Positions 1 to 64,000 of a DNA stretch of 64,000 nucleotides are shown here, in pieces. Location: assembly GCA_022009775.1 (NCBI GenBank), contig CP091723.1, positions 1,029,121 to 1,093,120 on the forward strand. Direction: 5' to 3'. Position 1 is the stretch's first letter. Every line of letters starts with the position of its first letter. The notes beneath the pieces were generated by a model. That model had not been told where the DNA came from and searched no databases. It saw only the letters and a list, made by a program, of their open reading frames with translations. The stretch comes from Christensenella sp. GTDB taxonomy: Bacteria > Bacillota > Clostridia > Christensenellales > CAG-917. The translations under genes were made by a program, and so were the position numbers.

Positions 1-793
1 CGGGGATGAGAATGAAAACCACCCAACCCGGATGCCAGAGATTTGCGAGAAATCCCATGAGTAAATACGTGGCGAGAGAGAGAAACACTATCGGAAATTC
101 GCTTGCGTTGCGGTGAGTTATCGTGTTTGAAATTCCGCCGAGAACGAACGGCGCGAAGAAGAGAATCCAGCCCGGATGCCACAAATTGCAAAGGAAACCG
201 ATGAGAAGATACGCAATCGTTGCAAGAAGGAATGATACGCCCCACACGCAGTCGTTGATTATTCGTGCAGTCTTGTCTTTTTCGCTGACCACGATTTTGC
301 CGTCCGCGATTTCGACGTGCGGAGCGTCTTTGTCGCAATGCGCTTCTTTGTCGGTTACGGTTGTTTTTTTGCCGTCAATATGCACGCTTCCGACAACTTT
401 GTTGACAAATTTTGCAATGCCGCCTTTGATGGTGACCTTCTCGCCGTTTTTGTCTTCGATGTAGATGCCGTCTTCGTCGATATGCACCTTGTCTCCGTCA
501 CTTTCAACGTTTACGGTTGAAGCGTCATCGTTGCCGTCGCTTGCGTCGTCTGACGTTTCATCTTTATTGTCGCATGCGTCGCTCGCTTGTGCGGTGTAAC
601 CGAGAAGTTCGTCAAGGCTTACGCCGTAAAGACGTGCAAGTGCTATGAGATTGTCGGTGTCGGGAGAACTCTCCGAGCGTTCCCATTTTGAAACCGCCTG
701 GCGAGATACGTCAAGCATCTCGGCAAGTTCGTCTTGCGAGTATCCGTGTCGTTTTCTGAGTTCGTACAATCTGTTTGCGGTTTTGATGTCCAT
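1..793 (-). CDS. XRE-family HTH transcriptional regulator with C-terminal membrane region (partial, runs off window start)
   Basis: Reverse-strand translation from ATG (rc) at 791-793 gives MDIKTANRLYELRKRHGYSQDELAEMLDVSRQAVSKWERSES..., a Cro/C1-type HTH; an acidic linker follows, then hydrophobic segments with the repeated motif GFLxNLWHPGW. No stop inside the window, so it is absent from the ORF track. Confidence 0.6.
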   Translation of the reverse strand, partial: MDIKTANRLYELRKRHGYSQDELAEMLDVSRQAVSKWERSESSPDTDNLIALARLYGVSLDELLGYTAQASDACDNKDETSDDASDGNDDASTVNVESDGDKVHIDEDGIYIEDKNGEKVTIKGGIAKFVNKVVGSVHIDGKKTTVTDKEAHCDKDAPHVEIADGKIVVSEKDKTARIINDCVWGVSFLLATIAYLLIGFLCNLWHPGWILFFAPFVLGGISNTITHRNASEFPIVFLSLATYLLMGFLANLWHPGWVVFILIP

Positions 794-944
794 AACGTTT
801 ACCTGCCTTGTGTTTTCGTGCCTACATTGTTGCAAATCGGAGTGCGGTTGCGCCACCGATTTTGATTGTCAAATGCGCAACTATCGGTTGCATTTTTCAA
901 AAAACACGAATTTTTAGCGGTTTTCCGACGATTTTGAGCGATTT

Positions 945-2054
945 TTAAGCCAAAAGCACGGTCGCAAATGCGGCAACGGATTTTGAGTTTCCAAGGTCTC
1001 CTACTTGCTCGTTAGTCGTGGCGGTTATGCCGATTTTCTCGCACGGAATGCCGAGAATTGCCGATACGTTGTTGCGCATTGTATCTATAAACGGAGCAAG
1101 TATAGGACGCTCCGCGATTATGGCAACCGATACGTTTTGCACGCTCATACATTTTTCGGAAACTTTGCCCAGCACCGTGCGAAGAAGGTCCGCACTGTCT
1201 GCGTCGTCGTATTTTTCATCGTCGACGGGGAAGAGATGTCCGATGTCTTTTTCTCCTATTGCGGAAAGCATAGCGTCCATAAGCGCGTGAAGAGCAACGT
1301 CGCCGTCGCTGTGCGCGACGAAAGAAAACTCGCAGGGTATAAAAGTTGCCATAAGTTTAATTCCGTTGCCGTTTTTGAAGCGGTGTATATCGTAACCTAT
1401 GCCGCAAAGCGGAGTTTTCAGGTCTTCTTTTGTGGTTATTTTTATGTTTTTGGGGTCGCCTTCAATCATTCTTACGTCGCAAGGAGCGTGTTTTTGAAGC
1501 ACTGCTATGTCGTCGAGATATTCGCCGTCGCACTTGGAATATGCTTTGACGATGACGTCTCTTTTTGCACAAACGGGAGTTTGCACTCTGCGATATTCCG
1601 TTCTGTCAACAGGGTCGACGCCGAATCTTATGCACACGAGCGAGTCGGTGAGCGGAAGAAGGGGAAGGGCCACTCCGCGTTCGACCGCGCCTGCGATTAC
1701 GCTGGCGATGAGCGCTTTGGAAACGTAGGGGCGCGCGCCGTCATGAATGATGACGTAGTCGCAATCGTCGTCGATTGCTCGAAGTCCGTTTTTCACGGTT
1801 TGCGTGCGAGTAAGTCCGCCGTTTGTGAGTATTATGCGAGTGTCTTCGATATGTGCGACGTCGAGCGCGTTGAGAAACTCGTCGCTGAACGACGGATGAA
1901 TCGCAACGATGATTTTGCTTACCCCTTCCGTATCGAGAAAGGGCTTTATTGCTTCTACGAGAACGCAGGAACTTTTGCAGGGAGCGAGAAGTTTGTTTTC
2001 GACTCCGTAGCGTTGGCTCGTGCCGCCTGCCGTGATGATAACGTTGATTTTCAT
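945..2054 (-). CDS. ispDF: bifunctional 2-C-methyl-D-erythritol 4-phosphate cytidylyltransferase / 2-C-methyl-D-erythritol 2,4-cyclodiphosphate synthase
   Basis: N-terminal IspD-like MKINVIITAGGTSQRYG; C-terminal IspF signature GIGYDIHRF...AHSDGDVALHAL...IGHLFP. Single 369-aa ORF. Confidence 0.9.
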   Translation of the reverse strand: MKINVIITAGGTSQRYGVENKLLAPCKSSCVLVEAIKPFLDTEGVSKIIVAIHPSFSDEFLNALDVAHIEDTRIILTNGGLTRTQTVKNGLRAIDDDCDYVIIHDGARPYVSKALIASVIAGAVERGVALPLLPLTDSLVCIRFGVDPVDRTEYRRVQTPVCAKRDVIVKAYSKCDGEYLDDIAVLQKHAPCDVRMIEGDPKNIKITTKEDLKTPLCGIGYDIHRFKNGNGIKLMATFIPCEFSFVAHSDGDVALHALMDAMLSAIGEKDIGHLFPVDDEKYDDADSADLLRTVLGKVSEKCMSVQNVSVAIIAERPILAPFIDTMRNNVSAILGIPCEKIGITATTNEQVGDLGNSKSVAAFATVLLA

Positions 2055-2135
2055 AAGACTCCTTGTAAATTACGATTTGCGAAAAATCGCAAAATAATAC
2101 GGTTTAACTTGCTGTTTTTGCAATTAAACCACCTT

Positions 2136-2378
2136 TTACGGCAAAATGCGATACATCGTTTCCGCACTTTGCTTTGTCTGACGCTCGTCGGTGGACAGCA
2201 CTTCAAAGGACATCGAGTTGTTGCCGAAAGTGACGGTCACGACGTCGCCGACTTTCACTTCTTTTGCGGGTTTGACGACTTTGCCGTTGATTTCTATGCG
2301 TCCGCCGTCGCACGCTTCCTGCGCCACGGTGCGCCTTTTGATAACTCTTGATACTTTCAAAAATTTGTCTATTCTCAT
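2136..2378 (-). CDS. S4-domain RNA-binding protein (YaaA/Hsp15-like)
   Basis: 80-aa ORF MRIDKFLKVSRVIKRRTVAQEACDGGRIEINGKVVKPAKEVKVGDVV, a typical S4 fold signature. Confidence 0.7.
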   Translation of the reverse strand: MRIDKFLKVSRVIKRRTVAQEACDGGRIEINGKVVKPAKEVKVGDVVTVTFGNNSMSFEVLSTDERQTKQSAETMYRILP

Positions 2379-2640
2379 ACGAAAATTATACTATGCCGCC
2401 CGTGATTTTTCAATAGAGTGCGCTCATTTTTTAACAAAAACCCGAGATTTGTCTTCACAACAACTTCAAATTTGCAAACAACCATTTCCAAACATTATTC
2501 CCATACTACTATCCCCATACTACAATTTTCACCAACCACCATTTCTCGCGTCACTGTCTTTAATGAAACGCGCGACATGCTCGCGTGTAATAAATATATA
2601 AAATTACTTGAAATTTATTAAAAATATATGCGCGCGACGC

Positions 2641-2669
2641 TTGACAGTCTTGATTTTTCAATATATAAT
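2641..2669 (+). promoter_or_regulatory. sigma70-type promoter upstream of rpoB
   Basis: TTGACA (2641-2646), 17-nt spacer, TATAAT (2664-2669). Confidence 0.5.
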
Positions 2670-2695
2670 AGAAAACTGCGCAATAATGCGAATCT

Positions 2696-2727
2696 CTACC
2701 CCTAAAACAGCACGTTTTTGGGGGTAG
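2696..2727 (+). promoter_or_regulatory. rpoB 5' leader stem-loop with G-tract
   Basis: ctacccctaaaa / tttttgggggtag forms a ~12-bp stem with a 7-nt loop, followed by ggggtagggggg. Confidence 0.3.
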
Positions 2728-2878
2728 GGGGGTTATAAAGACTTATGTTTTTATGGCGAAACTGCACGAAAGCGTAGATTTATGAGAAAATTTTTTGGCG
2801 GTCGGAAAAATTTTTTTCAAAAACCGAAAAGTTTTTTTGCAAATCGCAATCCAAGGCAATTTTTTAAGGAGTGAATAT

Positions 2879-5800
2879 ATGTCCCAAAGAATTCACAATC
2901 AAATGTACGGAACAACTGAAAGACGTGACTTTTCAAGAATTAAAGACGTCTTGCCGATTCCGTATCTCATTGAGGTGCAAAAGAATTCCTACGCAAATTT
3001 CATTGATGCCGGCATCACGGAAGTTTTCAAAGATTATTCTCCGATCGTTGACTTCTCCGGCAGATTGAAACTCGAGTTTTTGTCACACAGATTCGACGGC
3101 GAACCGAAGTACACCGTAAAAGAGTGCAAAGACCGCGACACAACGTATGCTATTCCGCTCAAAGTCAAGGCGCGTCTCACCAACACCGAAACCGGTGAAG
3201 TGGTGGAACAGGAAGTGTTTATGGGCGATTTCCCGCTCATGACGGACTCCGGTTCATTCGTTATCAACGGTGCAGAACGCGTTATCGTCTCCCAACTTGT
3301 CAGAAGCCCGGGCGTTTACAACGACAAGATTCTCGACAAGAACGGCGTGCCGCGTTACGCAACGACGGTCATCCCTAACAGAGGCGCGTGGCTTGAATAC
3401 GAGCAAGACTCCAACGACGTGCAATGGGTGCACGTTGACAGAACGAGAAAGATAACCGCAACCACTCTTCTTCGTGCGCTCGGATACGGAACGGACGAAG
3501 AGATCATAGATTTGTTCGGCGGCGACGAGATGATCGTCAACACCTGCCAGAAAGACGCTCAATGCAAGAACGAAGAACAAGGCAAAATCGATTTGTTCCG
3601 TCGTTTGCGTCCGGGCGAAGTTCCCACCGTCGAAGGTGCGAACATTCTTATCCACAACACTTTCTACGATTACAAGAGATACGACCTTGCAAGAGTCGGT
3701 CGCTATAAATACAACAAGAAACTCGCACTCGGTTCGCGTATTGCGGGATACAAGCTCGCAGAAGACGTCGTGAGCCCCGTCACAGGCGAAATTCTTGCAC
3801 AAAAAGGCGAAATCGTCGACGAAAAGAAAGGTTTTGAAATTCAGAACAACGCAGTCAACGTCGTGTGGCTTTCTTACACCGACAAGGACGGCAAAGCAAA
3901 GAAATTCAAAGTCATCGGCAACAACACGGTTGACCTTGACGCATTCGTCGATTGCAACCCCAGAGAACTCGGAATTCTCGAAAGAGTTTACTATCCGAAT
4001 CTCAAAGCGTTGATGGACGAGTTCGGCGACGACAAAGACCAACTCATCCTTGCAATCAAAGCGTCCGTGGACGAGCTCGTTTACAAGCACATCACGCTTG
4101 ACGACATCGTTTCAATCGAAGACTACAACCTTGGATTGCGTTACGGTTTCGGCACTTGCGACGACATCGACCACTTGTCCAACCGTCGCGTTCGTGCGGT
4201 GGGCGAGTTGCTCCAAAATCAATTCCGTATCGGTATTTCTCGTCTTGAGAGAGTCATTAAGGAGAGAATGGCTTCCGCTCAGGAAAACGCAGAAATCACT
4301 CCGCAAACGCTCATCAACATTCGTCCCGTTACGAGTGCTATAAAAGAGTTTTTCGGCTCTTCGCAGTTGTCCCAGTTTATGGATCAACCCAACCCGATTG
4401 CAGAACTTACGCACAAGCGTAAACTCTCCGCACTCGGCCCGGGCGGTCTCAACAGAGAACGTGCAAGTTTCGAAGTGCGTGACGTTCACCACTCACACTA
4501 CGGTCGTATGTGCCCGATAGAAACTCCTGAAGGACAGAACATCGGTCTTATCACGTCCCTTTCTTCTTACGCAAAGGTCAACGAATACGGATTCATCGAG
4601 ACTCCGTATCGTAAGATCGACAAAGAGACGGGCGTCGTAACCGACGAAGTCGTGTATATGGCGGCGGACGAAGAAGACAAATACGTCATCGCACAGGCGA
4701 ACGAACCGCTCGACGAAGAAAGCAAATTCTTGCGCAACCGTGTCAACTGCCGTATTCAAAAAGATATTCGCGAAGTCCCGAAAGAAAGAGCGGACTACAT
4801 GGACGTCAACCCCAAACAGTTGATTTCAATAGCAACCGCGCTCATTCCGTTCCTTGAAAACGACGATACCAACCGTGCTCTTATGGGCTCGAACATGCAA
4901 CGTCAGGCGGTTCCGCTCCTTAAACCGCAAGCACCGATGATTGCAACCGGCGTCGAACACAAGATTGCGTACGACTCGGGCGTTCTCAAGATCGCAAAAC
5001 ACGACGGCTTCGTGAAGTATGTTGACAGCGACAAGATTGTCGTGGAATGCAACGACGGCACGCAAGATACTTATATTCTCAGCAAATTCGAGCGTTCAAA
5101 CCAATCCACTTGCATCAATCAACATCCGATTGTCAGCAAGGGCGACAGAGTGTACGCTCCGAAGTACAACGAAAAGGGCGATCTCGTCAAGGAAGGCACC
5201 GTTCTTGCGGACGGTCCGGCAACCGATCACGGCGAGCTTGCGCTTGGCAGAAACATGCTCATCGGTTTCATGTCGTGGGAAGGCTACAACTACGAAGACG
5301 CAGTCCTTATCAGTGAAGAACTCGTGCGCGACGATTTGTACACTTCCATCCACATCGAAGAATACGAAATCGAATGCCGCGACACCAAACTCGGTGACGA
5401 GCAAATCACAAGAGATATTCCCAACCTTTCCGACGACGTTCTCAAGAACCTTGACGAAGACGGTATCGTCAGAGTCGGTGCGGAAGTCAAAGCAGGCGAT
5501 ATTCTCGTCGGTAAAGTCACCCCGAAGGGCGAGACGGAACTCACTCCCGAAGAAAGATTGCTCCGCGCAATCTTCGGCGAGAAGGCAAGAGAAGTTCGCG
5601 ATACGTCACTCAGAGTCCCCAACGGCGAAAGCGGTATCGTAGTGGACGTCAAGATCTTTACGAGAAAGAACAAGGACGAACTCGCACCCGGCGTCAACAA
5701 ACTCGTCCGCGTATATATCGCACAAAAGAGAAAAATCTCCGTCGGCGATAAGATGGCAGGTCGTCACGGCAACAAAGGTGTCGTTTCGAGAGTTCTTCCC

Positions 5801-6700
5801 AAAGAAGATATGCCTTTCATGGCAGACGGCACTCCGCTTCAAATCGTGCTCAACCCGCTCGGCGTTCCTAGCCGTATGAACATCGGACAAGTTCTCGAAG
5901 TTCACCTTGGACTCATCGCTCACATGCTCGATTGGAAAGTCGCAACCCCCGTTTTCGACGGCGCGAACGAACAGGACATCAAAGCGTTGTTCCAACAATG
6001 CGGAATCGTCAACGAAGACGGCGAAGTGGACGGCAAGATCCAACTCTACGACGGAAGAACGGGCGAACCGTTTGAAAACAGAACGACGGTCGGCTATATG
6101 TACTATCTCAAACTGCATCATCTCGTCGACGATAAGATCCACGCAAGAAGCACCGGCCCGTACAGCCTCGTGACGCAACAACCGCTCGGCGGCAAGGCGC
6201 AATTCGGCGGACAACGTTTCGGTGAAATGGAAGTCTGGGCTTTGGAAGCATACGGCGCGGCAAACGTGTTGCAAGAAATTCTCACCGTCAAGTCGGACGA
6301 CGTGGTGGGACGTGTCAAGACCTACGAATCAATCGTCAAAGGCACGAACATTTCCGAACCCGGTATCCCCGAATCCTTCAAAGTTCTCGTCAAGGAATTG
6401 CAATCTCTCGCTCTCGACGTCAAAGTGCTCACCGAAGACAGAGACGAAGTCAAACTCCGTGACTATGACGACGACACCGATTTCGATACGCCTGCAACGA
6501 GAAAACACGAAGAACTCAAAGAAATCGATATTCTCGGCGGCGAGAACAACATCTTTGAAAACTTCGGTCAGGACGACAAGGGCGGCGTAGACACCAGCCT
6601 GTTCGACACCGACGACGATGACGAAAGCATATTCAGCGCACTCACCGAAGGAACTCCCGATCTCAGCGATCTCTTCGGCACAGGCTCCGATGAAGAGTAA
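2879..6700 (+). CDS. rpoB: DNA-directed RNA polymerase subunit beta, with ~75-aa acidic C-terminal extension
   Basis: ATG at 2879 preceded by aaggag RBS. Long ORF with canonical RpoB blocks (…[13 protein letters not shown]…, NMQRQAVPL). The ORF-track start at 2795 is probably upstream read-in. Confidence 0.95.
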
Positions 6701-6714
6701 TAGGAGATGACAAT

Positions 6715-9700
6715 ATGTACGAACTCAGCAATTTTGATGCAATTCAAATCGGTATCGCTTCACCCGAAAAGATCAGAGAATGGTCTTACGGTGAAGTGAC
6801 CAAACCCGAAACTATAAACTACCGTACGCAAAAGCCCGAAAAGGACGGTCTTTTCTGTGAAAAGATCTTCGGGCCTACGCGTGACTGGGAATGCCATTGC
6901 GGACGCTATAAACGCATCCGCTACAAAGGCGTCATCTGCGAAAAGTGCGGCGTTGAAGTGACCAAGTCCAAAGTGCGTCGTGAAAGAATGGGACATATCG
7001 AACTCGCTTGCCCCGTCACTCATATCTGGTACTTGCGCGGTGTGCCTTCCAGAATCGCAATTCTTCTCGACGTTTCTCCCAAGGAACTCGAACAAGTGGT
7101 ATATTTCGTGTCTTTCATCGTTCTCGATCCGGGCAACGTGACCGAACTCCACAAGAAACAAGTCATTTCCGATAAGGAATATAGAGAACTTCTCGAAAAA
7201 TATTCTCCGTCCGATTTCAAACTCGGTATGGGCGCGGAAGCGGTGAAGGAACTCCTTATGGAAGTCGACCTTGAAAAAGAAAGCGAACAACTCAAAAACA
7301 TCATCAACAATTCCGTCGGACAAAAACGTATCAAAGCGGTCAAACGCCTTGAAATCGTGGAAGCGTTCCGTCAATCGGGCAACAAACCCGAATGGATGGT
7401 TCTCGACGTTCTCCCCGTGCTTCCGCCCGAACTTCGTCCGATGATTCAACTCGACGGCGGCAGATTTGCAACGAGCGACCTTAACGATTTGTATCGCAGA
7501 GTCATCAACCGCAACAACCGCTTGAAGAAACTCAAAGAACTCGGCGCGCCCGACATCATCGTCCGCAACGAAAAGCGTATGCTTCAAGAAGCGGTGGACG
7601 CTCTCATCGACAACGGCCGTCGCGGCAAAGCGGTGTCCGGTCCCGGCAACAGAGATTTGAAATCACTCTCGGGTATGCTCCGCGGCAAGCAAGGACGTTT
7701 CCGTCAAAACTTGCTCGGTAAACGTGTCGACTACTCCGGTCGTTCGGTTATCGTCGTCGGTCCCGAACTTAAACTTTATCAATGCGGTCTGCCCAAAGAA
7801 ATGGCTCTCGAACTCTTCAAGCCGTTCATCATGAACAAACTTGTCGAGCGCAACCTTTGCCACAACATCAAGAGCGCAAAGAGATTTGTCGATACGGGCA
7901 AGAATCAGGTGTGGGATATTCTTGAAGAAATCATCAAAGATCACCCCGTTCTTCTCAACCGTGCACCGACGCTTCACAGACTCGGTATTCAGGCGTTTGA
8001 ACCTGTGCTTGTAGAAGGCAGAGCAATCAAACTCCACCCGCTCGCCTGCGGCGCGTTCAACGCGGACTTCGACGGCGACCAGATGGCAGTTCACGTACCG
8101 CTCTCCATCGAAGCACAAGCGGAAGCGAGAATTTTGATGCTTTGCACCAACAACATTCTCAAACTTTCGGACGGTAAACCTATCGTTTCACCGACGCAGG
8201 ATATGGTCATCGGTTCATACTACTTGACAATCGTCAAGCCGGGCGCAAAGGGCGAAGGCAACTATTATAGTTCTTTCGACGAAGCAATGATGGCGTATCA
8301 GGACAAAGACCTTACGCTTCAATCTCTCTGCTACATTCGTGTTCCCGTTCAAAACGAAGACGGCACTACTTCCAACAAGTTGTTGCACACCACGGTCGGC
8401 CGTTTCATCTTCAACAATAATCTCCCGCAAGATTTGCACTTCGTTGACAGAGACGTCGAAGCAAACAAGGGGCAACTCGAAGTCGAAGGTATTCTCGGCA
8501 TCAACGCGGCAATCGACGAAAATCAATTCCATGCAATCGTCGACTTGTTCAGAAACAACAACGTCAACGAAGATACGTGCGTGCGCGCGCGTTCCATATT
8601 AAAGAAAGGTTCTCTCACGGACGACCAAATCGGTCAAATCGCAACCGCAATCAAAGAAGCGGGCGATCTCGACCTTTCCAAGACCAAAGAGAATTTGCGT
8701 GAAATCACCGCTCTTCGCGAAAGCATCCAAAAGGTGCTCGGCAAGAAGGCGATGGCAATCGGCAAGAAACAACTCAGCATGATCGTCGACAACTGCTTCA
8801 AATATCACGGAGCAACCGAAACGGCGGAAATGCTTGACAGAATCAAGGCTCTCGGCTACAAGTATTCGACCATCGGCGCAATCACCGCATCCGTCTTCGA
8901 TATGCACATCCCGGGCGACAAGAAACTCATCGTTCACGACGCTGAACAAGAAGTCGTCAAGATTGAAAGACTCCACGCTCGCGGCGTGCTCTCCGAAGAA
9001 GGTCGTTACAAAGAAATCATCAAGATTTGGAAAGACGCGGCAGACAAGGTTGAAGGCGAACTCAAGAAAGGCCTTGACGATTTCAACCCGATTTGGATGA
9101 TGGCAAACTCCGGTGCTCGTGGTAGCATGGGACAAATCCGTCAGCTCGCAGGTATGCGTGGCTTGATGGCAGACCCGTCAGGTCGTACAATCGAGTTGCC
9201 TGTCCGTTCTTCCTTCCGTGAAGGTTTGTCCGTTTTGGAATACTTCATTTCGTCGCACGGCGGCAGAAAAGGTCTCGCGGACACCGCTCTTAAAACGGCT
9301 GACTCCGGTTATCTTACGAGACGTCTCGTCGACGTATCTCACTCCGTCGTCGTTCGCGAACAGGATTGCGGCGACACCAAAGGTACGTTCATCACGGCAA
9401 TCAGAGACGAAAAGAGCGTCATCGAAGCACTTGCAGACCGTATTGCAGGCAGATACACCATCGGCGACGTCGTCGATCCCGCAACCGGCGAAATCATCTG
9501 CGAAGGCGACACGCTCATTTCCACCGACAAGGCGAAAGAAATCGACAACGTGCTCACTTCTTACTGGGAAAAGAACGGCGCAGACATGCACCATCAACCC
9601 GGTGTGCTTATCCGCTCGATACTTACCTGTAAGTCAAAGAACGGCGTGTGCGTGAAGTGCTACGGCAAGAACATGGCGTCGGGCAACCCCGTCAAGATCG

Positions 9701-10581
9701 GTGAAGCAGTCGGTATCATCGCGGCACAATCAATCGGCGAGCCGGGCACGCAGCTTACGATGCGTACCTTCCACTCGGGCGGCGTTGCAACCGACGACGA
9801 TATCACTCAAGGTCTCCCGCGTGTCGAAGAATTGTTCGAAGCGCGCAATCCTAAAGGTAAAGCGGTCATCACCGAGGCAAGCGGTCTCGTCCACATCAGC
9901 GACGATCGCCGTGAAATCACCGTCACCGCTCCCGACGGAGAAACCAAGGCGTACGCAATCCCGTACAATGCAAATATTCTCGTTCAGGAAGGCGAGTCTA
10001 TCGGCGCAGGCGATCCGCTCACCAAAGGTTCTATCAACCCGCAAGACATGCTCCGCGCAAAAGGCGTCAAGGGCGTGCAGGAATACATCGCAAAAGAAGT
10101 TCAATCCGCTTATCGTACCGCGGGCGTCGAAATCAACGACAAACACGTTGAAGTCATCGTCAGACAAATGCTCCGCAAGGTTCGTATCGAAAATCAGGGT
10201 GACACGAACATGCTTCCCGGCACTTTGGTGGACTTGCTCTCCTACGAAGAAGAAAACGAAAAAGCGCTTGAAAACGGCGGCGTTCCCGCAACTGCAAAAC
10301 GTACGTTGCTGGGTATCACCAAAGCCGCACTCGCAACAGAGTCCTTCTTGTCGGCAGCGTCCTTCCAAGAGACTGCAAAAGTCCTTGCAGAAGCCGCTAT
10401 CAACAATCGTATCGACCCGTTGGTCGGCTTGAAAGAAAACGTCATCATCGGCAAACTCATTCCTGCCGGTACGGGTATGAAGTGCTATAAGAATATCACC
10501 ACCGTGGCTGCAAATCAGACGCAACCCGGAGATATCATCGCACCCCATCGCCTTGAAGACGAAGACATCGAAGAAATCTAA
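6715..10581 (+). CDS. rpoC: DNA-directed RNA polymerase subunit beta'
   Basis: 1288-aa ORF with Zn-finger [35 protein letters not shown] catalytic motif. Confidence 0.95.
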
Positions 10582-11762
10582 TGAAAAGAAAACTTTTTAC
10601 ATCTGAAAGCGTGACGGAAGGACATCCCGATAAGGTGTGTGACCAGATCGCAGACGCAATACTCGACGACATTTTCGCAGACGATCCGTCTGCGAGAGTC
10701 GCCATTGAAGTGTGCGCGACAACGGGTATGGTTATGGTTATGGGGGAAGTTTCCACCAAACACTATTGCGATATTCCCAAAGTCGTGCGCGAAGTCGTAA
10801 AAGACGTCGGATATAACGACTCGTCTCTCGGCTTCGACTACAAGACCTGCGCGGTTTTGAGTTCCATTGACGAGCAATCTCCCGATATCGCACTCGGCGT
10901 TGACAACGCAACCGACACCGACGACGTCGAAGAATTCGACAAAATCGGAGCAGGCGACCAGGGCATGATGTTCGGTTATGCATGCGACGAGACGGAATCC
11001 TTGATGCCGCTTCCCATAACTCTTGCTCACGCGCTCACAAGACAACTCACCGAAGTGAGAAAGAGCGGTGAAATAGAATGGCTTCGTCCCGACGGAAAGG
11101 CGCAAGTCACCGTCGAATATATCGACGACGTTCCCGAAAGAGTGGATACTATCGTCGTGAGTTGCCAACATTCCGAAGACGTCGATATGGACACTCTCGA
11201 AGAAACAATCATCGAAAAGGTTATTGGTCGCGCTATTCCGCAAGAGTATATCGACGACGACACCAAGATTTACATCAATCCGACGGGCAGATTCGTCATC
11301 GGCGGACCTGCAGGCGACAGCGGCGTTACGGGCAGAAAAATCATCGTGGACACCTACGGCGGTTTCTGCGCGCACGGTGGTGGCGCGTTCAGCGGCAAAG
11401 ACCCCACGAAAGTTGACAGAAGTGCGTCTTATATGGCTCGCTATATCTGCAAAAACCTTGTGGCGGCAGGCGTTTGCAAGAGAGCGGAATTGCAGGTTGC
11501 GTACGCAATCGGCATGGCTCATCCCGTTTCGATTTACGTCAATACGTACGGCACGGGCGTAGTGAGCGACGAAGACCTTGCAAAAGTGGTCAGAGAAGTG
11601 TTTGATTTGCGCCCGAAGGCGATAATCAAGAACCTTAAACTCGACAGACCTATTTATCGTGCGACTTCCAACTACGGCCATTTCGGAAGAGACGGCTTCA
11701 CGTGGGAAGAGACGGACAAGGTTGACGAAGTCAAGCAAGCCGTCGCAAAATATCAATTTTGA
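10581..11762 (+). CDS. metK: S-adenosylmethionine synthetase
   Basis: [29 protein letters not shown]..., [17 protein letters not shown]. Start overlaps the rpoC stop. Confidence 0.95.
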
Positions 11763-11774
11763 ATGCTAAAGAGA

Positions 11775-11803
11775 AAAACGGTAGGATAATCCTACCGTTT
11801 TTC
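11775..11803. terminator. bidirectional rho-independent terminator after metK
   Basis: aaaaacggtaggataatcctaccgttttt is a perfect hairpin flanked by A/T runs. Confidence 0.5.
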
Positions 11804-11953
11804 GCAACTTTTGAGTGAGAAATCGCTTCTATGCGATGGGAATACGTTCATAGCGACGATAATGAACTTAAAAAGAAACTATTTGAGAAAATAACCGTCA
11901 CGAACTAGGTTTGTGACGTAAAATGAGCCTTATTAAAGGATAAGCGGAGAAAA

Positions 11954-14176
11954 ATGCAACTGCAAGGCGAAATAAAAGACGTCATATTTGTAAGTCAGGA
12001 TACGGGATACACTGTTCTCGATATGAGATGCGAAGACAGTGTTTTCACCGTTGTCGGCATTTTTCCGCCCGTAAGCGAAGGACAGAATATAAGAGTCGAA
12101 GGTAAGTTTCAGGTGCGAACGATGTACGGCAAGCAATTCTTTGCCGAAAAAGTGTGGGTGTCGCAACCAAACAGACTTGACGGCATAAAGAAATTTCTTG
12201 CAAGCGGTCTTATCAGTGGTTTAGGACCTGCAAAGGCAGACGCAATTGTCAATATGTTCGGCGTGGATTCGCTCGAAGCGATGAAACACCCCATGGAACT
12301 TGCAAAAGTGCGCGGAATCTCTCTAAAACTCGCCACCGAGTTTGGAATGAACTACGTCAAAATCCAAAAGATGCAAGACGCGATTATGTTCTTGCAAAAT
12401 CTCGGCATAACCATAAATATGGCTCTTCGCATATACAAAGTATACGACGTAAAAACTGAAGACAACGTGCGCAAAAATCCGTATATGTTGGTTGACGACG
12501 TTGACGGAATAGGCTTTGCCACGGCAGACAGAATTGCGGGAGAGTTGGGTATAGAAAAGAACAGCGATTATAGAATATGCGCTGCCATAACCTATCTTCT
12601 CAAAGACGCCGCAAACAAAGCGGGACACAACTATTTGCCCGAAAACGAACTTGTAAGTAATGCAATCGCACTATTAAGTATCGATTGCGACGATATAGAA
12701 CAAAGAGTGCGCGACAATTTGCAAGATATGGTGTTGCTCGGAGACCTGGTGAGATACGACACGGGGGAGCATGTCGCGATACTTTTGAAGAAGAATTTCA
12801 ACACGGAAAAGAACATCGCACGCAAGCTTTTGCAACTGCAACAGGAAGCGGCGGATTTCAGAGTGGACGTAGCGCACGAAGTCGCAAGATTTGAAAAAAA
12901 CGCGGGATTTGAATTGCATCCGAATCAGGTTGCCGCAGTCAAAGAAGCCATCGAAAACGGCGTGCAGATAGTCACGGGCGGTCCGGGTACGGGCAAGACG
13001 ACAATCGTCAAGTGTATATTGCAACTTTTCAAAGACCTTGGACAAAAGGTCGCGCTTTGTGCTCCGACGGGACGCGCGGCAAAGAGATTGTCACAGGCAA
13101 CGGGAGAAGACGCAAAGACGATACACCGCATGCTCGATTTGGACTACAAAAACGGCGAAGGACATTTCACTTACAACGAGAACACGAGATTGCCTTTTGA
13201 CGTAATAATCGTCGACGAAGTCAGTATGGTGGACGAATACGTGTTCAATGCGCTCATAAACGCTATGGAGCGCGGATCGAGACTTGTGCTTGTCGGAGAC
13301 AAGGACCAACTTGCGTCCGTCGGCGTCGGCAACGTTCTGAACGATTTGATTAAGTGCGGAAAGTTTAACGTGAGTTATCTCACGCAGATTTACCGCCAGA
13401 GCGAAAAGAGCAAAATCGTGCCCAACGCGCACAAAATCAACGACGGTATTATGCCCGATATGGACAACAAGAGCGACGATTTCTTCTTTGAAGAGAAAAA
13501 CAGCAGTGAAGAAATTTGTCAAAACACCATTGCGCTCGTCACTAAGAGACTTCCTAAGTATCTGAATATGAAGCCGAGCGACATTCAGGTGCTTTGTCCC
13601 ATGAAGCGCGGAAGCGCAGGCACGATAAATCTCAACAACGAGTTGCAGGCGGTCATCAATCCGCCGTCGCCGATGAAGAAAGAAGTCAAACGCGGAGATT
13701 GCATATTCCGCGAAGGCGACAAAGTCATGCAACTTCAAAACAATTATCAGCAAGAATGGACGGTCACAAGCGGTACGCGTATCGAACGCGGAAGCGGCGT
13801 TTTCAACGGCGATATAGGCGTTGTTGAAAGTATAAACACGCAAATTATGCAGTTTACCGTGCGTTTTGATGATGATAAAGTGTCGATTTACGAATATAGC
13901 GATATAGACCAACTCACGCTTGCATATGCCGTGACCATACATAAATCGCAGGGGTGCGAGTTTGATGCGGTGGTTATCGCGCTCGACGCAAACTATATGT
14001 TGCAGACGAGAAACTTGCTTTATACCGCCGTTACGAGAGCGAAAAAAATAGTCGTGATAAGCGGTGCGAAAAAGACGGTTCAGCGTATGATACAAAACAA
14101 CGAGACGGCAAGAAGATATTCTTTGCTTCTCGAACTCATTCAAAAAGAATGGGAAGGCGGCGCATATGAGTGGTGA
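11954..14176 (+). CDS. recD2: RecD2-like ATP-dependent DNA helicase (RecD/TraA family)
   Basis: Walker A GGPGTGKTT, LCAPTGRAAKRL, DEVSMVD, C-terminal SH3-like/UvrD-C region. 740 aa. Confidence 0.85.
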   Translation: MQLQGEIKDVIFVSQDTGYTVLDMRCEDSVFTVVGIFPPVSEGQNIRVEGKFQVRTMYGKQFFAEKVWVSQPNRLDGIKKFLASGLISGLGPAKADAIVNMFGVDSLEAMKHPMELAKVRGISLKLATEFGMNYVKIQKMQDAIMFLQNLGITINMALRIYKVYDVKTEDNVRKNPYMLVDDVDGIGFATADRIAGELGIEKNSDYRICAAITYLLKDAANKAGHNYLPENELVSNAIALLSIDCDDIEQRVRDNLQDMVLLGDLVRYDTGEHVAILLKKNFNTEKNIARKLLQLQQEAADFRVDVAHEVARFEKNAGFELHPNQVAAVKEAIENGVQIVTGGPGTGKTTIVKCILQLFKDLGQKVALCAPTGRAAKRLSQATGEDAKTIHRMLDLDYKNGEGHFTYNENTRLPFDVIIVDEVSMVDEYVFNALINAMERGSRLVLVGDKDQLASVGVGNVLNDLIKCGKFNVSYLTQIYRQSEKSKIVPNAHKINDGIMPDMDNKSDDFFFEEKNSSEEICQNTIALVTKRLPKYLNMKPSDIQVLCPMKRGSAGTINLNNELQAVINPPSPMKKEVKRGDCIFREGDKVMQLQNNYQQEWTVTSGTRIERGSGVFNGDIGVVESINTQIMQFTVRFDDDKVSIYEYSDIDQLTLAYAVTIHKSQGCEFDAVVIALDANYMLQTRNLLYTAVTRAKKIVVISGAKKTVQRMIQNNETARRYSLLLELIQKEWEGGAYEW

Positions 14177-15017
14177 CGATAAACGCGTCGAAAACGTCGA
14201 AGCGCAGGACAGGAAACAACTTCACAGACAAAGAAAAGCCGCAAGAAGCGAAAAGGCAAAAGTCTTGTTGAAGAAGTTGATAAACGCTTTCAAAAACGCA
14301 TTGTACCCCGTGGATTGCACTTGCGACGTTTGCGGAGAAGAACTCGTCGCAGACACGAGATATCGTCTTTGCTCCGAATGCGTGGAGAAGTTGCCGTTTG
14401 TGGGCGAACACAGGTGTTTGTCTTGCGGTATGCCGCTCAAAGACGAGTCGGACTATTGCAATCGTTGTCAGTACGAGAAATTCGCATTCGTGAAAAATCG
14501 CTCGCCGCTTACGTACGACGGCGAAACGAAGAAATTGATATATTCTCTCAAATTCGGCAAGAAGAAATATATTGCCGAAACGCTCGGCGCGCTTATGGCG
14601 GACGAGTTTTTGAAAAGCGGAATGCAAGCGGACATAATCGTTTTCGTGCCGATGACGGAAAAGGAAGAAAAGAAGCGCGGCTTCAATCAATCCGAACTGC
14701 TTGCTTACGAAGTTGGAGGAAGATTGAACGTTCCCGTTTTGCCCGCACTCGTGAAGATAAAAGATACGTCGGCGCAAAAGGAATTGCACGGAAAAGAAAG
14801 AGCAAAGAACCTTGAAGGTGCGTTTGCTTGTGCGTTCGAGCAGGTGAAAGGCAGAAGATTGCTTATAGTGGACGATATTTTCACCACAGGAGCAACCGCA
14901 AACGAATGCGCCAAAGTTTTGCTGAAAGCGGGCGCAAGAGAAGTGAACGTGCTGACAGGCGCGGTTACCACACTGAAAATTCCTATGGAAGAAGGAAAAA
15001 GAGTTTCAGCCAACTAA
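14166..15017 (+). CDS. comF: ComF family protein (phosphoribosyltransferase-domain competence protein)
   Basis: N-terminal CxxC…CxxC zinc ribbon (CDVCGEEL…CSECVEK), C-terminal PRTase-type motif LLIVDDIFTTGAT. Confidence 0.75.
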   Translation: MSGDDKRVENVEAQDRKQLHRQRKAARSEKAKVLLKKLINAFKNALYPVDCTCDVCGEELVADTRYRLCSECVEKLPFVGEHRCLSCGMPLKDESDYCNRCQYEKFAFVKNRSPLTYDGETKKLIYSLKFGKKKYIAETLGALMADEFLKSGMQADIIVFVPMTEKEEKKRGFNQSELLAYEVGGRLNVPVLPALVKIKDTSAQKELHGKERAKNLEGAFACAFEQVKGRRLLIVDDIFTTGATANECAKVLLKAGAREVNVLTGAVTTLKIPMEEGKRVSAN

Positions 15018-15118
15018 ACTTTGTTGAAATATACACCGATATAGTGTATAATAGAAAATCGAAAATAATCGTGCGCATACGCGCATGCGCCGGAAGGCGA
15101 AATATAGAAAGGTGAAAT

Positions 15119-17785
15119 ATGTCGCTTTTTAATGAAAACAAATTCAAACTTAAGAAAATCGAAAAGATTGCGGCTAAGGTCGAAGCACTTGCCCCGACTT
15201 ATTCCGCTATGGACGACGACACTCTCGTTGCGCAAACCGCAGTGCTTAAAGACAGACTTGCAAACGGCGAAGATCTCGATCATATTCTTCCCGACGCATA
15301 CGCACTCGTGAGAGAAGCGGCGGAAAGAGTGCTCGGGATGCGCCATTTCCACGTGCAGATACTCGGCGGCATTGCGTTGCATCAGGGCCGTATCGCAGAG
15401 ATGGGCACAGGTGAAGGAAAGACGCTCGTTGCAACGCTTCCCGCGTATCTCAACGCACTCGCAGGCAAAGGCGTTCACGTCGTGACTGTCAACGATTATC
15501 TTGCGACTCGTGACGCCGCTTGGATGGGCAAGCTCTACAAGTTTTTGGGGCTCACTGTCGGCGTGGTCGTGCCCGGTATGAGTGCGGAAGATAAACGCAA
15601 GGCATACGAGAGCGATATAACGTATTGCACAAACAACGAACTCGGGTTCGATTTCCTTCGCGACAACATGGTCGTGAGAAAGCAGGACAAGGTGCAACGC
15701 GAACTCAATTTTGCAATCATCGACGAAGTGGACTCCATTCTTATCGACGAAGCGCGTACGCCGCTCATCATTTCGGGCAGGGGCGGAAAGTCGAGCGAAC
15801 TTTATAAGAGCGCGGACAATTTTGCACGTCAATGCAAAGAAGGAGACGATTTCACAATCGACGAAAAAGAAAAGTCGATCATGCTCACCGATCAGGGCGT
15901 CGCAAAAGCGGAAAGATTCTTCCATGTCGTCAATCTTACCGACCTTGAAAACACCGACCTTTATCATCACATTCAGGCGGCTCTCAAAGCGCATTTCATG
16001 ATGAAGCGCGACAAGGACTATATCGTCAGCGACGGAGAAGTGCTTATCGTCGACGAGTTCACGGGACGTATCATGATAGGACGTCGCTACAACGAAGGCT
16101 TGCATCAGGCAATCGAAGCGAAAGAACACGTTGCCATAAGAAGCGAAAACAAGACGCTTGCGACGATTACTTTCCAGAACTTCTTCCGTATGTACAAGAA
16201 ACTCTCGGGTATGACGGGTACGGCAAAGACCGAAGAAGACGAATTTGAAGGCATATATCGTCTCGACGTCGTCACGATTCCGCCGAACAAACCGTCGAGA
16301 AGAGTGGACGAACACGACCAGATTTATACCAAAGTCAGCGGAAAAATCACCGCAATCGTGCAGGATATAATTGACCATCACGCAACGGGACAACCTATTC
16401 TTGTGGGCACGATAAGCGTTGAAAAGAGTGAAGAACTCAGCAATATTCTCAAAAGAAAAGGCATTCCGCACAACGTTCTCAATGCGAAATTTCACAAACA
16501 GGAATCCGAAATCATCGCACAAGCAGGCAGACTCAACGCCGTGACTATCGCAACGAACATGGCAGGTCGCGGAACGGATATTATGTTGGGCGGCAATGCG
16601 GAATTTCAGGCAAAGCAAAAGATGGAAAAGGACGGCTATCCGCTCGAAGTCATCGAACTTGCTTCTTCTCCGCACGCAAGCAACGATCCCGAAATCATCG
16701 CCGCAAAAGAAGTGTACAAACACCATTACGACGCGTTCAAGGCAATTTGCGATCAAGAAAAAGAAAAGGTCGTCGCACTCGGCGGCTTGAGAATAATCGG
16801 CACGGAGCGTCACGAAAGCCGTCGTATCGACAACCAGTTGCGTGGCCGTAGCGGTCGTCAGGGCGATCCGGGCAGCACGGTGTTCTATATCTCAATGGAA
16901 GACGACATCGCGCGTATTTTCGGCGGCGACAGAATGAAAGCCATTGCCGAAACGATGAATCTCGGAGACGACGTTCCTATCTCCAACGGCATAATCACAA
17001 AGCAAATCGAAAAGGCTCAAAGACTTGTCGAAGGCAGAAACTATTCGATAAGAAAACAGGTTTTGAGTTATGACGACGTGATGAACGCACAGCGCGAACT
17101 TATCTACAAAGAACGCGGCAAAGTGCTTGACGGCATGGACGTTCACGAGCAAATTATGGACATGATAGACGACCTTGCAGAAGAAATCATCGGCTACTAT
17201 GCCGACTACAAGACGGACTATCAGACGTGGGATTATCAGGCGTTCAACACTGCGCTCGAGAAGAAAATGCTTCCGCAAGGCACAAATCTTATGACGCCGG
17301 AACTTTGCTCTTGCTACGACGTGTACAAACTCAAAGAAGCGGTGCTCAAGATCGCGAACAAGGACTACAACGACAAGGTGGACGCTCTCGAAAAGGAAGG
17401 CTTTGACTTCAAAGAACTCGAAAGAGTGGTGCTTCTCAAGACCGTCGATTCCAAGTGGATGGACCATATCGACGCAATGGACGCACTCCGTCGCGGTATC
17501 GGACTTCGCGGATACGGACAAAGAGACCCCGTCATTGCGTATCGCCAGGAAGGATGGGATATGTTTGAAGACATGGTGTCGAGAATACACTCCGAGACGG
17601 CGTCCATACTTTTAAAAATTCACGTCGAAAAGAGAGAAGACGGCGGCAAAGCCGAAGTGAGACAAAACATCGCAACCGCGCAAAAGAGCGTTGCTCAAAA
17701 CAAAAAGGTGGGTAGAAACGACCCGTGTCCGTGCGGTAGCGGTCTCAAATATAAGAATTGCTGCGGAAAGAATCAACAAGCATAA
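15119..17785 (+). CDS. secA: preprotein translocase ATPase SecA
   Basis: 888 aa, MGTGEGKTLVATL Walker A, DEVDSILIDEARTPLIISG, C-terminal Zn-binding CPCGSGLKYKNCCG. Confidence 0.95.
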   Translation: MSLFNENKFKLKKIEKIAAKVEALAPTYSAMDDDTLVAQTAVLKDRLANGEDLDHILPDAYALVREAAERVLGMRHFHVQILGGIALHQGRIAEMGTGEGKTLVATLPAYLNALAGKGVHVVTVNDYLATRDAAWMGKLYKFLGLTVGVVVPGMSAEDKRKAYESDITYCTNNELGFDFLRDNMVVRKQDKVQRELNFAIIDEVDSILIDEARTPLIISGRGGKSSELYKSADNFARQCKEGDDFTIDEKEKSIMLTDQGVAKAERFFHVVNLTDLENTDLYHHIQAALKAHFMMKRDKDYIVSDGEVLIVDEFTGRIMIGRRYNEGLHQAIEAKEHVAIRSENKTLATITFQNFFRMYKKLSGMTGTAKTEEDEFEGIYRLDVVTIPPNKPSRRVDEHDQIYTKVSGKITAIVQDIIDHHATGQPILVGTISVEKSEELSNILKRKGIPHNVLNAKFHKQESEIIAQAGRLNAVTIATNMAGRGTDIMLGGNAEFQAKQKMEKDGYPLEVIELASSPHASNDPEIIAAKEVYKHHYDAFKAICDQEKEKVVALGGLRIIGTERHESRRIDNQLRGRSGRQGDPGSTVFYISMEDDIARIFGGDRMKAIAETMNLGDDVPISNGIITKQIEKAQRLVEGRNYSIRKQVLSYDDVMNAQRELIYKERGKVLDGMDVHEQIMDMIDDLAEEIIGYYADYKTDYQTWDYQAFNTALEKKMLPQGTNLMTPELCSCYDVYKLKEAVLKIANKDYNDKVDALEKEGFDFKELERVVLLKTVDSKWMDHIDAMDALRRGIGLRGYGQRDPVIAYRQEGWDMFEDMVSRIHSETASILLKIHVEKREDGGKAEVRQNIATAQKSVAQNKKVGRNDPCPCGSGLKYKNCCGKNQQA

Positions 17786-17864
17786 TCGATAGTTTATCAT
17801 ATCGAAACTTAAAGATAAAACCGCAGTATTGCAAACAAAACGGAATAACGGCAGGCAGGAATAT

Positions 17865-18974
17865 ATGTTAGATTACAACGAACCGAGAAACCAACTTAAA
17901 GAGATGCGCACGGAGATGGTGCGTGCCTACGAATCCATAAATCCCGAGAAAATGAGAGCAAGAATCGCCGAACTCGAGAAAGAACAAAACGCCGAAGGAT
18001 TTTGGAACGATACCGACAACGCAAAGAAAGTGAGTCAGGAGATAAGCCAACTTCAAGGCAAAATCGACAAGTTTGAAAAGATGATTGCACGCATCGACGA
18101 TGCAATCGACACCGTTGATATCATAGAACTCGAAGGCGACGAAAGCGAAGACGAGAAACTTCTCACGACCGTTCACGATTTGGGCGAAGCGGTGGAGAGC
18201 CTTTCGCTTGCAACGCTTCTCAGCGGAAAATACGATGCACTCAACGCAATTCTTACACTCCACGCAGGCGCAGGCGGAACGGAAGCACAAGACTGGTGCT
18301 CCATGCTTTATAGAATGTACACGCGTTATTGCGAACGTACGGGGTGGACTTGCACGGAACTCGATTATCTCGCAGGCGACGAAGCGGGGATTAAGTCGGT
18401 CACTTTCAGAGTGGAAGGCGACAACGCATACGGATATCTCAAGGCGGAAAAGGGCGTTCACAGACTCGTCCGCATTTCTCCGTTCGATGCAAACGCAAGA
18501 AGACATACGTCTTTTGCGTCCCTTGAAGTCATGCCTGAAATCATTGATACGGCGGAAATCGAAATTCGCCCCGAAGATCTTAAAGTCGACACATATCGCT
18601 CGTCGGGCGCCGGAGGACAACACGTCAATAAAACAGAAAGCGCAATCCGTATAACACACATTCCTACGGGAATCATCGTTGCGTGCCAGAACGAAAGAAG
18701 CCAGATTCAGAACCGTGAAGTCGCAATGCAAATGCTCCGCTCGAAACTCATCGAAAAGCGTGAGCGCGAGCGTGAAGAAGAAGCCGCGCAAATCAGCGGT
18801 CAACTCAAAAAAATCGAGTGGGGAAGCCAAATTCGCTCCTACGTGTTCTGTCCCTACACCATGGTCAAAGACCACCGCACAAACTACGAGACGGGCAACG
18901 TGCAAGCAGTTATGGACGGAGATCTTGACGGATTCATCAACGAATATCTCAAACTTTCGTCAATTCAAAAGTAA
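17865..18974 (+). CDS. prfB: peptide chain release factor 2 (no programmed +1 frameshift)
   Basis: GGQHVN motif, SPF-containing RF2 domain. Single continuous frame. ATG at 17865 preferred over the TTG at 17829 used in the ORF track. Confidence 0.9.
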   Translation: MLDYNEPRNQLKEMRTEMVRAYESINPEKMRARIAELEKEQNAEGFWNDTDNAKKVSQEISQLQGKIDKFEKMIARIDDAIDTVDIIELEGDESEDEKLLTTVHDLGEAVESLSLATLLSGKYDALNAILTLHAGAGGTEAQDWCSMLYRMYTRYCERTGWTCTELDYLAGDEAGIKSVTFRVEGDNAYGYLKAEKGVHRLVRISPFDANARRHTSFASLEVMPEIIDTAEIEIRPEDLKVDTYRSSGAGGQHVNKTESAIRITHIPTGIIVACQNERSQIQNREVAMQMLRSKLIEKREREREEEAAQISGQLKKIEWGSQIRSYVFCPYTMVKDHRTNYETGNVQAVMDGDLDGFINEYLKLSSIQK

Positions 18975-18986
18975 AACATAATAAGC

Positions 18987-20024
18987 GTGATTGCTATGAA
19001 TAGTTTGCAAAACAAAGAAAATCTTACGGTGCTTGCCATCGAGTCGAGTTGCGACGAGACCGCTTGCGCAATCGTGAGAAACGGCAGAGAAGTCGTGTCC
19101 AACGTCGTTGCGACGCAGATTGAAATCCACAGAAGATTTGGTGGAGTCGTACCCGAAATCGCAAGCAGAAACCATACGCTTGCAATAGAGAACGTCGTCA
19201 AAGAAGCACTTCTTTCCGCAAATATGACAAAGGACGATATCGACGCCGTTGCCGTCACGTACGGAGCGGGGTTGCTCGGCGCATTGCTCGTGGGAGTGAA
19301 CTTTGCGAAAGCACTCGCTTATGCGTGGAAAAAGCCGTTGTTTGCCGTCTCCCACGTCAAAGGACATATCGCCGCAAACTATATCGATTCGACGCTTGAA
19401 CCGCCGTACCTTTGCTTGCTCGCAAGTGGCGGACATACCGCAATTGTAAAGGTGCTAGATTACGAACATCTTGAACTTATCGCGCAGAGCAGAGACGACG
19501 CATGCGGAGAAGCGTTCGACAAGGTTGCAAGGGTTTTGGGATTGCCGTATCCCGGAGGACCTGAAATTCAGAAACTCGCAAGAGAAGGCAAAGCCGTTTA
19601 CGATATGCCTAAACCGCATTTTTCGGATAGGGACGAATTGTATTTCAGTTACAGCGGTTTGAAAACCTACGTCATCAATCTCGTGCACAATCTCGAACAG
19701 AAAGGGCAGGAGATTCCCAAGGCGGACGTTGCTGCAAGTTTTCAAAAATCTGCCACGGCGCAACTCGTGGATACGCTCAAAATCGCTATAGAGCGCACGG
19801 GAATCAATAAGATTGCAGTTGCCGGCGGCGTCAGCGCAAACGAAGAATTGCGCGCGCGTTTCGACGACCTTGCAAAACACGGGGCGGAAGTGCATTATCC
19901 GAAACTCAAGTATTGCACGGACAATGCGGCTATGATAGGCGCGGCGGCGTGTTTTATGATAAAAAGCGGCATGCAAGAGAGCGATTTGTCTCTCGACGCA
20001 AAAGCAACCGTGCCGCTAAAATAG
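18987..20024 (+). CDS. tsaD: tRNA N6-adenosine threonylcarbamoyltransferase
   Basis: LAIESSCDETACAIV, Kae1/TsaD family signature; 345 aa. Confidence 0.9.
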   Translation: MIAMNSLQNKENLTVLAIESSCDETACAIVRNGREVVSNVVATQIEIHRRFGGVVPEIASRNHTLAIENVVKEALLSANMTKDDIDAVAVTYGAGLLGALLVGVNFAKALAYAWKKPLFAVSHVKGHIAANYIDSTLEPPYLCLLASGGHTAIVKVLDYEHLELIAQSRDDACGEAFDKVARVLGLPYPGGPEIQKLAREGKAVYDMPKPHFSDRDELYFSYSGLKTYVINLVHNLEQKGQEIPKADVAASFQKSATAQLVDTLKIAIERTGINKIAVAGGVSANEELRARFDDLAKHGAEVHYPKLKYCTDNAAMIGAAACFMIKSGMQESDLSLDAKATVPLK

Positions 20025-20149
20025 CGTGAGTAATCGCAAAAAGTGGCTCGAAATTAAAAATATTGCTAAAATTTCGTTGCCAAAATCGCATAATGTGATA
20101 TAATAACCAAGCAAGCGAAAATTAGAGGCTGAAAGGCCGCGAAATTCGT

Positions 20150-20225
20150 GGGGATATGGCTCAGTTGGTAGAGCGTCGCGTTCGCAATGCGAAGGTCAGG
20201 GGTTCGAATCCCCTTATCTCCACCA
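20150..20225 (+). tRNA. tRNA-Ala (anticodon CGC)
   Basis: 76-nt cloverleaf: acceptor GGGGATA/TATCTCC with G3:U70, D-arm GCTC-AGTTGGTA-GAGC, anticodon loop TTCGCAA, T-arm AGGGG-TTCGAAT-CCCCT, encoded CCA. Confidence 0.9.
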
Positions 20226-20260
20226 CAAAAATATCGTACAAATGTACGATATTTTTTTTA
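20226..20260. terminator. hairpin terminator after tRNA-Ala
   Basis: aaaaatatcgtacaaatgtacgatattttttttt: ~13-bp stem plus T-run. Confidence 0.5.
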
Positions 20261-20261
20261 T

Positions 20262-20537
20262 GTGGGATAGGGGATTCTCCACGATTTCATCGTGGTGTTG
20301 CTTTGCAACATGAACCCCTGCGGGCTGATAACAAACGAAGAGAGACGCAAGCGCGTAGCATTTGCGGACATCGAGTGCAGTCTCATAGCCAACAAATCAG
20401 ACACGAAGTGTCCGCGAAAGGCGCAGTGCAACGCACGATTTGTTGAGTGTAGACGCTCAGAGAAGTGAACAAGTTCACTCTCTTCGCTATTACGGAAGCG
20501 TCCAGGTCGCTTCCTACGAATCCCCTTATCTCCACCA
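20262..20537 (+). ncRNA. unclassified structured-RNA-like element, copy 1 (tRNA-acceptor-like closing helix plus ACCA tail)
   Basis: 213-bp core 20312-20524 is 98.6% identical to 30907-31119. The 5' GGGATAGGGGATT (20264-20276) pairs with AATCCCC-t-TATC-t-CC (20519-20533), followed by ACCA. Internal hairpins; terminator follows. Confidence 0.5.
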
Positions 20538-20540
20538 GTC

Positions 20541-20580
20541 AGAATACAAGTTGAACCCCTCAACTTGTATTCTTTTTTAT
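20541..20580 (+). terminator. rho-independent terminator following element copy 1
   Basis: agaatacaagttg / caacttgtattct 13-bp stem, loop aacccct, then tttttat. Confidence 0.6.
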
Positions 20581-20686
20581 GCTTTTTGGGAAAATTAAAG
20601 TTTCACGATGCAATAAAAAGGCTCGTTGACAAATATGCCTGTAATTTTGTCGTAACAAGAAATAGTCGTTGAATTTGAGTATAATA

Positions 20687-20712
20687 AAAGCCCTGACAAT
20701 CGTCAGGACTCT
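20687..20712 (-). terminator. terminator for araC-type regulator (minus strand)
   Basis: rc reads agtcctgac-gatt-gtcagggct followed by tttatta. Confidence 0.4.
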
Positions 20713-20794
20713 TTGTTATCGGGCTTGTAAATCGTATCTCGATTCTGTCATTATATAGTATTATTTGATCAACCAAATAGTTTATTATAAGGTT

Positions 20795-21660
20795 TTAGAT
20801 GGCTTTCATAAGGTGGAAATATTGCTTTGGAGTCAGGTCAAATTCCTTTTTGAAGGCGCGGAAAAAGTGGGTGTAGTCAGAGAATCCACAGCGCACGTAA
20901 ACGTCAGTTATGGACAGACCTTGCTCAATCAATTCCTTGGACATAAGCAGGCGTTTTTTCAGGATATAACTGTGGGGTGAAACGCCGGTTTCTTCCTTGA
21001 AAAGGTGGGCAAAATAATACTTGTTGGTATACAGTGCGTTTGATATGTCGTCAAGGGTGATTGGCTCGGTTAGATGCTCGGAAATATACTCGATTGCACG
21101 GGATATAATCTCGGATTGTTCCGCCTGTTTTGCTTGCCTGTTTTTAAGATAATGAGCACCTAAAAGGGTGAGGGCGGTGATGACGTGATTTTCTGCAGTC
21201 AAGTCCGCGCCAAAAGAGTTGGAGTTTTCATTTTCGATGACTGCAATAAGCTCGGTCACAAGTTTGTCAGAAAGAGCGGAGTTTCTCACAAGATAAGCAC
21301 CCTTTTCCTTTGCCTTTTGAAAGCAGGTGGCAAGGTCGGTTGAGGGGGGAGGAAAGACGCTTGACGTAGGCAGGATTTATCCACAGCACGATGCGGTCAT
21401 AGGACTTGCTTCCGTCCTTGACGTTGGGTTGGTGCAGATAGTTTGGGGGGGATGAGCAAAACGTCCCCCGCTTGCAAACGATATAGGCCGTCCTCAACGA
21501 TATAATCAACTGCCCCCCCGATGAAGCAGTATACCTCATAAAAATCGTGGGAGTGCATCTCAACGGTTTTGAAATACTTATCACGGTAAAGATTTACTTC
21601 GAAATCTTTCTTTGACATAAGCTGTGAAGATTGCCATTTTGTGGTGATATTTTCTCTCAT
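20795..21660 (-). CDS. AraC-family transcriptional regulator (cupin N-domain plus HTH), interrupted by at least 2 frameshifts at G7/C7 homopolymers
   Basis: Three ORF fragments in different frames: 21660-21397 cupin-like (HSHDFYEVY…AGDVLLIPP), 21584-21267 continuation (NYLHQPN…), 21289-20795 C-terminal AraC HTH (…YTHFFRAFKKEFDLTPKQY). Frame breaks coincide with G7 21344-21350, G7 21445-21451, C7 21513-21519. Confidence 0.7.
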
Positions 21661-21846
21661 AATTCAATTTTAATCCAATACAGCAAGATTTGCAAGTTAT
21701 TTCGCAATTTTGTCAATTTACTGACAAAAAATGCAGTAGTATAATACAACTATAAAGTGAATATTATCTCATCCATGCATACGCCGTTGTGGTTGCAAAA
21801 CGACCACAACGCTGCAAAAGACGCAACCTAAAAAAGGAAGAAAAAA

Positions 21847-23232
21847 ATGTTTTTTGACAATAAAGTTTTTCTTGAAAACGACAAAGCAGTGGAACTTTAC
21901 GAATACGCAAAGTCCCTGCCTATTTTTGATTATCACTGCCACCTTGCTCCCCAAGATATCCTTGGCGACAAGGTTTTTTCAAATTTGACGGAATTGTGGC
22001 TCAACGGCGACCACTACAAGTGGCGCATTATGAGAGCATACGGCGTTGACGAGAAGTTCATCACCGGTGACGGCGACGACAAAGAGAAGTTTTTCCGCTT
22101 TGCTGAGGCTTTGCCTCACTTCATCGGCAACCCTGTCTATCACTGGGCACACCTTGAACTGAAAAAGTATTTTGACCTCACTCTCCCTATTTGCCCTAAA
22201 AACGCAGAGGAGATTTGGACTCGCACCCTTGAAAAGATGGCTGACGGCAGTTTTTCTGCAAAGAAACTGATTGAACGTTCAAACGTTTGTGCAGTTGTCA
22301 CCACAGACGACCCCGTTGACGACCTTTCCGCCCATAGAGCAATTGCAGGTGAAGACAACCCCTTCAAGGTGCTTCCTTGTTTTAGAGCAGACCGTCTCAT
22401 CAACATCGACAAGCCTGACTATGCAGACTACGTCAAGAAACTGGGTGAAGTGGCAGGGGTTGAAATCAAAGGATTCAATGAACTTCTTGAAGCAGTTGAA
22501 AGACGCCTTGATTTCTTTGTGGCAAACGGCGCAACCGCAGTGGACATCGGCATGGAAGATTTCCCCTTTGGATACGGAGACGTCAGTAAATGCGACGACA
22601 TCATTAAAGATAGACTTGATGAAAAATTCATTGATGATGAAGACAAGGCGGAATTCCAGTTTACCCTTATGGCACACATTGCAAAGATGCTTCGTGACAG
22701 AGGCATGGTGATGCAACTGCACGTAGGTGTCATCCGCAACTGCAACACAGTCCTTTTTGACAGATGTGGCGTTGACGTGGGCGGTGACAGTGTGGCAAAC
22801 GTCCTCAACGTCAACAATGCAAGGGATTTCCTTGACTACGTTGAGCAAAACGGAGGCCTTCCTAAGACAATAATCTACACTCTGAATCCCACCGCCTATT
22901 ATCCTCTTGCCACCCTCATCGGGGACTTCCAAGGAGGAGAAAGAGGCAAGATTCAACTGGGTGCAGCTTGGTGGTTTATGGACCATCGTGACGGCATAAA
23001 AGAGCAGATGAGAGTGCTGGCTTCAACAGGCGGACTTGGTCTTTTCAACGGTATGCTCACAGACAGCAGAAGCTTCACCTCATACGCTCGACACGACTAT
23101 TTCCGCAGAATATTCTGCTCACTTGTTGGTGAGTGGGTTGAAAGCGGTGAATATCCCGACGACAAGGAAACCCTTGAAAATCTTGTGAAAAACGTTTGCA
23201 TTGACAATGCAAAAAAATATTTTGGAGTTTGA
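21847..23232 (+). CDS. uxaC: glucuronate (uronate) isomerase
   Basis: MFFDNKVFLENDKAVELYEYAKSLPIFDYHCHL…, UxaC N-terminal signature; 461 aa. Confidence 0.9.
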   Translation: MFFDNKVFLENDKAVELYEYAKSLPIFDYHCHLAPQDILGDKVFSNLTELWLNGDHYKWRIMRAYGVDEKFITGDGDDKEKFFRFAEALPHFIGNPVYHWAHLELKKYFDLTLPICPKNAEEIWTRTLEKMADGSFSAKKLIERSNVCAVVTTDDPVDDLSAHRAIAGEDNPFKVLPCFRADRLINIDKPDYADYVKKLGEVAGVEIKGFNELLEAVERRLDFFVANGATAVDIGMEDFPFGYGDVSKCDDIIKDRLDEKFIDDEDKAEFQFTLMAHIAKMLRDRGMVMQLHVGVIRNCNTVLFDRCGVDVGGDSVANVLNVNNARDFLDYVEQNGGLPKTIIYTLNPTAYYPLATLIGDFQGGERGKIQLGAAWWFMDHRDGIKEQMRVLASTGGLGLFNGMLTDSRSFTSYARHDYFRRIFCSLVGEWVESGEYPDDKETLENLVKNVCIDNAKKYFGV

Positions 23233-23233
23233 T

Positions 23234-24285
23234 ATGAAACTGACTTTTAGATGGTATGGTCTTGGTGACAGAATCCCCCTTGACTACATAAGACAAATCC
23301 CCAATATGTACAGTGTTGTGACAGCAGTCTACGACGTGCCCGTAGGCGAAGTGTGGCCCAGAGAAAGCATTGCAACTCTTGTGAGAGAAGCAGAGGCTCA
23401 CGGACTTAAAGCAGAAGTCATCGAGTCCGTTCCCGTCCACGAAGACATCAAACTTGGCCTCCCCACAAGAGACAAGTATATCGCCAACTACTGCGAGAAT
23501 ATTCGTCGTCTTGGTGAAGTGGGTGTCAAGTGCATTTGCTACAACTTCATGCCCGTCTTTGACTGGACAAGAACACAACTGGACAAGTTGGCAGAAGACG
23601 GCTCAACAAGCCTTGTATACTACGGCGAACAACTCGACGGCAAGGACCCTTTGGTTGATGATATGAACTTGCCCGGTTGGGACGCAAGTTATCAAAAAGA
23701 GGACTTAAAACGTCTGTTTGAGCAATATAAAGCCGTGGATAGTGAAAAGTTGTGGGAAAACCTTGGCTACTTCCTTGAACGCATAATCCCCGTTGCAGAG
23801 GAGTGTGGCATCAACATGGCAATCCACCCCGATGATCCACCGTGGGATATCTTTGGCCTGCCTCGTATCATCACCAACGAGAAGAATATCGACAGATTCC
23901 TCTCCCTTGTTGACAGCCCCAATAACGGTCTCACTTTCTGCACGGGCTCACTGGGTGCAGATAAAAACAACGACCTTGTTGCAATGGTCGACAAGTACGC
24001 AAAGATGGGCAGAATCCACTTTATGCACGTGAGAAATATCCGTGTCTTCGACAATGGATTTGAGGAGTGTGCTCACGACCAATCCGCAGGCACGCTTGAC
24101 ATCCTCGGCATTATGAAAGCCCTCTATGACAACAACTTTGACGGCTATCTCCGCCCCGACCACGGCAGAATGATTTGGGGGAAGAAGGCAAGCCCGGATA
24201 CGGTCTTTACGATAGAGCACTGGGCGCAAGTTATATCAACGGCGTATGGGAAACCCTCAACAGATTCAACAAGCAGTCAAAATAA
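23234..24285 (+). CDS. uxuA: mannonate dehydratase (one homopolymer frameshift near 24177-24181)
   Basis: [12 protein letters not shown]…[14 protein letters not shown]…AIHPDDPPW…[11 protein letters not shown] matches the E. coli UxuA blocks. After the G5 run the C-terminus continues in another frame ([32 protein letters not shown]), stop TAA at 24283-24285. ORF-track 23201..24445 is an artefactual fusion. Confidence 0.8.
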
Positions 24286-24319
24286 ATCGAAACAAAACCC
24301 TAAAAGGAAAAGGATAATT

Positions 24320-25163
24320 ATGAAAACACCTATCAGCATCAATTTGAACAATAAAGTTGTGGTCATCACAGGAGCAGGCGGAGTCATCTGCGGATGCCTT
24401 GCAAAGGCCCCTTGCATCAAACGGCGCAAAGGTTGCACTCCTTGACCTCAATCTTGAAGCAGCAGAGGCTGTGGCAAATGAAATAGTCGCAGAAGGCGGT
24501 GTGGCAAAGGCATACAAGACAAACGTCCTTGACAAGGAAAATCTTGAAGCCGTCCGTGAAGAAATTGAAAAGGATTTGGGTGTCACCGACATCCTCATCA
24601 ACGGCGCAGGCGGAAATAACCCTCGTGCCACCACGGACAATGAATACTGCACCTTTGAAAAACAAGTGGACAAGGACTTTTTTGACCTTGACGCAGGCGG
24701 GGTAAGATTTGTCTTTGAACTGAACTTCATCGGCAGTTTCCTCCCCACCCAAGTTTTCTGCAAAGGTATGGTTGGAAGAAAGGGCTGTTCCGTCCTGAAC
24801 ATTTCATCAATGAACGCCTTTACACCTCTCACCAAAATCCCTGCATACAGCGCGGCAAAGGCAGGCATCAGCAACTTTACAGAGTGGCTTGCAGTGCACT
24901 TTGCAAAGGTGGGCATCCGTGTCAACGCAATTGCACCGGGATTTTTTGTGACCAATCAAAACAGAGCATTGCTCTTTGACGCAGAGGGCAACGCAACTCC
25001 CAGAACAAAGAAAATTCTGAACGCAACCCCTATGGAAAGATTTGGCGAAGTTGAGGAACTTGTGGGCGCAACCCTCTTCCTTTTGAGTGAAGAAGCAGCA
25101 GGTTTCATCACTGGTGTAGTCCTTCCCATTGACGGCGGTTTCAGCGCATATTCAGGTGTGTAG
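24320..25163 (+). CDS. SDR-family oxidoreductase, probably D-mannonate/fructuronate reductase-like (one homopolymer frameshift near 24408-24411)
   Basis: ATG 24320 gives MKTPISINLNNKVVVITGAGGVI (Rossmann TGxxGxxG). The frame shifts at the C4 run and continues as LASNGAKVALLDLN… to the stop at 25163. YSAAKAG catalytic motif present. Sits between uxuA and eda. Confidence 0.7.
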
Positions 25164-25171
25164 AGGTGACT

Positions 25172-25785
25172 ATGGACTTTTCATTTTTCAACACAAACAA
25201 AAGTAGTGCCCGTTGTGGTGCTTAACAGCATTGACGAAACAATCCCCAAACTCAGCGCATTGAAGCGTGGGGGGCATCAACGTGGCGGAAATCACTTTCC
25301 GTACATCTTGTGCACCCGATTGCCTTGCACTGGCAGTCAAGACTTTCCCCGATATGCTTGTGGGCGTTGGCACAATCATCAATAGAGAACAATGCGTGAA
25401 GGCCCTTGACATTGGGGCAAAGTTTGTTGTGTCCCCCGGCTTTTCAAAGGAAGTGGCAGAAGAGTGTATCTCCCGTGACGTACCCTATATCCCCGGCGTC
25501 ATCACCCCCACAGAGGTTATGATGGCAAAGGCAGTTGGTCTCAACGTCCTCAAGTTTTTCCCTGCCAGTGACTTTGGCGGAATCAAAACAATGAAAGCAT
25601 TGTCAGCAGCATTTCCTGACGTCCGCTTTGTGCCTACAGGCGGTGTTGGTGAAAGCAATCTCCACGAATTCATTGGACAAAAATTTGTCATTGGCGCAGG
25701 TGGAAGCTGGATGATGAAAGGAACTGAAAGCGACATCGAAACCGCATCAAGACGTGCGGTGGAAATCGCAAAGGAGTATATATGA
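25172..25785 (+). CDS. eda: 2-dehydro-3-deoxyphosphogluconate (KDPG) aldolase (two homopolymer frameshifts near the 5' end)
   Basis: ATG 25172 MDFSFFNTNK, shift at A4 25199-25202 to VVPVVVLNSIDETIPKLSALKRGG, shift at G6 25268-25273 to INVAEITFRT…PGVITPTEVMMA…VKFFPA (Eda/KdgA family). Confidence 0.75.
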
Positions 25786-26801
25786 GAGTAATTACGTTTG
25801 GCGAAATTATGTTGCGTTTTGCCCCTGAGGGCTACAACCGTCTTTTCCAAACCCCTGTCCTCAACGGCACTTTTGGCGGCGGTGAAGCAAACGTTGCAGT
25901 GTCCATTGCAAACTTTGGCGGAGATGCCGCATTTGTGACAAAACTCCCTGAAAACGCAATCGCAGAAGCCTGCATCAGAGAGCTTCGTGGCTTTGGCGTT
26001 GACACAAAATTCATCGCACGTGGCGGTGCAAGAATGGGTGTCTATTATATGGAGAAGGGTGCATCTTGCCGTCCTTCAAACGTCATCTATGACAGAGCGC
26101 ACTCATCAATTTCAACAGCAACCGACAGCGACTTTGACTGGGACAAAATCTTCACCGGAGCAGACTGGTTCCACTTCACAGGCATCACTCCCGCCCTCAG
26201 TGATGAACTTGCCAAAGTGACCTTAAACGCACTTAAAGTTGCAAAAGCAAAGGGATTAAGCGTCAGTTGTGACCTTAACTACCGCAAAAAACTTTGGTCA
26301 AGAGAAAAGGCGAAAGAGGTTATGACAAGCCTTATGCCTTACGTTGACCTGTGCATTTGCAATGAGGAAGACGCAAAGGACGTCTTCGGTATTGAAGCGG
26401 ACGGCACCGACATTGAAAAGGGTGCATTGAGCCGTGAGGGATACGTGGGTGTAGCCAAAAAACTCACTGACAAATTCGGATTTAAGAAAGTGGCAATCAC
26501 TCTCCGCGAAAGTTTTTCAGCCAACGACAACGATTGGTCTGCAATGCTTTACGCTGACGGCGTAGCGCACTTCTCAAACAAATATTCACTGCACATCGTA
26601 GATAGAGTCGGTGGTGGTGACAGCTTTGGTGCAGGGCTCATCTACGGCCTCACCAACGGCTACACCAACCAAGACGCGCTCGAATTTGCAGTGGCAGCAA
26701 GCGCACTGAAACACACCATTGAAGGCGACTTCAATCGTGTCGGTGTCAAGGAAGTACAGTCACTCATCAAAAACGGCGGAAGCGGTAGAGTGCAAAGATA
26801 G
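25782..26801 (+). CDS. kdgK: 2-dehydro-3-deoxygluconokinase (PfkB family)
   Basis: MRVITFGEIMLRFAPEGYNRLFQ…GGEANVAVS, C-terminal GGGDSFGAG PfkB motif. ATGA overlap with eda. Confidence 0.85.
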   Translation: MRVITFGEIMLRFAPEGYNRLFQTPVLNGTFGGGEANVAVSIANFGGDAAFVTKLPENAIAEACIRELRGFGVDTKFIARGGARMGVYYMEKGASCRPSNVIYDRAHSSISTATDSDFDWDKIFTGADWFHFTGITPALSDELAKVTLNALKVAKAKGLSVSCDLNYRKKLWSREKAKEVMTSLMPYVDLCICNEEDAKDVFGIEADGTDIEKGALSREGYVGVAKKLTDKFGFKKVAITLRESFSANDNDWSAMLYADGVAHFSNKYSLHIVDRVGGGDSFGAGLIYGLTNGYTNQDALEFAVAASALKHTIEGDFNRVGVKEVQSLIKNGGSGRVQR

Positions 26802-26823
26802 ATTATAATAAAGGAGAGAATAT

Positions 26824-29088
26824 ATGAGCAGAGTACTTATCAACACAGGATGGCGTTTCTTCAAAAACTGCAACAGCATTGAAGAAATGGACGCAATTAA
26901 AAGCATCAAAGTCAATTTGCCCCACACTTGGAACAACCTTGACGGTCAAGACGGCGGAAACGATTATTTCCGTGGCAAGTGTTTCTACAGAAAGAAAATC
27001 GCTCTCACCAAAAAGGAAAACAAGGTGTATTATCTTGAATTCCGTGGTGTCAACGCAATGAGTGAAGTGTTTGTCAACGGCGTGTCCGTTGCATATCACG
27101 AAGGCGGTTTTTCAACCTTCCGTGCCAACATTACCGACCAACTTGTTGACGGCGAAAACACAATCATCGTGTCCGCAGACAACTCCGCAAACGACAGAGT
27201 CTATCCTCAAATGGCAGACTTCACTTTCTTTGGCGGTATCTACAGAAACGTGTATATCATCGAAGCACCCGCAGTGAGATTTGACCTTGACTATCTGGGC
27301 GGAGAAGGCGTTAAAGTGACACCCATCGTCAACGAAGACGGCAGTGCAACAGTCACGGTGGACAGCTATATCACCGGTGCAACCGACGGCGGGACAGTAA
27401 AGTGCGACATCCTCTTTGATGGCGAAGTGGTGGCAACGGCAGAAGCACCTGCAACTGCAAAAACAACCCTCACCTACACCCTTGAAAATCCCATTCTTTG
27501 GGACGGCGTTGAAAACCCTGCACTCTACACAGCAAAAGTCACTCTCACCACAGACAACGACAGCGATGAAAGAGTTGTCCGCTTTGGTGTCCGCACAATG
27601 AAGGCAGACAAAGACGGCTTCTGGCTCAACGGCAGAAAATATCCCCTCCACGGCGTATCCCGTCACCAAGACAGACAAGATATGGGTTGGGCAATCACCG
27701 AAAAGGAACACAAGGAAGACATCGACCTCATCAAAGAACTGGGCGCAAACACAATCCGTCTTGCACACTATCAACACGACCAATACTTCTATGACCTCTG
27801 CGACGAATACGGTATGGTGGTCTGGGCAGAAATCCCCTACATTTCATCACATCTTGCCAACGGCGATGAAAACGCAGTGAGCCAAATGAAGGAACTCATC
27901 ACACAAAACTACAACCACGCATCAATCTTCTGTTGGGGACTGAGCAATGAAATCACCATCACCGGTGAAAGTGAAGAGATGATGGCACTCCACCACAGAC
28001 TCAACGACCTTTGCCACGATATGGACAAAACTCGTCCCACAACCATGGCAAACGTGACAATGCTTGACATAACATCTCCCATCATCGACCTCCCCGACAT
28101 CATGTCATACAACCACTATTTCGGCTGGTATATGGGCGACGTCAACGGCAACGCAGAATGGCTTGACGACTTTAGAGCAGCACGCCCCGACAGAACAATC
28201 GGCATCAGCGAATACGGCTGTGAAGCAATCCTCACTTGGCACAACTCAGACCCCAAGCAAGGTGACTACAGTGAAGAATATCAAGCATATTATCACGAAA
28301 ACCTCCTCCGCATTTTTGCAGAACGTCCTTACCTCTGGGCAACCCACGTTTGGAATATGTTTGACTTCGGCGTTGACGGCAGAAACGAAGGCGGTGTTGC
28401 AGGACGCAACAACAAGGGCCTCGTCACTTACGATAGAAAGATAAAGAAGGACAGCTTCTACATCTACAAAGCATACTGGACCACCGATCCTTTCGTCCAC
28501 ATCACCTCAAAGAGATATTACTACCGTGCAGAAAAGACCACCACAGTCAAGGTGTACAGCAACTGCGACAAGGTGACTCTCTACGTCAATGGCAAGGAAT
28601 TTGCAACTCAAGAAGGCAAGTATATCTTCACCTTTGAAGTGCCTCTCAAGATTCTCGGTGCAACCAAGATCAAGGCAGTCAGCGGTGACGTCAGTGATGA
28701 AGCATCAATCAAGTACGTGAGAAAGCCTTATCAAGGATATATCTTGAAGACAGAAGCAAAGGTGGACAACTGGTTTGACAAAAACAATGAATTTGACTTC
28801 AAGTTCCCCGAAGGATATTTCTCAATCAAGGACAAACTTGGTAACATTATGGCAACCGAAGAAGGCGAAGCCCTCATCAATAGTCTTATAGACAGAGTGG
28901 TCAAAATCATGATGTCAGGCCCTGACAGCCAGTCAAAAGGCGAAGTGAAAATCAGCAAGGGTATGATGAAGCTTGCAAGCAGTATGACCATTGAACGTAT
29001 CGCAGGCTTGGCAGGAGACAAAGTGACAGCCGACATGCTCTTTGAAGTCAACGAAATGCTGAACAAAATCAAGAAGCCCCAAAAATAA
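26824..29088 (+). CDS. glycoside hydrolase family 2 enzyme, likely beta-glucuronidase given context
   Basis: GH2 blocks: sugar-binding N domain, NTIRLAHYQHDQYFYDLCDEYGMVVWAEIP, WGLSNEI catalytic region, extra C-terminal ~150 aa; 754 aa. Confidence 0.75.
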   Translation: MSRVLINTGWRFFKNCNSIEEMDAIKSIKVNLPHTWNNLDGQDGGNDYFRGKCFYRKKIALTKKENKVYYLEFRGVNAMSEVFVNGVSVAYHEGGFSTFRANITDQLVDGENTIIVSADNSANDRVYPQMADFTFFGGIYRNVYIIEAPAVRFDLDYLGGEGVKVTPIVNEDGSATVTVDSYITGATDGGTVKCDILFDGEVVATAEAPATAKTTLTYTLENPILWDGVENPALYTAKVTLTTDNDSDERVVRFGVRTMKADKDGFWLNGRKYPLHGVSRHQDRQDMGWAITEKEHKEDIDLIKELGANTIRLAHYQHDQYFYDLCDEYGMVVWAEIPYISSHLANGDENAVSQMKELITQNYNHASIFCWGLSNEITITGESEEMMALHHRLNDLCHDMDKTRPTTMANVTMLDITSPIIDLPDIMSYNHYFGWYMGDVNGNAEWLDDFRAARPDRTIGISEYGCEAILTWHNSDPKQGDYSEEYQAYYHENLLRIFAERPYLWATHVWNMFDFGVDGRNEGGVAGRNNKGLVTYDRKIKKDSFYIYKAYWTTDPFVHITSKRYYYRAEKTTTVKVYSNCDKVTLYVNGKEFATQEGKYIFTFEVPLKILGATKIKAVSGDVSDEASIKYVRKPYQGYILKTEAKVDNWFDKNNEFDFKFPEGYFSIKDKLGNIMATEEGEALINSLIDRVVKIMMSGPDSQSKGEVKISKGMMKLASSMTIERIAGLAGDKVTADMLFEVNEMLNKIKKPQK

Positions 29089-29106
29089 GCAAGGAAGGGA
29101 GATATT

Positions 29107-30813
29107 ATGAAAGAGAAGAAAATCAATACCCCCATTGATAGACCTTTTGGCAATAGAGATAAGATTGGATACATGATGGGCGACTTCGGTTGCAACATGA
29201 GTTTCCAACTTATCAGCAGTTTTTTGATGTTGTTTGTCACCCAAGGTCTTGGACTTACAATGGGACATTGGTCAATCATCGTCATCATTTCAAAGATTTT
29301 TGACGCAATCAACGATCCCATCATCGGCGCGTTGGTTGACGCAAGAAAGCCTGGTAGACGTGGCAAATATATTCCTTGGATTTTCTGTGGCGCCTTTGCA
29401 ATCGCACTTACGACGGTGCTTTTGTTCCTTGACGTCAGAGCACTCTCCTACTGGGGCAGATTTGCATACGTGCTTGTTATGTACTGTGTGTGGTCTGTTG
29501 CATACACCGCTGCAAACGTGCCTTACGGCTCGCTCAACGCAGCCCTCACCGACGATTCCGGTCACAGAGCATCACTTTCATCACTTCGCAGTATTGGCGC
29601 AGGCGTCGCAATGCTTCCTATGATGATCATCGTGCCTAGACTCATTTACGGCGAGGCAGATCCAGTCACAAATATCGAGCCTCTCCTTCCTGAGGTTTTC
29701 GTGTGGGTAGCACTGGCTTGTGGGGTTGCTGCAATCGGCGGATTTATGCTCACTTGCTTCCTTACGAAAGAAAGAAAACAAGTTGAAAAACCCAAAGAAA
29801 AATTCAACTATCTTCAAACGCTCAAAGGCTTTGTCACAAACCGTGCTGCACTCGGTATGTGTCTTGCATCATTCAGCCAACTTGTGTTTGTCATGTCCTA
29901 CGCAACCACTTTGCCTCTCGTGTGTCAACTCTTCTTCGGTGACGCAAAGGCGTCAGGCACGGTCGGCATCGTCATGATGTTGCCTATGATGTTCGTCATC
30001 CCCTTTATGGGCAAACTTACAAGAAAGTTCGGAAAGAAAGAGATTGCAATGTGGCCCAACTTGGTGGCAATCGCCGTGCTTGTGATTATGCTGATCATTC
30101 CTTTCCCCAGAACAAGCGCAGGTATGTGGGCATACGCAGCTTGCCTCGGCGTTGCAATGTTGGCATCAGCTCCCTTGAACCTTGGCACTTGGTCAATGGT
30201 GGCAGACTGTGTTGACGAGCAAGAAGTGAGGACAGCAAAGAAAGACGGCAAAAACCTCTACGCAACCTACCTCACAAAAGAGCAATTCGGCAAGCGTGAC
30301 GAAGCAAGTGTGTACGCAACTTACTCCCTTGCGAGAAAGGCAGCACAAGGGATAGGCTCTGCGCTGGTGGCAGCCCTTGCAGGCTTGGTTGGATTTGACT
30401 CGACAAACGTCCAAGCAACCACTCCTCAAACTTCACAAAACCTGTTGACCCTGTCCATTGTACTTCCTTTGGTTGGTTCAATCCTCATCTTCGTGGCATT
30501 CTTCTGTGTGTACAACCTGAACAAGAAAAAGGTCATCGAGAACACGGAATTCCTCCGCGATAAGAACGCACGTATTGCAATCCAACTTGCAAAGGGAGCA
30601 CAACCAGACGACGGAACGGACGAAGCAGAAGTCATCACTTTTGGCAACGTGATAGAAGAAGTTTCAACTGAAACAGAACCTGCCCCCCGCCCAAGCATAA
30701 CCAAAAATCAATCAACAAAAAACGGACTGATTTTAGTCCGTTTTTTTGTTGTGCCGATGAATATTAATTTTGATTGTTTTGACAAAACGAATGGTTTATT
30801 TTGTCGGTTTTGA
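29107..30813 (+). CDS. MFS transporter, glycoside-pentoside-hexuronide:cation symporter (GPH) family
   Basis: MGDFGCNMSFQLISSFLMLFVTQGLGL…DAINDPIIGALVDAR, a typical MelB/UidB-like N-terminus; 12 predicted TM helices; 568 aa. Confidence 0.8.
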   Translation: MKEKKINTPIDRPFGNRDKIGYMMGDFGCNMSFQLISSFLMLFVTQGLGLTMGHWSIIVIISKIFDAINDPIIGALVDARKPGRRGKYIPWIFCGAFAIALTTVLLFLDVRALSYWGRFAYVLVMYCVWSVAYTAANVPYGSLNAALTDDSGHRASLSSLRSIGAGVAMLPMMIIVPRLIYGEADPVTNIEPLLPEVFVWVALACGVAAIGGFMLTCFLTKERKQVEKPKEKFNYLQTLKGFVTNRAALGMCLASFSQLVFVMSYATTLPLVCQLFFGDAKASGTVGIVMMLPMMFVIPFMGKLTRKFGKKEIAMWPNLVAIAVLVIMLIIPFPRTSAGMWAYAACLGVAMLASAPLNLGTWSMVADCVDEQEVRTAKKDGKNLYATYLTKEQFGKRDEASVYATYSLARKAAQGIGSALVAALAGLVGFDSTNVQATTPQTSQNLLTLSIVLPLVGSILIFVAFFCVYNLNKKKVIENTEFLRDKNARIAIQLAKGAQPDDGTDEAEVITFGNVIEEVSTETEPAPRPSITKNQSTKNGLILVRFFVVPMNINFDCFDKTNGLFCRF

Positions 30814-30850
30814 CATTTAAAATATTGATTAATCAAACAAGTATTTTTGT

Positions 30851-31132
30851 GGGGGAATAAGTGGATTGTGCGATTTTTCAAAAATCGCACCACGGTTTCA
30901 CCGTGCGAACCCCTTCGGGCTGATAACAAACGAAGAGAGACGCAAGCGCGTAGCATTTGCGGACATCGAGTGCAGTCTCATAGCCAACAAATCAGACACG
31001 AAGTGTCCGCGAAAGGCGCAGTGCAACGCACGATTTGTTGAGCGTAGACGCTCAGAGAAGTGAACAGGTTCACTCTCTTCGCTATTACGGAAGCGTCCAG
31101 GTCGCTTCCTACGAATCCCTTTGTTTCCATCA
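30851..31132 (+). ncRNA. unclassified structured-RNA-like element, copy 2
   Basis: Core 30907-31119 differs from copy 1 at 3 of 213 positions. Flanks differ but keep pairing: 5' GGGAATAAG-t-GGATT (30853-30867) with AATCC-c-TTTGTTTCC (31114-31128), then ATCA. 5' hairpins gtgcgatttttcaaaaatcgcac and cacggtttcaccgtg replace the copy-1 hairpins. Confidence 0.5.
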
Positions 31133-31173
31133 CAAAAGTCGTGCTTGCACGGCTTTATATAAAAGGCGGTATA

Positions 31174-31203
31174 TTGACAAGTGTATAAAATATACTGTAT
31201 AAT
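31174..31203 (+). promoter_or_regulatory. sigma70-type promoter of SPFH/flotillin gene
   Basis: TTGACA 31174-31179, 18-nt spacer, TATAAT 31198-31203; RBS aaggagg precedes ATG 31259. Confidence 0.5.
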
Positions 31204-31258
31204 AATTTTGATGTGGGAGTTCGGGCGATGACCCGAACGAAACTAAAGGAGGAACAAA

Positions 31259-32743
31259 ATGATAACAATGACGTTAGCGTCGTCGGCAGCGTGGATAGTC
31301 CCCGTTGCTGTGATCGGTGCTTTGATCGTAGTAGGGGCGTTGGTGTTCTTTATCGGCGGATATATGAAAGCACCGCCGGACACTGCATACATAATTTCGG
31401 GCAGGGGCAAACGCCGTATTCTCATAGGAAAAGCAGGTTGGCGTATCCTATTTTTCGAGCGCGTGGACAAACTCTCTTTGCAAGTCATGCAAGTTGACGT
31501 AAAGACAAGCGAAGCAGTCCCGACGAACGAATTTATCAACGTCAACGTTGACGGCGTTGCAAATATCAAGATATCGTCCGACCCCGTGCTTCTCGACCGC
31601 GCGGCAGAAGCACTTTTGGGCATGGACCAAGAAGAACTCGTGAGTCTCGTCACACAGGTGCTCGAAGGCAATATGCGTGAAATCGTCGGTTCTGTCGGAC
31701 TCAAAGAAATGGTTCAGGACCGTCAGGGAGTTGCAAAGAAAATTACTGAAAACGTCGTTCCCGATATGGAAAAACTCGGCATCGAAGTGGTGAATTTCAA
31801 CATTCAGAACTTCAAAGACAATGCCGGCACGATTGAAAACATGGGTATCGACAACGTCGAGCAAATCCGCAAAAACGCACAAATTGCAAAAGCGAACGCA
31901 CAGCGCGACATCGCAATCGCAACCGCTCACGCCGAAGAAGAAGCAAACGCCGTGAAGGTGGAGACGCAAAAGAAGATTGCAGAACAGAATGCGGAACTCA
32001 CCGTTCAGAAAGCGGAAATGCAAATCAAAGCGGACAACAAACGCGCAGAAGCGGACGCGGCGTATTCTATTCAACAAGAGACGCAGCGCAAGACGATTGA
32101 AATCACAGCCGCAAACGCTAATATCGCAAAGAAAGAGAAAGAAGCGGAAATCGCAGAGCGCGAGATTTCGATCAAGGAAAAACAACTCGACGCCGAAATC
32201 AGAAAACAAGCGGACGCTATGCTTTACAAGACCGAAAAGGAAGCGGAAGCAGAACTTATTCGCCGCCAGAAAATAGCGGAAGCGCAAAAGTTTGAACAAA
32301 TCAAGGCGGCAGAAGCAAAGAAATACGAAGCAATGCAGGAAGCGGAAGCAAAAAGGCTATCGCCGATGCGCAACGCTACGCAATGGAGCAGGAAGCGGCA
32401 GGTATCAAAGCCAAGGGTGAAGCGGAAGCAAACGCAATCGACAAAAAGGGCTCTTGCGCAAAAGAAGATGGGCGAAGCGTCCGTCATCGAAATGTACTTG
32501 CAGGCACTTCCCGAAGTCGTCAAATCCGCCGCTATGCCGCTTGCTCAAACGGACAAAATCGTCATGTACGGAGACGGAAATTCCACGAAACTCATCAAGG
32601 ACGTCATGCAGGGTGCAAATCAGGTCATTGACGGCATGAAAGAGTCTACGGGTATCGATCTCGGCGCACTTTTGGCAGGCGCAATCGCAGGCAAAGCGGC
32701 GGCATCACCAAAAGCAAGCGACAATTCCGACAAAGCGGAATAA
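31259..32743 (+). CDS. SPFH-domain / flotillin-like protein (two compensating homopolymer frameshifts within 32350-32450)
   Basis: N-terminal TM segment, SPFH core, long AEA/EAEA-rich coiled coil. A 36-aa K/R-rich out-of-frame stretch (SPMRNATQWSRKRQ…) is restored by reading AIADAQRYAMEQEAAGIKAKGEAEANAIDKK in the alternate frame (ORF 32383..). Confidence 0.75.
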   Translation: MITMTLASSAAWIVPVAVIGALIVVGALVFFIGGYMKAPPDTAYIISGRGKRRILIGKAGWRILFFERVDKLSLQVMQVDVKTSEAVPTNEFINVNVDGVANIKISSDPVLLDRAAEALLGMDQEELVSLVTQVLEGNMREIVGSVGLKEMVQDRQGVAKKITENVVPDMEKLGIEVVNFNIQNFKDNAGTIENMGIDNVEQIRKNAQIAKANAQRDIAIATAHAEEEANAVKVETQKKIAEQNAELTVQKAEMQIKADNKRAEADAAYSIQQETQRKTIEITAANANIAKKEKEAEIAEREISIKEKQLDAEIRKQADAMLYKTEKEAEAELIRRQKIAEAQKFEQIKAAEAKKYEAMQEAEAKRLSPMRNATQWSRKRQVSKPRVKRKQTQSTKRALAQKKMGEASVIEMYLQALPEVVKSAAMPLAQTDKIVMYGDGNSTKLIKDVMQGANQVIDGMKESTGIDLGALLAGAIAGKAAASPKASDNSDKAE

Positions 32744-32777
32744 CAAAAATGCCGAATTCAAATTCGAACAAAGAAAA

Positions 32778-32808
32778 AAGCCTTGACTTCGGTCAGGGCT
32801 TTTATTTC
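32778..32808 (+). terminator. terminator after flotillin gene
   Basis: aagccttgac-ttcg-gtcagggctt stem-loop, then tttattt. Confidence 0.4.
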
Positions 32809-32898
32809 AAAAATTGCCGTTCATCGTATCGATTTTTAAGGATAAAACGTTTGTTTTGCCGTTATGACGTTTATGTAAATTCGCTTTTGTTGATAAAA

Positions 32899-33186
32899 TC
32901 AACCGTACATAGAAACGTAAACGTCGTGGGCGGCTGCAAGCGATTTGTAGGGAATATAAATCTTCTGCGACGAGTTTGCTCTCGTCGTGAGACTGAACCC
33001 GGACGGAATTGAGAAAGCGTCGATTCTTTGAGAGTTCAACGCTTCAAGAAACATCGTTGCGTGAAAATTGCCGAGTTCCACGAAAAAACACAAGTCGTCG
33101 TCGTTGACTTCGCGCAATTTTCTTTTGCCGCAATATACGCAGTTGTTCTTTTCGTTTACGTTTTTACACTTTTCGCAATAATACAT
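32899..33186 (-). CDS. hypothetical small zinc-ribbon protein
   Basis: 95-aa ORF MYYCEKCKNVNEKNNCVYCGKRKL… with CxxC-N10-CxxC at the N-terminus. Confidence 0.45.
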   Translation of the reverse strand: MYYCEKCKNVNEKNNCVYCGKRKLREVNDDDLCFFVELGNFHATMFLEALNSQRIDAFSIPSGFSLTTRANSSQKIYIPYKSLAAAHDVYVSMYG

Positions 33187-33431
33187 ATCGATAACCTTCC
33201 ATTAAATATATGTTAGCACATAAAGCGATTTTTTTCAAGGGGGGGAACGACACTCGTTTTCGGTTTTGAATGATTAAATTGCGATTAAATTAAAATATTG
33301 ATAAAATTTTACTTTTATTTGGCGAAAAATAATGTATAATGATAATAGGAATGTTTGCATTCCTTGCACAATATAGTAAAAAATCGTCTGCATTGCAGAT
33401 TCAAAATTTTATTTTAAGGAGATATGATATT

Positions 33432-35036
33432 ATGAAAAATATCGACTTGACAAAGTACGGCATCAGCGGCACGACGGAAATCGTGTACAATCCGTCTTAC
33501 GACCTTCTCTTCAAAGAAGAGACCAACCCCGCACTCACAGGTTATGAAAAAGGTCAAGTGAGCGAACTCGGCGCAGTCAACGTCATGACGGGTATTTACA
33601 CCGGTCGTTCGCCCAAGGACAAATTCATCGTCGTGGACGAAAACTCCAAGGACACGGTGTGGTGGACTTCCGAAGGCTACAAGAACGACAACCATCCGGC
33701 AAGCCAAGAAGCGTGGAAAGCGGTGAAGGACATCGCAGTCAAAGAACTTTCAAACAAGAAACTCTATGTTGTCGACGCATTCTGCGGCGCAAACAAAGAC
33801 ACGCGTATGGCAATCCGTTTCATCGTGGAAGTCGCATGGCAAGCACACTTTGTCACCAACATGTTCATCAAGCCGACTGCGGAAGAACTTGAAAACTTCG
33901 AGCCCGATTTTGTCGTATACAACGCGTCCAAGGCAAAAGTGGAAAACTACAAAGAACTCGGTCTCAACTCCGAGACGGCTGTCGTTTTCAACATCACGAG
34001 CCGTGAGCAAGTCATCATCAACACCTGGTATGGCGGCGAAATGAAGAAGGGTATGTTCTCGATGATGAACTACTATCTCCCGCTCAAAGGTATCGCATCT
34101 ATGCACTGCTCGGCAAACACCGATATGGAAGGCAAGAACACCGCGATTTTCTTCGGACTTTCCGGCACGGGCAAAACCACTCTTTCCACCGATCCCAAGC
34201 GTCTTCTCATCGGCGACGACGAGCACGGCTGGGACGACAACGGCGTGTTCAACTTCGAGGGTGGCTGCTATGCAAAGGTTATCAACCTCGACAAAGAATC
34301 CGAACCCGACATCTACAACGCGATCAGACGCGACGCATTGCTTGAAAACGTCACTCTCGACGAAAACGGCAAGATCGATTTCGCTGACAAGTCCGTCACG
34401 GAAAACACTCGTGTTTCCTATCCTATCGATCACATCAAAAACATCGTGCGCCCCGTCTCCGCAGCACCCGCGGCAAAGAACGTCATCTTCTTGTCCGCAG
34501 ACGCATTCGGAGTGTTGCCCCCGGTGTCCATTCTCACTCCCGAGCAAACTCAATACTACTTCTTGTCCGGTTTCACCGCAAAACTCGCAGGCACGGAGCG
34601 TGGCATAACCGAGCCTACGCCGACCTTCTCGGCATGCTTCGGTCAAGCATTCCTTGAACTCCATCCCACCAAATATGCGGAAGAGCTCGTCAAGAAAATG
34701 CAAAAGAGCGGTGCAAAGGCATACCTTGTCAACACCGGTTGGAACGGCACGGGCAAGCGTATCTCCATCAAGGACACTCGCGGCATTATCGACGCAATTC
34801 TCAACGGTGACATCGACAAAGCACCCACAAAGACCATTCCGTTCTTCAACTTTGAAGTGCCCACCGAGCTCAACGGCGTTGCAACCGAGATTCTCGATCC
34901 GCGTGACACCTACGCAAACGTCGAAGATTGGAACAAGAAAGCGGAAGATCTCGCAGGTAGATTTATCAAGAACTTTGCAAAATACGAGACCAACCCCGCA
35001 GGCAAGGCTCTTGTCGCAGCAGGTCCGCAACTCTGA
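33432..35036 (+). CDS. pckA: phosphoenolpyruvate carboxykinase (ATP)
   Basis: [27 protein letters not shown]…, [11 protein letters not shown] kinase-1a motif, [11 protein letters not shown] 33432 with RBS aaggag; extended -10 tgtataat upstream. Confidence 0.9.
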
Positions 35037-35100
35037 TTTCTGCATCGAACGTATCGCTTGAAAAAGTAGCGAAAACGGCAATTCAACCGATTAGAACATC

Positions 35101-35131
35101 AAAAAGGCTTTCCTTTCGGAAAGCCTTTTTT
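35101..35131. terminator. bidirectional terminator between pckA (+) and the YbjN/AAA operon (-)
   Basis: aaaaaggctttcc-tttc-ggaaagccttttt, a perfect hairpin flanked by A/T runs. Confidence 0.6.
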
Positions 35132-35193
35132 GTGTGATTTGTAAGTTTTGGTTATTTGAATCGATTGTGTTTTTGTGTTTTGTGAGAAAAAAA

Positions 35194-35670
35194 TCAATCG
35201 TCTTCAAAAAGATAGAGATATTCAGCAAGCGACAGTTCGCCTTTTGCAAGAAGGTCGAGCTTTTTGTCGTAGAGCGCACACGCGCTGTATGCGCGATGCA
35301 CCATATACAAAAACACGTCGGGGGAGATTATGCTGCCTGCAAAACTTGCGGATATTCTGAAAACCACCGATCCCGTTTCGTAGTCAAAATCGAATCCGCC
35401 CGCAACAAGATTGCAATTTGTCGAGCAAGTTGCGATTGCACCGTCAATGCGACGTTCTTGCGGAAATGTGATCGAATAGCCGGCGATCATGCGTATAAGT
35501 CGGCGTTCGGCGTCTATGACGACGGAAAACACTATGGGTGTATCGTCCGTTTCGATTTGAAAAGCGACTTTCAAGTTTTCGGGTCGCAAAAAAACGTAAT
35601 CTTTGCTTTTTAGCGTCGAGATGATCATATCGTACACGTTTTGAGCGATTTTGTTGTCCGGTTTTTCCAT
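35194..35670 (-). CDS. YbjN-like domain protein (T3SS-chaperone-like fold family), paralogue 1
   Basis: 158 aa, acidic. C-terminal block GGFDFDYETGSVVFRISASFAGSIISPDVFLYMVHRAYSACALYDKKL is paralogous to the adjacent gene's HFDFDFHTGNINFRIFLSFANSIIDKQAFEYLIATIFDAVDEYNDKL. YbjN assignment rests on size and pattern and needs HMM confirmation. Confidence 0.45.
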   Translation of the reverse strand: MEKPDNKIAQNVYDMIISTLKSKDYVFLRPENLKVAFQIETDDTPIVFSVVIDAERRLIRMIAGYSITFPQERRIDGAIATCSTNCNLVAGGFDFDYETGSVVFRISASFAGSIISPDVFLYMVHRAYSACALYDKKLDLLAKGELSLAEYLYLFEDD

Positions 35671-35679
35671 ATCTACTCC

Positions 35680-36159
35680 TTAGCGCAAGCATTTCAGCGC
35701 GTCTTCGATGCCCGTTTCGCTTTTTGAGATGAAGAGCAACTTGTCGTTGTATTCGTCAACGGCGTCGAATATGGTGGCAATCAGATATTCAAATGCCTGC
35801 TTATCGATTATGCTGTTTGCAAAACTCAGGAAAATCCTGAAATTTATATTGCCGGTGTGAAAGTCAAAGTCAAAGTGACCGTCGAGAAGGTAGGCGTTTA
35901 TCTCGCTCACTGCGACGGCGATGACATCTCGTCTTTCCGTTGGGACGGTGAAGGGGAGCGGGGATAGGACAAGCACGATCATTTCGCGTTCGTTGACCAC
36001 CGCGTTGACGGCAACGGGCAAATCGTCGCCCTGCAAAATACAGTTGACGGCAAGTCGGTCTTTGTTTTTTGTGTATTTAACGCCTTTTTCGTCAAGAAGT
36101 TCGCAAAAAGCCTTAAAAACGTTTTTTGCGAGTTTCTTTTGTTTGAAATTTATTTTCAT
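35680..36159 (-). CDS. YbjN-like domain protein, paralogue 2
   Basis: 159 aa; paralogous to 35194..35670 over the full length; 9-nt intergenic gap suggests co-transcription. Confidence 0.45.
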   Translation of the reverse strand: MKINFKQKKLAKNVFKAFCELLDEKGVKYTKNKDRLAVNCILQGDDLPVAVNAVVNEREMIVLVLSPLPFTVPTERRDVIAVAVSEINAYLLDGHFDFDFHTGNINFRIFLSFANSIIDKQAFEYLIATIFDAVDEYNDKLLFISKSETGIEDALKCLR

Positions 36160-36175
36160 AATTTGCTCCGTATCG

Positions 36176-38141
36176 TCAAAAACCGAGTTTTATTTTCTTT
36201 TCGATTTGGAAAGAGAAGTCTTTTTCGCTCGCCGCGTTGTTGAAGTCTACGGCGCAAAGCGTCACGGTTTTTTGACTTTCGAGTTGACTTCTCATAGCCG
36301 CTTTCGCCCACGTTCTTTCAAAAAGATTTCGCACGAAGCGCGCGTTGCTGAATTTCTTTGAGTTCAGAACGTCGTCTGACAGGTTTTCAAAGTATTTTTG
36401 AACGATAGGGTACAAGTCGTCTGCGATTTTGAATTTTTTCGACGACATCGATTTGTATATCTCGAAGAGCTGCTCGCGCGTGAAGTTTGGAAACTCGATC
36501 GTGTAGGGCATTCTGCTTTTTAAGCCCCTGTTGGCGTCCATGAGCTTTTCCATATCGTCGGTGTAGCCTGCCATTATGACTACGAGATCGTCTTTGTGGT
36601 TTTCCATCTCGGATATGAGCGTGTCGATTGCCTCAACGCCGTAGTCGCGCATGTTGTCGTCTCCGCGATAGAGAGAGTACGCCTCGTCGATAAAAAGCAC
36701 CGATCCGTATGCATCGCGGCACATTCCTGACGTTTTGGGCGCGGTTTCTCCGATGTATTGACCGCAGAAATCTCTGCCTTTGTATTCGTATAGATTGCCT
36801 ATGCGCAGCACGCCTTTTTCTTTGAGAATCTTGCCGAGTATTCTCGCAACGGTGGTTTTGCCCGTGCCGGGATTTCCGACAAAGCGCATGTGTAGGCAAG
36901 GGCGGTCAGGTCCGTTTTCCGCCTTGGACAAGCGTATTTGCGCAATGATTTCTTCAATTTGAGCTTTGATTTTTTCGCACCCGACAAGTTGGTCGAGTTG
37001 CGCCATGCCTTCCGATTCGTCTGCAAGAGTGTCGCATATCTTCTTTGCGTCGTTCGTTCCTATGAGCGATGCGTTCTTTGCGCCGTTTGCCACGGCAACG
37101 TATTTTTGTATACGGATTCTTTTACGACTTTCTTTATGGTGTTCAATCCGTAAAATTTGCCGTCGCTTTTTTCCTTGGCGATACGCTTGAAGAAATACTC
37201 CCACGCATTGTCCGACATTTTCATGCCGTATTTTTCAAAGTCGCGTTTTGCGATTTCTTTCGTTTCGGCACGGTCAAAGGGCGGAAAAGACAAAGTCTTG
37301 ATATAAGCCACGTCTTTGAGCGAGTTTTCCACGCGACCGAGCACGTCCTTGTCAACAAAAGGCACTCTGAACACGATGACGTGATTTTCGCTTGCCTTTT
37401 GCACGTCTTTGAGCAACTTTTTGAAGTCTTCGGAGTCGGTCTTGTCAATCCACTTGCTTATATCGAAGCATATCACGCTAGCCTCGTCGTTTTCGATTTT
37501 TCCGATGACGTCGCTTGCGTCGTTCAAATCGTCTTTGGGCTTGTCCGTCATCTTGATTTTGTATTCTTTGACGGGTGCGATAGGTGTCATTTTGGCAAGC
37601 GACAGATCGTTTATGGCAAGCGCAAGTATTTCAAGATATGTTGTCAGTCCGCATCCGTCACCGACAGAGAAGAGATAGCTTTGGGACATAAACACGTCTT
37701 GCGCATTGTTTTTGACCACTTCGGGTGCAATCGCCACAAGTTCTTTTATAAGGCTTTTGAATTCTTGCGCGCCGACAAGCGTGTTGACAAGCTCGAGCGT
37801 GTCGTCAATTGTGTGCGGATCTTGCGACTTGCCGCTGTTGTCGGAATCTTTGTTTTTTGACTCGTCGTTTTCAACGTCCGTATTTGGCTCGCAATCGGAA
37901 AAACTCAATGCCGAAAGATTTGTCTTTCCGTATTTTTGCGCAAAGAACGTCGAAATTTTGTTTTTGTTTTTTCGTAGTCGTTTTCGTCGACCGCAAGCGT
38001 CAGGTGAAGATAAGATTCGTTGATTTTTTCGATTTTGCCTTTCACAAACCTGTCTTTCAGCACTTCGACGGGGTATTTTGCGTCGTCAATGCGAGTCAGC
38101 ACCCAGTTGTAGTCGAGTTCTATACGCAACGTTTTTTTCAT
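36176..38141 (-). CDS. SpoVK/CbbX-type AAA+ ATPase with an N-terminal ~75-aa domain and a degenerate first AAA module (two homopolymer frameshifts)
   Basis: Three ORF fragments (38141-37905, 37908-37060, 37204-36176) join into one ~650-aa protein when the frame is corrected at the T6 run ~37967-37972 and the T5 run ~37103-37107. The first module has GDGCGLTT in place of Walker A. The second has GNPGTGKTTVARILGKIL, LFIDEAYSL, and a SpoVK/CbbX lid. Confidence 0.75.
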
Positions 38142-38312
38142 AGTTTACCTTTCAAAAATTTTGATATAAAACATTATACAATACGATTGCCGACTTTTAC
38201 AATATTTTTTTATTGAGAATTTTGCTTTTAGAAATAATGCGCCTTACGGCTGGATGTTTTGATTGCGCTTAGGATGACACGGAGAATTTTGAATTTTACC
38301 GATTATTTCAAA

Positions 38313-38877
38313 TCGGGTGTGGGTGTCCCGCCCGCTTGAATATACCAAGCCGACAATCTTGCGAAATTGTGGCAGGAGTTTTTGTCCGTGATTGAACTGA
38401 TAGCAAAGATTTTCGGCGCGGTTAGAAGAACAAAAGCCTAATGCGGCTCTCAGCGTTGCTTGCTTTCAAGCGATGCCGTTGCCGCAATGACGGCTTTTGT
38501 TCGGGTGTGGGTGTCCCACCCAATCGAAAGTACCAAGCCGACAATCTTGCGAAATTGCGGCAGGAGTTTTTATCCGTGACCAGACTGATAGCAAAGATTT
38601 TCGGCGCGATAGTGGCGGCAAAACCTAGTTTGGCTCTCCGCAATGGGCAGGTGATTGCCCGTTGCGGTTGCCAAAACAACGGCATAAAATCGGGTGTGGG
38701 TGTCCCGCCCGCTTGAATATACCAAGTCGACAATCTTGCGGGATTGCGACAGGAGTTTTTGCCCGTGACTGAACCGATAGCAAAGATTTTCGGCGCGGTT
38801 AGCAGAACAAAAGCCTAATGTGGCTCTCGGCGTTGCTTGCTTGTAAGCGATGCCGTTGCCACAATAACGGCTTTTGT
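38313..38877. repeat. three tandem ~188-bp direct repeats (units 38313-38500, 38501-38689, 38690-38877)
   Basis: Each unit begins tcgggtgtgggtgtccc(g/a)ccc…accaag(c/t)cgacaatcttgcg…caggagttttt…gatagcaaagattttcggcgcg. Units 1 and 3 end with gccgtt-N-aacggc-ttttgtt terminator-like hairpins. Unit 2 diverges in its 3' half. Confidence 0.85.
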
Positions 38878-39027
38878 TCGTGATACACCCAGTGCGTGGC
38901 ACGCGCGTTATTTATATATCTTAACTTATTTAGAGACAAAATTTTAACCATATATACAAGATTTTGGGGTATTTGAAAGAAAAATTGCACAAGATTAAAA
39001 AATATTTATAATTTCATAAAAATTCGC

Positions 39028-39056
39028 TTGACTTTGGTTTTCAAAAATTATATAGT
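39028..39056 (+). promoter_or_regulatory. sigma70-type promoter of the S10 ribosomal protein operon
   Basis: TTGACT 39028-39033, 17-nt spacer, TATAGT 39051-39056; ~100-nt leader before rpsJ. Confidence 0.5.
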
Positions 39057-39155
39057 AAACGAGCGTGTCGAAAGGGATACGTGTTTTCCGTCGCTTTGCG
39101 GCGGGTAAAAAATATAAGACACACACGGACAAGTGTTAATATTAGGAGGCTAATA

Positions 39156-39464
39156 ATGGCTGGACAAAAGATCAGAATTAAACTTAAGGCGTATGACCAC
39201 AACCTTATCGACCTTTCTGCAGAAAAGATTGTTGAAACAGTCAAGAAGACGGGTACGAAGGTTTCCGGTCCTATCCCTCTTCCTACGGACAAGGAAGTCA
39301 TCACCATTTTGCGCGCTACTCACAAATACAAAGATAGCCGCGAACAATTTGAACTCAGAACACACAAGCGCTTGATTGATATCTACAACCCCACGAGCAA
39401 GACAGTCGATTCTTTGATGAGACTCGATTTGCCCGCAGGCGTTGACATTTCGATCAAACTCTAA
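39156..39464 (+). CDS. rpsJ: 30S ribosomal protein S10
   Basis: [44 protein letters not shown]; ATG 39156 after aggagg RBS. Confidence 0.95.
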
Positions 39465-39491
39465 GGTAAATAAAAGGAGGATGAACTTTAC

Positions 39492-40127
39492 ATGGATAAA
39501 GCAATCATCGGTAAGAAAATCGGCATGAGCCAAATCTTTACTGCAGAAGGCAAAGTGATCCCCGTCACGGTAGTTGAAGCGGGTCCCTGCCCGGTCGTGC
39601 AGATAAAGACGAAAGAGAACGATGGCTACGAAGCAATTCAAGTCGGCTTCGGCGCTATCAAAGAAACAAGAGTCAACAAACCCGTTGCCGGACACTTCAA
39701 GAAAGCGGGCGTGACTGTCAAAAAGTACCTTCGTGAATTCCGTTTCGCAAACTGCGCAAGCTTCGAGCTTGGACAGGAACTGACCTGCGACATGTTCAAA
39801 GAAGGCGACAAAGTTGACGTCACCGGCACTTCCAAAGGTCACGGATTTTCGGGTGTTATCCAAAGATGGAATTCTCAAAGAATCGGTAGCATGACACACG
39901 GTACCGGTCCTATCCACAGAAGCGTTGGTTCTATGGGCGCTTGCTCCTCTCCGTCGAGAGTGTTCAAGAACAAGCACATGGCAGGTCAATGGGGTCATGA
40001 AAAAGTGACTGTCCAAAACCTTACCGTCGCACGCGTGGACGCAGCGAGAAACCTTCTTCTCATCAAAGGCGCAGTTCCCGGTCCGAAGGGCGGAATCGTC
40101 GTGGTGAAGGAATCCATCAAGGGCTAA
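39492..40127 (+). CDS. rplC: 50S ribosomal protein L3
   Basis: 211 aa, L3 family. Confidence 0.95.
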
Positions 40128-40140
40128 GCGGAGGTAGAAT

Positions 40141-40762
40141 ATGAAACTGAATGTTTTGAATATGGCAGGCAAGAAAGCCGGCACAGTTGAAGTCAGCGAT
40201 TCCATCTTTGCACGCGAGTACAACGAAGCACTTATCCATCAAGTCGTGGTTGCTCAGCTCGCAAACAAGCGCCAAGGCACTATGAGTGCATTGACCAGAA
40301 CCGAAGTTCGCGGCGGTGGCTGCAAGCCTTATCGTCAAAAAGGAACCGGTCGCGCTCGTCAAGGCTCCATCGTTGCTCCCCAATATGTTGGCGGCGGCGT
40401 GGTGTTCGCAAAGAAGCCGAGAGATTTCTCCCAAAAGATCAACAAGAATATGAAGACTGCGGCGTTCTATTCCGCACTCTCTGAAAAACTTCGTCAAAGC
40501 GAAGTCGTGGTTCTCGACAAGTTCGCACTTGCAGAAGTGAAGACCAAACTCGTTGCAAACGCAGTGAAGGCTCTCTCTCTCAACGGCAAAACCTTGTTCG
40601 TTCTCGACGAGTACGATCAAGACGCTCTCAAAGCAAGCAAGAACATTCCGACCGTTGACGTCTGCGAAGCAAGAACGCTCAGCGTTTACGACGTGGTCGC
40701 AACCAAGAACATCGTCATCACGGTTGACGCATTGAAAAAAACTCGAGGAGGCAGCACAATGA
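40141..40762 (+). CDS. rplD: 50S ribosomal protein L4 (frame disturbed by an A7 run 40735-40741, producing an artefactual L4-L23 fusion in the ORF track)
   Basis: L4 family N-terminus. With A6 instead of A7 the frame ends …[10 protein letters not shown], overlapping the L23 ATG (ATGA). Confidence 0.85.
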
Positions 40763-41049
40763 CAGCATACGACATCATTATCGAGCCTATCCTTTCAGAA
40801 AAAAGTTATGACGGCATCGCTGCAAAGAGATACACGTTCAAAGTTGTGAAATCCGCAACCAAGACACAAATCAAAGCGGCAGTTGAACAAATCTTCGGCG
40901 TCAAAGTCGAAAAGGTCAACACGTCCAACTACGACGGCAAAGTCAAGAGAATGGGCAGAAACGAAGGCAGACGCTCTGCATTCAAGAAAGCCATCGTCAC
41001 TTTGACCGACGACAGCAAAGCAATCGAATTCTTCGAGAGCCTGGCATAA
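40759..41049 (+). CDS. rplW: 50S ribosomal protein L23
   Basis: [29 protein letters not shown]…; ggagg RBS upstream. Confidence 0.85.
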
Positions 41050-41063
41050 GGAGAGTAAGCAAT

Positions 41064-41892
41064 ATGGCTATTAAGAAATATAAACCAACGTCTCCTGCAC
41101 GTCGTTTCATGACGGTCTCCGCTTATGAAGAAATCACAAGCACCACTCCCGAGCGTTCACTTCTCGTGTCCCTCAACAAGAGCGGCGGCAGAAACTCCAT
41201 GGGCAGAATCACCGTTCGTCACATCGGCGGCGGCAACAGAAACAAATATCGTATCATCGACTACAAGCGCAACAAAGACGGTATCCCCGCAAAAGTCGCG
41301 ACTATCGAATACGACCCCAACCGTTCCGCAAACATCGCACTTCTGCACTATGCAGACGGCGAAAAAAGCATACATTCTCGCTCCTTTGGGACTTAGCGTA
41401 GGCGACGTTCTCGAAAGCGGTGAAAACGCGGATATCAAAGTCGGCAACGCACTTCCGCTTTCCGCAATCCCCGTCGGTACGATGATTCACAACATCGAGT
41501 TGCAACCCGGCAACGGCGGCGTCATCGCAAGAGCGGCAGGCAATGCGGCACAACTTATGGCTAAAGAAGGCAAATACGCAATCGTGCGTATGCCGAGCGG
41601 CGAAATGAGATATGTTCTCATCAACTGCAGAGCGACAATCGGTCAAGTGGGCAACATCGACCACGAAATCGTTCGCGTCGGTAAAGCAGGTAAGACTCGT
41701 CACATGGGCGTTCGTCCGACCGTCCGTGGTGTCGTTATGAACCCGAACGATCACCCGCACGGCGGTGGTGAAGGTAAGTCTCCTGTCGGTATGCCGTCAC
41801 CTGTCACTCCCTGGGGCAAACCTGCTCTTGGCTATAAGACGAGAAAGAAGAAGAACAAATCTAATAAGTTCATCATTAAGCGCGTGAACTAA
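41064..41892 (+). CDS. rplB: 50S ribosomal protein L2 (homopolymer frameshift at A6 41362-41367)
   Basis: N-terminal [18 protein letters not shown]… in one frame, and …[30 protein letters not shown]…GGGEGKSP… in the next; joined if A6 is read as A5. Confidence 0.9.
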
Positions 41893-41904
41893 TCGGAGGA
41901 CAAA

Positions 41905-42177
41905 ATGAGTAGAAGTGTTAAAAAAGGCCCGTATGTAGAAGAGCGCCTTATCAACAGAATCAATGCTATGAACGCATCCGGTGAACGCCAATCTGTTAAA
42001 ACCTGGTCAAGAAGTTCGACGATTTTCCCTGAAATGGTGGGTCACACGATAGCAGTTCACAACGGTAAACAACACGTTCCCGTATACATCACGGAAGACA
42101 TGGTCGGCTGCAAACTCGGCGAGTTCGCTCCCACGCGTACTTTCAGAGGCCACGCAGGCGCAAAGACCACGAAATAA
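41905..42177 (+). CDS. rpsS: 30S ribosomal protein S19
   Basis: [15 protein letters not shown]…. Confidence 0.95.
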
Positions 42178-42192
42178 TAAAGGAGAATAGCT

Positions 42193-42582
42193 ATGGCAAC
42201 AAGAAGTAAACAAAAAGCCTTGGATCGTCAAGCAAAAGCGGATACAAGACCCTGTGCAACGGCTAAATTCGTCAGAATTTCTCCTTTCAAGGTCCGTATC
42301 GTGCTCGACATCATCAGAGGTAAATCGGTAACAGAAGCACTCGCAATCTTGGAGAACACTCCCAAGTCGGCAAGCGAACCGCTCATCAAGTTGGTCAACA
42401 GCGCGGCTGCAAACGGCGAGAACAATCAAAATCTTGCAAGAAACGATATGTACATCGCAGAATGCTTTGCAAACGAAGGTCCGACCTTGAAGCGTATTCA
42501 AGCGGTCTCCAAGGGCAGAGCGTATCGTATCAACAAGAGAACAAGTCACATCACGGTCATTCTTGACACGGTGAAAGCGTAA
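42193..42582 (+). CDS. rplV: 50S ribosomal protein L22
   Basis: 129 aa, L22 family with short N-terminal extension. Confidence 0.9.
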
Positions 42583-42595
42583 GGAGGTATATCAA

Positions 42596-43258
42596 ATGGG
42601 ACAAAAGGTTGATCCAAACGGTCTTCGTACCGGCGTTATCAAGGCTTGGAACTCCAAGTGGTATGCCGACAAGGCTCACTTTGCAGACAATATCGTAGAA
42701 GATAACAAAGTCCGCAAGTTCATCAAGAAGAAATACTATGATACGGCTATTTCAAAAATAACCATCGAAAGAGCGGCAGACAAACTCGTAGTCGGCATCT
42801 ACACGGCTCGCCCGGCAGTGCTTATCGGCAAACAGGGCGCAGGCGTTGAAGAAATCAAGAAAGAAGTTGAAAAACTCGTCTCCGGCGACAAGAAAGTCAG
42901 CATCAACATCATGGAAGTCAAACATCCGGATGCAGACGCTCAACTCGTTGCTGAAAACATCGCAAAGCAACTCGAAGGACGTGCATCTTTCCGTCGCGCG
43001 ATGAAACAAGCAATGTCCAAGGCAATGAAAGCGGGCGCAAAGGGTGTCAAGACCATGGTCAGCGGCAGACTCGACGGCGCAGAAATCGCAAGATGCGAAC
43101 AATATCGTGAAGGTTCGATTCCGCTTCAAACCATCCGTGCAGACATCGATTACGGCGTAGCGACCGCAAACACCACTTTCGGTGCGATCGGCGTGAAATG
43201 CTGGATCTACAAGGGTGAAATCCTTGGCAAAAATCCACTTGAAGGAGGAAATCAATAA
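42596..43258 (+). CDS. rpsC: 30S ribosomal protein S3
   Basis: [24 protein letters not shown]…. Confidence 0.95.
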
Positions 43259-43694
43259 TGTTAATGCCTAAACGCGTCAAAAGACGTCGCCAAATGCGTG
43301 GCAGAATGAAAGGCAAAGCAAACAAGGGCAATATCGTCGCATACGGCGAATACGGTCTTGTTTCGACCGAGCCGGGCTGGATTACCTCCAACCAAATCGA
43401 AGCAGCCCGTGTCGCTATGACGAGATACATCCGTCGTGGCGGTCAAGTTTGGGTTGATATATTCCCTCACAAACCGGTAACGAAGAAACCTGCCGAAACT
43501 CGTATGGGTTCAGGTAAAGGTTCTCCCGAATACTGGGTAGCAGTAGTCAAGCCGGGCCGCGTGATGTTCGAAATCGCGGGTATCGACGAAGCAGTAGCAA
43601 AGAGGCACTTCGTCTTGCAGCAAACAAACTTCCCGTCAAGTGCAAGTTTGTCAAGGCTGAAGACGTCAACGGTGTCGAAGGCGGTGAACAATGA
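43258..43694 (+). CDS. rplP: 50S ribosomal protein L16 (homopolymer frameshift near 43599-43601)
   Basis: [15 protein letters not shown]…; correct C-terminus [30 protein letters not shown] is in the adjacent frame. Confidence 0.9.
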
Positions 43695-43906
43695 AATCGA
43701 AACAAGTTTTGGAAATGACAGATAAAGAGTTGCAAACAAAACTCAACGAATTGAAGTCGGAATTGTTTTTCCTCCGCTTCAAAAACGCCACCAATCAATT
43801 GACCAACCCCATGGTTTTGGTCGAAACGAGACGTGACATTGCCCGTATCAAGACTGTCATCCGTCAAAGAGAAATTGCTCGCGCGAAAGACGAAGCAAAG
43901 GGCTAA
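43691..43906 (+). CDS. rpmC: 50S ribosomal protein L29
   Basis: [30 protein letters not shown]…. Confidence 0.9.
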
Positions 43907-43918
43907 TCGGAGGAACGT

Positions 43919-44176
43919 ATGGAAGAAAGAAATCTCAGAAAAGAAAGAGTCGGTATCGTCGTGAGCGACAAGATGGACAAGACCATCGTCGTCGCAGTCA
44001 GCGAACGCGTTAAACATCCGCTCTACAAGAAGATAGTCAACCGCACCAAGAAGTTCAAAGCGCATGACGAAAACAACGCATGCGGCATCGGCGACAAGGT
44101 GCTTATCCAAGAAACTCGTCCCCTTTCCAAGGACAAGTGCTGGAGACTCGTCGAAATAGTCGAGAAAGCGAAATAA
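43919..44176 (+). CDS. rpsQ: 30S ribosomal protein S17
   Basis: 85 aa, S17 family. Confidence 0.95.
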
Positions 44177-44189
44177 TAGGAGGAGCGCT

Positions 44190-44558
44190 ATGATTCAACC
44201 ATTGAGTTGGCTTAAAGTCGCTGACAACAGCGGAGCCAAAGAAATTATGTGCATCAGAGTCTTGGGCGGTTCTTTCAGAAGAAGCGGAAACATCGGTGAC
44301 GTCATCGTTGCATCCGTCAAATCGGCTATCCCGGGCGGCAAAGTCAAGAAGGGCGACGTCGTGAAAGCGGTTATCGTTCGCACGACTTTCGGTCTCCAAC
44401 GTGAAGACGGCAGCTACATCAAATTCGACGACAACGCTGCAGTCATCATCGACAACCAAAAACAACCACAAGGCACTCGTATTTTTGGGCCTATCGCAAG
44501 AGAATTGCGTGACAAGGATTACACCAAAATCATCTCTCTTGCCCCGGAAGTGCTGTAA
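44190..44558 (+). CDS. rplN: 50S ribosomal protein L14
   Basis: [27 protein letters not shown]…. Confidence 0.95.
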
Positions 44559-44573
44559 GAAGGAGAAAAAGTT

Positions 44574-44978
44574 ATGGCAAAATTGAGTGTTAAGAAAGGT
44601 GACAACGTTATGGTCATCAGCGGCAAAGATTCCGGCAAGGTCGGCAAGGTTTTGAAAGTCTTGCCCGAAAGCGGAAGAATCTACGTTGAAGGCGTCAATA
44701 TCGTATCAAAGAGCAAAAAGCCGAGAAACGCACAAGACAACGGCGGCATCATCAAGCAAGAAGGCACAATCGACGCATCCAACGTGATGCACGTTTGCGC
44801 AGGTTGCGGAGCAGTCGTCAGAGTTAAGCACGAAGTGAAAGACGTCAACGGAAAACAAAAATCCGTTCGCGTTTGCCCCAAGTGCGGCGCATCTCTCGAC
44901 GAGAAGAAACCGTCTGCAAAGAAAGTAGCGAAAAAGGCTGCAAAAAAGAAAGCAGAAAAGTCCGAAGATAAGGACTAA
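44574..44978 (+). CDS. rplX: 50S ribosomal protein L24 with a CxxC…CxxC zinc-ribbon insertion and lysine-rich tail
   Basis: KOW N-terminus [19 protein letters not shown]; insert [10 protein letters not shown]…CPKCGA; tail [19 protein letters not shown]; 134 aa. Confidence 0.9.
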
Positions 44979-45072
44979 TACATCGGAGGTAATATCGTGG
45001 CAGAAAAGAAAAAATCAGGTTGCTAAAGCAGCTGCAACCGATCAAAATGCTGGTAATGCTGAAAGATATCGC

Positions 45073-45603
45073 ATGAGAAAACAGTACACGGAAGAAGTTG
45101 TACCGGCTCTCATCAAACGCTTTGGCTACAAGAACATCAACGAAGTTCCGCGTCTTGAAAAGGTCGTTCTCAACATGGGTTTGGGCGATTGCAAAGACAA
45201 TAGCAAATCCTTGCAACTCGCAGTCGACGAACTCAAAATGATCGCAGGTCAAAAGCCCGTCATCACGACCGCAAAGAAATCAGTTGCGAACTTCAAGGTG
45301 AGAGAAGGAATGAACGTCGGTGCAAAAGTTACCCTTCGCGGCAACAGAATGTACGACTTCCTTGACAAGTTCATCTCCATCGCACTTCCCAGAGTCCGCG
45401 ACTTCCGCGGTATCTCTTCCAAGTCTTTCGACGGCAGAGGCAACTATGCTGTCGGCGTGAAGGAACAACTTATCTTCCCGGAAATCGAATTCGACAAAGT
45501 CGAAAAAGTCCGTGGATTCGATATTTGCATCGTCACGACCGCAAAGACCGATGAAGAAGCACGTGAATTGCTCAAACTTTTGGGCATGCCGTTTGCAAAA
45601 TAA
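45073..45603 (+). CDS. rplE: 50S ribosomal protein L5 (start uncertain; possible upstream GTG 44997 with homopolymer shift)
   Basis: [36 protein letters not shown]… A strong ggaggt RBS precedes GTG 44997, whose frame joins after an A6 run. Confidence 0.85.
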
Positions 45604-45613
45604 GGAGTGAACT

Positions 45614-45799
45614 ATGGCCAAAACATCAATGAAAATAAAGCAACAAAGACCACAAAAGTTCTCGACGCGTGAATATACACGTTGCCGTATTTGCGGACGC
45701 CCGCACGCCGTTCTTAAAAAGTACGGCATTTGCAGAGTTTGCTTCAGAAATCTCGCTTACAAAGGCGAGCTTCCCGGAGTGAAGAAGGCAAGTTGGTAA
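45614..45799 (+). CDS. rpsN: 30S ribosomal protein S14 type Z
   Basis: 61 aa with [20 protein letters not shown] zinc motif. Confidence 0.95.
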
Positions 45800-45814
45800 G
45801 AGGAGGCACGAAAA

Positions 45815-46210
45815 ATGACTGATCCAATTGCAGATATGCTTACAAGAATTAGAAATGCCTTGACCGCAAAGCACGAAACGGTTGAAGTTCCGGCGAGCAA
45901 AATCAAGGTCGCAATAGCAGAAATACTCGTCAAAGAAGGTTACGTGAAAGGTTTTGAAATCGTCGAAGGCGCAGTTCAAGACAACATCGTCATCACTTTG
46001 AAATACGCACCCGTCAAAGGACAACACGTCGTTACGGGGCTCAAGAGAGTATCAACACCCGGTCTTCGCGTCTACGCAGGCGTGGATAACCTTCCGAAGG
46101 TTTTGAACGGTATGGGTATTGCCATCCTTTCAACGTCGAAGGGTATTCTCACCGACAAGGAAGCGAAAGCACAACACGTCGGCGGCGAAGTGTTGGCGTA
46201 CATTTGGTAA
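45815..46210 (+). CDS. rpsH: 30S ribosomal protein S8
   Basis: [15 protein letters not shown]…. Confidence 0.95.
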
Positions 46211-46221
46211 GGAGGCGCACT

Positions 46222-46764
46222 ATGTCAAGAATCGGTAGAGCACCTGTCCAAATTCCGCAAGGTGTACAAGTTACAATCAACGATCATCTCGTAACGGTGA
46301 CCGGCCCGCTCGGCACGCTCACCCAAAAGATCGACAAATCCATCGACGTCAAAGTTGAAGACGGACACGTTCTTTGCACTCGTCATTCCGACGACAAAGA
46401 CCATCGCGCTTTGCACGGACTTTATCGCGCGCTCATCCACAACATGGTGGTCGGCGTAACCAAAGGTTTTGAAAAGAGCCTTATCGTCAACGGCGTAGGT
46501 TACAAAGTCACTTTGAACGGTAACAACAAGATGACCATGAACATCGGTTTTTCTCATCCTGTTGATTTTACTGCTCCGGAAGGCGTCACCTTTGCACAAC
46601 CGCAACCGCTTGAAATCGTCGTCAAGGGCATCGATCGTCAACTCGTTGGTCAGACTGCTGCAACCATCAAGGCTATCAAACCGGTTGAACCGTATCACGG
46701 ATACGGCATTCACTACAAGGATGAGACCGTCATCCACAAAGTCGGCAAGAGAGCCACGAAGTAA
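46222..46764 (+). CDS. rplF: 50S ribosomal protein L6
   Basis: MSRIGRAPVQIPQGVQV…. Confidence 0.9.
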   Translation: MSRIGRAPVQIPQGVQVTINDHLVTVTGPLGTLTQKIDKSIDVKVEDGHVLCTRHSDDKDHRALHGLYRALIHNMVVGVTKGFEKSLIVNGVGYKVTLNGNNKMTMNIGFSHPVDFTAPEGVTFAQPQPLEIVVKGIDRQLVGQTAATIKAIKPVEPYHGYGIHYKDETVIHKVGKRATK

Positions 46765-46775
46765 TGAGGTGAAGT

Positions 46776-47144
46776 ATGATTTCCCAAAAAGATAAAAACG
46801 CAGATAGAATCATTCGTCACGCAAGAGTGAGAAAGAAAGTCGGCGGCACTGCCGAAAGACCTCGTCTTTGCGTGTACAGAAGCACAAACCATATCTATGC
46901 TCAAATCATCGACGACGTGAAGGGACACACCCTTTGCGCTGCAAGCACTCTCGAAAAAGACGTCGCAGCGAAAGTTGCAGACCTTTCCAAGAGCGAAGCG
47001 GCAAAAGTCGTGGGTGCGGCAATTGCTGAAAAGGCTCAAAATCTCGGCATCAAAGAAGTCGTGTTCGACAGAGGCGGCTATCTTTACACCGGCAGAGTGC
47101 AAGCACTCGCCGACGGCGCAAGAGAAGCCGGTCTTGAGTTTTAA
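46776..47144 (+). CDS. rplR: 50S ribosomal protein L18
   Basis: 122 aa, L18 family. Confidence 0.9.
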
Positions 47145-47155
47145 TCGGAGGAATT

Positions 47156-47674
47156 ATGGCAGAAAATCGTGATAGAAGAAACGATAGAAACAGAGAAGAG
47201 AACGACGGTTTGACCAAGAAACTCATCGCAGTCAACCGCGTCAGCAAGACCGTCAAAGGCGGCAGAAACATGCGTTTCTCCGCACTCGTCGTGGTCGGTG
47301 ACGGCAACGGCAAAGTCGGTATCGGCACGGGCAAGGCGGCTGAAGTTCCCGAAGCAATCGAGAAAGCAACCCAACTTGCAAAACGCAATCTCGTGGCTGT
47401 TTCTTTGAAAGGCAACACAATTCCCCATGCAACAACCGGCAAGTTCGGTCGTGGACAAGTTCTTCTTCTTCCTGCTGAAGAAGGTACCGGCGTTATCGCG
47501 GGCGGCGCAGTGCGTATCGTTCTCGAAGTCGCAGGCGTCAAAGACATCAGAACCAAGTCTCTCGGCTCGAACAACCCGATTAACAGTGCGAAAGCAACGC
47601 TCGAAGGACTTCTCAGCCTTCGCAACGCAGACGAAATCGCACAACTTCGCGGCGTAGACGTCGTGGCAGACTAA
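47156..47674 (+). CDS. rpsE: 30S ribosomal protein S5
   Basis: 172 aa; [19 protein letters not shown]. Confidence 0.95.
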
Positions 47675-47692
47675 TAAAGGGGGCGTACTACT

Positions 47693-47901
47693 ATGGCAAA
47701 GAAAGCAGCTGCACAAGCAGAAGTAAAATCCATCAAAGTCACTCTCGTGAAGAGCGCCAACGGCATTCTTAAGAACCAAAAGCGAATCTCGAAGCACTCG
47801 GATTGCACAAAATCGGCAATGCGAGAGTCTTCGTTGACGACGCTTGCGTTCGCGGAAAAATCGCCAAAGTTTCTCACCTTGTAAAGGTTGAAGAAGTTTA
47901 A
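47693..47901 (+). CDS. rpmD: 50S ribosomal protein L30 (homopolymer frameshift at A4 47778-47781)
   Basis: MAKKAAAQAEVKSIKVTLVKSANGILKNQK, then the correct continuation ANLEALGLHKIGNARVFVDDACVRGKIAKVSHLVKVEEV* is in the adjacent frame. Confidence 0.85.
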
Positions 47902-47913
47902 GGAGAAAGCCTT

Positions 47914-48360
47914 ATGAATATTCAAGACATCAAGCCCGCAGAAGGTGCAAGAACCGCAACCAAGAGAATCGGTCGTGGCGTCGGCTCCGGAATGGGCAAA
48001 ACATCCACTCGCGGACATAAAGGTCAATGGGCAAGAAGCGGTGGCGGCGTGCGTCCCAACTTTGAAGGCGGACAAATGCCGATGACCAGAAGACTCCCGA
48101 AGATCGGTTTCAACAACAAGAGATTCGCACACGTCTACAATCAAGTCAATATCGACGTCTTCAACAGATTTGAGGACGGAGCAGTTGTCGGTATAGATGA
48201 ACTTGTTGCAAGCGGTATTATCAAGAAGGTCGAGCCTTACGGACTTAAAGTTCTCGGCAACGGCGTACTTGAAAAGAAACTTACAATCAAAGCCAACAAA
48301 TTCACCGCGTCTGCAGTTGAAAAAATCGAAAAGGCAGGCGGCACAGTAGAGGTGCTATAA
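47914..48360 (+). CDS. rplO: 50S ribosomal protein L15
   Basis: 148 aa, L15 family. Confidence 0.95.
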
Positions 48361-49688
48361 TGTTTGAGACACTCAAAAACGCATTCAAATCGAAAGAGAT
48401 CAGGGTGAAGATTTGGCTCACCCTTGCTCTCATTCTCGTGTACAGAATAGGATGCTACATTCCTGTTCCGACGTTTGACGCGACCGCATTGACAAAGGCA
48501 TTCACCGAGCGAAATTCAGACTTTCTCGGACTTTTGAACATCTTGTCGGGCGGTTCGATGGCGAACGCTACGATATTTGCGCTAGGTGTCTTGCCGTTCA
48601 TCAACTCGTCAATTATCATGCAATTGCTTGCATTGGTCATTCCCGCACTCGAAAGATTGTCCAAAGAAGGCGATGAAGGCAGACAAAAACTTACGCAAAT
48701 CACGAGAATAGTCGCGATTGTGCTTGCAGTCGTTCAAGCAATCGGTATCGTGGTCGGATTCAAATCTTACATCCGCCCGATCTTCCCGTTTGAAAACGGT
48801 CAAGACAACGCAATTCTCACGATGGCTCTCACGATAGTTCTTTTGACGGCAGGCAGCGTCATGGTCATGTGGCTGAGCGAAAGAATTACCGAATACGGCA
48901 TCGGCAACGGCACTTCCATAATCATCTTTATCGGTATCATTGCGTCCGCAGGTACGACGATGGCAAACGCGTTCAAGTTGGTCGGCGCCAACTGGACTTA
49001 TATCTGGAACATTCTCGGATTTATCCTTATCGTCGTCGCGATCTTCGTGTTCATCGTGTTCATGGACGGCGCAGAGAGAAGAGTGCCCGTGCAATACTCC
49101 AAACAAATCAAGGGCAACAAAATGTACGGCGGTCAATCCACCTACATCCCCATTCGCGTCGGCGGAAGCGGCGTTATGCCGATAATTTTCGCAACGTCGT
49201 TGCTCATGTTCCCGCAAATGATCATCCAACTCTTTGCGGCAAACACCAAAGCGGCGGCATGGTACGAAACATACATGGGATCGGGCACGGCGGTATACTA
49301 TGTGCTCCTTGCAGTGCTCATTCTCGGATTCAGCTATTTCTACGCAATGATTCAGTTCAATCCGGACGACGTTGCAAGAAACATTCAACAATACGGCGGA
49401 TTTATTCCCGGTATCAGAGCGGGCAAACCGACCAGCGACTTCTTGAAGAAGGTCAACAACAGAGTGACGTTCTTCGGCGCTGTGTTCCTTATGCTCATCG
49501 CGCTCATCCCGACGTTCCTGTTCCGTGCACTTGCAATCGGCGACGGCACGTGGGTGAGTCCGGCACTTCCGTTTGCAAACTCGTTCTCCGCAACAGGTTT
49601 GCTCATCGTAGTCTCGGTTGCGCTTGAAATCAACAAACAACTCGAATCTCAAATCATGATGAAGCACTACAAAGGCTTCCTTAAGTGA
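48360..49688 (+). CDS. secY: preprotein translocase subunit SecY
   Basis: 442 aa, 10 TM helices, SecY family. Confidence 0.95.
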   Translation: MFETLKNAFKSKEIRVKIWLTLALILVYRIGCYIPVPTFDATALTKAFTERNSDFLGLLNILSGGSMANATIFALGVLPFINSSIIMQLLALVIPALERLSKEGDEGRQKLTQITRIVAIVLAVVQAIGIVVGFKSYIRPIFPFENGQDNAILTMALTIVLLTAGSVMVMWLSERITEYGIGNGTSIIIFIGIIASAGTTMANAFKLVGANWTYIWNILGFILIVVAIFVFIVFMDGAERRVPVQYSKQIKGNKMYGGQSTYIPIRVGGSGVMPIIFATSLLMFPQMIIQLFAANTKAAAWYETYMGSGTAVYYVLLAVLILGFSYFYAMIQFNPDDVARNIQQYGGFIPGIRAGKPTSDFLKKVNNRVTFFGAVFLMLIALIPTFLFRALAIGDGTWVSPALPFANSFSATGLLIVVSVALEINKQLESQIMMKHYKGFLK

Positions 49689-49783
49689 GAATCGACAAAC
49701 AAACTCAAATTTTTTCGGTGATGGCGCAAATCGTTTTTCGATTTGATTGCCATCACGGTGAAAAAGTGCTATAATAAATAAAT

Positions 49784-50404
49784 ATGAAAAATATTATATT
49801 ATTAGGCGCTCCGGGCGCAGGAAAAGGTACTCAGGCGGCAATGATTGCCGAAGAATTCAACGTCCCCCATATCTCGACGGGCGATATACTCCGTCGCAAT
49901 ATGAAGGAAGGCACTCCGCTCGGACTCAAAGCGAAGGCTTACGTAGAATCCGGCGGACTCGTTCCCGACGAAGTGGTCATCGGTCTTGTGAAAGACAGAC
50001 TCGAACAAGACGACTGCAAGAACGGTTATATTCTCGACGGTTTCCCCAGAACCATTGCTCAAGCCGAAGCACTTGACAAAGTCGCGAAAATCGATATGGC
50101 AATCAACATTGACGTTCCGTTTGAAGTCATCATCGAGAGACTCGGCGGCAGAAGAGTTTGCGTTTGCGGAGAAACTTACCACGTATCGATGCTTGGCGGA
50201 AAGAACAACTGCTCCCGTTGCGGAAAGGAACTTTTCATCCGTGACGACGACAAACCCGAAACCGTGAAAAACAGATTGAAGGTTTATCAGGAACAGACCG
50301 AACCGCTCATCGAATACTATCGCAATCAAGGCAAGATCGTCGATATCGCCGCAAAAGGCACGAAGGAAGACATCTTTGCCGACATCAAGAAGGTGCTTGA
50401 ATGA
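49784..50404 (+). CDS. adk: adenylate kinase (with CxxC zinc lid)
   Basis: [18 protein letters not shown]…; CVCGETYH…CSRCG lid. Confidence 0.95.
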
Positions 50405-51138
50405 TACACATTAAAAGCCCTGCCGAGATCGAGTGCATGCGTCAATCGGGTGCGATCCTGAGAGATTGCTTGCTTTATCTCGAAGAAAAGGCGAAACCGG
50501 GCGTATCGACAAAGAAACTCGACGAATTTGCTTACGATTACATCAAAAAGCACAATTCAACTCCTTCCTTTCTCGGATACGGCGGATTCCCCGGAACGAT
50601 ATGCGCGTCAATCGACGAAGTCATCGTACACGGCTTTCCGTCAGAGAGAAGACTTAAAGAAGGCGAGATAATCGGAGTCGATTGCGGATTGGTGTTCAAA
50701 GGCTGGCAAGCCGACGCCGCAAGAACTTTTCTCATCGGAGAAGTCAGCGAAGAAAAACAAAGGCTCGTTCAAACGACGAGAGAGAGTTTCTTCGAAGGCG
50801 TGAAACAATTCAAGGACGGCGGACATCTCGGAGACATCTCTCATGCGATTCAAGTGTATTGCGAAGATCGCGGATACGGGATCGTAAGGTCGATGACGGG
50901 ACACGGAATCGGCAAAGAGATGCACGAAGACCCTGCGGTGCCGAACTACGGCAGAGCGGGACACGGACCGAAACTTCAAGTCGGAATGGTGCTTGCAATC
51001 GAACCTATGGTCAATATGGGAACGTGGCAGACGCTTGAAGACGGTTGGAAGTGCGAGACGCTGGACGGACAACCTTCCGCGCATTACGAAAACACTGTTG
51101 CTCTGACAGAAAACGGAGCGGAAATACTCACGCTTTGA
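50401..51138 (+). CDS. map: methionine aminopeptidase type I
   Basis: [20 protein letters not shown]…; 245 aa. Confidence 0.95.
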
Positions 51139-51140
51139 TT

Positions 51141-51407
51141 ATGGAACTGGGACTAATCGTTTATTCGAAGGCAGGTCGCGACCAAGGCGCATATTATGCG
51201 GTCGTTGAAATCGTGGACGAAAACACGGTGAAAATCGCAGACGGAGATTTGCGTCACATAAAGAACGCGAAACTCAAAAACGTAAAACATTTGCAATCTA
51301 CGGGCGACGTGCTCGAAAAGATTGCTGAAAAACTTAAAAACGGTATGCAGGTGTTTGACGCAGAACTGTTCAGCGCGCTCCGTTTTTACAATGACAATAA
51401 GAACTAA
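51141..51407 (+). CDS. KOW-domain small RNA-binding protein (conserved between map and infA in Firmicutes)
   Basis: MELGLIVYSKAGRDQGAYYAVVEIVDENTVKIADGDLRHIKNAKLKN; 88 aa. Confidence 0.6.
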   Translation: MELGLIVYSKAGRDQGAYYAVVEIVDENTVKIADGDLRHIKNAKLKNVKHLQSTGDVLEKIAEKLKNGMQVFDAELFSALRFYNDNKN

Positions 51408-51419
51408 AAAGGGGATTCT

Positions 51420-51638
51420 ATGTCAAAAGAAGACGTTATCGAAACCGAAGGCAAAGTCATCGAAGTCTTGCCAAAAACTCAATTCAGAGTTATGCTCAGC
51501 AACGGCCATGAAATATTGGCGTATCTCGGCGGAAAGTTGCGTATAAACAACATACGAATTCTCGAAGGCGACAAAGTGAAAATCGAAATGTCGCCATACG
51601 ACCTGACGAAGGGCAGAATCATCTACCGCAACAAATAA
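51420..51638 (+). CDS. infA: translation initiation factor IF-1
   Basis: [41 protein letters not shown]…. Confidence 0.95.
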
Positions 51639-51677
51639 AGGTCACAAGCAAAACAACGCAAAATAAGGAGTTTAACT

Positions 51678-51794
51678 ATGAAAGTCAGACCAAGTGTAAA
51701 GCCTATGTGCGACAAATGCAAAGTTATCAAAAGAAACGGCAGAGTTATGGTTATCTGCTCAAAGTATCCAAACCACAAACAACGTCAAGGTTGA
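51678..51794 (+). CDS. rpmJ: 50S ribosomal protein L36
   Basis: [38 protein letters not shown], found by eye; below the ORF-track length cutoff. Confidence 0.9.
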
Positions 51795-51965
51795 TTGATG
51801 GGTTTGGCTTTTGACGTTTCAAGGCAACGCTCCGCCGAGGAATTTCAAAAGTTAAAATCGGCAAAAAGCGTAGGGCGGCTGGTTGCTACATTCCACAATA
51901 AAACGGCAACTACCTATGCGTGGCATATATAAAAAACATTTTTTTCACTATTTCGGAGGTAGAAA

Positions 51966-52334
51966 ATGGCAAGAATCGCCGGCGTGGATCTCCCACGCGA
52001 CAAGAGAGTTGAATACGGACTTACCTACATTTACGGTATCGGTCTTGCAACGTCTCAAAAGATTTTGAGCGAAACCGGCATCAATCCCGACATCCGCGTT
52101 AAGGATTTGACGGAAGATCAAGTTTCTCTCATTCGTGATTACATCGAACAACATTTGCACGTTGAAGGCGACCTTAAAAGAGAAGTCGGTCTCAATATCA
52201 AGAGATTGATGGAAATCGGTTGCTATCGCGGTGTTCGCCACAGAAAGGGTCTTCCCGTTCGCGGACAAAACACAAAACAAAACGCCCGCACGAGAAAGGG
52301 ACCGAAGCGCGCAGTTAGCCGCAGCAAGAAATAA
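51966..52334 (+). CDS. rpsM: 30S ribosomal protein S13
   Basis: [26 protein letters not shown]…. Confidence 0.95.
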
Positions 52335-52345
52335 GGAGGCGGACT

Positions 52346-52741
52346 ATGGCAGGTATTGCAAGAAAAGCTATTAAGAAAAGAAAAGATATCAAACACGTTG
52401 AAAAAGGTCAAGTGCACATTCACGCTTCCTTTAACAACACCATCGTCACCATCACGGATATGAACGGAAACGCAGTTTCCTGGTCTTCCGCAGGCAAACT
52501 CAAACTTCGCGGCAGTCGTAAATCCACTCCGTTCGCAGCACAAATGGTCAGCGAAGACGCTGCAAAAGTTGCTTACGAACAAGGCATGAGAAGCGTTGAA
52601 GTTTACGTCAAAGGCCCGGGTCAAGGCAGAGAAAGCGCAATCCGCGCACTCGGCAACGTCGGTATCGAAGTTACTCTCATTCAAGACGTTTCTCCGATCC
52701 CCCACAACGGATGCCGTCCGCCCAAGGCGAGAAGACTGTAA
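52346..52741 (+). CDS. rpsK: 30S ribosomal protein S11
   Basis: 131 aa, S11 family. Confidence 0.95.
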
Positions 52742-52757
52742 GAAGGAGAATTAAGTT

Positions 52758-53381
52758 ATGGCTAAATATACTGGAGCAGATTGCCGTCTTTGCAGACGCG
52801 AAGGTTGCAAACTCTATTTGAAAGGCGAAAAATGCGGTTCCACCAAATGCCCGCTCTTGACCAAGTATGCACCTCCGGGAGATCACGGCAAGGGAAGAAA
52901 GAAAGCAAGCGGATACAGCATCCAACTTCGCGAAAAACAAAAAACCAAACGTTACTACGGCGTCACCGAGAAGCAATTCAAGATGTACTATGACAGAGCA
53001 TCCGAAATGCGCGGCGTCACCGGTGACAACATGCTCGTCTTGATCGAAAGACGTCTCGACAACGTCGTTTATCGTCTCGGTCTCGGCACTTCAAGAGCAA
53101 TGGCTCGCCAAATCGTCAACCACGGTCACATCACCGTCAACGGCAAGACAGTCGATATCCCGTCCTATCTCGTAAAGGCAGGCGACGTTATCGCAGTCAA
53201 AGAAAACAAGAGAGATTCTGCACTTTGGACGGCAGTCAAAGAAACCAAGAATCTCAGCCTTGTTAAGTGGCTTGAATTTGACAACGCAACTTTGACCGGC
53301 AAAGTGGTCGCTCTTCCCCAAAGAGAAGATATCGATCTTGACATTCAAGAACACCTTATCGTCGAGTTGTACTCAAAATAA
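52758..53381 (+). CDS. rpsD: 30S ribosomal protein S4
   Basis: MAKYTGADCRLCRREGCKLYLKGEKCGSTKCPL…, zinc-ribbon S4. Confidence 0.95.
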   Translation: MAKYTGADCRLCRREGCKLYLKGEKCGSTKCPLLTKYAPPGDHGKGRKKASGYSIQLREKQKTKRYYGVTEKQFKMYYDRASEMRGVTGDNMLVLIERRLDNVVYRLGLGTSRAMARQIVNHGHITVNGKTVDIPSYLVKAGDVIAVKENKRDSALWTAVKETKNLSLVKWLEFDNATLTGKVVALPQREDIDLDIQEHLIVELYSK

Positions 53382-53401
53382 TTTGATTGGAGGATACAGT
53401 T

Positions 53402-54358
53402 ATGATGGAAATCAAAAGTCCCAAGATAACTTGCACGGAGAACGAAAGCAGAAACTATGCCAAGTTCGTCGTCGAGCCGCTTGAACGCGGATTCGGCACC
53501 ACTATCGGTAACTGCCTGCGTCGTATTCTTCTTTCCGCACTTCCGGGTGCTGCGGCTGTCGGCATCAAGATTGCGGGAGTAGATCACGAATTCTCCACAA
53601 TCAAGGGCGTAAAAGAGGAAGTGACTGAAATCATCCTCAACCTCAAAACTGTTCGTTTCAAAGCAATAAGCAGTCTCGAAACCGCCGGCAAGCAAGAGTG
53701 CAAACTCTATGCAAACACCGTCGGTGCTGTCACTGCAGGTGACATTCAATGCGCAACCGGCATCGAAGTCATGAATCCCGACCAAATCATCTGCACTTTG
53801 GACGAGGGCGCTGAGATTGATATGTCTATTTTTGTGGACTGCGGCAGAGGTTATGTCCCCGCAGCGCAAAACAAAGACCATCACGAACTCATCGGTTATA
53901 TTCCAATCGATTCTATTTACACACCCGTCGTAAGAGTCAACTATGCTGTTGAAAGCACTCGTGTCGAACAAAGCATCGATTTTGACAAACTTACGCTTGA
54001 AGTGACAACCGACGGTACGACTTCCGCAAAAGAAATCACGTCGCTTGCCGCAAAAATCATGAATGACCACATCAAACTTTTCGTCGATCTCGTCGAAAAT
54101 ATGGGCGACAAGTCCATTCTCGTCGAACCGCAGACCGACAGCAAAGTGAAAGTGCTCGAAATGTCCGTCGAAGATCTCGACCTTTCGGTGCGTTCATACA
54201 ACTGTTTGAAACGTGCAAACATTCACACAGTCGAAGATCTCACGAAGCGTACCGAAGACGATATGCTCAAAGTGAGAAACCTTGGCAGAAAATCACTCGA
54301 AGAAGTCGTCAAGAAACTCGAGGACCTTGGACTTGGTTTGAAAGCCCAAGAGGACTAA
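53402..54358 (+). CDS. rpoA: DNA-directed RNA polymerase subunit alpha
   Basis: MMEIKSPKITCTENESRNYAKFVVEPLERGFG…; ATG 53402 after ggagga RBS. Confidence 0.9.
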   Translation: MMEIKSPKITCTENESRNYAKFVVEPLERGFGTTIGNCLRRILLSALPGAAAVGIKIAGVDHEFSTIKGVKEEVTEIILNLKTVRFKAISSLETAGKQECKLYANTVGAVTAGDIQCATGIEVMNPDQIICTLDEGAEIDMSIFVDCGRGYVPAAQNKDHHELIGYIPIDSIYTPVVRVNYAVESTRVEQSIDFDKLTLEVTTDGTTSAKEITSLAAKIMNDHIKLFVDLVENMGDKSILVEPQTDSKVKVLEMSVEDLDLSVRSYNCLKRANIHTVEDLTKRTEDDMLKVRNLGRKSLEEVVKKLEDLGLGLKAQED

Positions 54359-54376
54359 GAGCACAGGAGGAACAAA

Positions 54377-54880
54377 ATGTCTAAATTAGGAAAACGCACA
54401 GACCAAAGAATGGCTATGCTCAAAAATCAGGTTTCCGAACTTCTCTGGTATGGTCAAATCGAAACGACGGTTGATCGTGCAAAAGCGGTAAGAAGCCTTG
54501 CTGAAAAATATATCACTATCGCAATGAGAGCCTATCAAGACGACGTGAAGGTCACAAAGACCGTCACCGATGCGAAGGGCGCAAAGAAAGAAGTCGTGTT
54601 CACCAACGACGGTGCGAAGAAACTCGCAGCTCGTCGTAGACTTATGGCTGAACTCGTGGACCTTCAAGAAATCAAGGGCGCAAAAGAGTCCAAGAGCGCG
54701 TACAAAGCACGCATCAAGGACACCAAGCATCCCCTTATCGAGAAGATGTTCAAAGAATATGCACCCAAGTACGACGCTCGCAAAAACGAACTCGGACAAG
54801 GTGGCGGTTACACCCGCATTCTCAAGACCGGCACACGTCGCGGTGACGCAGCAGAGACTTGCATCCTTAAATTGATCTAA
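54377..54880 (+). CDS. rplQ: 50S ribosomal protein L17
   Basis: MSKLGKRTDQRMAMLKNQVSELLWYGQIETT…. Confidence 0.95.
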   Translation: MSKLGKRTDQRMAMLKNQVSELLWYGQIETTVDRAKAVRSLAEKYITIAMRAYQDDVKVTKTVTDAKGAKKEVVFTNDGAKKLAARRRLMAELVDLQEIKGAKESKSAYKARIKDTKHPLIEKMFKEYAPKYDARKNELGQGGGYTRILKTGTRRGDAAETCILKLI

Positions 54881-54902
54881 TCGAAAGATTGACAACATTC
54901 GG

Positions 54903-54948
54903 AAAACGCCGAAGGATTTTATATCCGTTCGGCGTTTTTCATTTTTTT
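54903..54948 (+). terminator. rho-independent terminator after rplQ
   Basis: aacgccgaa / ttcggcgtt stem followed by tttttcattttttt. Confidence 0.55.
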
Positions 54949-54993
54949 GTATAGACGGTTGAAACGTTTCGGTGTTCGTTTTGTGGATAAAAA

Positions 54994-55731
54994 CTAATTA
55001 TCTTTGTTCGGCTTTTGCCAAAGATTGTTTCGTTCGGGGTGGTATATTGCACCGAGTATGCGCTGCTTTGCAAACGGAATGTCTTTGCAAATGGTTTTGA
55101 TAAGATTTTTCATATATTCGCGCTGTGAATGGTGGTTCATAGGACAAGGATTGTTGACGATGGGCAAATCAAGTCGTTTTACGGCACACTTTATGTCATA
55201 TTCTTCGAGATAAATAAAGGGGCGAATGAGCGTGACGTCCGAGCGTTCCATGTGTGCGGTCGGCGGAAAGCAAGAAAACCTGCCTTCGTAAAGCAATGAC
55301 AGCAGCATGGTTTCCGCAACGTCGTCCGCGTTGTGACCGAGCGCAAGTTTTCCGCCACCGAGTTTCGAGATTTCGTCGTTGAGCGCACCACGTCTCATTT
55401 TCGCACACAGCGAACACGGATTTGACTCTTTGCGTGCATCGAATATGATTTCCGCAATATCGGTTTTGACGAGATGGTGCACAACGTCAAGATTTTTGCA
55501 ATGCGCAATAAGGGCGTCGAGTTCTTCTTGTTTGGTGTCTTTCAATCCCATATCGACGGTTATTGCTTCAAGCGTGAATTTTTGCGGAGAAAAACGACGA
55601 TAAGCGGCAAGAGCGGTGAGCAACAACGTGCTGTCTTTTCCGCCCGAAAGTCCGACGAAAACTCTGTCCCCGTCCTGAATCATGTCGTAGTCTATGATTG
55701 CGCGTCTCATTGCGCTGAGAATTTTTTGCAT
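54994..55731 (-). CDS. ttcA: PP-loop ATPase, tRNA 2-thiocytidine biosynthesis TtcA-like
   Basis: SGGKDS PP-loop, PCSLCAKMRRG and NPCP cysteine motifs. ATG (rc) at 55729-55731 with ggggag RBS preferred over the longer ORF-track start. Confidence 0.6.
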   Translation of the reverse strand: MQKILSAMRRAIIDYDMIQDGDRVFVGLSGGKDSTLLLTALAAYRRFSPQKFTLEAITVDMGLKDTKQEELDALIAHCKNLDVVHHLVKTDIAEIIFDARKESNPCSLCAKMRRGALNDEISKLGGGKLALGHNADDVAETMLLSLLYEGRFSCFPPTAHMERSDVTLIRPFIYLEEYDIKCAVKRLDLPIVNNPCPMNHHSQREYMKNLIKTICKDIPFAKQRILGAIYHPERNNLWQKPNKDN

Positions 55732-55865
55732 AAAACGCTCCCCGATATGGCATATTATTGTGACAAAATTATAAATAAATCGCACGGGATTTGCAAGCGT
55801 ATCCGTCAAATCGCCTTGACATAAATCTCGCCGTCACTTATACTTTGTATGAAAGCGGAGTCTAT

Positions 55866-56705
55866 ATGATACAAGACCTTATCAATCAAATCAGCAATGC
55901 AATAGGCAATCCCTATCTGACGCTCTACGTGATTTCGATTATACCCATAGTCGAATTGCGCGGGGCTATTTTGACGATGCCGTATATGTTCGACACGATA
56001 GGTGAAATGATGCTGGGAATGCTTTGCTGCATAGCCGGCTCGACCACGGTCATATTGCCGCTTATTTTGATAACGAGACCGCTTCTTCGCAAACTTCGCC
56101 GTTCTAAATGGTTTTCAAAAATCGCAAAAAACATGGAAGCGAACATACAGGACAGGGCGGAAAGTGCCTATAATGCCGAAGAAATTGCGAAAAAAGAAGA
56201 GAAACGCAAACCGCGCAAACCGCTTTCTACGGACGCAAAGAAGTTTTTCGGGCTCTTCATATTCGTTGCGATACCGCTTCCTATGACGGGCGCATGGACG
56301 GGTTCGTGCGTGGGCAGTTTTCTCGATTTCCCCGTGTGGAAAGCGTCTCTTGCCGTGTTTTTAGGCAATATAATCGCAGGACTTATTCTCACGATGATTG
56401 CGTGGTTCATTCCGCAGCAATACGCCGACGTGTTTCTTTACGGATTTGTGATTCTTGCAATCGCAATCGCCGTGACATTGTATTTCACGCGCAACAAACG
56501 CAAAGAACGCAAGGAGAGAGAAGAACTCGAAAAATACCACAACAAGAGCGAATACGAACTCGCCGTGCTCAAAAAAGAAGCCGCCGAAGACGGAAAAGTG
56601 CTTATAAAAAAAGAATACGTCGACGAAAACGGCGATACGCACATCGTCATCGGCAAAGACGAAAAACGAAACAAAAACGTCGTCGACAAAGACGACCCCA
56701 TTTGA
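55866..56705 (+). CDS. small multidrug-export-like membrane protein (COG2426-type) with ~95-aa K/E-rich C-terminal tail
   Basis: MIQDLINQISNAIGNPYLTLYVISIIPIVELRGAIL…, four TM segments, then RNKRKERKEREELEKYHNKSEYE…. Confidence 0.5.
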   Translation: MIQDLINQISNAIGNPYLTLYVISIIPIVELRGAILTMPYMFDTIGEMMLGMLCCIAGSTTVILPLILITRPLLRKLRRSKWFSKIAKNMEANIQDRAESAYNAEEIAKKEEKRKPRKPLSTDAKKFFGLFIFVAIPLPMTGAWTGSCVGSFLDFPVWKASLAVFLGNIIAGLILTMIAWFIPQQYADVFLYGFVILAIAIAVTLYFTRNKRKERKEREELEKYHNKSEYELAVLKKEAAEDGKVLIKKEYVDENGDTHIVIGKDEKRNKNVVDKDDPI

Positions 56706-56809
56706 TTATGCCGCTTTTCAATGACACAACCATTTGATAATAAACGGTTGTGTTTTTCATTGATAGGTTGTATAATATGGGCGAAATAAAATTTTGGGAG
56801 GCAAATACA

Positions 56810-57739
56810 ATGCCATTAGTAACTACAACCGAAATGTTCAAAAAAGCGTATGCAGGCGGTTATGCAATCGGTGCATTCAACGTCAACAACATGGAAATCA
56901 TCCAAGGTATCGTTGAAGCGGCAACCGAAGAACAAGCCCCGCTCATTCTTCAAGTGTCTTCCGGCGCAAGAAAGTACGCAAACACCACTTATCTCACAAA
57001 GATGGTTGAAGCAGCGGTGGAAACCAGCGGTCTTCCTATCTGCTTGCACCTTGACCACGGCGACAGTTTTGCACTCTGCAAAGACTGTGTGGACAGCGGT
57101 TTCACTTCCGTCATGATCGACGCAAGCGCACATCCGTTCGCAGAAAATATCAGCATCACAAAGCAAGTTGTTGAATACGCACACGACCACGGCGTAGTTG
57201 TCGAGGCAGAACTCGGCAAACTCGCAGGCATCGAAGACGCAGTCAACGTTTCCGCAAAAGACGCAGCGTTCACCGATCCCGATCAAGTTCAGGAATTCGT
57301 CGAAAAGACCGGTGTCGACTCTCTTGCAATCGCAATCGGCACGTCCCACGGCGCATACAAGTTCAAAGGTCAACCCCAACTTCGTTTCGACATCCTTGAA
57401 GAAGTCGGCAGACGTCTTCCCGGATTCCCGATCGTTCTTCACGGCGCATCTTCCGTCCCGCAAGAACTCGTTGCAAAGGTCAATCAATACGGTGGCAGCA
57501 TGCCCGGCGCACAAGGCGTCCCCGAAGACATGCTCCGCAAAGCAGCGTCCATGGCAGTCTGCAAGATCAACATCGACTCCGACTTGCGTCTCGCAGTCAC
57601 CGGCGCAATCCGCGAACACTTCGCACTCAATCCGTCTCACTTCGATCCGCGTCAATATCTCGGACCGGCAAGAGATGCGGTGAGAGAAGTCGTTAAGCAT
57701 AAGATTGTGGATGTTCTTGGTTGCGACCACAAAGCATAA
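56810..57739 (+). CDS. fba: class II fructose-bisphosphate aldolase
   Basis: MPLVTTTEMFKKAYAGGYAIGAFNVNNMEI…HLDHG…; ATG 56810. Confidence 0.9.
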   Translation: MPLVTTTEMFKKAYAGGYAIGAFNVNNMEIIQGIVEAATEEQAPLILQVSSGARKYANTTYLTKMVEAAVETSGLPICLHLDHGDSFALCKDCVDSGFTSVMIDASAHPFAENISITKQVVEYAHDHGVVVEAELGKLAGIEDAVNVSAKDAAFTDPDQVQEFVEKTGVDSLAIAIGTSHGAYKFKGQPQLRFDILEEVGRRLPGFPIVLHGASSVPQELVAKVNQYGGSMPGAQGVPEDMLRKAASMAVCKINIDSDLRLAVTGAIREHFALNPSHFDPRQYLGPARDAVREVVKHKIVDVLGCDHKA

Positions 57740-57859
57740 GCCGTCAAATAGCGAATAACTTCGGCAACACCCCATATTCATCAACTCATGTACGTAAGTA
57801 CATTAGGGTTGCTGAATATGGGGTGTTTTCTTGTTCTTCATCTATTTGACGGCTTATGC
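57734..57859. repeat. 126-bp near-perfect palindromic element (MITE/ERIC-like or long RNA hairpin) overlapping the fba stop codon
   Basis: Perfect 18-bp arms gcataagccgtcaaatag (57734-57751) / ctatttgacggcttatgc (57842-57859). Inner perfect 15-bp helix aacaccccatattca (57766-57780) / tgaatatggggtgtt (57813-57827). Apical hairpin atgtac-gtaa-gtacat. Confidence 0.7.
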
Positions 57860-57882
57860 TAACCTACAAGACATTAGGCGAT

Positions 57883-57900
57883 GCCCCAAGGGGCTTTTCC
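57883..57900 (+). terminator. rho-independent terminator downstream of fba
   Basis: gcccc-aa-ggggc followed by ttttcc. Confidence 0.45.
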
Positions 57901-58116
57901 TTGTTCTTCATCTGCTTTGTGGCGTTAGTTATATATAATAAGTTGAATATGGAGAAAAACATTCCGTCAATAAGTACGCTTCGAATAAGTTTTCTTTCGG
58001 GCGCAACCGAAAAAATTTGTCATTGCGAACGTAAGTGTGGCAATCTCGCGGAAGCGAAATGTCAAACATTAATGCGCTCGTATAGAAATTATTCATCGTT
58101 AATTATTATTAATTGA

Positions 58117-58145
58117 AAAGCCACGGCACGAATTGCCGTGGCTTT
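58117..58145. terminator. bidirectional terminator (serves the minus-strand aminopeptidase gene)
   Basis: aaagccacggc-acgaatt-gccgtggcttt. Confidence 0.55.
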
Positions 58146-58150
58146 GAAAG

Positions 58151-59269
58151 TTACATAAGATTTTCGGGATTTAAGCCAAAGAGTTCGGGAAGGACAAATC
58201 GTCCGTCCTTGCGCACAAGAACGTCGTCAAACCAAATTTCGCCGCCTCCAAACTCGGGTGTTTGACAGAGAACCAAATCCCAGTGGACTGCGCTCTTATT
58301 GCCGTTTGGCGCGTCGTCATAGCAACAACCGGGGGTGAAGTGGAACGAGCCGCTTATCTTCTCGTCAAAGAGAATATCGCCGATTGCTTTTGTGACATAG
58401 GGGTTGACGCCGAGAGCAAATTCGCCGACATATCTTGCGCCTTCATCGGTGTCGAAAAGGGCGTTGGCTTTGTCGGAGTTGTTGGCGGTTGCTTTGATGA
58501 TTTTGCCGTCCTTGAATTCAAGGCGCACGTTTTCAAAACGGAATCCGTTTTCGATGGACGGCACGTTGTAACTTATCACGCCGTTGACGCTGTCCTTGAC
58601 GGGAGCGGTGTAGACTTCGCCGTCGGGGATGTTGCAAGCCCCGTCGCATTTGATTGCAGGTATCCCTTTTATAGAGAAGGTCAAATCGGTGTCTTTTGCA
58701 AGAATCCGCACTTTATCCGTCTTATTCATCAGATCAACCAGCGGATTCATCGCATCGCTCATCTTTTTATAGTCAAGACAGCACACCTTGAAGAAGTAGT
58801 CTTCAAAGGCTTCGGTGCTCATGCCGGCGAGCTGGCTCATTGCGGGTGTGGGGTAGCGCAAAATCACCCAACGAGTGTGCGCCACGCGCCTGTCGCTGTG
58901 CACGGGGATGCCGTATCGCTTGTCGTATTCTTGCATAATGCTTTCGGGTACGTCGGACAATTCATAACTGTTGTCGCCGCCGCGTATGCCGATGTAGCAG
59001 TCCATTTTGTCCATAAAATCGGCGTCGCGTTTTGCCCACATATCCAGCATTTCGGGCGTTGCTCCCGTCAAGATCTCGCGCTCGAGTCGCTTGTCGATGA
59101 CGTTGAGAAATGGGATACCGCCCACTTTGTACACTTCGCGAATGATGCAAGCAGGCAATTGCTCGCCGCAACCGATCGCGTCAATCCACACCTTGTCGCC
59201 TTTGCCGACGTGGATGGAGTAGTTGACGAGATTTTCAGCCAATTTTTGTTGTCTTTCATCGATAATCAT
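58151..59269 (-). CDS. M29-family aminopeptidase (AmpS/PepS-like)
   Basis: MIIDERQQKLAENLVNYSIHVGKGDKVWIDAIG… and overall M29 layout; start ATG (rc) at 59267-59269. Confidence 0.65.
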   Translation of the reverse strand: MIIDERQQKLAENLVNYSIHVGKGDKVWIDAIGCGEQLPACIIREVYKVGGIPFLNVIDKRLEREILTGATPEMLDMWAKRDADFMDKMDCYIGIRGGDNSYELSDVPESIMQEYDKRYGIPVHSDRRVAHTRWVILRYPTPAMSQLAGMSTEAFEDYFFKVCCLDYKKMSDAMNPLVDLMNKTDKVRILAKDTDLTFSIKGIPAIKCDGACNIPDGEVYTAPVKDSVNGVISYNVPSIENGFRFENVRLEFKDGKIIKATANNSDKANALFDTDEGARYVGEFALGVNPYVTKAIGDILFDEKISGSFHFTPGCCYDDAPNGNKSAVHWDLVLCQTPEFGGGEIWFDDVLVRKDGRFVLPELFGLNPENLM

Positions 59270-59470
59270 ATCGTTCACCTTCAAAAGTTTGTTGAATCTA
59301 TTATACCACAAAATCTCGCCAAGTAAAACAAAAGTCGCCCCTGCGAGCGACTTTATGTGTGAAATGCGGCGAGCCATTTTTTATTTATTGTTTGGCGATA
59401 TTCAAATATGTTGCTTTTTGGCTGGGGTGTGGTATAATTGTGTCAATCAACTCATAAGGATGGATTTTCT

Positions 59471-60832
59471 ATGGAACTCACCTACAAAAGACAAAACGCA
59501 TACGCTTTGGCTGATGAGAAAGAACTCAACGCCATCAGCGATTATGCACAAGGCTACAAAAAGTTTCTCGATAACGGAAAAACCGAGAGAGAAGTCGTGG
59601 CGGAATCCGTCGAAATAGTCGAAAAAGCGGGTTATAAGCCCTACGTGCTCGGTGACAAAATCAGCGCCGGTGACAAACTCTATTACAACAATCGCGGCAA
59701 AGGCTTGTTTATTTTGAGAGCGGGCAAGGCGGACCTTGCAAAGAATGGCGTTCGCATTCTCGTTGCGCACGTAGATAGCCCGAGACTCGATCTCAAACAA
59801 GTTCCGCTTTTTGAAAAGTCAGGTCTTGCATATCTCAAGACGCACTATTACGGCGGCATTAAGAAGTATCAATGGCTCACCATTCCGCTTGCGCTTCACG
59901 GCGTAATCGCGCTCAAAGACGGAAGCAAAGTCACCGTCAGGGTGGGCGAAGAAGAGTCCGATCCCGTGTTCTACATCACAGACCTTCTTCCGCACCTTTC
60001 TCAAGAACAGGTCACGAAGACCATTGCGGAAGGTTTCCCCGCGGAAAATCTCAATCTTCTCGTCGGCGGCATTCCTGTCAAAGACGACGACAAGGACGCA
60101 GTGAAGAAGGGCGTGCTTGAAATTCTCAATGAGAAATACGGCGTGACCGAAGAAGACTTTATCTCCGCAGAACTCGAAGCAGTGCCGGCAGTCAAAGCAA
60201 AAGACGTTGGATTTGACAGAGCGTTTGTCGCAAGCTACGGCCATGACGACAGAGTGTGCACCTATCCCGAAATCACCGCAACTCTTCAAACCGAAACCGA
60301 CCAAACCGTGCTTTGCATCCTTGCCGACAAAGAAGAGATCGGCAGCGAAGGCAACACCGGCATGCAATGCGTGCTTATCAACGACCTTCTCAACGAAATC
60401 GCGAAGAGTTATGGCGTAAATCCGTCCGTGCTCCGTGAACATTCCAAGTGCATTTCGGCGGACGTCACTGCAGGCTACGATCCGGCATACGCATCCGCTT
60501 TTGAAGAGATGAATGCAGGCTTTGTCAACAGCGGCGTGACCATGAACAAATTTACCGGCGCACGCGGCAAGTCCGGCAGCAACGACGCAAGCGCGGAATA
60601 CATCGGATATTTGCGTGGCGTTTTTGCAAAAGAGAACATCGTTTGGCAAACCGGTGAACTTGGAAGAGTGGATCTCGGCGGCGGCGGAACTGTTGCAAAA
60701 TTCATCGCCAAGATGAACATCGACACCGTTGATATGGGCGTACCCGTGCTCTCCATGCACGCTCCGTACGAACTCATTTCCAAGGCGGATTTGTACACGG
60801 CGCACAAAGCGTTCAGCGCATTCGTCAAATAA
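59471..60832 (+). CDS. M18-family aminopeptidase
   Basis: LVAHVDSPRLDLK motif, C-terminal DLGGGGTVAKF…LSMHAPYE. ATG 59471 after aaggatgg; -10 tataat 59434-59439. Confidence 0.7.
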   Translation: MELTYKRQNAYALADEKELNAISDYAQGYKKFLDNGKTEREVVAESVEIVEKAGYKPYVLGDKISAGDKLYYNNRGKGLFILRAGKADLAKNGVRILVAHVDSPRLDLKQVPLFEKSGLAYLKTHYYGGIKKYQWLTIPLALHGVIALKDGSKVTVRVGEEESDPVFYITDLLPHLSQEQVTKTIAEGFPAENLNLLVGGIPVKDDDKDAVKKGVLEILNEKYGVTEEDFISAELEAVPAVKAKDVGFDRAFVASYGHDDRVCTYPEITATLQTETDQTVLCILADKEEIGSEGNTGMQCVLINDLLNEIAKSYGVNPSVLREHSKCISADVTAGYDPAYASAFEEMNAGFVNSGVTMNKFTGARGKSGSNDASAEYIGYLRGVFAKENIVWQTGELGRVDLGGGGTVAKFIAKMNIDTVDMGVPVLSMHAPYELISKADLYTAHKAFSAFVK

Positions 60833-60887
60833 AAACGGAGCAAAACAAGCGGCAAATGTTGCCGAATGAAAACAACATCGCACAAGA

Positions 60888-60917
60888 AAAAGACTTGCAA
60901 ATCGCAAGTCTTTTTTT
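60888..60917. terminator. bidirectional terminator between convergent M18 peptidase genes
   Basis: aagacttgc-aaatc-gcaagtctt followed by tttttttg. Confidence 0.55.
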
Positions 60918-61000
60918 GATGTTAGATTTTTGTGCAAAAATAGCAATAAATGTGTTTTATATGCTCAAATCGTGCGGATAAAACGTTGATTTGCGCAAAA

Positions 61001-62242
61001 TCAGTCTATTGTCACCGTGCTGCCGTTTCTTGAAAATTTCGTCTCGAAAAACGCTTTGACGCAGTCGTGCATTTTGTCGATGTCTTTCGCGCCCACCGTT
61101 TCCACAGCCGAGTGCATAGCAAGTTGTGCAAGACCTATATCCGCCGCGTTCATAGACAAGTTTGCGCTTGTCATAAGCCCGATCGTGCCGCCGCAACGCA
61201 CGTCGGAGTGGTTGCAGTAGTCTTGACGTTCAACGCCCGCTTTGTCAATGATTGTCTTGACGATTGCGCTTGACAGCCCGTCCGTTGCGTAGTTGACATG
61301 GTGCTTGATCACGATGCCTTTGTTGAGGTACACTCTCTGTTTTGGATCCATTTTTTCGGGGAAGGCAGGGTGTATAGCGTGGGCGTTGTCGATTGAAAGA
61401 ATAAAACCGTTTTCACATGCGGACACAAAGTCGTCTTCGTCCTTGCCGAGCGCGCGGGTTATCTTTCTCAGCACGCGTTCAAGAAGTGCGGAGTTCGCGC
61501 CTTGTTTCGTTTCGCTTCCGATTTCTTCATTGTCGAAACAGCATGCGATAGCAATATTTTTCGGCGTGCAATCGCAAAGAGCAAGCAGAGAAGTGTATAC
61601 GCTTGTCAAATTGTCTATGCGCGGTGATGAAATAAATTCTCCGTTTGCGCCGTTCTTGTACGCTTCGGTGGCAGGCACGACGTAAAGGTCTGCGTCAACC
61701 ACGTTCTCGCTCGTGAGTGTGGAATACACGTCCTTGGCATCGCCCAAAAGCGGCAACATATCCTTTTGCACGCTTACGGAGAATCCGTCGTTGACTGTGG
61801 GGTTGTGGTGTATCGCAAGGGACGGTATCGTGACGAAGTAGTCGCTTTCGACCACTTTTTGAACGAGTTTGCCGTCGTGCTCTTCGATGATTCTGCCTGC
61901 GATTTTGAGCGGCGCGTCGATAAAAGAGTAAAGAATAAGTCCGCCGTATTTTTCCACGTTCACGCGCTTGCCTTCGCACGAGTCGACGAGTTCGTTGCCC
62001 TTGACGTGCAAAGACGGCGAGTCAGTGTGGCTTCCTGCAATGTTGAAGGCAAAATTGTCGCCCACAACAAACGCTATCACGCAAGATCCGTTCTTGGTGA
62101 CGTAATATTTTCCGCCTTTTTGAAGTTTCCACGCATCCGCAAGATTAAGCTCGCAAAATCCGTGCTTTTCAAGAATGAAAACGCTGTGTCTCACCGCATG
62201 GTACGCCGTGTATGATTTTGACAAAAAACTGCAAATATCCAT
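61001..62242 (-). CDS. M18-family aminopeptidase (second, divergent paralogue)
   Basis: IAGSHTDSPSLHVK, VRCGGTIGLM, LAMHS motifs; 413 aa. Confidence 0.7.
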   Translation of the reverse strand: MDICSFLSKSYTAYHAVRHSVFILEKHGFCELNLADAWKLQKGGKYYVTKNGSCVIAFVVGDNFAFNIAGSHTDSPSLHVKGNELVDSCEGKRVNVEKYGGLILYSFIDAPLKIAGRIIEEHDGKLVQKVVESDYFVTIPSLAIHHNPTVNDGFSVSVQKDMLPLLGDAKDVYSTLTSENVVDADLYVVPATEAYKNGANGEFISSPRIDNLTSVYTSLLALCDCTPKNIAIACCFDNEEIGSETKQGANSALLERVLRKITRALGKDEDDFVSACENGFILSIDNAHAIHPAFPEKMDPKQRVYLNKGIVIKHHVNYATDGLSSAIVKTIIDKAGVERQDYCNHSDVRCGGTIGLMTSANLSMNAADIGLAQLAMHSAVETVGAKDIDKMHDCVKAFFETKFSRNGSTVTID

Positions 62243-62354
62243 AAATATCGGTCCTTGTTGAGTGTTATGTTATAATAATAATCCGTATTAAAGATAAAAT
62301 CAAGCACGAAACGCCACGAAAATCCGCGACCTTGAAACAACGAGATAAAATTTG

Positions 62355-62383
62355 TTGCAAAATACCGAAAAGTGTACTATAAT
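62355..62383 (+). promoter_or_regulatory. sigma70-type promoter upstream of tRNA-Ser
   Basis: TTGCAA 62355-62360, 17-nt spacer, TATAAT 62378-62383. Confidence 0.45.
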
Positions 62384-62516
62384 AACCGAGCAATATATGT
62401 TGAACGCGTGTCAACGCAACACATAAATAACTTGGAAGTGTATCGAAGTGGTCGTGGCAACACGCACGGCGTGCCATTATGCCCACCTCGCAACACATAA
62501 AACGACAAACCTATTT

Positions 62517-62607
62517 GGAAGTGTATCGAAGTGGTCATAACGGCCCGCACTCGAAATGCGGTAACGGGGTAACTCGTTCGTGGGTTCGAATCCCACCGCT
62601 TCCGCCA
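62517..62607 (+). tRNA. tRNA-Ser (anticodon CGA), class II with long variable arm
   Basis: Acceptor GGAAGTG/CGCTTCC, anticodon stem CCGCA/TGCGG with loop CTCGAAA, variable arm ~18 nt, T-arm GTGGG-TTCGAAT-CCCAC, discriminator G, CCA. Confidence 0.85.
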
Positions 62608-62616
62608 TTAGTGAAT

Positions 62617-62660
62617 AATACGAACCCTGACGATAAGTTAGAGTTCGTATTGTTCTTTTC
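62617..62660 (+). terminator. terminator after tRNA-Ser
   Basis: aatacgaac…gttcgtatt stem followed by gttctttt. Confidence 0.5.
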
Positions 62661-62823
62661 TAACGAATATTTCGGCATAAAAGTCGATTTGAACGGCAAA
62701 AAGAAGAATCAGCCGGGCGTTTAATCGCCCGCCAAAGTGTCTTGAAGTTTTTCAAGAATTCTACGTTCGCAAACTCAATAGCGGTTGAAAAATTTTAAGA
62801 AGTGTGCTATAATATAAAAAAAT

Positions 62824-63786
62824 ATGGAGGCATACGGTGTGTATAATCAATTCATAACAGCGGCGTCGGATTTAGTAACCACGTACGAACAAACAAGGGC
62901 AGGATTTCTTAGCATTGCTCTTGAAAAAAATATGATAAGTGACCCTTATGTAAAACGCGCATTGGCCTTTAAAGCATTAGTTGCAAATACTACCGGACCT
63001 GATGATTTAATTGAGATGACAGAAGTTAGACCTTTTATGCTTACCGCATCGGGTTTATCTGACAAATCTATGCAATATCTTTCGGAGACGGATAAAACAA
63101 ATGCGATAATGGAATTAGTAGAAAAATTCTTAAAACCAGCAGGAACTAATTATATTGATGAGGTAATCTATAGATATCTTTTAATAAAAGGTGATGCTGT
63201 TGGTGGAACTATGCGTAATAGAATTGGAGCTTTAGGACAAGAACGATTAATTAGAGCCTTAATTTCGTGTATGAATGTAATGGGTTTTGATTATAAATGG
63301 TTGTCAAATAGCAGTTGTATTTGGCAGGATAAAAAAGACAATGATTTAGGTATAGAAAAAGATTTAAAAGCGATATATTGGAATAATGGATATGAGGACA
63401 GGGTATTAGGATTTAATCTTAATATCCCCATAGTTTCAAAGAATGTTGATATTTGCCTGTTTAATGCTACAACATCTTTATACAACAAGGGTAAGATAGT
63501 CTCAATGCCGCAATGTACACTTATGTTAGGAGAATTGAAAGGCGGTATTGACCCTGCTGGTGCTGACGAACATTGGAAAACTGCCAATACTGCACTAGGA
63601 CGTATTCGGACTGCATTTCATAATGCAAATTTGCCAATAAAAACCACATTTATAGGAGCAGCAATAGCCACAGCTATGTCAATTGAGATATATCAACAAT
63701 TGTCTGACGGCACATTGGATAATGCCGCCAACTTGACAAATTTAAACCAACTGACGGATTATTGTAACTGGATATTAACAGTATGA
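62824..63786 (+). CDS. hypothetical protein in AT-rich tRNA-adjacent islet (restriction-endonuclease role is speculation from context only)
   Basis: 320-aa ORF with GC well below the window average (rich in TTA/ATA/AGA codons), no recognisable motif. Lies between tRNA-Ser and a truncated gene whose N-terminus only loosely recalls an amino-methyltransferase. Confidence 0.3.
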   Translation: MEAYGVYNQFITAASDLVTTYEQTRAGFLSIALEKNMISDPYVKRALAFKALVANTTGPDDLIEMTEVRPFMLTASGLSDKSMQYLSETDKTNAIMELVEKFLKPAGTNYIDEVIYRYLLIKGDAVGGTMRNRIGALGQERLIRALISCMNVMGFDYKWLSNSSCIWQDKKDNDLGIEKDLKAIYWNNGYEDRVLGFNLNIPIVSKNVDICLFNATTSLYNKGKIVSMPQCTLMLGELKGGIDPAGADEHWKTANTALGRIRTAFHNANLPIKTTFIGAAIATAMSIEIYQQLSDGTLDNAANLTNLNQLTDYCNWILTV

Positions 63787-63796
63787 AAGAGAGTGA

Positions 63797-64000
63797 TATG
63801 CAATTAAGCATTTTTGATAATGATAACTGCGATAATGACGAGTATTTGGTTAATTGTTTTTCTGCGGGGTCGTTTTGTGATGATTCTGAGCGAAAGGCTT
63901 TAGAACGTCGCTACTCTAACAAATTGAAAATAACCACTAAATTTAATCGCCAAAGCGTTAGTTATCAATTAAGTAAAAAAGATGGGTTACACAGCTGGTT
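63797..64000 (+). CDS. truncated ORF at window end (function unknown; methyltransferase is speculation)
   Basis: ATG 63797 gives MQLSIFDNDNCDNDEYLVNCFSAGSFCDDSERKALERRYSNKLKITTKFNRQSVSYQLSKKDGLHSW…, running off the window. The only hint is a loose, unverified recollection of an N-terminal block in some amino-MTases; needs an HMM search. Confidence 0.25.

Follow-up and report, generated by a model that had tools for sequence, protein, structure and literature searches.

In the window, by which we mean the whole 64-kb stretch of DNA analysed here, a tRNA-Ala gene is followed by a block of sugar-acid catabolic genes lying between two nearly identical direct repeats. This raises the question of whether the repeats are the footprint left by an island inserted at the tRNA gene, or sequences with an identity of their own, and of how the block came to lie between them.

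The tRNA-Ala locus and its catabolic cargo

The tRNA-Ala(CGC) gene (20150-20225, plus strand; called by ARAGORN and matched by the Rfam tRNA model at 72.5 bits) lies downstream of tsaD, prfB and secA and heads the array described below; a terminator and promoter scan of the region places a promoter-like site upstream of it at 20077-20104. Beyond the tRNA gene, two same-orientation copies of a 226-nt sequence, at 20312-20537 and 30907-31132, are identical at 219 of 226 positions (97%) and spaced 10,595 nt apart; they are the single direct-repeat family here, with these 2 copies and no more in the 64-kb window. The first-pass annotation had rightly described two such repeats bracketing a hexuronate/glucuronide block of about 10.6 kb beside tRNA-Ala, but its repeat length of 213 bp has to be replaced by the 226 nt measured here. 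The last 21 nt of the tRNA gene (20205-20225), CGAATCCCCTTATCTCCACCA, constitute the first att-like copy and recur without mismatch (21/21) at the terminus of copy 1 (20517-20537), and the terminus of copy 2 (31112-31132) is a diverged tRNA end, CGAATCCCTTTGTTTCCATCA, identical at 17 of 21 positions. Copy 1 does carry the 21-nt tRNA end ascribed to it earlier, but it does not lie directly 3' of the tRNA gene. The 86 nt between the two hold a terminator hairpin (20227-20256), a 17-nt antisense arm (20261-20277) and two hairpins, all of them parts of the first unit itself.

The block between the repeats begins with an AraC-family regulator on the minus strand (20795-21660; Pfam and ORF analysis), which is split over three frames by two 1-nt homopolymer indels in this assembly and has an intact 273-aa homolog in another gut contig, L126. 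On the plus strand follow uxaC (21847-23232), uxuA (ORF 23201-24445), an SDR-family D-mannonate oxidoreductase (ORF 24357-25163), eda (25267-25785), kdgK (25782-26801), a GH2 glycosidase with beta-glucuronidase as its best match (26824-29088) and a GPH-family symporter (29107-30813). Pfam and NCBIfam upheld all eight genes listed previously, the SDR now being narrowed to D-mannonate oxidoreductase, and the island is indeed devoid of an integrase: its ORFs are all metabolic or regulatory, and none was found among the other window ORFs tested. The predicted route leads from glucuronide through glucuronate, fructuronate, mannonate and KDG to KDPG, and the island itself is routine accessory sugar-acid catabolism with nothing unusual about it. 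Copy 2 is followed by the chromosomal flank (31133-31258, plus strand), with a small hairpin at about 31138-31153 and a promoter-like site (31174-31203) for the flotillin gene (31259-32743, plus strand). Exact-protein look-ups of the window flotillin and GPH proteins returned no match, probably because of homopolymer indels in the assembly.

Relatives with and without the cargo

Two genomes of the same species, L001 and L137, have flanks that are 98.6% and 97.9-98.1% identical to the window, respectively. In both, secA-prfB-tsaD-tRNA-Ala is followed by flotillin some 600-700 nt on without hexuronate genes, and the flank at 31133-31258 comes after the last unit as it does here. The empty site expected if the block is an insertion is thus present as far as the cargo is concerned, but two units remain in it. 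A third relative, L008, represents another species, in which the flanking genes secA, prfB and tsaD are 86-90% and the spacer 82% identical to the window; precisely at the tRNA gene the identity jumps, remaining at 97-100% through the terminator, the first unit and the start of the island. The island DNA is 98.7-98.8% identical in L008 (island start) and in other gut contigs (L126), the non-coding terminator is 97% identical across species against 82% for the adjacent spacer, and the unit core, at 93-98% between species, also exceeds its flanks. A comparison of composition between island and flanks gave a divided answer: the tetranucleotide signature is foreign, with L1 distances of 0.33-0.36 for island windows versus 0.11-0.22 elsewhere, the strongest outlier in the 64 kb, but the GC content is not deviant (46.6% versus 47.9% for the rest of the window).

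The near-normal GC content, together with the ease of deletion between direct repeats, would suit a history in which the operon is ancestral at this locus and was deleted in L001 and L137, the repeats having arisen long ago by local duplication and playing no part in mobility. We regard this as highly improbable, given an island of 98.7-98.8% identity where the flanking genes reach 86-90%, and given its tetranucleotide signature. Moreover, L126 and L130 carry the same cargo genes with no right-hand unit and with a different right junction (the homology to L126 stops at window position 30843), and more distant homologs of the GPH transporter lie in unrelated sugar clusters.

Short-read contigs L126 and L130 break near units, and the homopolymer indels suggest an error-prone assembly, so that one might suspect the island of having been mis-joined here through the 226-nt repeat. 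An artefact of this kind is hardly credible, since an independent 75-kb contig (L008) joins tRNA-Ala, the first unit and the island start through unique sequence, and since the two repeat copies differ in their 5' parts and att ends, each being continuous with unique flanks; the homopolymer errors themselves are a sign of long reads, and such reads would extend across 226 nt. Collectively, the sequence comparisons show that the cargo is strain-variable, horizontally shared accessory DNA. The earlier description of a tRNA-adjacent accessory island is borne out by the cargo-free conspecifics, the high cross-species identity, the foreign tetranucleotides and the missing integrase.

A family of modular units matched to tRNA ends

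The repeats had been interpreted as the footprint of island insertion. Instead, each repeat is the core of a modular unit; the two units differ, and the cargo lies inside the second. A unit opens with its terminator; a 5' arm that is antisense to the tRNA end and hairpins come next, and the conserved core leads into the tRNA-end copy. Unit 1 (type 1) opens with a terminator hairpin and T-run (20226-20260, plus strand; stem 20227-20256 in the terminator scan), as do all type-1 units in L001, L008 and L137. Its 5' part (20261-20311, plus strand), delineated by inverted repeats and RNAfold, comprises the antisense arm (20261-20277), HP1 (20279-20295) and HP2 (20296-20310), and repeat copy 1 (20312-20537, plus strand; repeat search, structure and covariation) contributes the conserved core and the 21-nt tRNA-end copy. 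Immediately thereafter, the left end of a loaded type-2 cassette (20538-20600, plus strand; terminator scan) shows a terminator hairpin (20541-20573), 81% similar to the opener of the empty type-2 unit in L137, and then a possible remnant of a type-2 arm; the left boundary is identical in L008. On the far side of the cargo, the 5' part of unit 2 (type 2; 30844-30906, plus strand), with its arm (30844-30868), HP1' (30868-30890) and HP2' (30891-30905), has the architecture of unit 1 in different sequences and leads into repeat copy 2 (30907-31132, plus strand), which is the unit 2 core ending in the diverged att. The empty type-2 unit of L137 is 97.6% identical to unit 2, which is also homologous to tmRNA-type units. 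Since the type-2 cassette adjoins the type-1 cassette, the two 226-nt repeats are the cores of neighbouring cassettes, and the left repeat belongs to a separate neighbouring unit and not to the island.

In RNAduplex, the unit 1 arm pairs with its own 3' end at -25.0 kcal/mol (rank 1 of 14), and 5' arms pair best with their own type of 3' end (-19.5 versus -12.4 kcal/mol). The unit structure covaries; in an alignment of 323 columns, the core is too conserved for much additional covariation. A pairing rule in which each arm is matched to its own att was abandoned, as L137 shows that the diverged att is positional. When the window was searched with Rfam 15 at gathering score, tRNAs alone reached the threshold (the families include tmRNA, T-box, GOLLD, ROOL, 6S and RNase P), and at E<=10 there was no match over the unit core in the window or in L006 and L007. 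Several more specific identities were rejected. ARAGORN found no tmRNA in the window, and a 26-bit permuted-tmRNA match proved to consist of the tRNA T-arm and the antisense arm; a primer-binding or T-box-like role of the arm is contradicted by its imperfect and bulged complementarity and by the lack of a T-box match; and the unit is not a coding sequence, because a 1-nt spacer difference between subtypes leaves the frames unconserved, and the ORFs called within it are spurious. Promoter scans of the two repeat copies found no promoter of their own for either.

As a family, the units are found 3' of Val(GAC), Arg(CCG), Arg(ACG), Ala(GGC), Ala(CGC), Ser(TGA), Ser(GCT), Leu(CAG) and tmRNA, at no fewer than nine tRNA or tmRNA genes of human-gut Clostridia, with exact 21-nt copies of the gene end at each. 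They are often tandem or truncated, some being set apart by cargo that ends in degenerate att remnants, and most copies with readable upstream sequence come after a tRNA or tmRNA gene or an att-like remnant. The first-pass annotation had held that occurrence at many unrelated loci would mark the repeats as generic and speak against an island. The loci are many, but their linkage to tRNA and tmRNA genes and their locus-specific ends indicate that the family is not a generic dispersed repeat. Our literature searches found no description of it. Of 2.9 million viral contigs, 1 was matched by a sequence pattern that has 113 metagenome loci, and none by the Ala(CGC)-type pattern. An origin of the units from a phage or plasmid was rejected: there was no plasmid match, and the single 'phage' record is a bacterial scaffold.

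Proposed cassette movement and comparison with known systems

The three conspecific strains have three different arrays. In the window, type 1 precedes a loaded type 2; in L137 the order is reversed, an empty type 2 preceding a truncated type 1; and in L001 a mini type 1 is followed by a unit whose 5' part is of type 1 and whose att is the diverged one; in all three arrays, this att comes last. Mini-units are internal deletions at microhomologies. On its left, the island begins right behind a tRNA-end-like sequence both in the window, where this is a perfect att, and in L008, where it is a degenerate, core-less remnant of T-arm and acceptor; segment boundaries lie at the CCA end even after such degenerate remnants (L008, L010 and L126).

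The reading we favour, and consider probable, is an integrase-less, att-bounded cassette array that resembles cis-mobilisable elements and is moved by a recombinase acting in trans. Each cassette would begin with a terminator straight after a ...CCA tRNA-type end and finish with a folded module of about 280 nt, made up of antisense arm, two hairpins, core and a 21-nt copy of the tRNA 3' end. The window would accordingly hold two cassettes: one of type 1, empty, at 20226-20537, and one of type 2 at 20538-31132, loaded between terminator and arm with the 10.3-kb glucuronide-to-KDPG catabolic operon. Cassettes would enter, leave and be reordered through site-specific recombination at the 21-bp tRNA-end repeats, presumably by a recombinase encoded elsewhere; as in cis-mobilisable elements, the best candidate would be a tyrosine integrase from a prophage or ICE targeting this tRNA end. 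The att in last position, which has diverged, may represent the original tRNA end after displacement, and RecA-mediated crossing-over between the 97%-identical cores could also delete cargo. The presence of the cargo without a right-hand unit in L126 and L130 speaks against this reading. The units themselves are probably stable structured RNAs, which might arise by tRNA read-through and tRNA-like trimming. Since most of them have a tRNA on one side, housekeeping genes on the other and no mobile gene nearby, they could equally be resident RNA genes.

If so, homology alone might be at work: the units would be vertically inherited small-RNA genes, and the operon would have been gained by RecA-dependent recombination with foreign unit-bearing DNA and lost by crossing-over in the cores, with no site-specific recombinase involved. 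Cores that are 97% identical over 226 nt and more similar across species (93-98%) than their flanks would serve such exchange, the island and the surroundings of most units are free of integrases, and mini-units arise from internal deletions at microhomologies. The hybrid unit of L001, a type-1 5' part joined to the diverged att as from a core-core crossover, is equally expected from homologous recombination. Indeed, deletion through the repeats had been anticipated, and the flotillin-proximal unit of L001 is built like the predicted recombinant of copies 1 and 2, but the few core SNPs form a mosaic; diagnostic core SNPs were likewise too few and too mosaic for telling insertion from deletion. 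We nevertheless think it unlikely that homology alone is at work, as it does not readily account for the reversal of unit order between the window and L137 within one species, for boundaries at the CCA end even after a degenerate, core-less att, for a non-coding terminator at 97% identity across species beside a spacer at 82%, or for one core behind nine different genes with the ends matched at each.

As regards a recombinase for the favoured cassette array, the window ORFs tested, 70 non-redundant neighbour ORFs and a motif scan yielded none for the tRNA-Ala(CGC) end. The neighbour-ORF and motif searches gave one tyrosine integrase, in L072, where a prophage end abuts the unit at the tRNA-Ala(GGC) end; one integrase remnant, in L129, beside a Ser-type att; and some large serine recombinases (L097 and L129), which are not at tRNA-Ala(CGC). 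No transposase was found near units among the island ORFs and neighbour ORFs. Transposons, MITEs or IS elements, which would have terminal inverted repeats with a short target duplication and dispersed insertion sites, are also a poor fit to the 2 copies in 64 kb and to the tRNA or tmRNA linkage of most copies with readable upstream sequence.

The locus shares much with the tRNA and tmRNA islands and prophages of tyrosine integrases: the site lies 3' of the tRNA, the segment from T-loop to CCA end is repeated at the segment borders (21/21 and 17/21 here), the incoming DNA brings a terminator, decay has affected the distal repeat, tmRNA genes are targeted as well, and presence is strain-variable (L001 and L137 are without the cargo) and composition foreign. 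Unlike in those islands, there is no integrase gene by the att, nor any excisionase, inside the element, and what lies at the borders is a structured, conserved module of about 280 nt, of which solitary, tandem and truncated examples are found at many tRNA genes. Streptococcal elements of the ICESt1/ICESt3 type provide another parallel in their cis-mobilisable elements (CIMEs) and accretion arrays. As in CIMEs, att-flanked segments without recombination or transfer modules stand in tandem with other att-bounded segments at one site (in the window, L001, L008, L010 and L137), and mobilisation is presumably achieved by an element integrating at the same att. Here, in contrast to CIMEs, the searches revealed no ICE or prophage cognate to the tRNA-Ala(CGC) end, and the 'empty' units are only about 310 bp long with a conserved covarying fold, so that they do not look like mere deletion remnants.

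Integrons and CALINs also form unidirectional arrays of promoterless modules beside a fixed platform, with no recombinase inside the modules, each of which ends in an imperfect bulged stem, and their order varies among strains. In a more tentative reading, which we consider doubtful, the units are the recombination sites of an unrecognised tRNA-anchored, integron-like cassette system in gut Clostridia, acting as single-stranded DNA or RNA with a recombinase in trans; the core would be the part that binds recombinase or cofactor and the arm a programmable target recognition. The closing stem would be formed by the arm antisense to the tRNA end and the copy of that end, making the unit a self-contained, target-matched attachment element for inserting, excising and reordering cargo, or nothing, downstream of a given tRNA or tmRNA. 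Yet the array has neither IntI nor attI nor a Pc promoter at its head, its platform being a tRNA end; most modules are gene-less, and no attC-like Rfam family matched. Moreover, attC sites measure 57-141 nt, with R''/L''-L'/R' boxes and a GTTRRRY core, whereas the units are about 280 nt long with a conserved core and tRNA-derived ends. GOLLD and ROOL, large structured non-coding elements often found by tRNA genes and sometimes in prophages, are likewise structured and tRNA-adjacent (PMC5737381). The units are much smaller and have no Rfam match at permissive thresholds, and their ends copy or complement the neighbouring tRNA 3' end, a feature not mentioned for those families in the parts of that source consulted (PMC5737381).

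The island is spreading among human-gut Clostridia and bears on gut microbial beta-glucuronidase activity. Of greater interest is the vehicle, namely tRNA-end-matched units that are empty or loaded and are reordered within one species without a recombinase of their own. Should the units prove to be mobile cassettes, tRNA genes in Firmicutes would have a new way of serving as platforms for gene capture; should they be RNAs, theirs would be a new RNA class, with termini mimicking the tRNA beside them.

Repeats and cargo at tRNA-Ala(CGC)

A single long direct repeat lies downstream of the tRNA-Ala(CGC) gene (20150-20225; ARAGORN and Rfam), with copies of 226 nt at 20312-20537 and 30907-31132 that are identical at 219/226 positions and start 10,595 nt apart; neither the repeat finder nor blastn detected further copies in the 64-kb window. 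The first-pass annotation had placed direct repeats around the hexuronate genes 3' of this tRNA, the first re-using its last 21 nt, and copy 1 does end in CGAATCCCCTTATCTCCACCA, a 21/21 match to the tRNA 3' end (T-loop to CCA); the end of copy 2, CGAATCCCTTTGTTTCCATCA, matches at 17/21. The repeat is, however, longer than the 213 nt claimed, and copy 1 does not immediately follow the tRNA: the 86 nt between them are no mere spacer but four pieces of a larger unit, namely a terminator hairpin (20227-20256), a 17-nt arm (20261-20277) antisense to the tRNA 3' end as an inverted repeat, and two small hairpins, HP1 and HP2. Equivalent pieces, unlike those of unit 1 in sequence, lie 5' of copy 2 (arm, 30844-30868; HP1', 30868-30890; HP2', 30891-30905). 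The true unit comprises terminator, arm, HP1, HP2, core and the 21-nt tRNA-end copy (att), starting right after ...CCA and ending in ...CCA. Both full units adopt a multi-branched fold closed by pairing of the arm with the 3' end (RNAfold z = -5.4 and -5.5). A promoter scan found clear promoters for the tRNA (20077-20104) and flotillin (31174-31203) genes and no promoter-like site in either unit. We infer that the units may be transcribed through read-through of the tRNA terminator and then trimmed like tRNAs, since the stem that closes them is similar to an acceptor/T-stem minihelix with NCCA at its end.

Pfam and NCBIfam profile searches bore out the annotated gene list and the missing integrase. 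Eight genes lie between the copies, encoding an AraC regulator, UxaC, UxuA, an SDR (above the NCBIfam cutoff as D-mannonate oxidoreductase), Eda, KdgK, a GH2 enzyme (best model beta-glucuronidase, but below cutoff) and a GPH symporter, which form the full path from glucuronides to pyruvate and glyceraldehyde-3-phosphate. No integrase was found in the island or among the other window ORFs tested.

Elsewhere in the window, tRNA-Ser(CGA) is followed, past a terminator-like hairpin and ~200 nt downstream, by a gene for a BsoBI-type restriction endonuclease (62824-63786; Pfam E 1e-120), and in the last 5 kb the GC content is lower (0.447) and the tetranucleotide distance higher (0.20). The region 62517-63786, in which we see no unit of the family, may represent a second accessory segment linked to a tRNA. 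The S10 ribosomal-protein operon is preceded by a 188-nt tandem repeat (38310-38871; 3 copies, 75% matches), of which the conspecific contig L001 appears to hold one copy. Between this operon and the PEPCK gene, an AAA ATPase gene with a faint BrxC/BrxD-like match (36176-37204, minus strand) is followed by two small family-less ORFs, all of them also present in L001.

Variable cassette arrays in relatives

Close homologs of the flotillin protein led to three comparison contigs: L001 and L137, of the same species (flanks 98.6% and 97.9-98.1% identical to the window, respectively), and L008, from a MAG of a different species (UMGS1043). The proposed search for an empty site was answered by L001 and L137, both of which have tRNA-Ala, units and flotillin without hexuronate genes. 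L001 reads secA-prfB-tsaD-tRNA-Ala, then a type-1 unit whose core has an internal deletion and whose att is perfect, and then a second, full unit, type 1 in its 5' part, with the diverged att adjoining flotillin. In L137, tRNA-Ala is followed by a terminator 81% similar to window 20541-20573, a type-2 unit without cargo (97.6% identity with window 30842-31137, yet with a perfect att at its end) and a type-1 unit that is cut off at a TCGTG microhomology, where it joins the region upstream of flotillin.

Identity between L008 and the window jumps at the tRNA gene, from 89.5% (secA), 88.1% (prfB), 86.2% (tsaD) and 82.3% (tsaD-tRNA spacer) to 100% (tRNA), 97.1% (terminator), 98.0% (unit 5' part), 98.0% (core) and 100% (att). 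L008 then carries an extra 1.86-kb segment ending in a degenerate tRNA-end remnant, followed by the island start at 98.7%, with the same left boundary as in the window, GTCAGAATACAAG right after ...CCACC(A/G). Two gut-metagenome contigs, L126 and L130, contain the entire operon at 98.8% identity; past window 30843, the place of a unit is taken by an ORF of 118 aa and by a degenerate att with a terminator. More distant transporter homologs (77-79%) are located in unrelated sugar clusters. The compositional comparison supported the island: tetranucleotides are foreign (L1 distance from the rest in 5-kb windows, 0.33-0.36 versus 0.11-0.22 elsewhere), but GC content is unremarkable within the window. 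On these comparisons, the cargo is strain-variable, compositionally foreign and common to different species, in support of the island reading; that it was inherited vertically and then lost is very improbable.

Relative to near-identical contigs, the window has 1-nt indels, mostly in homopolymer runs, at 21349, 21451, 24182, 24411, 25202, 25274, 30683, 32355, 32447 and other positions. Those in the island split AraC into three frames, shorten Eda and extend GPH compared with L126, and also extend UxuA; some lie in the flanks, compared with L001, and ~30 flotillin codons are shifted. Because homopolymer indels occur in the island and also in the flanks, the apparent pseudogenes may be errors of long-read assembly.

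The repeats bracket the island as annotated, but they are not a pair of scars left by a single insertion. They form the cores of neighbouring type-1 and type-2 cassettes, both of which are also found cargo-free in other strains; the cargo is contained in the type-2 cassette, with the terminator on one side and the arm on the other. The window array is type 1, then loaded type 2; in L137, an empty type 2 precedes a truncated type 1; in L001, a mini type 1 precedes the unit with type-1 5' part and diverged att. That the island was joined to this locus by mis-assembly is very improbable. In all three, the diverged att comes last, beside the same chromosomal flank, which fits a displaced, decaying original tRNA end as in classical tRNA-site integration. 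In mini units (L001 9404-9563; L010 6360-6510), the ~150-nt core is cleanly gone and arm, hairpins and att are retained; short direct repeats, GACCGCAAG and GACCGAAGG among them, apparently bounded the deletions.

A family of units matched to their tRNA

The same architecture was found by blastn behind tRNA-Arg(ACG) in L006, a scaffold mislabelled 'phage', where the last 21 nt are the end of that tRNA. Pattern scans recovered at least 5 loci in species-representative genomes and at least 113 in human-gut metagenome contigs, the latter pattern missing units of the Ala(CGC) type, whose spacer is too short for it by 1 nt. The upstream genes are tRNA-Val(GAC) (at least 20 elements), tRNA-Arg(CCG) (at least 19), tRNA-Ala(GGC) (at least 15), tRNA-Ser(TGA) (at least 8), tRNA-Ser(GCT) (at least 3), and tRNA-Arg(ACG) and tRNA-Leu(CAG) (at least 2 each); at least 50 have no tRNA called within the locus, several of them directly 3' of tmRNA genes (four Rfam-confirmed) and many others at contig edges. 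Many units end in an exact 21-nt copy of the end of their own gene. Others occur in tandem, are truncated, have internal deletions or stand behind cargo with degenerate att remnants at its end, and some contigs have units at two distinct tRNA/tmRNA loci.

Structurally, these units are conserved and covarying, and each matches its own tRNA. The 5' arm pairs with its own 3'-end type at a mean of -19.5 kcal/mol, versus -12.4 (sd 3.7) with those of other types; the own end ranked 1-3 of 14 in every unit except one. An alignment of 11 sequences from six tRNA/tmRNA gene types yielded 39 core pairs in RNAalifold, 11 of them changed on both sides; with the structure taken from the same alignment, 98.3% of cells pair, versus 24-41% with slid partners, and 0/500 shuffles reach the score. 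A CAAC-N4/N4-GTTG helix surrounds three hairpins, which are exchanged between subtypes, and invariant G-U pairs point to the tRNA-sense strand as the folding one. Rfam 15 gave no family match for the units in the window, L006 or L007 even at E<=10, and in pattern scans and blastn the family was almost absent among viral contigs and absent among plasmids.

A ~110-nt accessory domain (GGGGACCCC...GGAGCACACAAGCAAAAGAGTGAGC...GTGTGCGAC) follows the core in some units and precedes it in others (L006 6170-6290; L007/L129), and is partly reverse-complemented in Val-type units (L017, L048, L122); because it changes place and orientation, the units are themselves mosaics. In L049 and L097, a tmRNA-type unit is preceded, at ~150 nt, by four direct repeats of TGTACGCA, ~20 nt apart, that overlap a TTGACA promoter-like hexamer and adjoin a 184-aa ORF; they look like putative operator, iteron or arm-type binding sites.

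Probable movement of the cassettes

Most units lie between a tRNA and housekeeping genes, e.g., pntAB, P-type ATPase or ABC transporters; the 70 non-redundant neighbour ORFs also include DpnII, HamA, DUF4238 and a Mob_Pre relaxase. L072 encodes a tyrosine integrase and a CI-like repressor at the end of a prophage whose distal att consists of 29 nt of the tRNA-Ala(GGC) 3' part, followed by terminator, unit and att. An integrase remnant adjoins a Ser-type att, and large serine recombinases lie within 1-2 kb of Ser-type and tmRNA-type arrays (L129 1386-4491, two adjacent genes; L097 7665-9317, one). Among the loci examined, none comparable was found for tRNA-Ala(CGC).

We consider it fairly probable that a recombinase supplied in trans mobilises the cassettes, in the manner of cis-mobilisable elements, through site-specific recombination between 21-bp repeats, and that RecA-mediated crossover between cores would provide an additional route of deletion. 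The main rival, which we regard as unlikely, is that the units are resident RNA genes, with every gain and loss due to homologous recombination. Unequal crossing-over could hardly yield the reversed order in the window and L137, whereas independent integrations at att sites would produce it; the distal unit of L001, shaped as a copy 1 x copy 2 crossover product would be, fits the rival and makes cargo deletion by homologous recombination plausible as well. The diagnostic SNPs, few and mosaic, do not settle the direction (insertion versus deletion).

The cargo, in sum, is accessory and horizontally shared, with tRNA-end repeats at its borders, inside a variable cassette array. Literature searches yielded no description of the unit family or of its combination of features. 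As an accessory module linked to a tRNA, the island is ordinary; the units appear to be new in joining tRNA-matched ends, a conserved core and recombinase-free, cassette-like arrays.

Follow-up and report, generated by a model that had tools for sequence, protein, structure and literature searches.

Folded, gene-less end-modules of candidate cassettes behind tRNA and tmRNA genes in gut Bacillota

Integron attC sites and the attP of CTX-type IMEX are sites without ORFs whose complementary ends fold in single-stranded form, with structure conserved over sequence. Integron cassettes stack in tandem beside a primary site, and once a cassette has inserted, the sequence 3′ of the crossover is that of the target. 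Repeats of the REP/BIME and MITE kinds are also small, ORF-less and rich in hairpins; they occur in several copies per genome, in mosaic or nested arrangements, and give rise to deletion derivatives. Integrative islands that target tRNA and tmRNA genes form another class, with which the CIMEs of streptococcal ICEs are grouped, and CIMEs bear the same likenesses as these islands to the units described here. Tycheposon islands grow by one insertion after another, with partial tRNAs in between (bioRxiv 10.1101/2020.12.28.424599).

The window analysed here, by which the whole 64-kb stretch of DNA is meant, contains two copies of a structured element that is genuine and absent from existing catalogues; the description that fits it best is an end-module of non-autonomous cassettes targeting tRNA and tmRNA genes. 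The element belongs to an equally uncatalogued family of folded, gene-less units behind such genes in human-gut bacteria. Their hosts are gut Bacillota, namely Christensenellales-like Clostridia and Phascolarctobacterium, and a full-text literature search found no description of the element. These units suggest an undescribed route of island assembly and exchange at tRNA/tmRNA genes in small-genome gut Bacillota, one that is gene-less, defined by structure and stacks in the manner of cassettes.

The two copies and their family

Both copies lie on the plus strand, copy 1 at 20264-20537 (its 5′ repeat starting at 20264) and copy 2 at 30853-31132, and nhmmer found these two and no further one across the 64-kb window. 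Re-comparison bore out the 213-nt shared segment reported in the preliminary description (20312-20524 and 30907-31119), which differs by three substitutions, at 20320, 20448 and 20472. Outside it the copies diverge, in the 5′ 60 nt and the last 20 nt, so that identity is 59% in the 5′ parts and 98.8% in the remainder. The diverged ends had been taken for covariation arising in situ between two paralogous RNA genes. The identities argue instead for a mosaic, in which different end-modules sit on a homogenised, near-identical centre with no compensatory evolution in place.

Copy 1 stands behind tRNA-Ala(CGC) (20150-20225, plus strand), whose sigma-70-type promoter (TTGCCA-16-TATAAT, with TG; 20077-20104, plus strand) is the sole promoter-like site upstream of it. 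Terminator A, a hairpin with a T-run (20227-20260, plus strand), forms the left end of the first unit. The module itself, also on the plus strand, opens with the 5′ inverted repeat GGGATAGGGGATTC (20264-20277), which is the reverse complement of the tRNA-derived 21-nt core with two 1-nt gaps and makes the closing helix P1. Three variable hairpins follow (20279-20324), HA at 20279-20295, HB at 20296-20310 and HC at about 20315-20324, free in sequence and conserved across lineages as hairpins. In the conserved central domain (20324-20458) lie two helices, GCTGAY/GYGCAGY and the covarying CAACAAATC/GATTTGTTG, together with GCGTAGAC and three invariant stretches, CGAAGAGAGA, GCATTTGCGGAMATCGAG and CATAGC. 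The 3′ module (20465-20516) consists of the covarying hairpin D (20465-20478), the invariant GCTATTACG (20486-20494), an optional hairpin E (20494-20514) and TA (20515-20516), which replaces T54-T55 of the tRNA.

The next base, C 20517, corresponds to C56 and is the first of the 21-nt core. As had been noted, the final 21 nt of copy 1 (20517-20537) match the 3′ end of the tRNA-Ala (20205-20225, C56 to A76) perfectly. The tRNA end is the left copy of this direct repeat, and its second perfect copy, on the same strand, is both the right end of the first unit and the high-identity boundary of the island beyond. Terminator B (20538-20582, plus strand) then begins the second unit. In the module of copy 2 (30853-31111, plus strand), the 5′ inverted repeat (GGGAATAAG-t-GGATT) and the HA and HB hairpins are not those of copy 1, whereas the central and 3′ domains match it bar the three substitutions. 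Copy 2 ends in a degenerate core′ (CGAATCCCTTTGTTTCCATCA; 31112-31132, plus strand), which differs from the tRNA end by four transitions and retains G-U pairing with the 5′ repeat of copy 2; this stretch may be read as an old, displaced tRNA-Ala 3′ end. Both copies have the exchanged 5′ hairpins, and closing helices containing wobbles and bulges, as first described. A terminator had been placed after each: that after copy 1 is clear (20541-20573), but after copy 2 there is a weak hairpin and then TTTATAT.

Both copies fold more stably than dinucleotide shuffles, at -106.4 kcal/mol for copy 1 (z = -5.4) and -102.7 kcal/mol for copy 2 (z = -4.8), with none of 200 shuffles as stable in either case. 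RNAalifold, applied to 18 full elements and 33 central domains, gave a consistent helix set. The 34 consensus pairs in the 33 members are paired at 98.2%, and compensatory double changes occur at 11 pairs (110 compensated cells), against at most two such pairs in slid controls; no shuffle reaches the observed covariation score. Two of the long-range pairings proposed earlier, the caacaaatc/gatttgttg helix and the gtgaac/gttcac hairpin, show compensatory changes family-wide, whereas gcggaca/tgtccgc is not kept in the family. In the three 5′ hairpins the lineage sequences are unrelated (median identity 55%), yet all lineages fold, and such conservation of hairpin formation under free sequence indicates selection on folding. 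The claim of a multi-helix folded element of about 280 nt therefore stands, now as an alignable family with strong covariation and no Rfam entry.

Relatives were sought with a gapped pattern from the conserved centre across species genomes, human-gut metagenomes, viral contigs and plasmids. Matches in species genomes were a Clostridiales MAG (98% identical to copy 1) and Phascolarctobacterium succinatutens, and human-gut metagenome contigs supplied 79 loci with the module. Homologues in other genomes, for which the preliminary description had called, exist, and their central helices covary. The core pattern found no module among the 2.9 million viral contigs of IMG/VR, and PLSDB plasmids held none either; 32 loci returned by a 16-base pattern in a first scan of viral contigs were all chance matches. 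With the window and three earlier loci included, the full set analysed comprises 85 distinct instances. Among them is a gut contig, MT835493 (its phage label is unverified), in which a homologue stands right after tRNA-Arg(ACG) and ends in the 3′ end of that tRNA.

The link to tRNA and tmRNA genes is general. A same-strand tRNA precedes the first module in 48 of 82 loci, and nine kinds are represented (Ala-GGC, Ala-CGC, Arg-ACG, Glu-TTC, Ser-GCT, Ser-TGA, Leu-GAG, Leu-CAG and Lys-CTT). The distance from the tRNA to the central pattern is 80-130 nt in most of these 48. Several further loci lie behind a tmRNA gene, as in L058 (Rfam tmRNA, 150 bits), whose tmRNA 3′ end also precedes modules in L065, L097, L104 and L038. 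Across nine distinct tRNA/module combinations the 3′ ends of tRNA and module are identical over exactly 21 nt (C56 to A76), the module reading TAC where the tRNA has TTC. The junction is constant, always between T55 and C56 of the T-loop, so that 21 nt are duplicated; such a duplication is an att-type direct repeat.

Ends of this kind recast an earlier view of the element. Its tRNA-like 3′ end had been taken for an intrinsic mimic of an acceptor stem, but consists of 21 nt copied from the tRNA or tmRNA that happens to stand upstream. In every lineage the 5′ end of the module is the reverse complement of part of the local 21-nt core, with lineage-specific repeats for Glu (CCTACCGAGGTT), Ser (AACAGGGATTTG), tmRNA (ATGCGGGGATTT), Arg (CACAAGGGATTC) and Leu (CACCGAGACTTGAAC). 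P1 usually has 9-15 perfect pairs and leaves 8-13 nt unpaired across lineages. Only tRNA-Ala lineages thus have a closing helix that looks like an acceptor and leaves an ACCA tail; most relatives depart from this form.

Known RNA families do not account for the module. Both copies and a Glu-type relative were compared with Rfam 15, at gathering score and at E <= 10, and only tRNA/tmRNA genes score; a 26-bit partial match to permuted tmRNA at E <= 10 sits on a real tRNA T-arm. This cmscan had been proposed at the outset, together with the statement that no tmRNA signature is present, which holds: ARAGORN also finds no tmRNA at either copy, and tmRNA is ruled out by these results and by the lack of a T-arm and a tag frame. 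A peptide tag or small ORF was rejected as well, because frames are not conserved (in three frames inspected by eye in window-type and other lineages, stops and peptides differ) and indels are not multiples of three. Group I and II introns, retrons, IS110 bridge RNA and omega RNA were discarded for want of a model match (HEARO included) and of a partner gene.

The compensatory changes had been held to mark a functional RNA. Covariation across the family stands, but strand polarity is weak and neither copy has a promoter ahead of it. That the module is a gene for a functional non-coding RNA is possible though doubtful. Such an RNA would arise by read-through from the tRNA/tmRNA promoter, would have its 3′ end processed by tRNA-maturation enzymes, and might serve, for example, in regulation, as a decoy or against phage, its position at the att core being incidental. 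The multi-helix fold, the compensatory changes and the invariant unpaired stretches are typical of structured RNAs, and modules always follow highly expressed tRNA/tmRNA genes at short distance and share their strand. Helix 1 tolerates two wobble positions at which G-U would be A-C on the opposite strand, besides an invariant G-U; G-T pairs exceed A-C pairs by 23 to 8 in the 5′ hairpins; and the decayed core of copy 2 has changed by transitions only, with its G-U pairing preserved. Few independent events lie behind the wobble excess, however, and the minus strand folds as stably as the plus, for which reason folding energy was set aside as a strand indicator. A sigma-70 promoter scan found none between the upstream terminator and the module in either copy, and almost all modules have a good terminator directly ahead of them. 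The 3′ end varies with the neighbouring tRNA, so that acceptor identity is not fixed, and Rfam offers no relative. Frequent truncations, minis without a core domain, chimeras and nested insertions are the behaviour of a selfish repeat, unlike that of a maintained gene. Plus-strand polarity is therefore weakly indicated, and the functional form is taken to be single-stranded, as RNA or DNA.

Unit architecture and the glucuronide island

Read as parts of cassettes, the modules fall into units of constant order. A copy of the tRNA 3′ end is followed by the terminator, optional cargo, the 5′ inverted repeat, HA/HB/HC, the central domain, hairpin D, GCTATTACG, hairpin E where present and TAC, and the next copy of the tRNA 3′ end closes the unit. 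CCA followed by an intrinsic terminator stands ahead of the module in 57 of 71 distinct cases, and the terminators are part of the unit architecture. They travel with units across hosts: terminator A accompanies the module type of copy 1 and has a relative in L063/L117, and relatives of terminator B stand ahead of tmRNA-linked modules in other taxa (L038, L058, L065). Units are solitary or stacked in tandem arrays (L038, L043, L058, L061, L096, L114). The smallest are about 310 nt long and gene-free, and the unit itself contains no ORF. Long minus-strand ORFs recur across loci as a by-product of DNA conservation.

Variants of the unit are common. Mini-units retain the 5′ repeat, the three hairpins and the 3′ part and lack precisely the central domain; their junction, at which GCTGAC meets GC, is shared by at least five lineages. 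The central domain is deleted or duplicated at GAC/C microhomologies. Long forms of the module contain a nested 110-nt repeat, and chimeric modules combine an Ala-type 5′ part with a Ser-type 3′ part (L042, L106).

In the window, we read 20226-20537 as a first, cargo-free unit and 20538-31132 as a second unit with gus cargo. The cargo (20583-30846, genes on both strands) encodes an AraC regulator (minus strand), UxaC, UxuA, an SDR, KDPG aldolase, KDG kinase, a GH2 beta-glucuronidase and an MFS transporter. The island between the copies is a glucuronide/glucuronate utilisation operon of 10 kb (a 10.6 kb segment), with the copies as its bounding direct repeats. Cargo between terminator and module is clear for the gus island alone, and this island looks captured between two older units.

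States of the tsaD-tRNA-Ala locus were compared in contigs with identical UxaC or TsaD, from strains about 99% identical. In L130 the tRNA adjoins terminator B and the island directly, and the island ends in a copy 2 module with a perfect 21-nt core. L124 and L128 have the same arrangement with exactly one addition beside the tRNA, consisting of terminator A, a mini-module and a 21-nt core. In L125, as in the window, a full first unit precedes the island, and L132 has a single unit formed of another terminator, the copy 2 module and a decayed core. The right-hand module is missing in L122 and L129, and unrelated islands lie downstream of tRNA-Ala in L127 and L131. In L056, which is 98% identical to the window, 15016-20328 is joined straight to 30907-36750, so that one hybrid module remains and 10.6 kb are absent. 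Presence and absence thus vary by whole units, bounded exactly by the repeats (L130 against L124, L128, L125 and the window; L056 and L132).

The island has also crossed between species. In L105 and L035 it is 99.6% and 98.7% identical to that of the window, whereas the upstream flank is 88.9% identical; the island therefore moves between species, always to the tRNA-Ala of this locus. The unit in the window thereby carries a beta-glucuronidase/glucuronate operon across species lines, a trait relevant to drug and bile-conjugate metabolism.

Some of these variants would also fit a repeat of the REP/BIME or MITE kind, an intergenic mosaic of several hairpin motifs spread passively, by nothing but homologous recombination, gene conversion and replication slippage, with the tRNA-3′ repeats as att scars of integrase-bearing islands at the same hotspots. 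The same tRNA sites do host unrelated tyrosine or large serine recombinase islands that leave partial tRNA ends (L077, L055, L035 at 839-2699, L127, L131). Loss and duplication of the central domain at microhomologies, the occurrence of the 110-nt repeat as a free-standing sequence elsewhere and the Ala/Ser chimeras point the same way. A passive origin is nonetheless unlikely, because a single T-loop coordinate with exactly 21 nt of identity recurs in many different tRNAs and the 5′ repeat fits each of them. Scars of other elements differ in repeat length (about 45 nt in L077), and hairpins kept despite free sequence imply selection on their folding.

How the units may move

The explanation preferred here, with roughly even confidence, sees the modules as cis-acting ends of integrative cassettes that are not autonomous and whose target is the T-loop of tRNA and tmRNA genes; such ends would work by folding as single strands. 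Units would move as circles in which the module and core are joined to the terminator and cargo. Their site-specific recombination would take place with the core of another module or in the T-loop region of a tRNA or tmRNA gene. Integration would restore the tRNA 3′ end together with a terminator and push the old 3′ end rightward. A putative recombinase would be supplied in trans, with the module as its cis site in single-stranded, folded form, in which P1, formed by the 5′ repeat and the core, would remake the half-site of the target T-arm as a duplex, in formal likeness to integron attC or CTX attP. With a second module in place, the island between the two may be lost or gained through homologous recombination at the near-identical central domains; a deletion of the type seen in L056, and the chimeras, would be products of such exchange.

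Several observations count against the cassette reading. The modules have no constant recombinase neighbour: neither ORF clustering nor BLAST queries with the sporadic integrases turned up a recurrent one in about 80 loci, and the island of the window has none among its genes. Recombinase genes occur sporadically, as a tyrosine integrase in L077 and as large serine recombinases in L055, L101, L079 and L072. No intI or integrase gene flanks the module arrays in the loci examined. All of the polymorphisms could arise by homologous exchange anchored on the tRNA gene or the modules, combined with deletion between 21-nt repeats. A highly conserved central domain of about 130 nt is unusual for a recombination site, and the cassette reading gives no account of a 5′ repeat that matches each new tRNA. 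Both strands fold equally, and the module is absent from the viral contigs and plasmids searched. Resemblances of TATTAC to a rolling-circle nick site, of GTTC to the IS91 target and of ATAGCC to the R388 nic site were considered and dropped as too weak.

What has to be explained is how one conserved body serves at least ten tRNA-specific end pairs with no visible recombinase. The specificity of an ORF-less mobile element might reside in nucleic acid. The 5′ repeat would then be a programmable guide to the T-arm/acceptor strand of the tRNA, and the central domain a trans-acting RNA (guide, scaffold or ribozyme) that directs integration at 55/56. Minis would be non-autonomous parasites of this system, which would double as a cassette platform spreading operons such as gus between gut species. 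We consider this highly unlikely; on the small chance that it is true, a nucleic-acid-guided mechanism would be categorically new.

Least probable of all is a mobile element that moves as RNA, transcribed from the tRNA promoter, with the 5′ repeat as a guide or primer-binding-like segment, the central domain as a trans-acting guide RNA, ribozyme or recognition module for a reverse transcriptase (RT) or recombinase supplied from another locus, and minis as non-autonomous forms: the order of a tRNA 3′ end and terminator repeat, complementary segment, body and repeat parallels LTR-PBS-body-LTR, minis have lost nothing but the most conserved domain and retain their two ends, and ORF-less units rely on foreign strong promoters, yet no RT, DEDD recombinase or other partner gene is nearby in the loci examined (neighbours are host housekeeping genes or variable cargo), no ribozyme family matched, a 10-kb island with an opposite-strand gene cannot move via RNA, and a clean filled/empty pair shows only the 21-nt repeat with different terminators on each side, which fits DNA site-specific exchange better than cDNA integration.

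Comparison with described systems

As ends of non-autonomous, tRNA-targeting cassettes, the modules can be set beside several known systems. Retron msr-msd, IS110 bridge RNA and omega RNA each adjoin their partner gene, whereas the modules have no RT or recombinase neighbour. The resemblance to tmRNA (RF00023) lies in a large structured insert closed by a helix whose 3′ strand is tRNA-like and ends in ACCA; the third pair can be written as G-U in the tRNA-Ala lineage, and tmRNA genes are themselves targets of the units. The module differs in having no T-arm, conserved tag frame or pseudoknot pattern, and its 3′ end follows the neighbouring tRNA (Arg, Glu, Leu, Ser and others).

With REP/BIME and MITE repeats the units share small size, hairpins, multiple copies and mosaic arrangement. 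They are distinguished by their strict association with tRNA/tmRNA 3′ ends, and by one terminal repeat being a copy of the target. Neither a short target-site duplication of fixed length nor a partner transposase such as RAYT was seen in the loci. Set against MITE- and IS-derived elements the picture is mixed: inverted ends are present, but one arm is the target copy, the duplication is 21 nt at a fixed position, and no autonomous relative was seen in the loci or in the phage and plasmid sets.

Integron attC and CTX attP come closer. The units have in common with them complementary folding ends (a P1 of 9-15 bp in every lineage), tandem stacking and free sequence. Unlike attC, they are accompanied by no intI/attI and have no RYYYAAC/GTTRRRY boxes, and their ends are tRNA-derived. 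The module is also 2-4 times longer, with a highly conserved interior, and its primary site is the tRNA T-loop.

The direct repeats and polymorphism of tRNA-targeting tyrosine-recombinase islands are seen here as well; the internal integrase of such islands was not found. Tycheposons and other tRNA/tmRNA-targeting islands (bioRxiv 10.1101/2020.12.28.424599) resemble the units in integration at the 3′ part of the gene, direct repeats of partial tRNA, outward displacement of older insertions, arrays, adaptive cargo of metabolic or defence type, and derivatives without an integrase. The units described here differ from these islands in reaching down to about 310 nt without genes and in carrying a conserved folded module of about 250 nt beside the right-hand repeat. 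Their repeat is always 21 nt long from T-loop position 56, and one body type serves at least ten tRNA/tmRNA targets.

Transfer of the glucuronide island

The glucuronide/glucuronate operon of the window (20538-30846) is 99.6% identical to its counterpart in L105 and 98.7% identical to that in L035, two of the other loci compared, whereas the core genes adjoining it in the L105/L035 background are just 88.9% identical to those of the window. This disparity in sequence identity indicates that the beta-glucuronidase island was passed recently between species of gut Christensenellales-like bacteria.

Directly 3′ of terminator B, the left end of the unit carrying this operon, lies a degenerate leftover of a module 5′ end (20583-20630; ATGCTTTTTGGGAAAATTAAAGTTTCACGATG). 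Comparable truncated 5′ remnants follow the final unit in L001, L038 and L063, which suggests that the 5′ hairpin region is a frequent joining place for foreign DNA. In other loci, cargo segments between cores (the 21-nt copies of a tRNA 3′ end) carry defence-type genes, recognized from motifs by eye only (L071 9414-12350, L093 8140-11508 and L045 951-4892); examples include a gene pair of the AbiEi/AbiEii type and one for a protein resembling a helicase.

A second structured repeat

A second structured repeat of ~110 nt, with the layout GGGGACCCC...GGGG-AAAAGGAGCACACAAGCAAAAGAGTGAGC-hairpin-TTTCAAAAGC..GTGTGCGAC, is nested inside the long-form modules of L100, L001 and L058. It also occurs alone, in some cases in tandem, in other gut contigs (L137 2494-2612; L138 2340-2460 and 2515-2625). 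The repeat had no match in Rfam; its hairpin carries compensatory changes.

Other islands at tRNA genes

The tRNA-Ser(CGA) gene of the window (62517-62607, within 62434-62740) is preceded, ~80 nt upstream, by a duplicate of its initial ~20 nt together with a likewise duplicated CGCAACACATAAA motif, and is followed by a terminator (AATAATACGAACCCTGA..GAGTTCGTATT) and GCCGGGCGTTTAATCGCCCGCC. The left-end signature of this region is shared with a different island family, located behind tRNA-Ala in L127 and in L131/L134/L135.

The tRNA-Ala site of the modules is also used by an island family distinct from the module units (L035 839-2699, L055 2786-4490, L131 4730-7600 and L127 7917-8690). A protein of ~207-225 aa recurs in this family, whose cargo includes defence genes (GmrSD, a methyltransferase fragment). 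A large serine recombinase occupies the distal end, and the terminus is a degenerate T-arm, ..GTTCAAATYCTTTCCACC(A/G). In L077 (4132-5445), a tyrosine integrase gene beside a ~45-nt partial tRNA-Ala(GGC) lies directly 5′ of a module unit. The hotspot is common to the modules and to integrase-bearing islands having a different, longer repeat.
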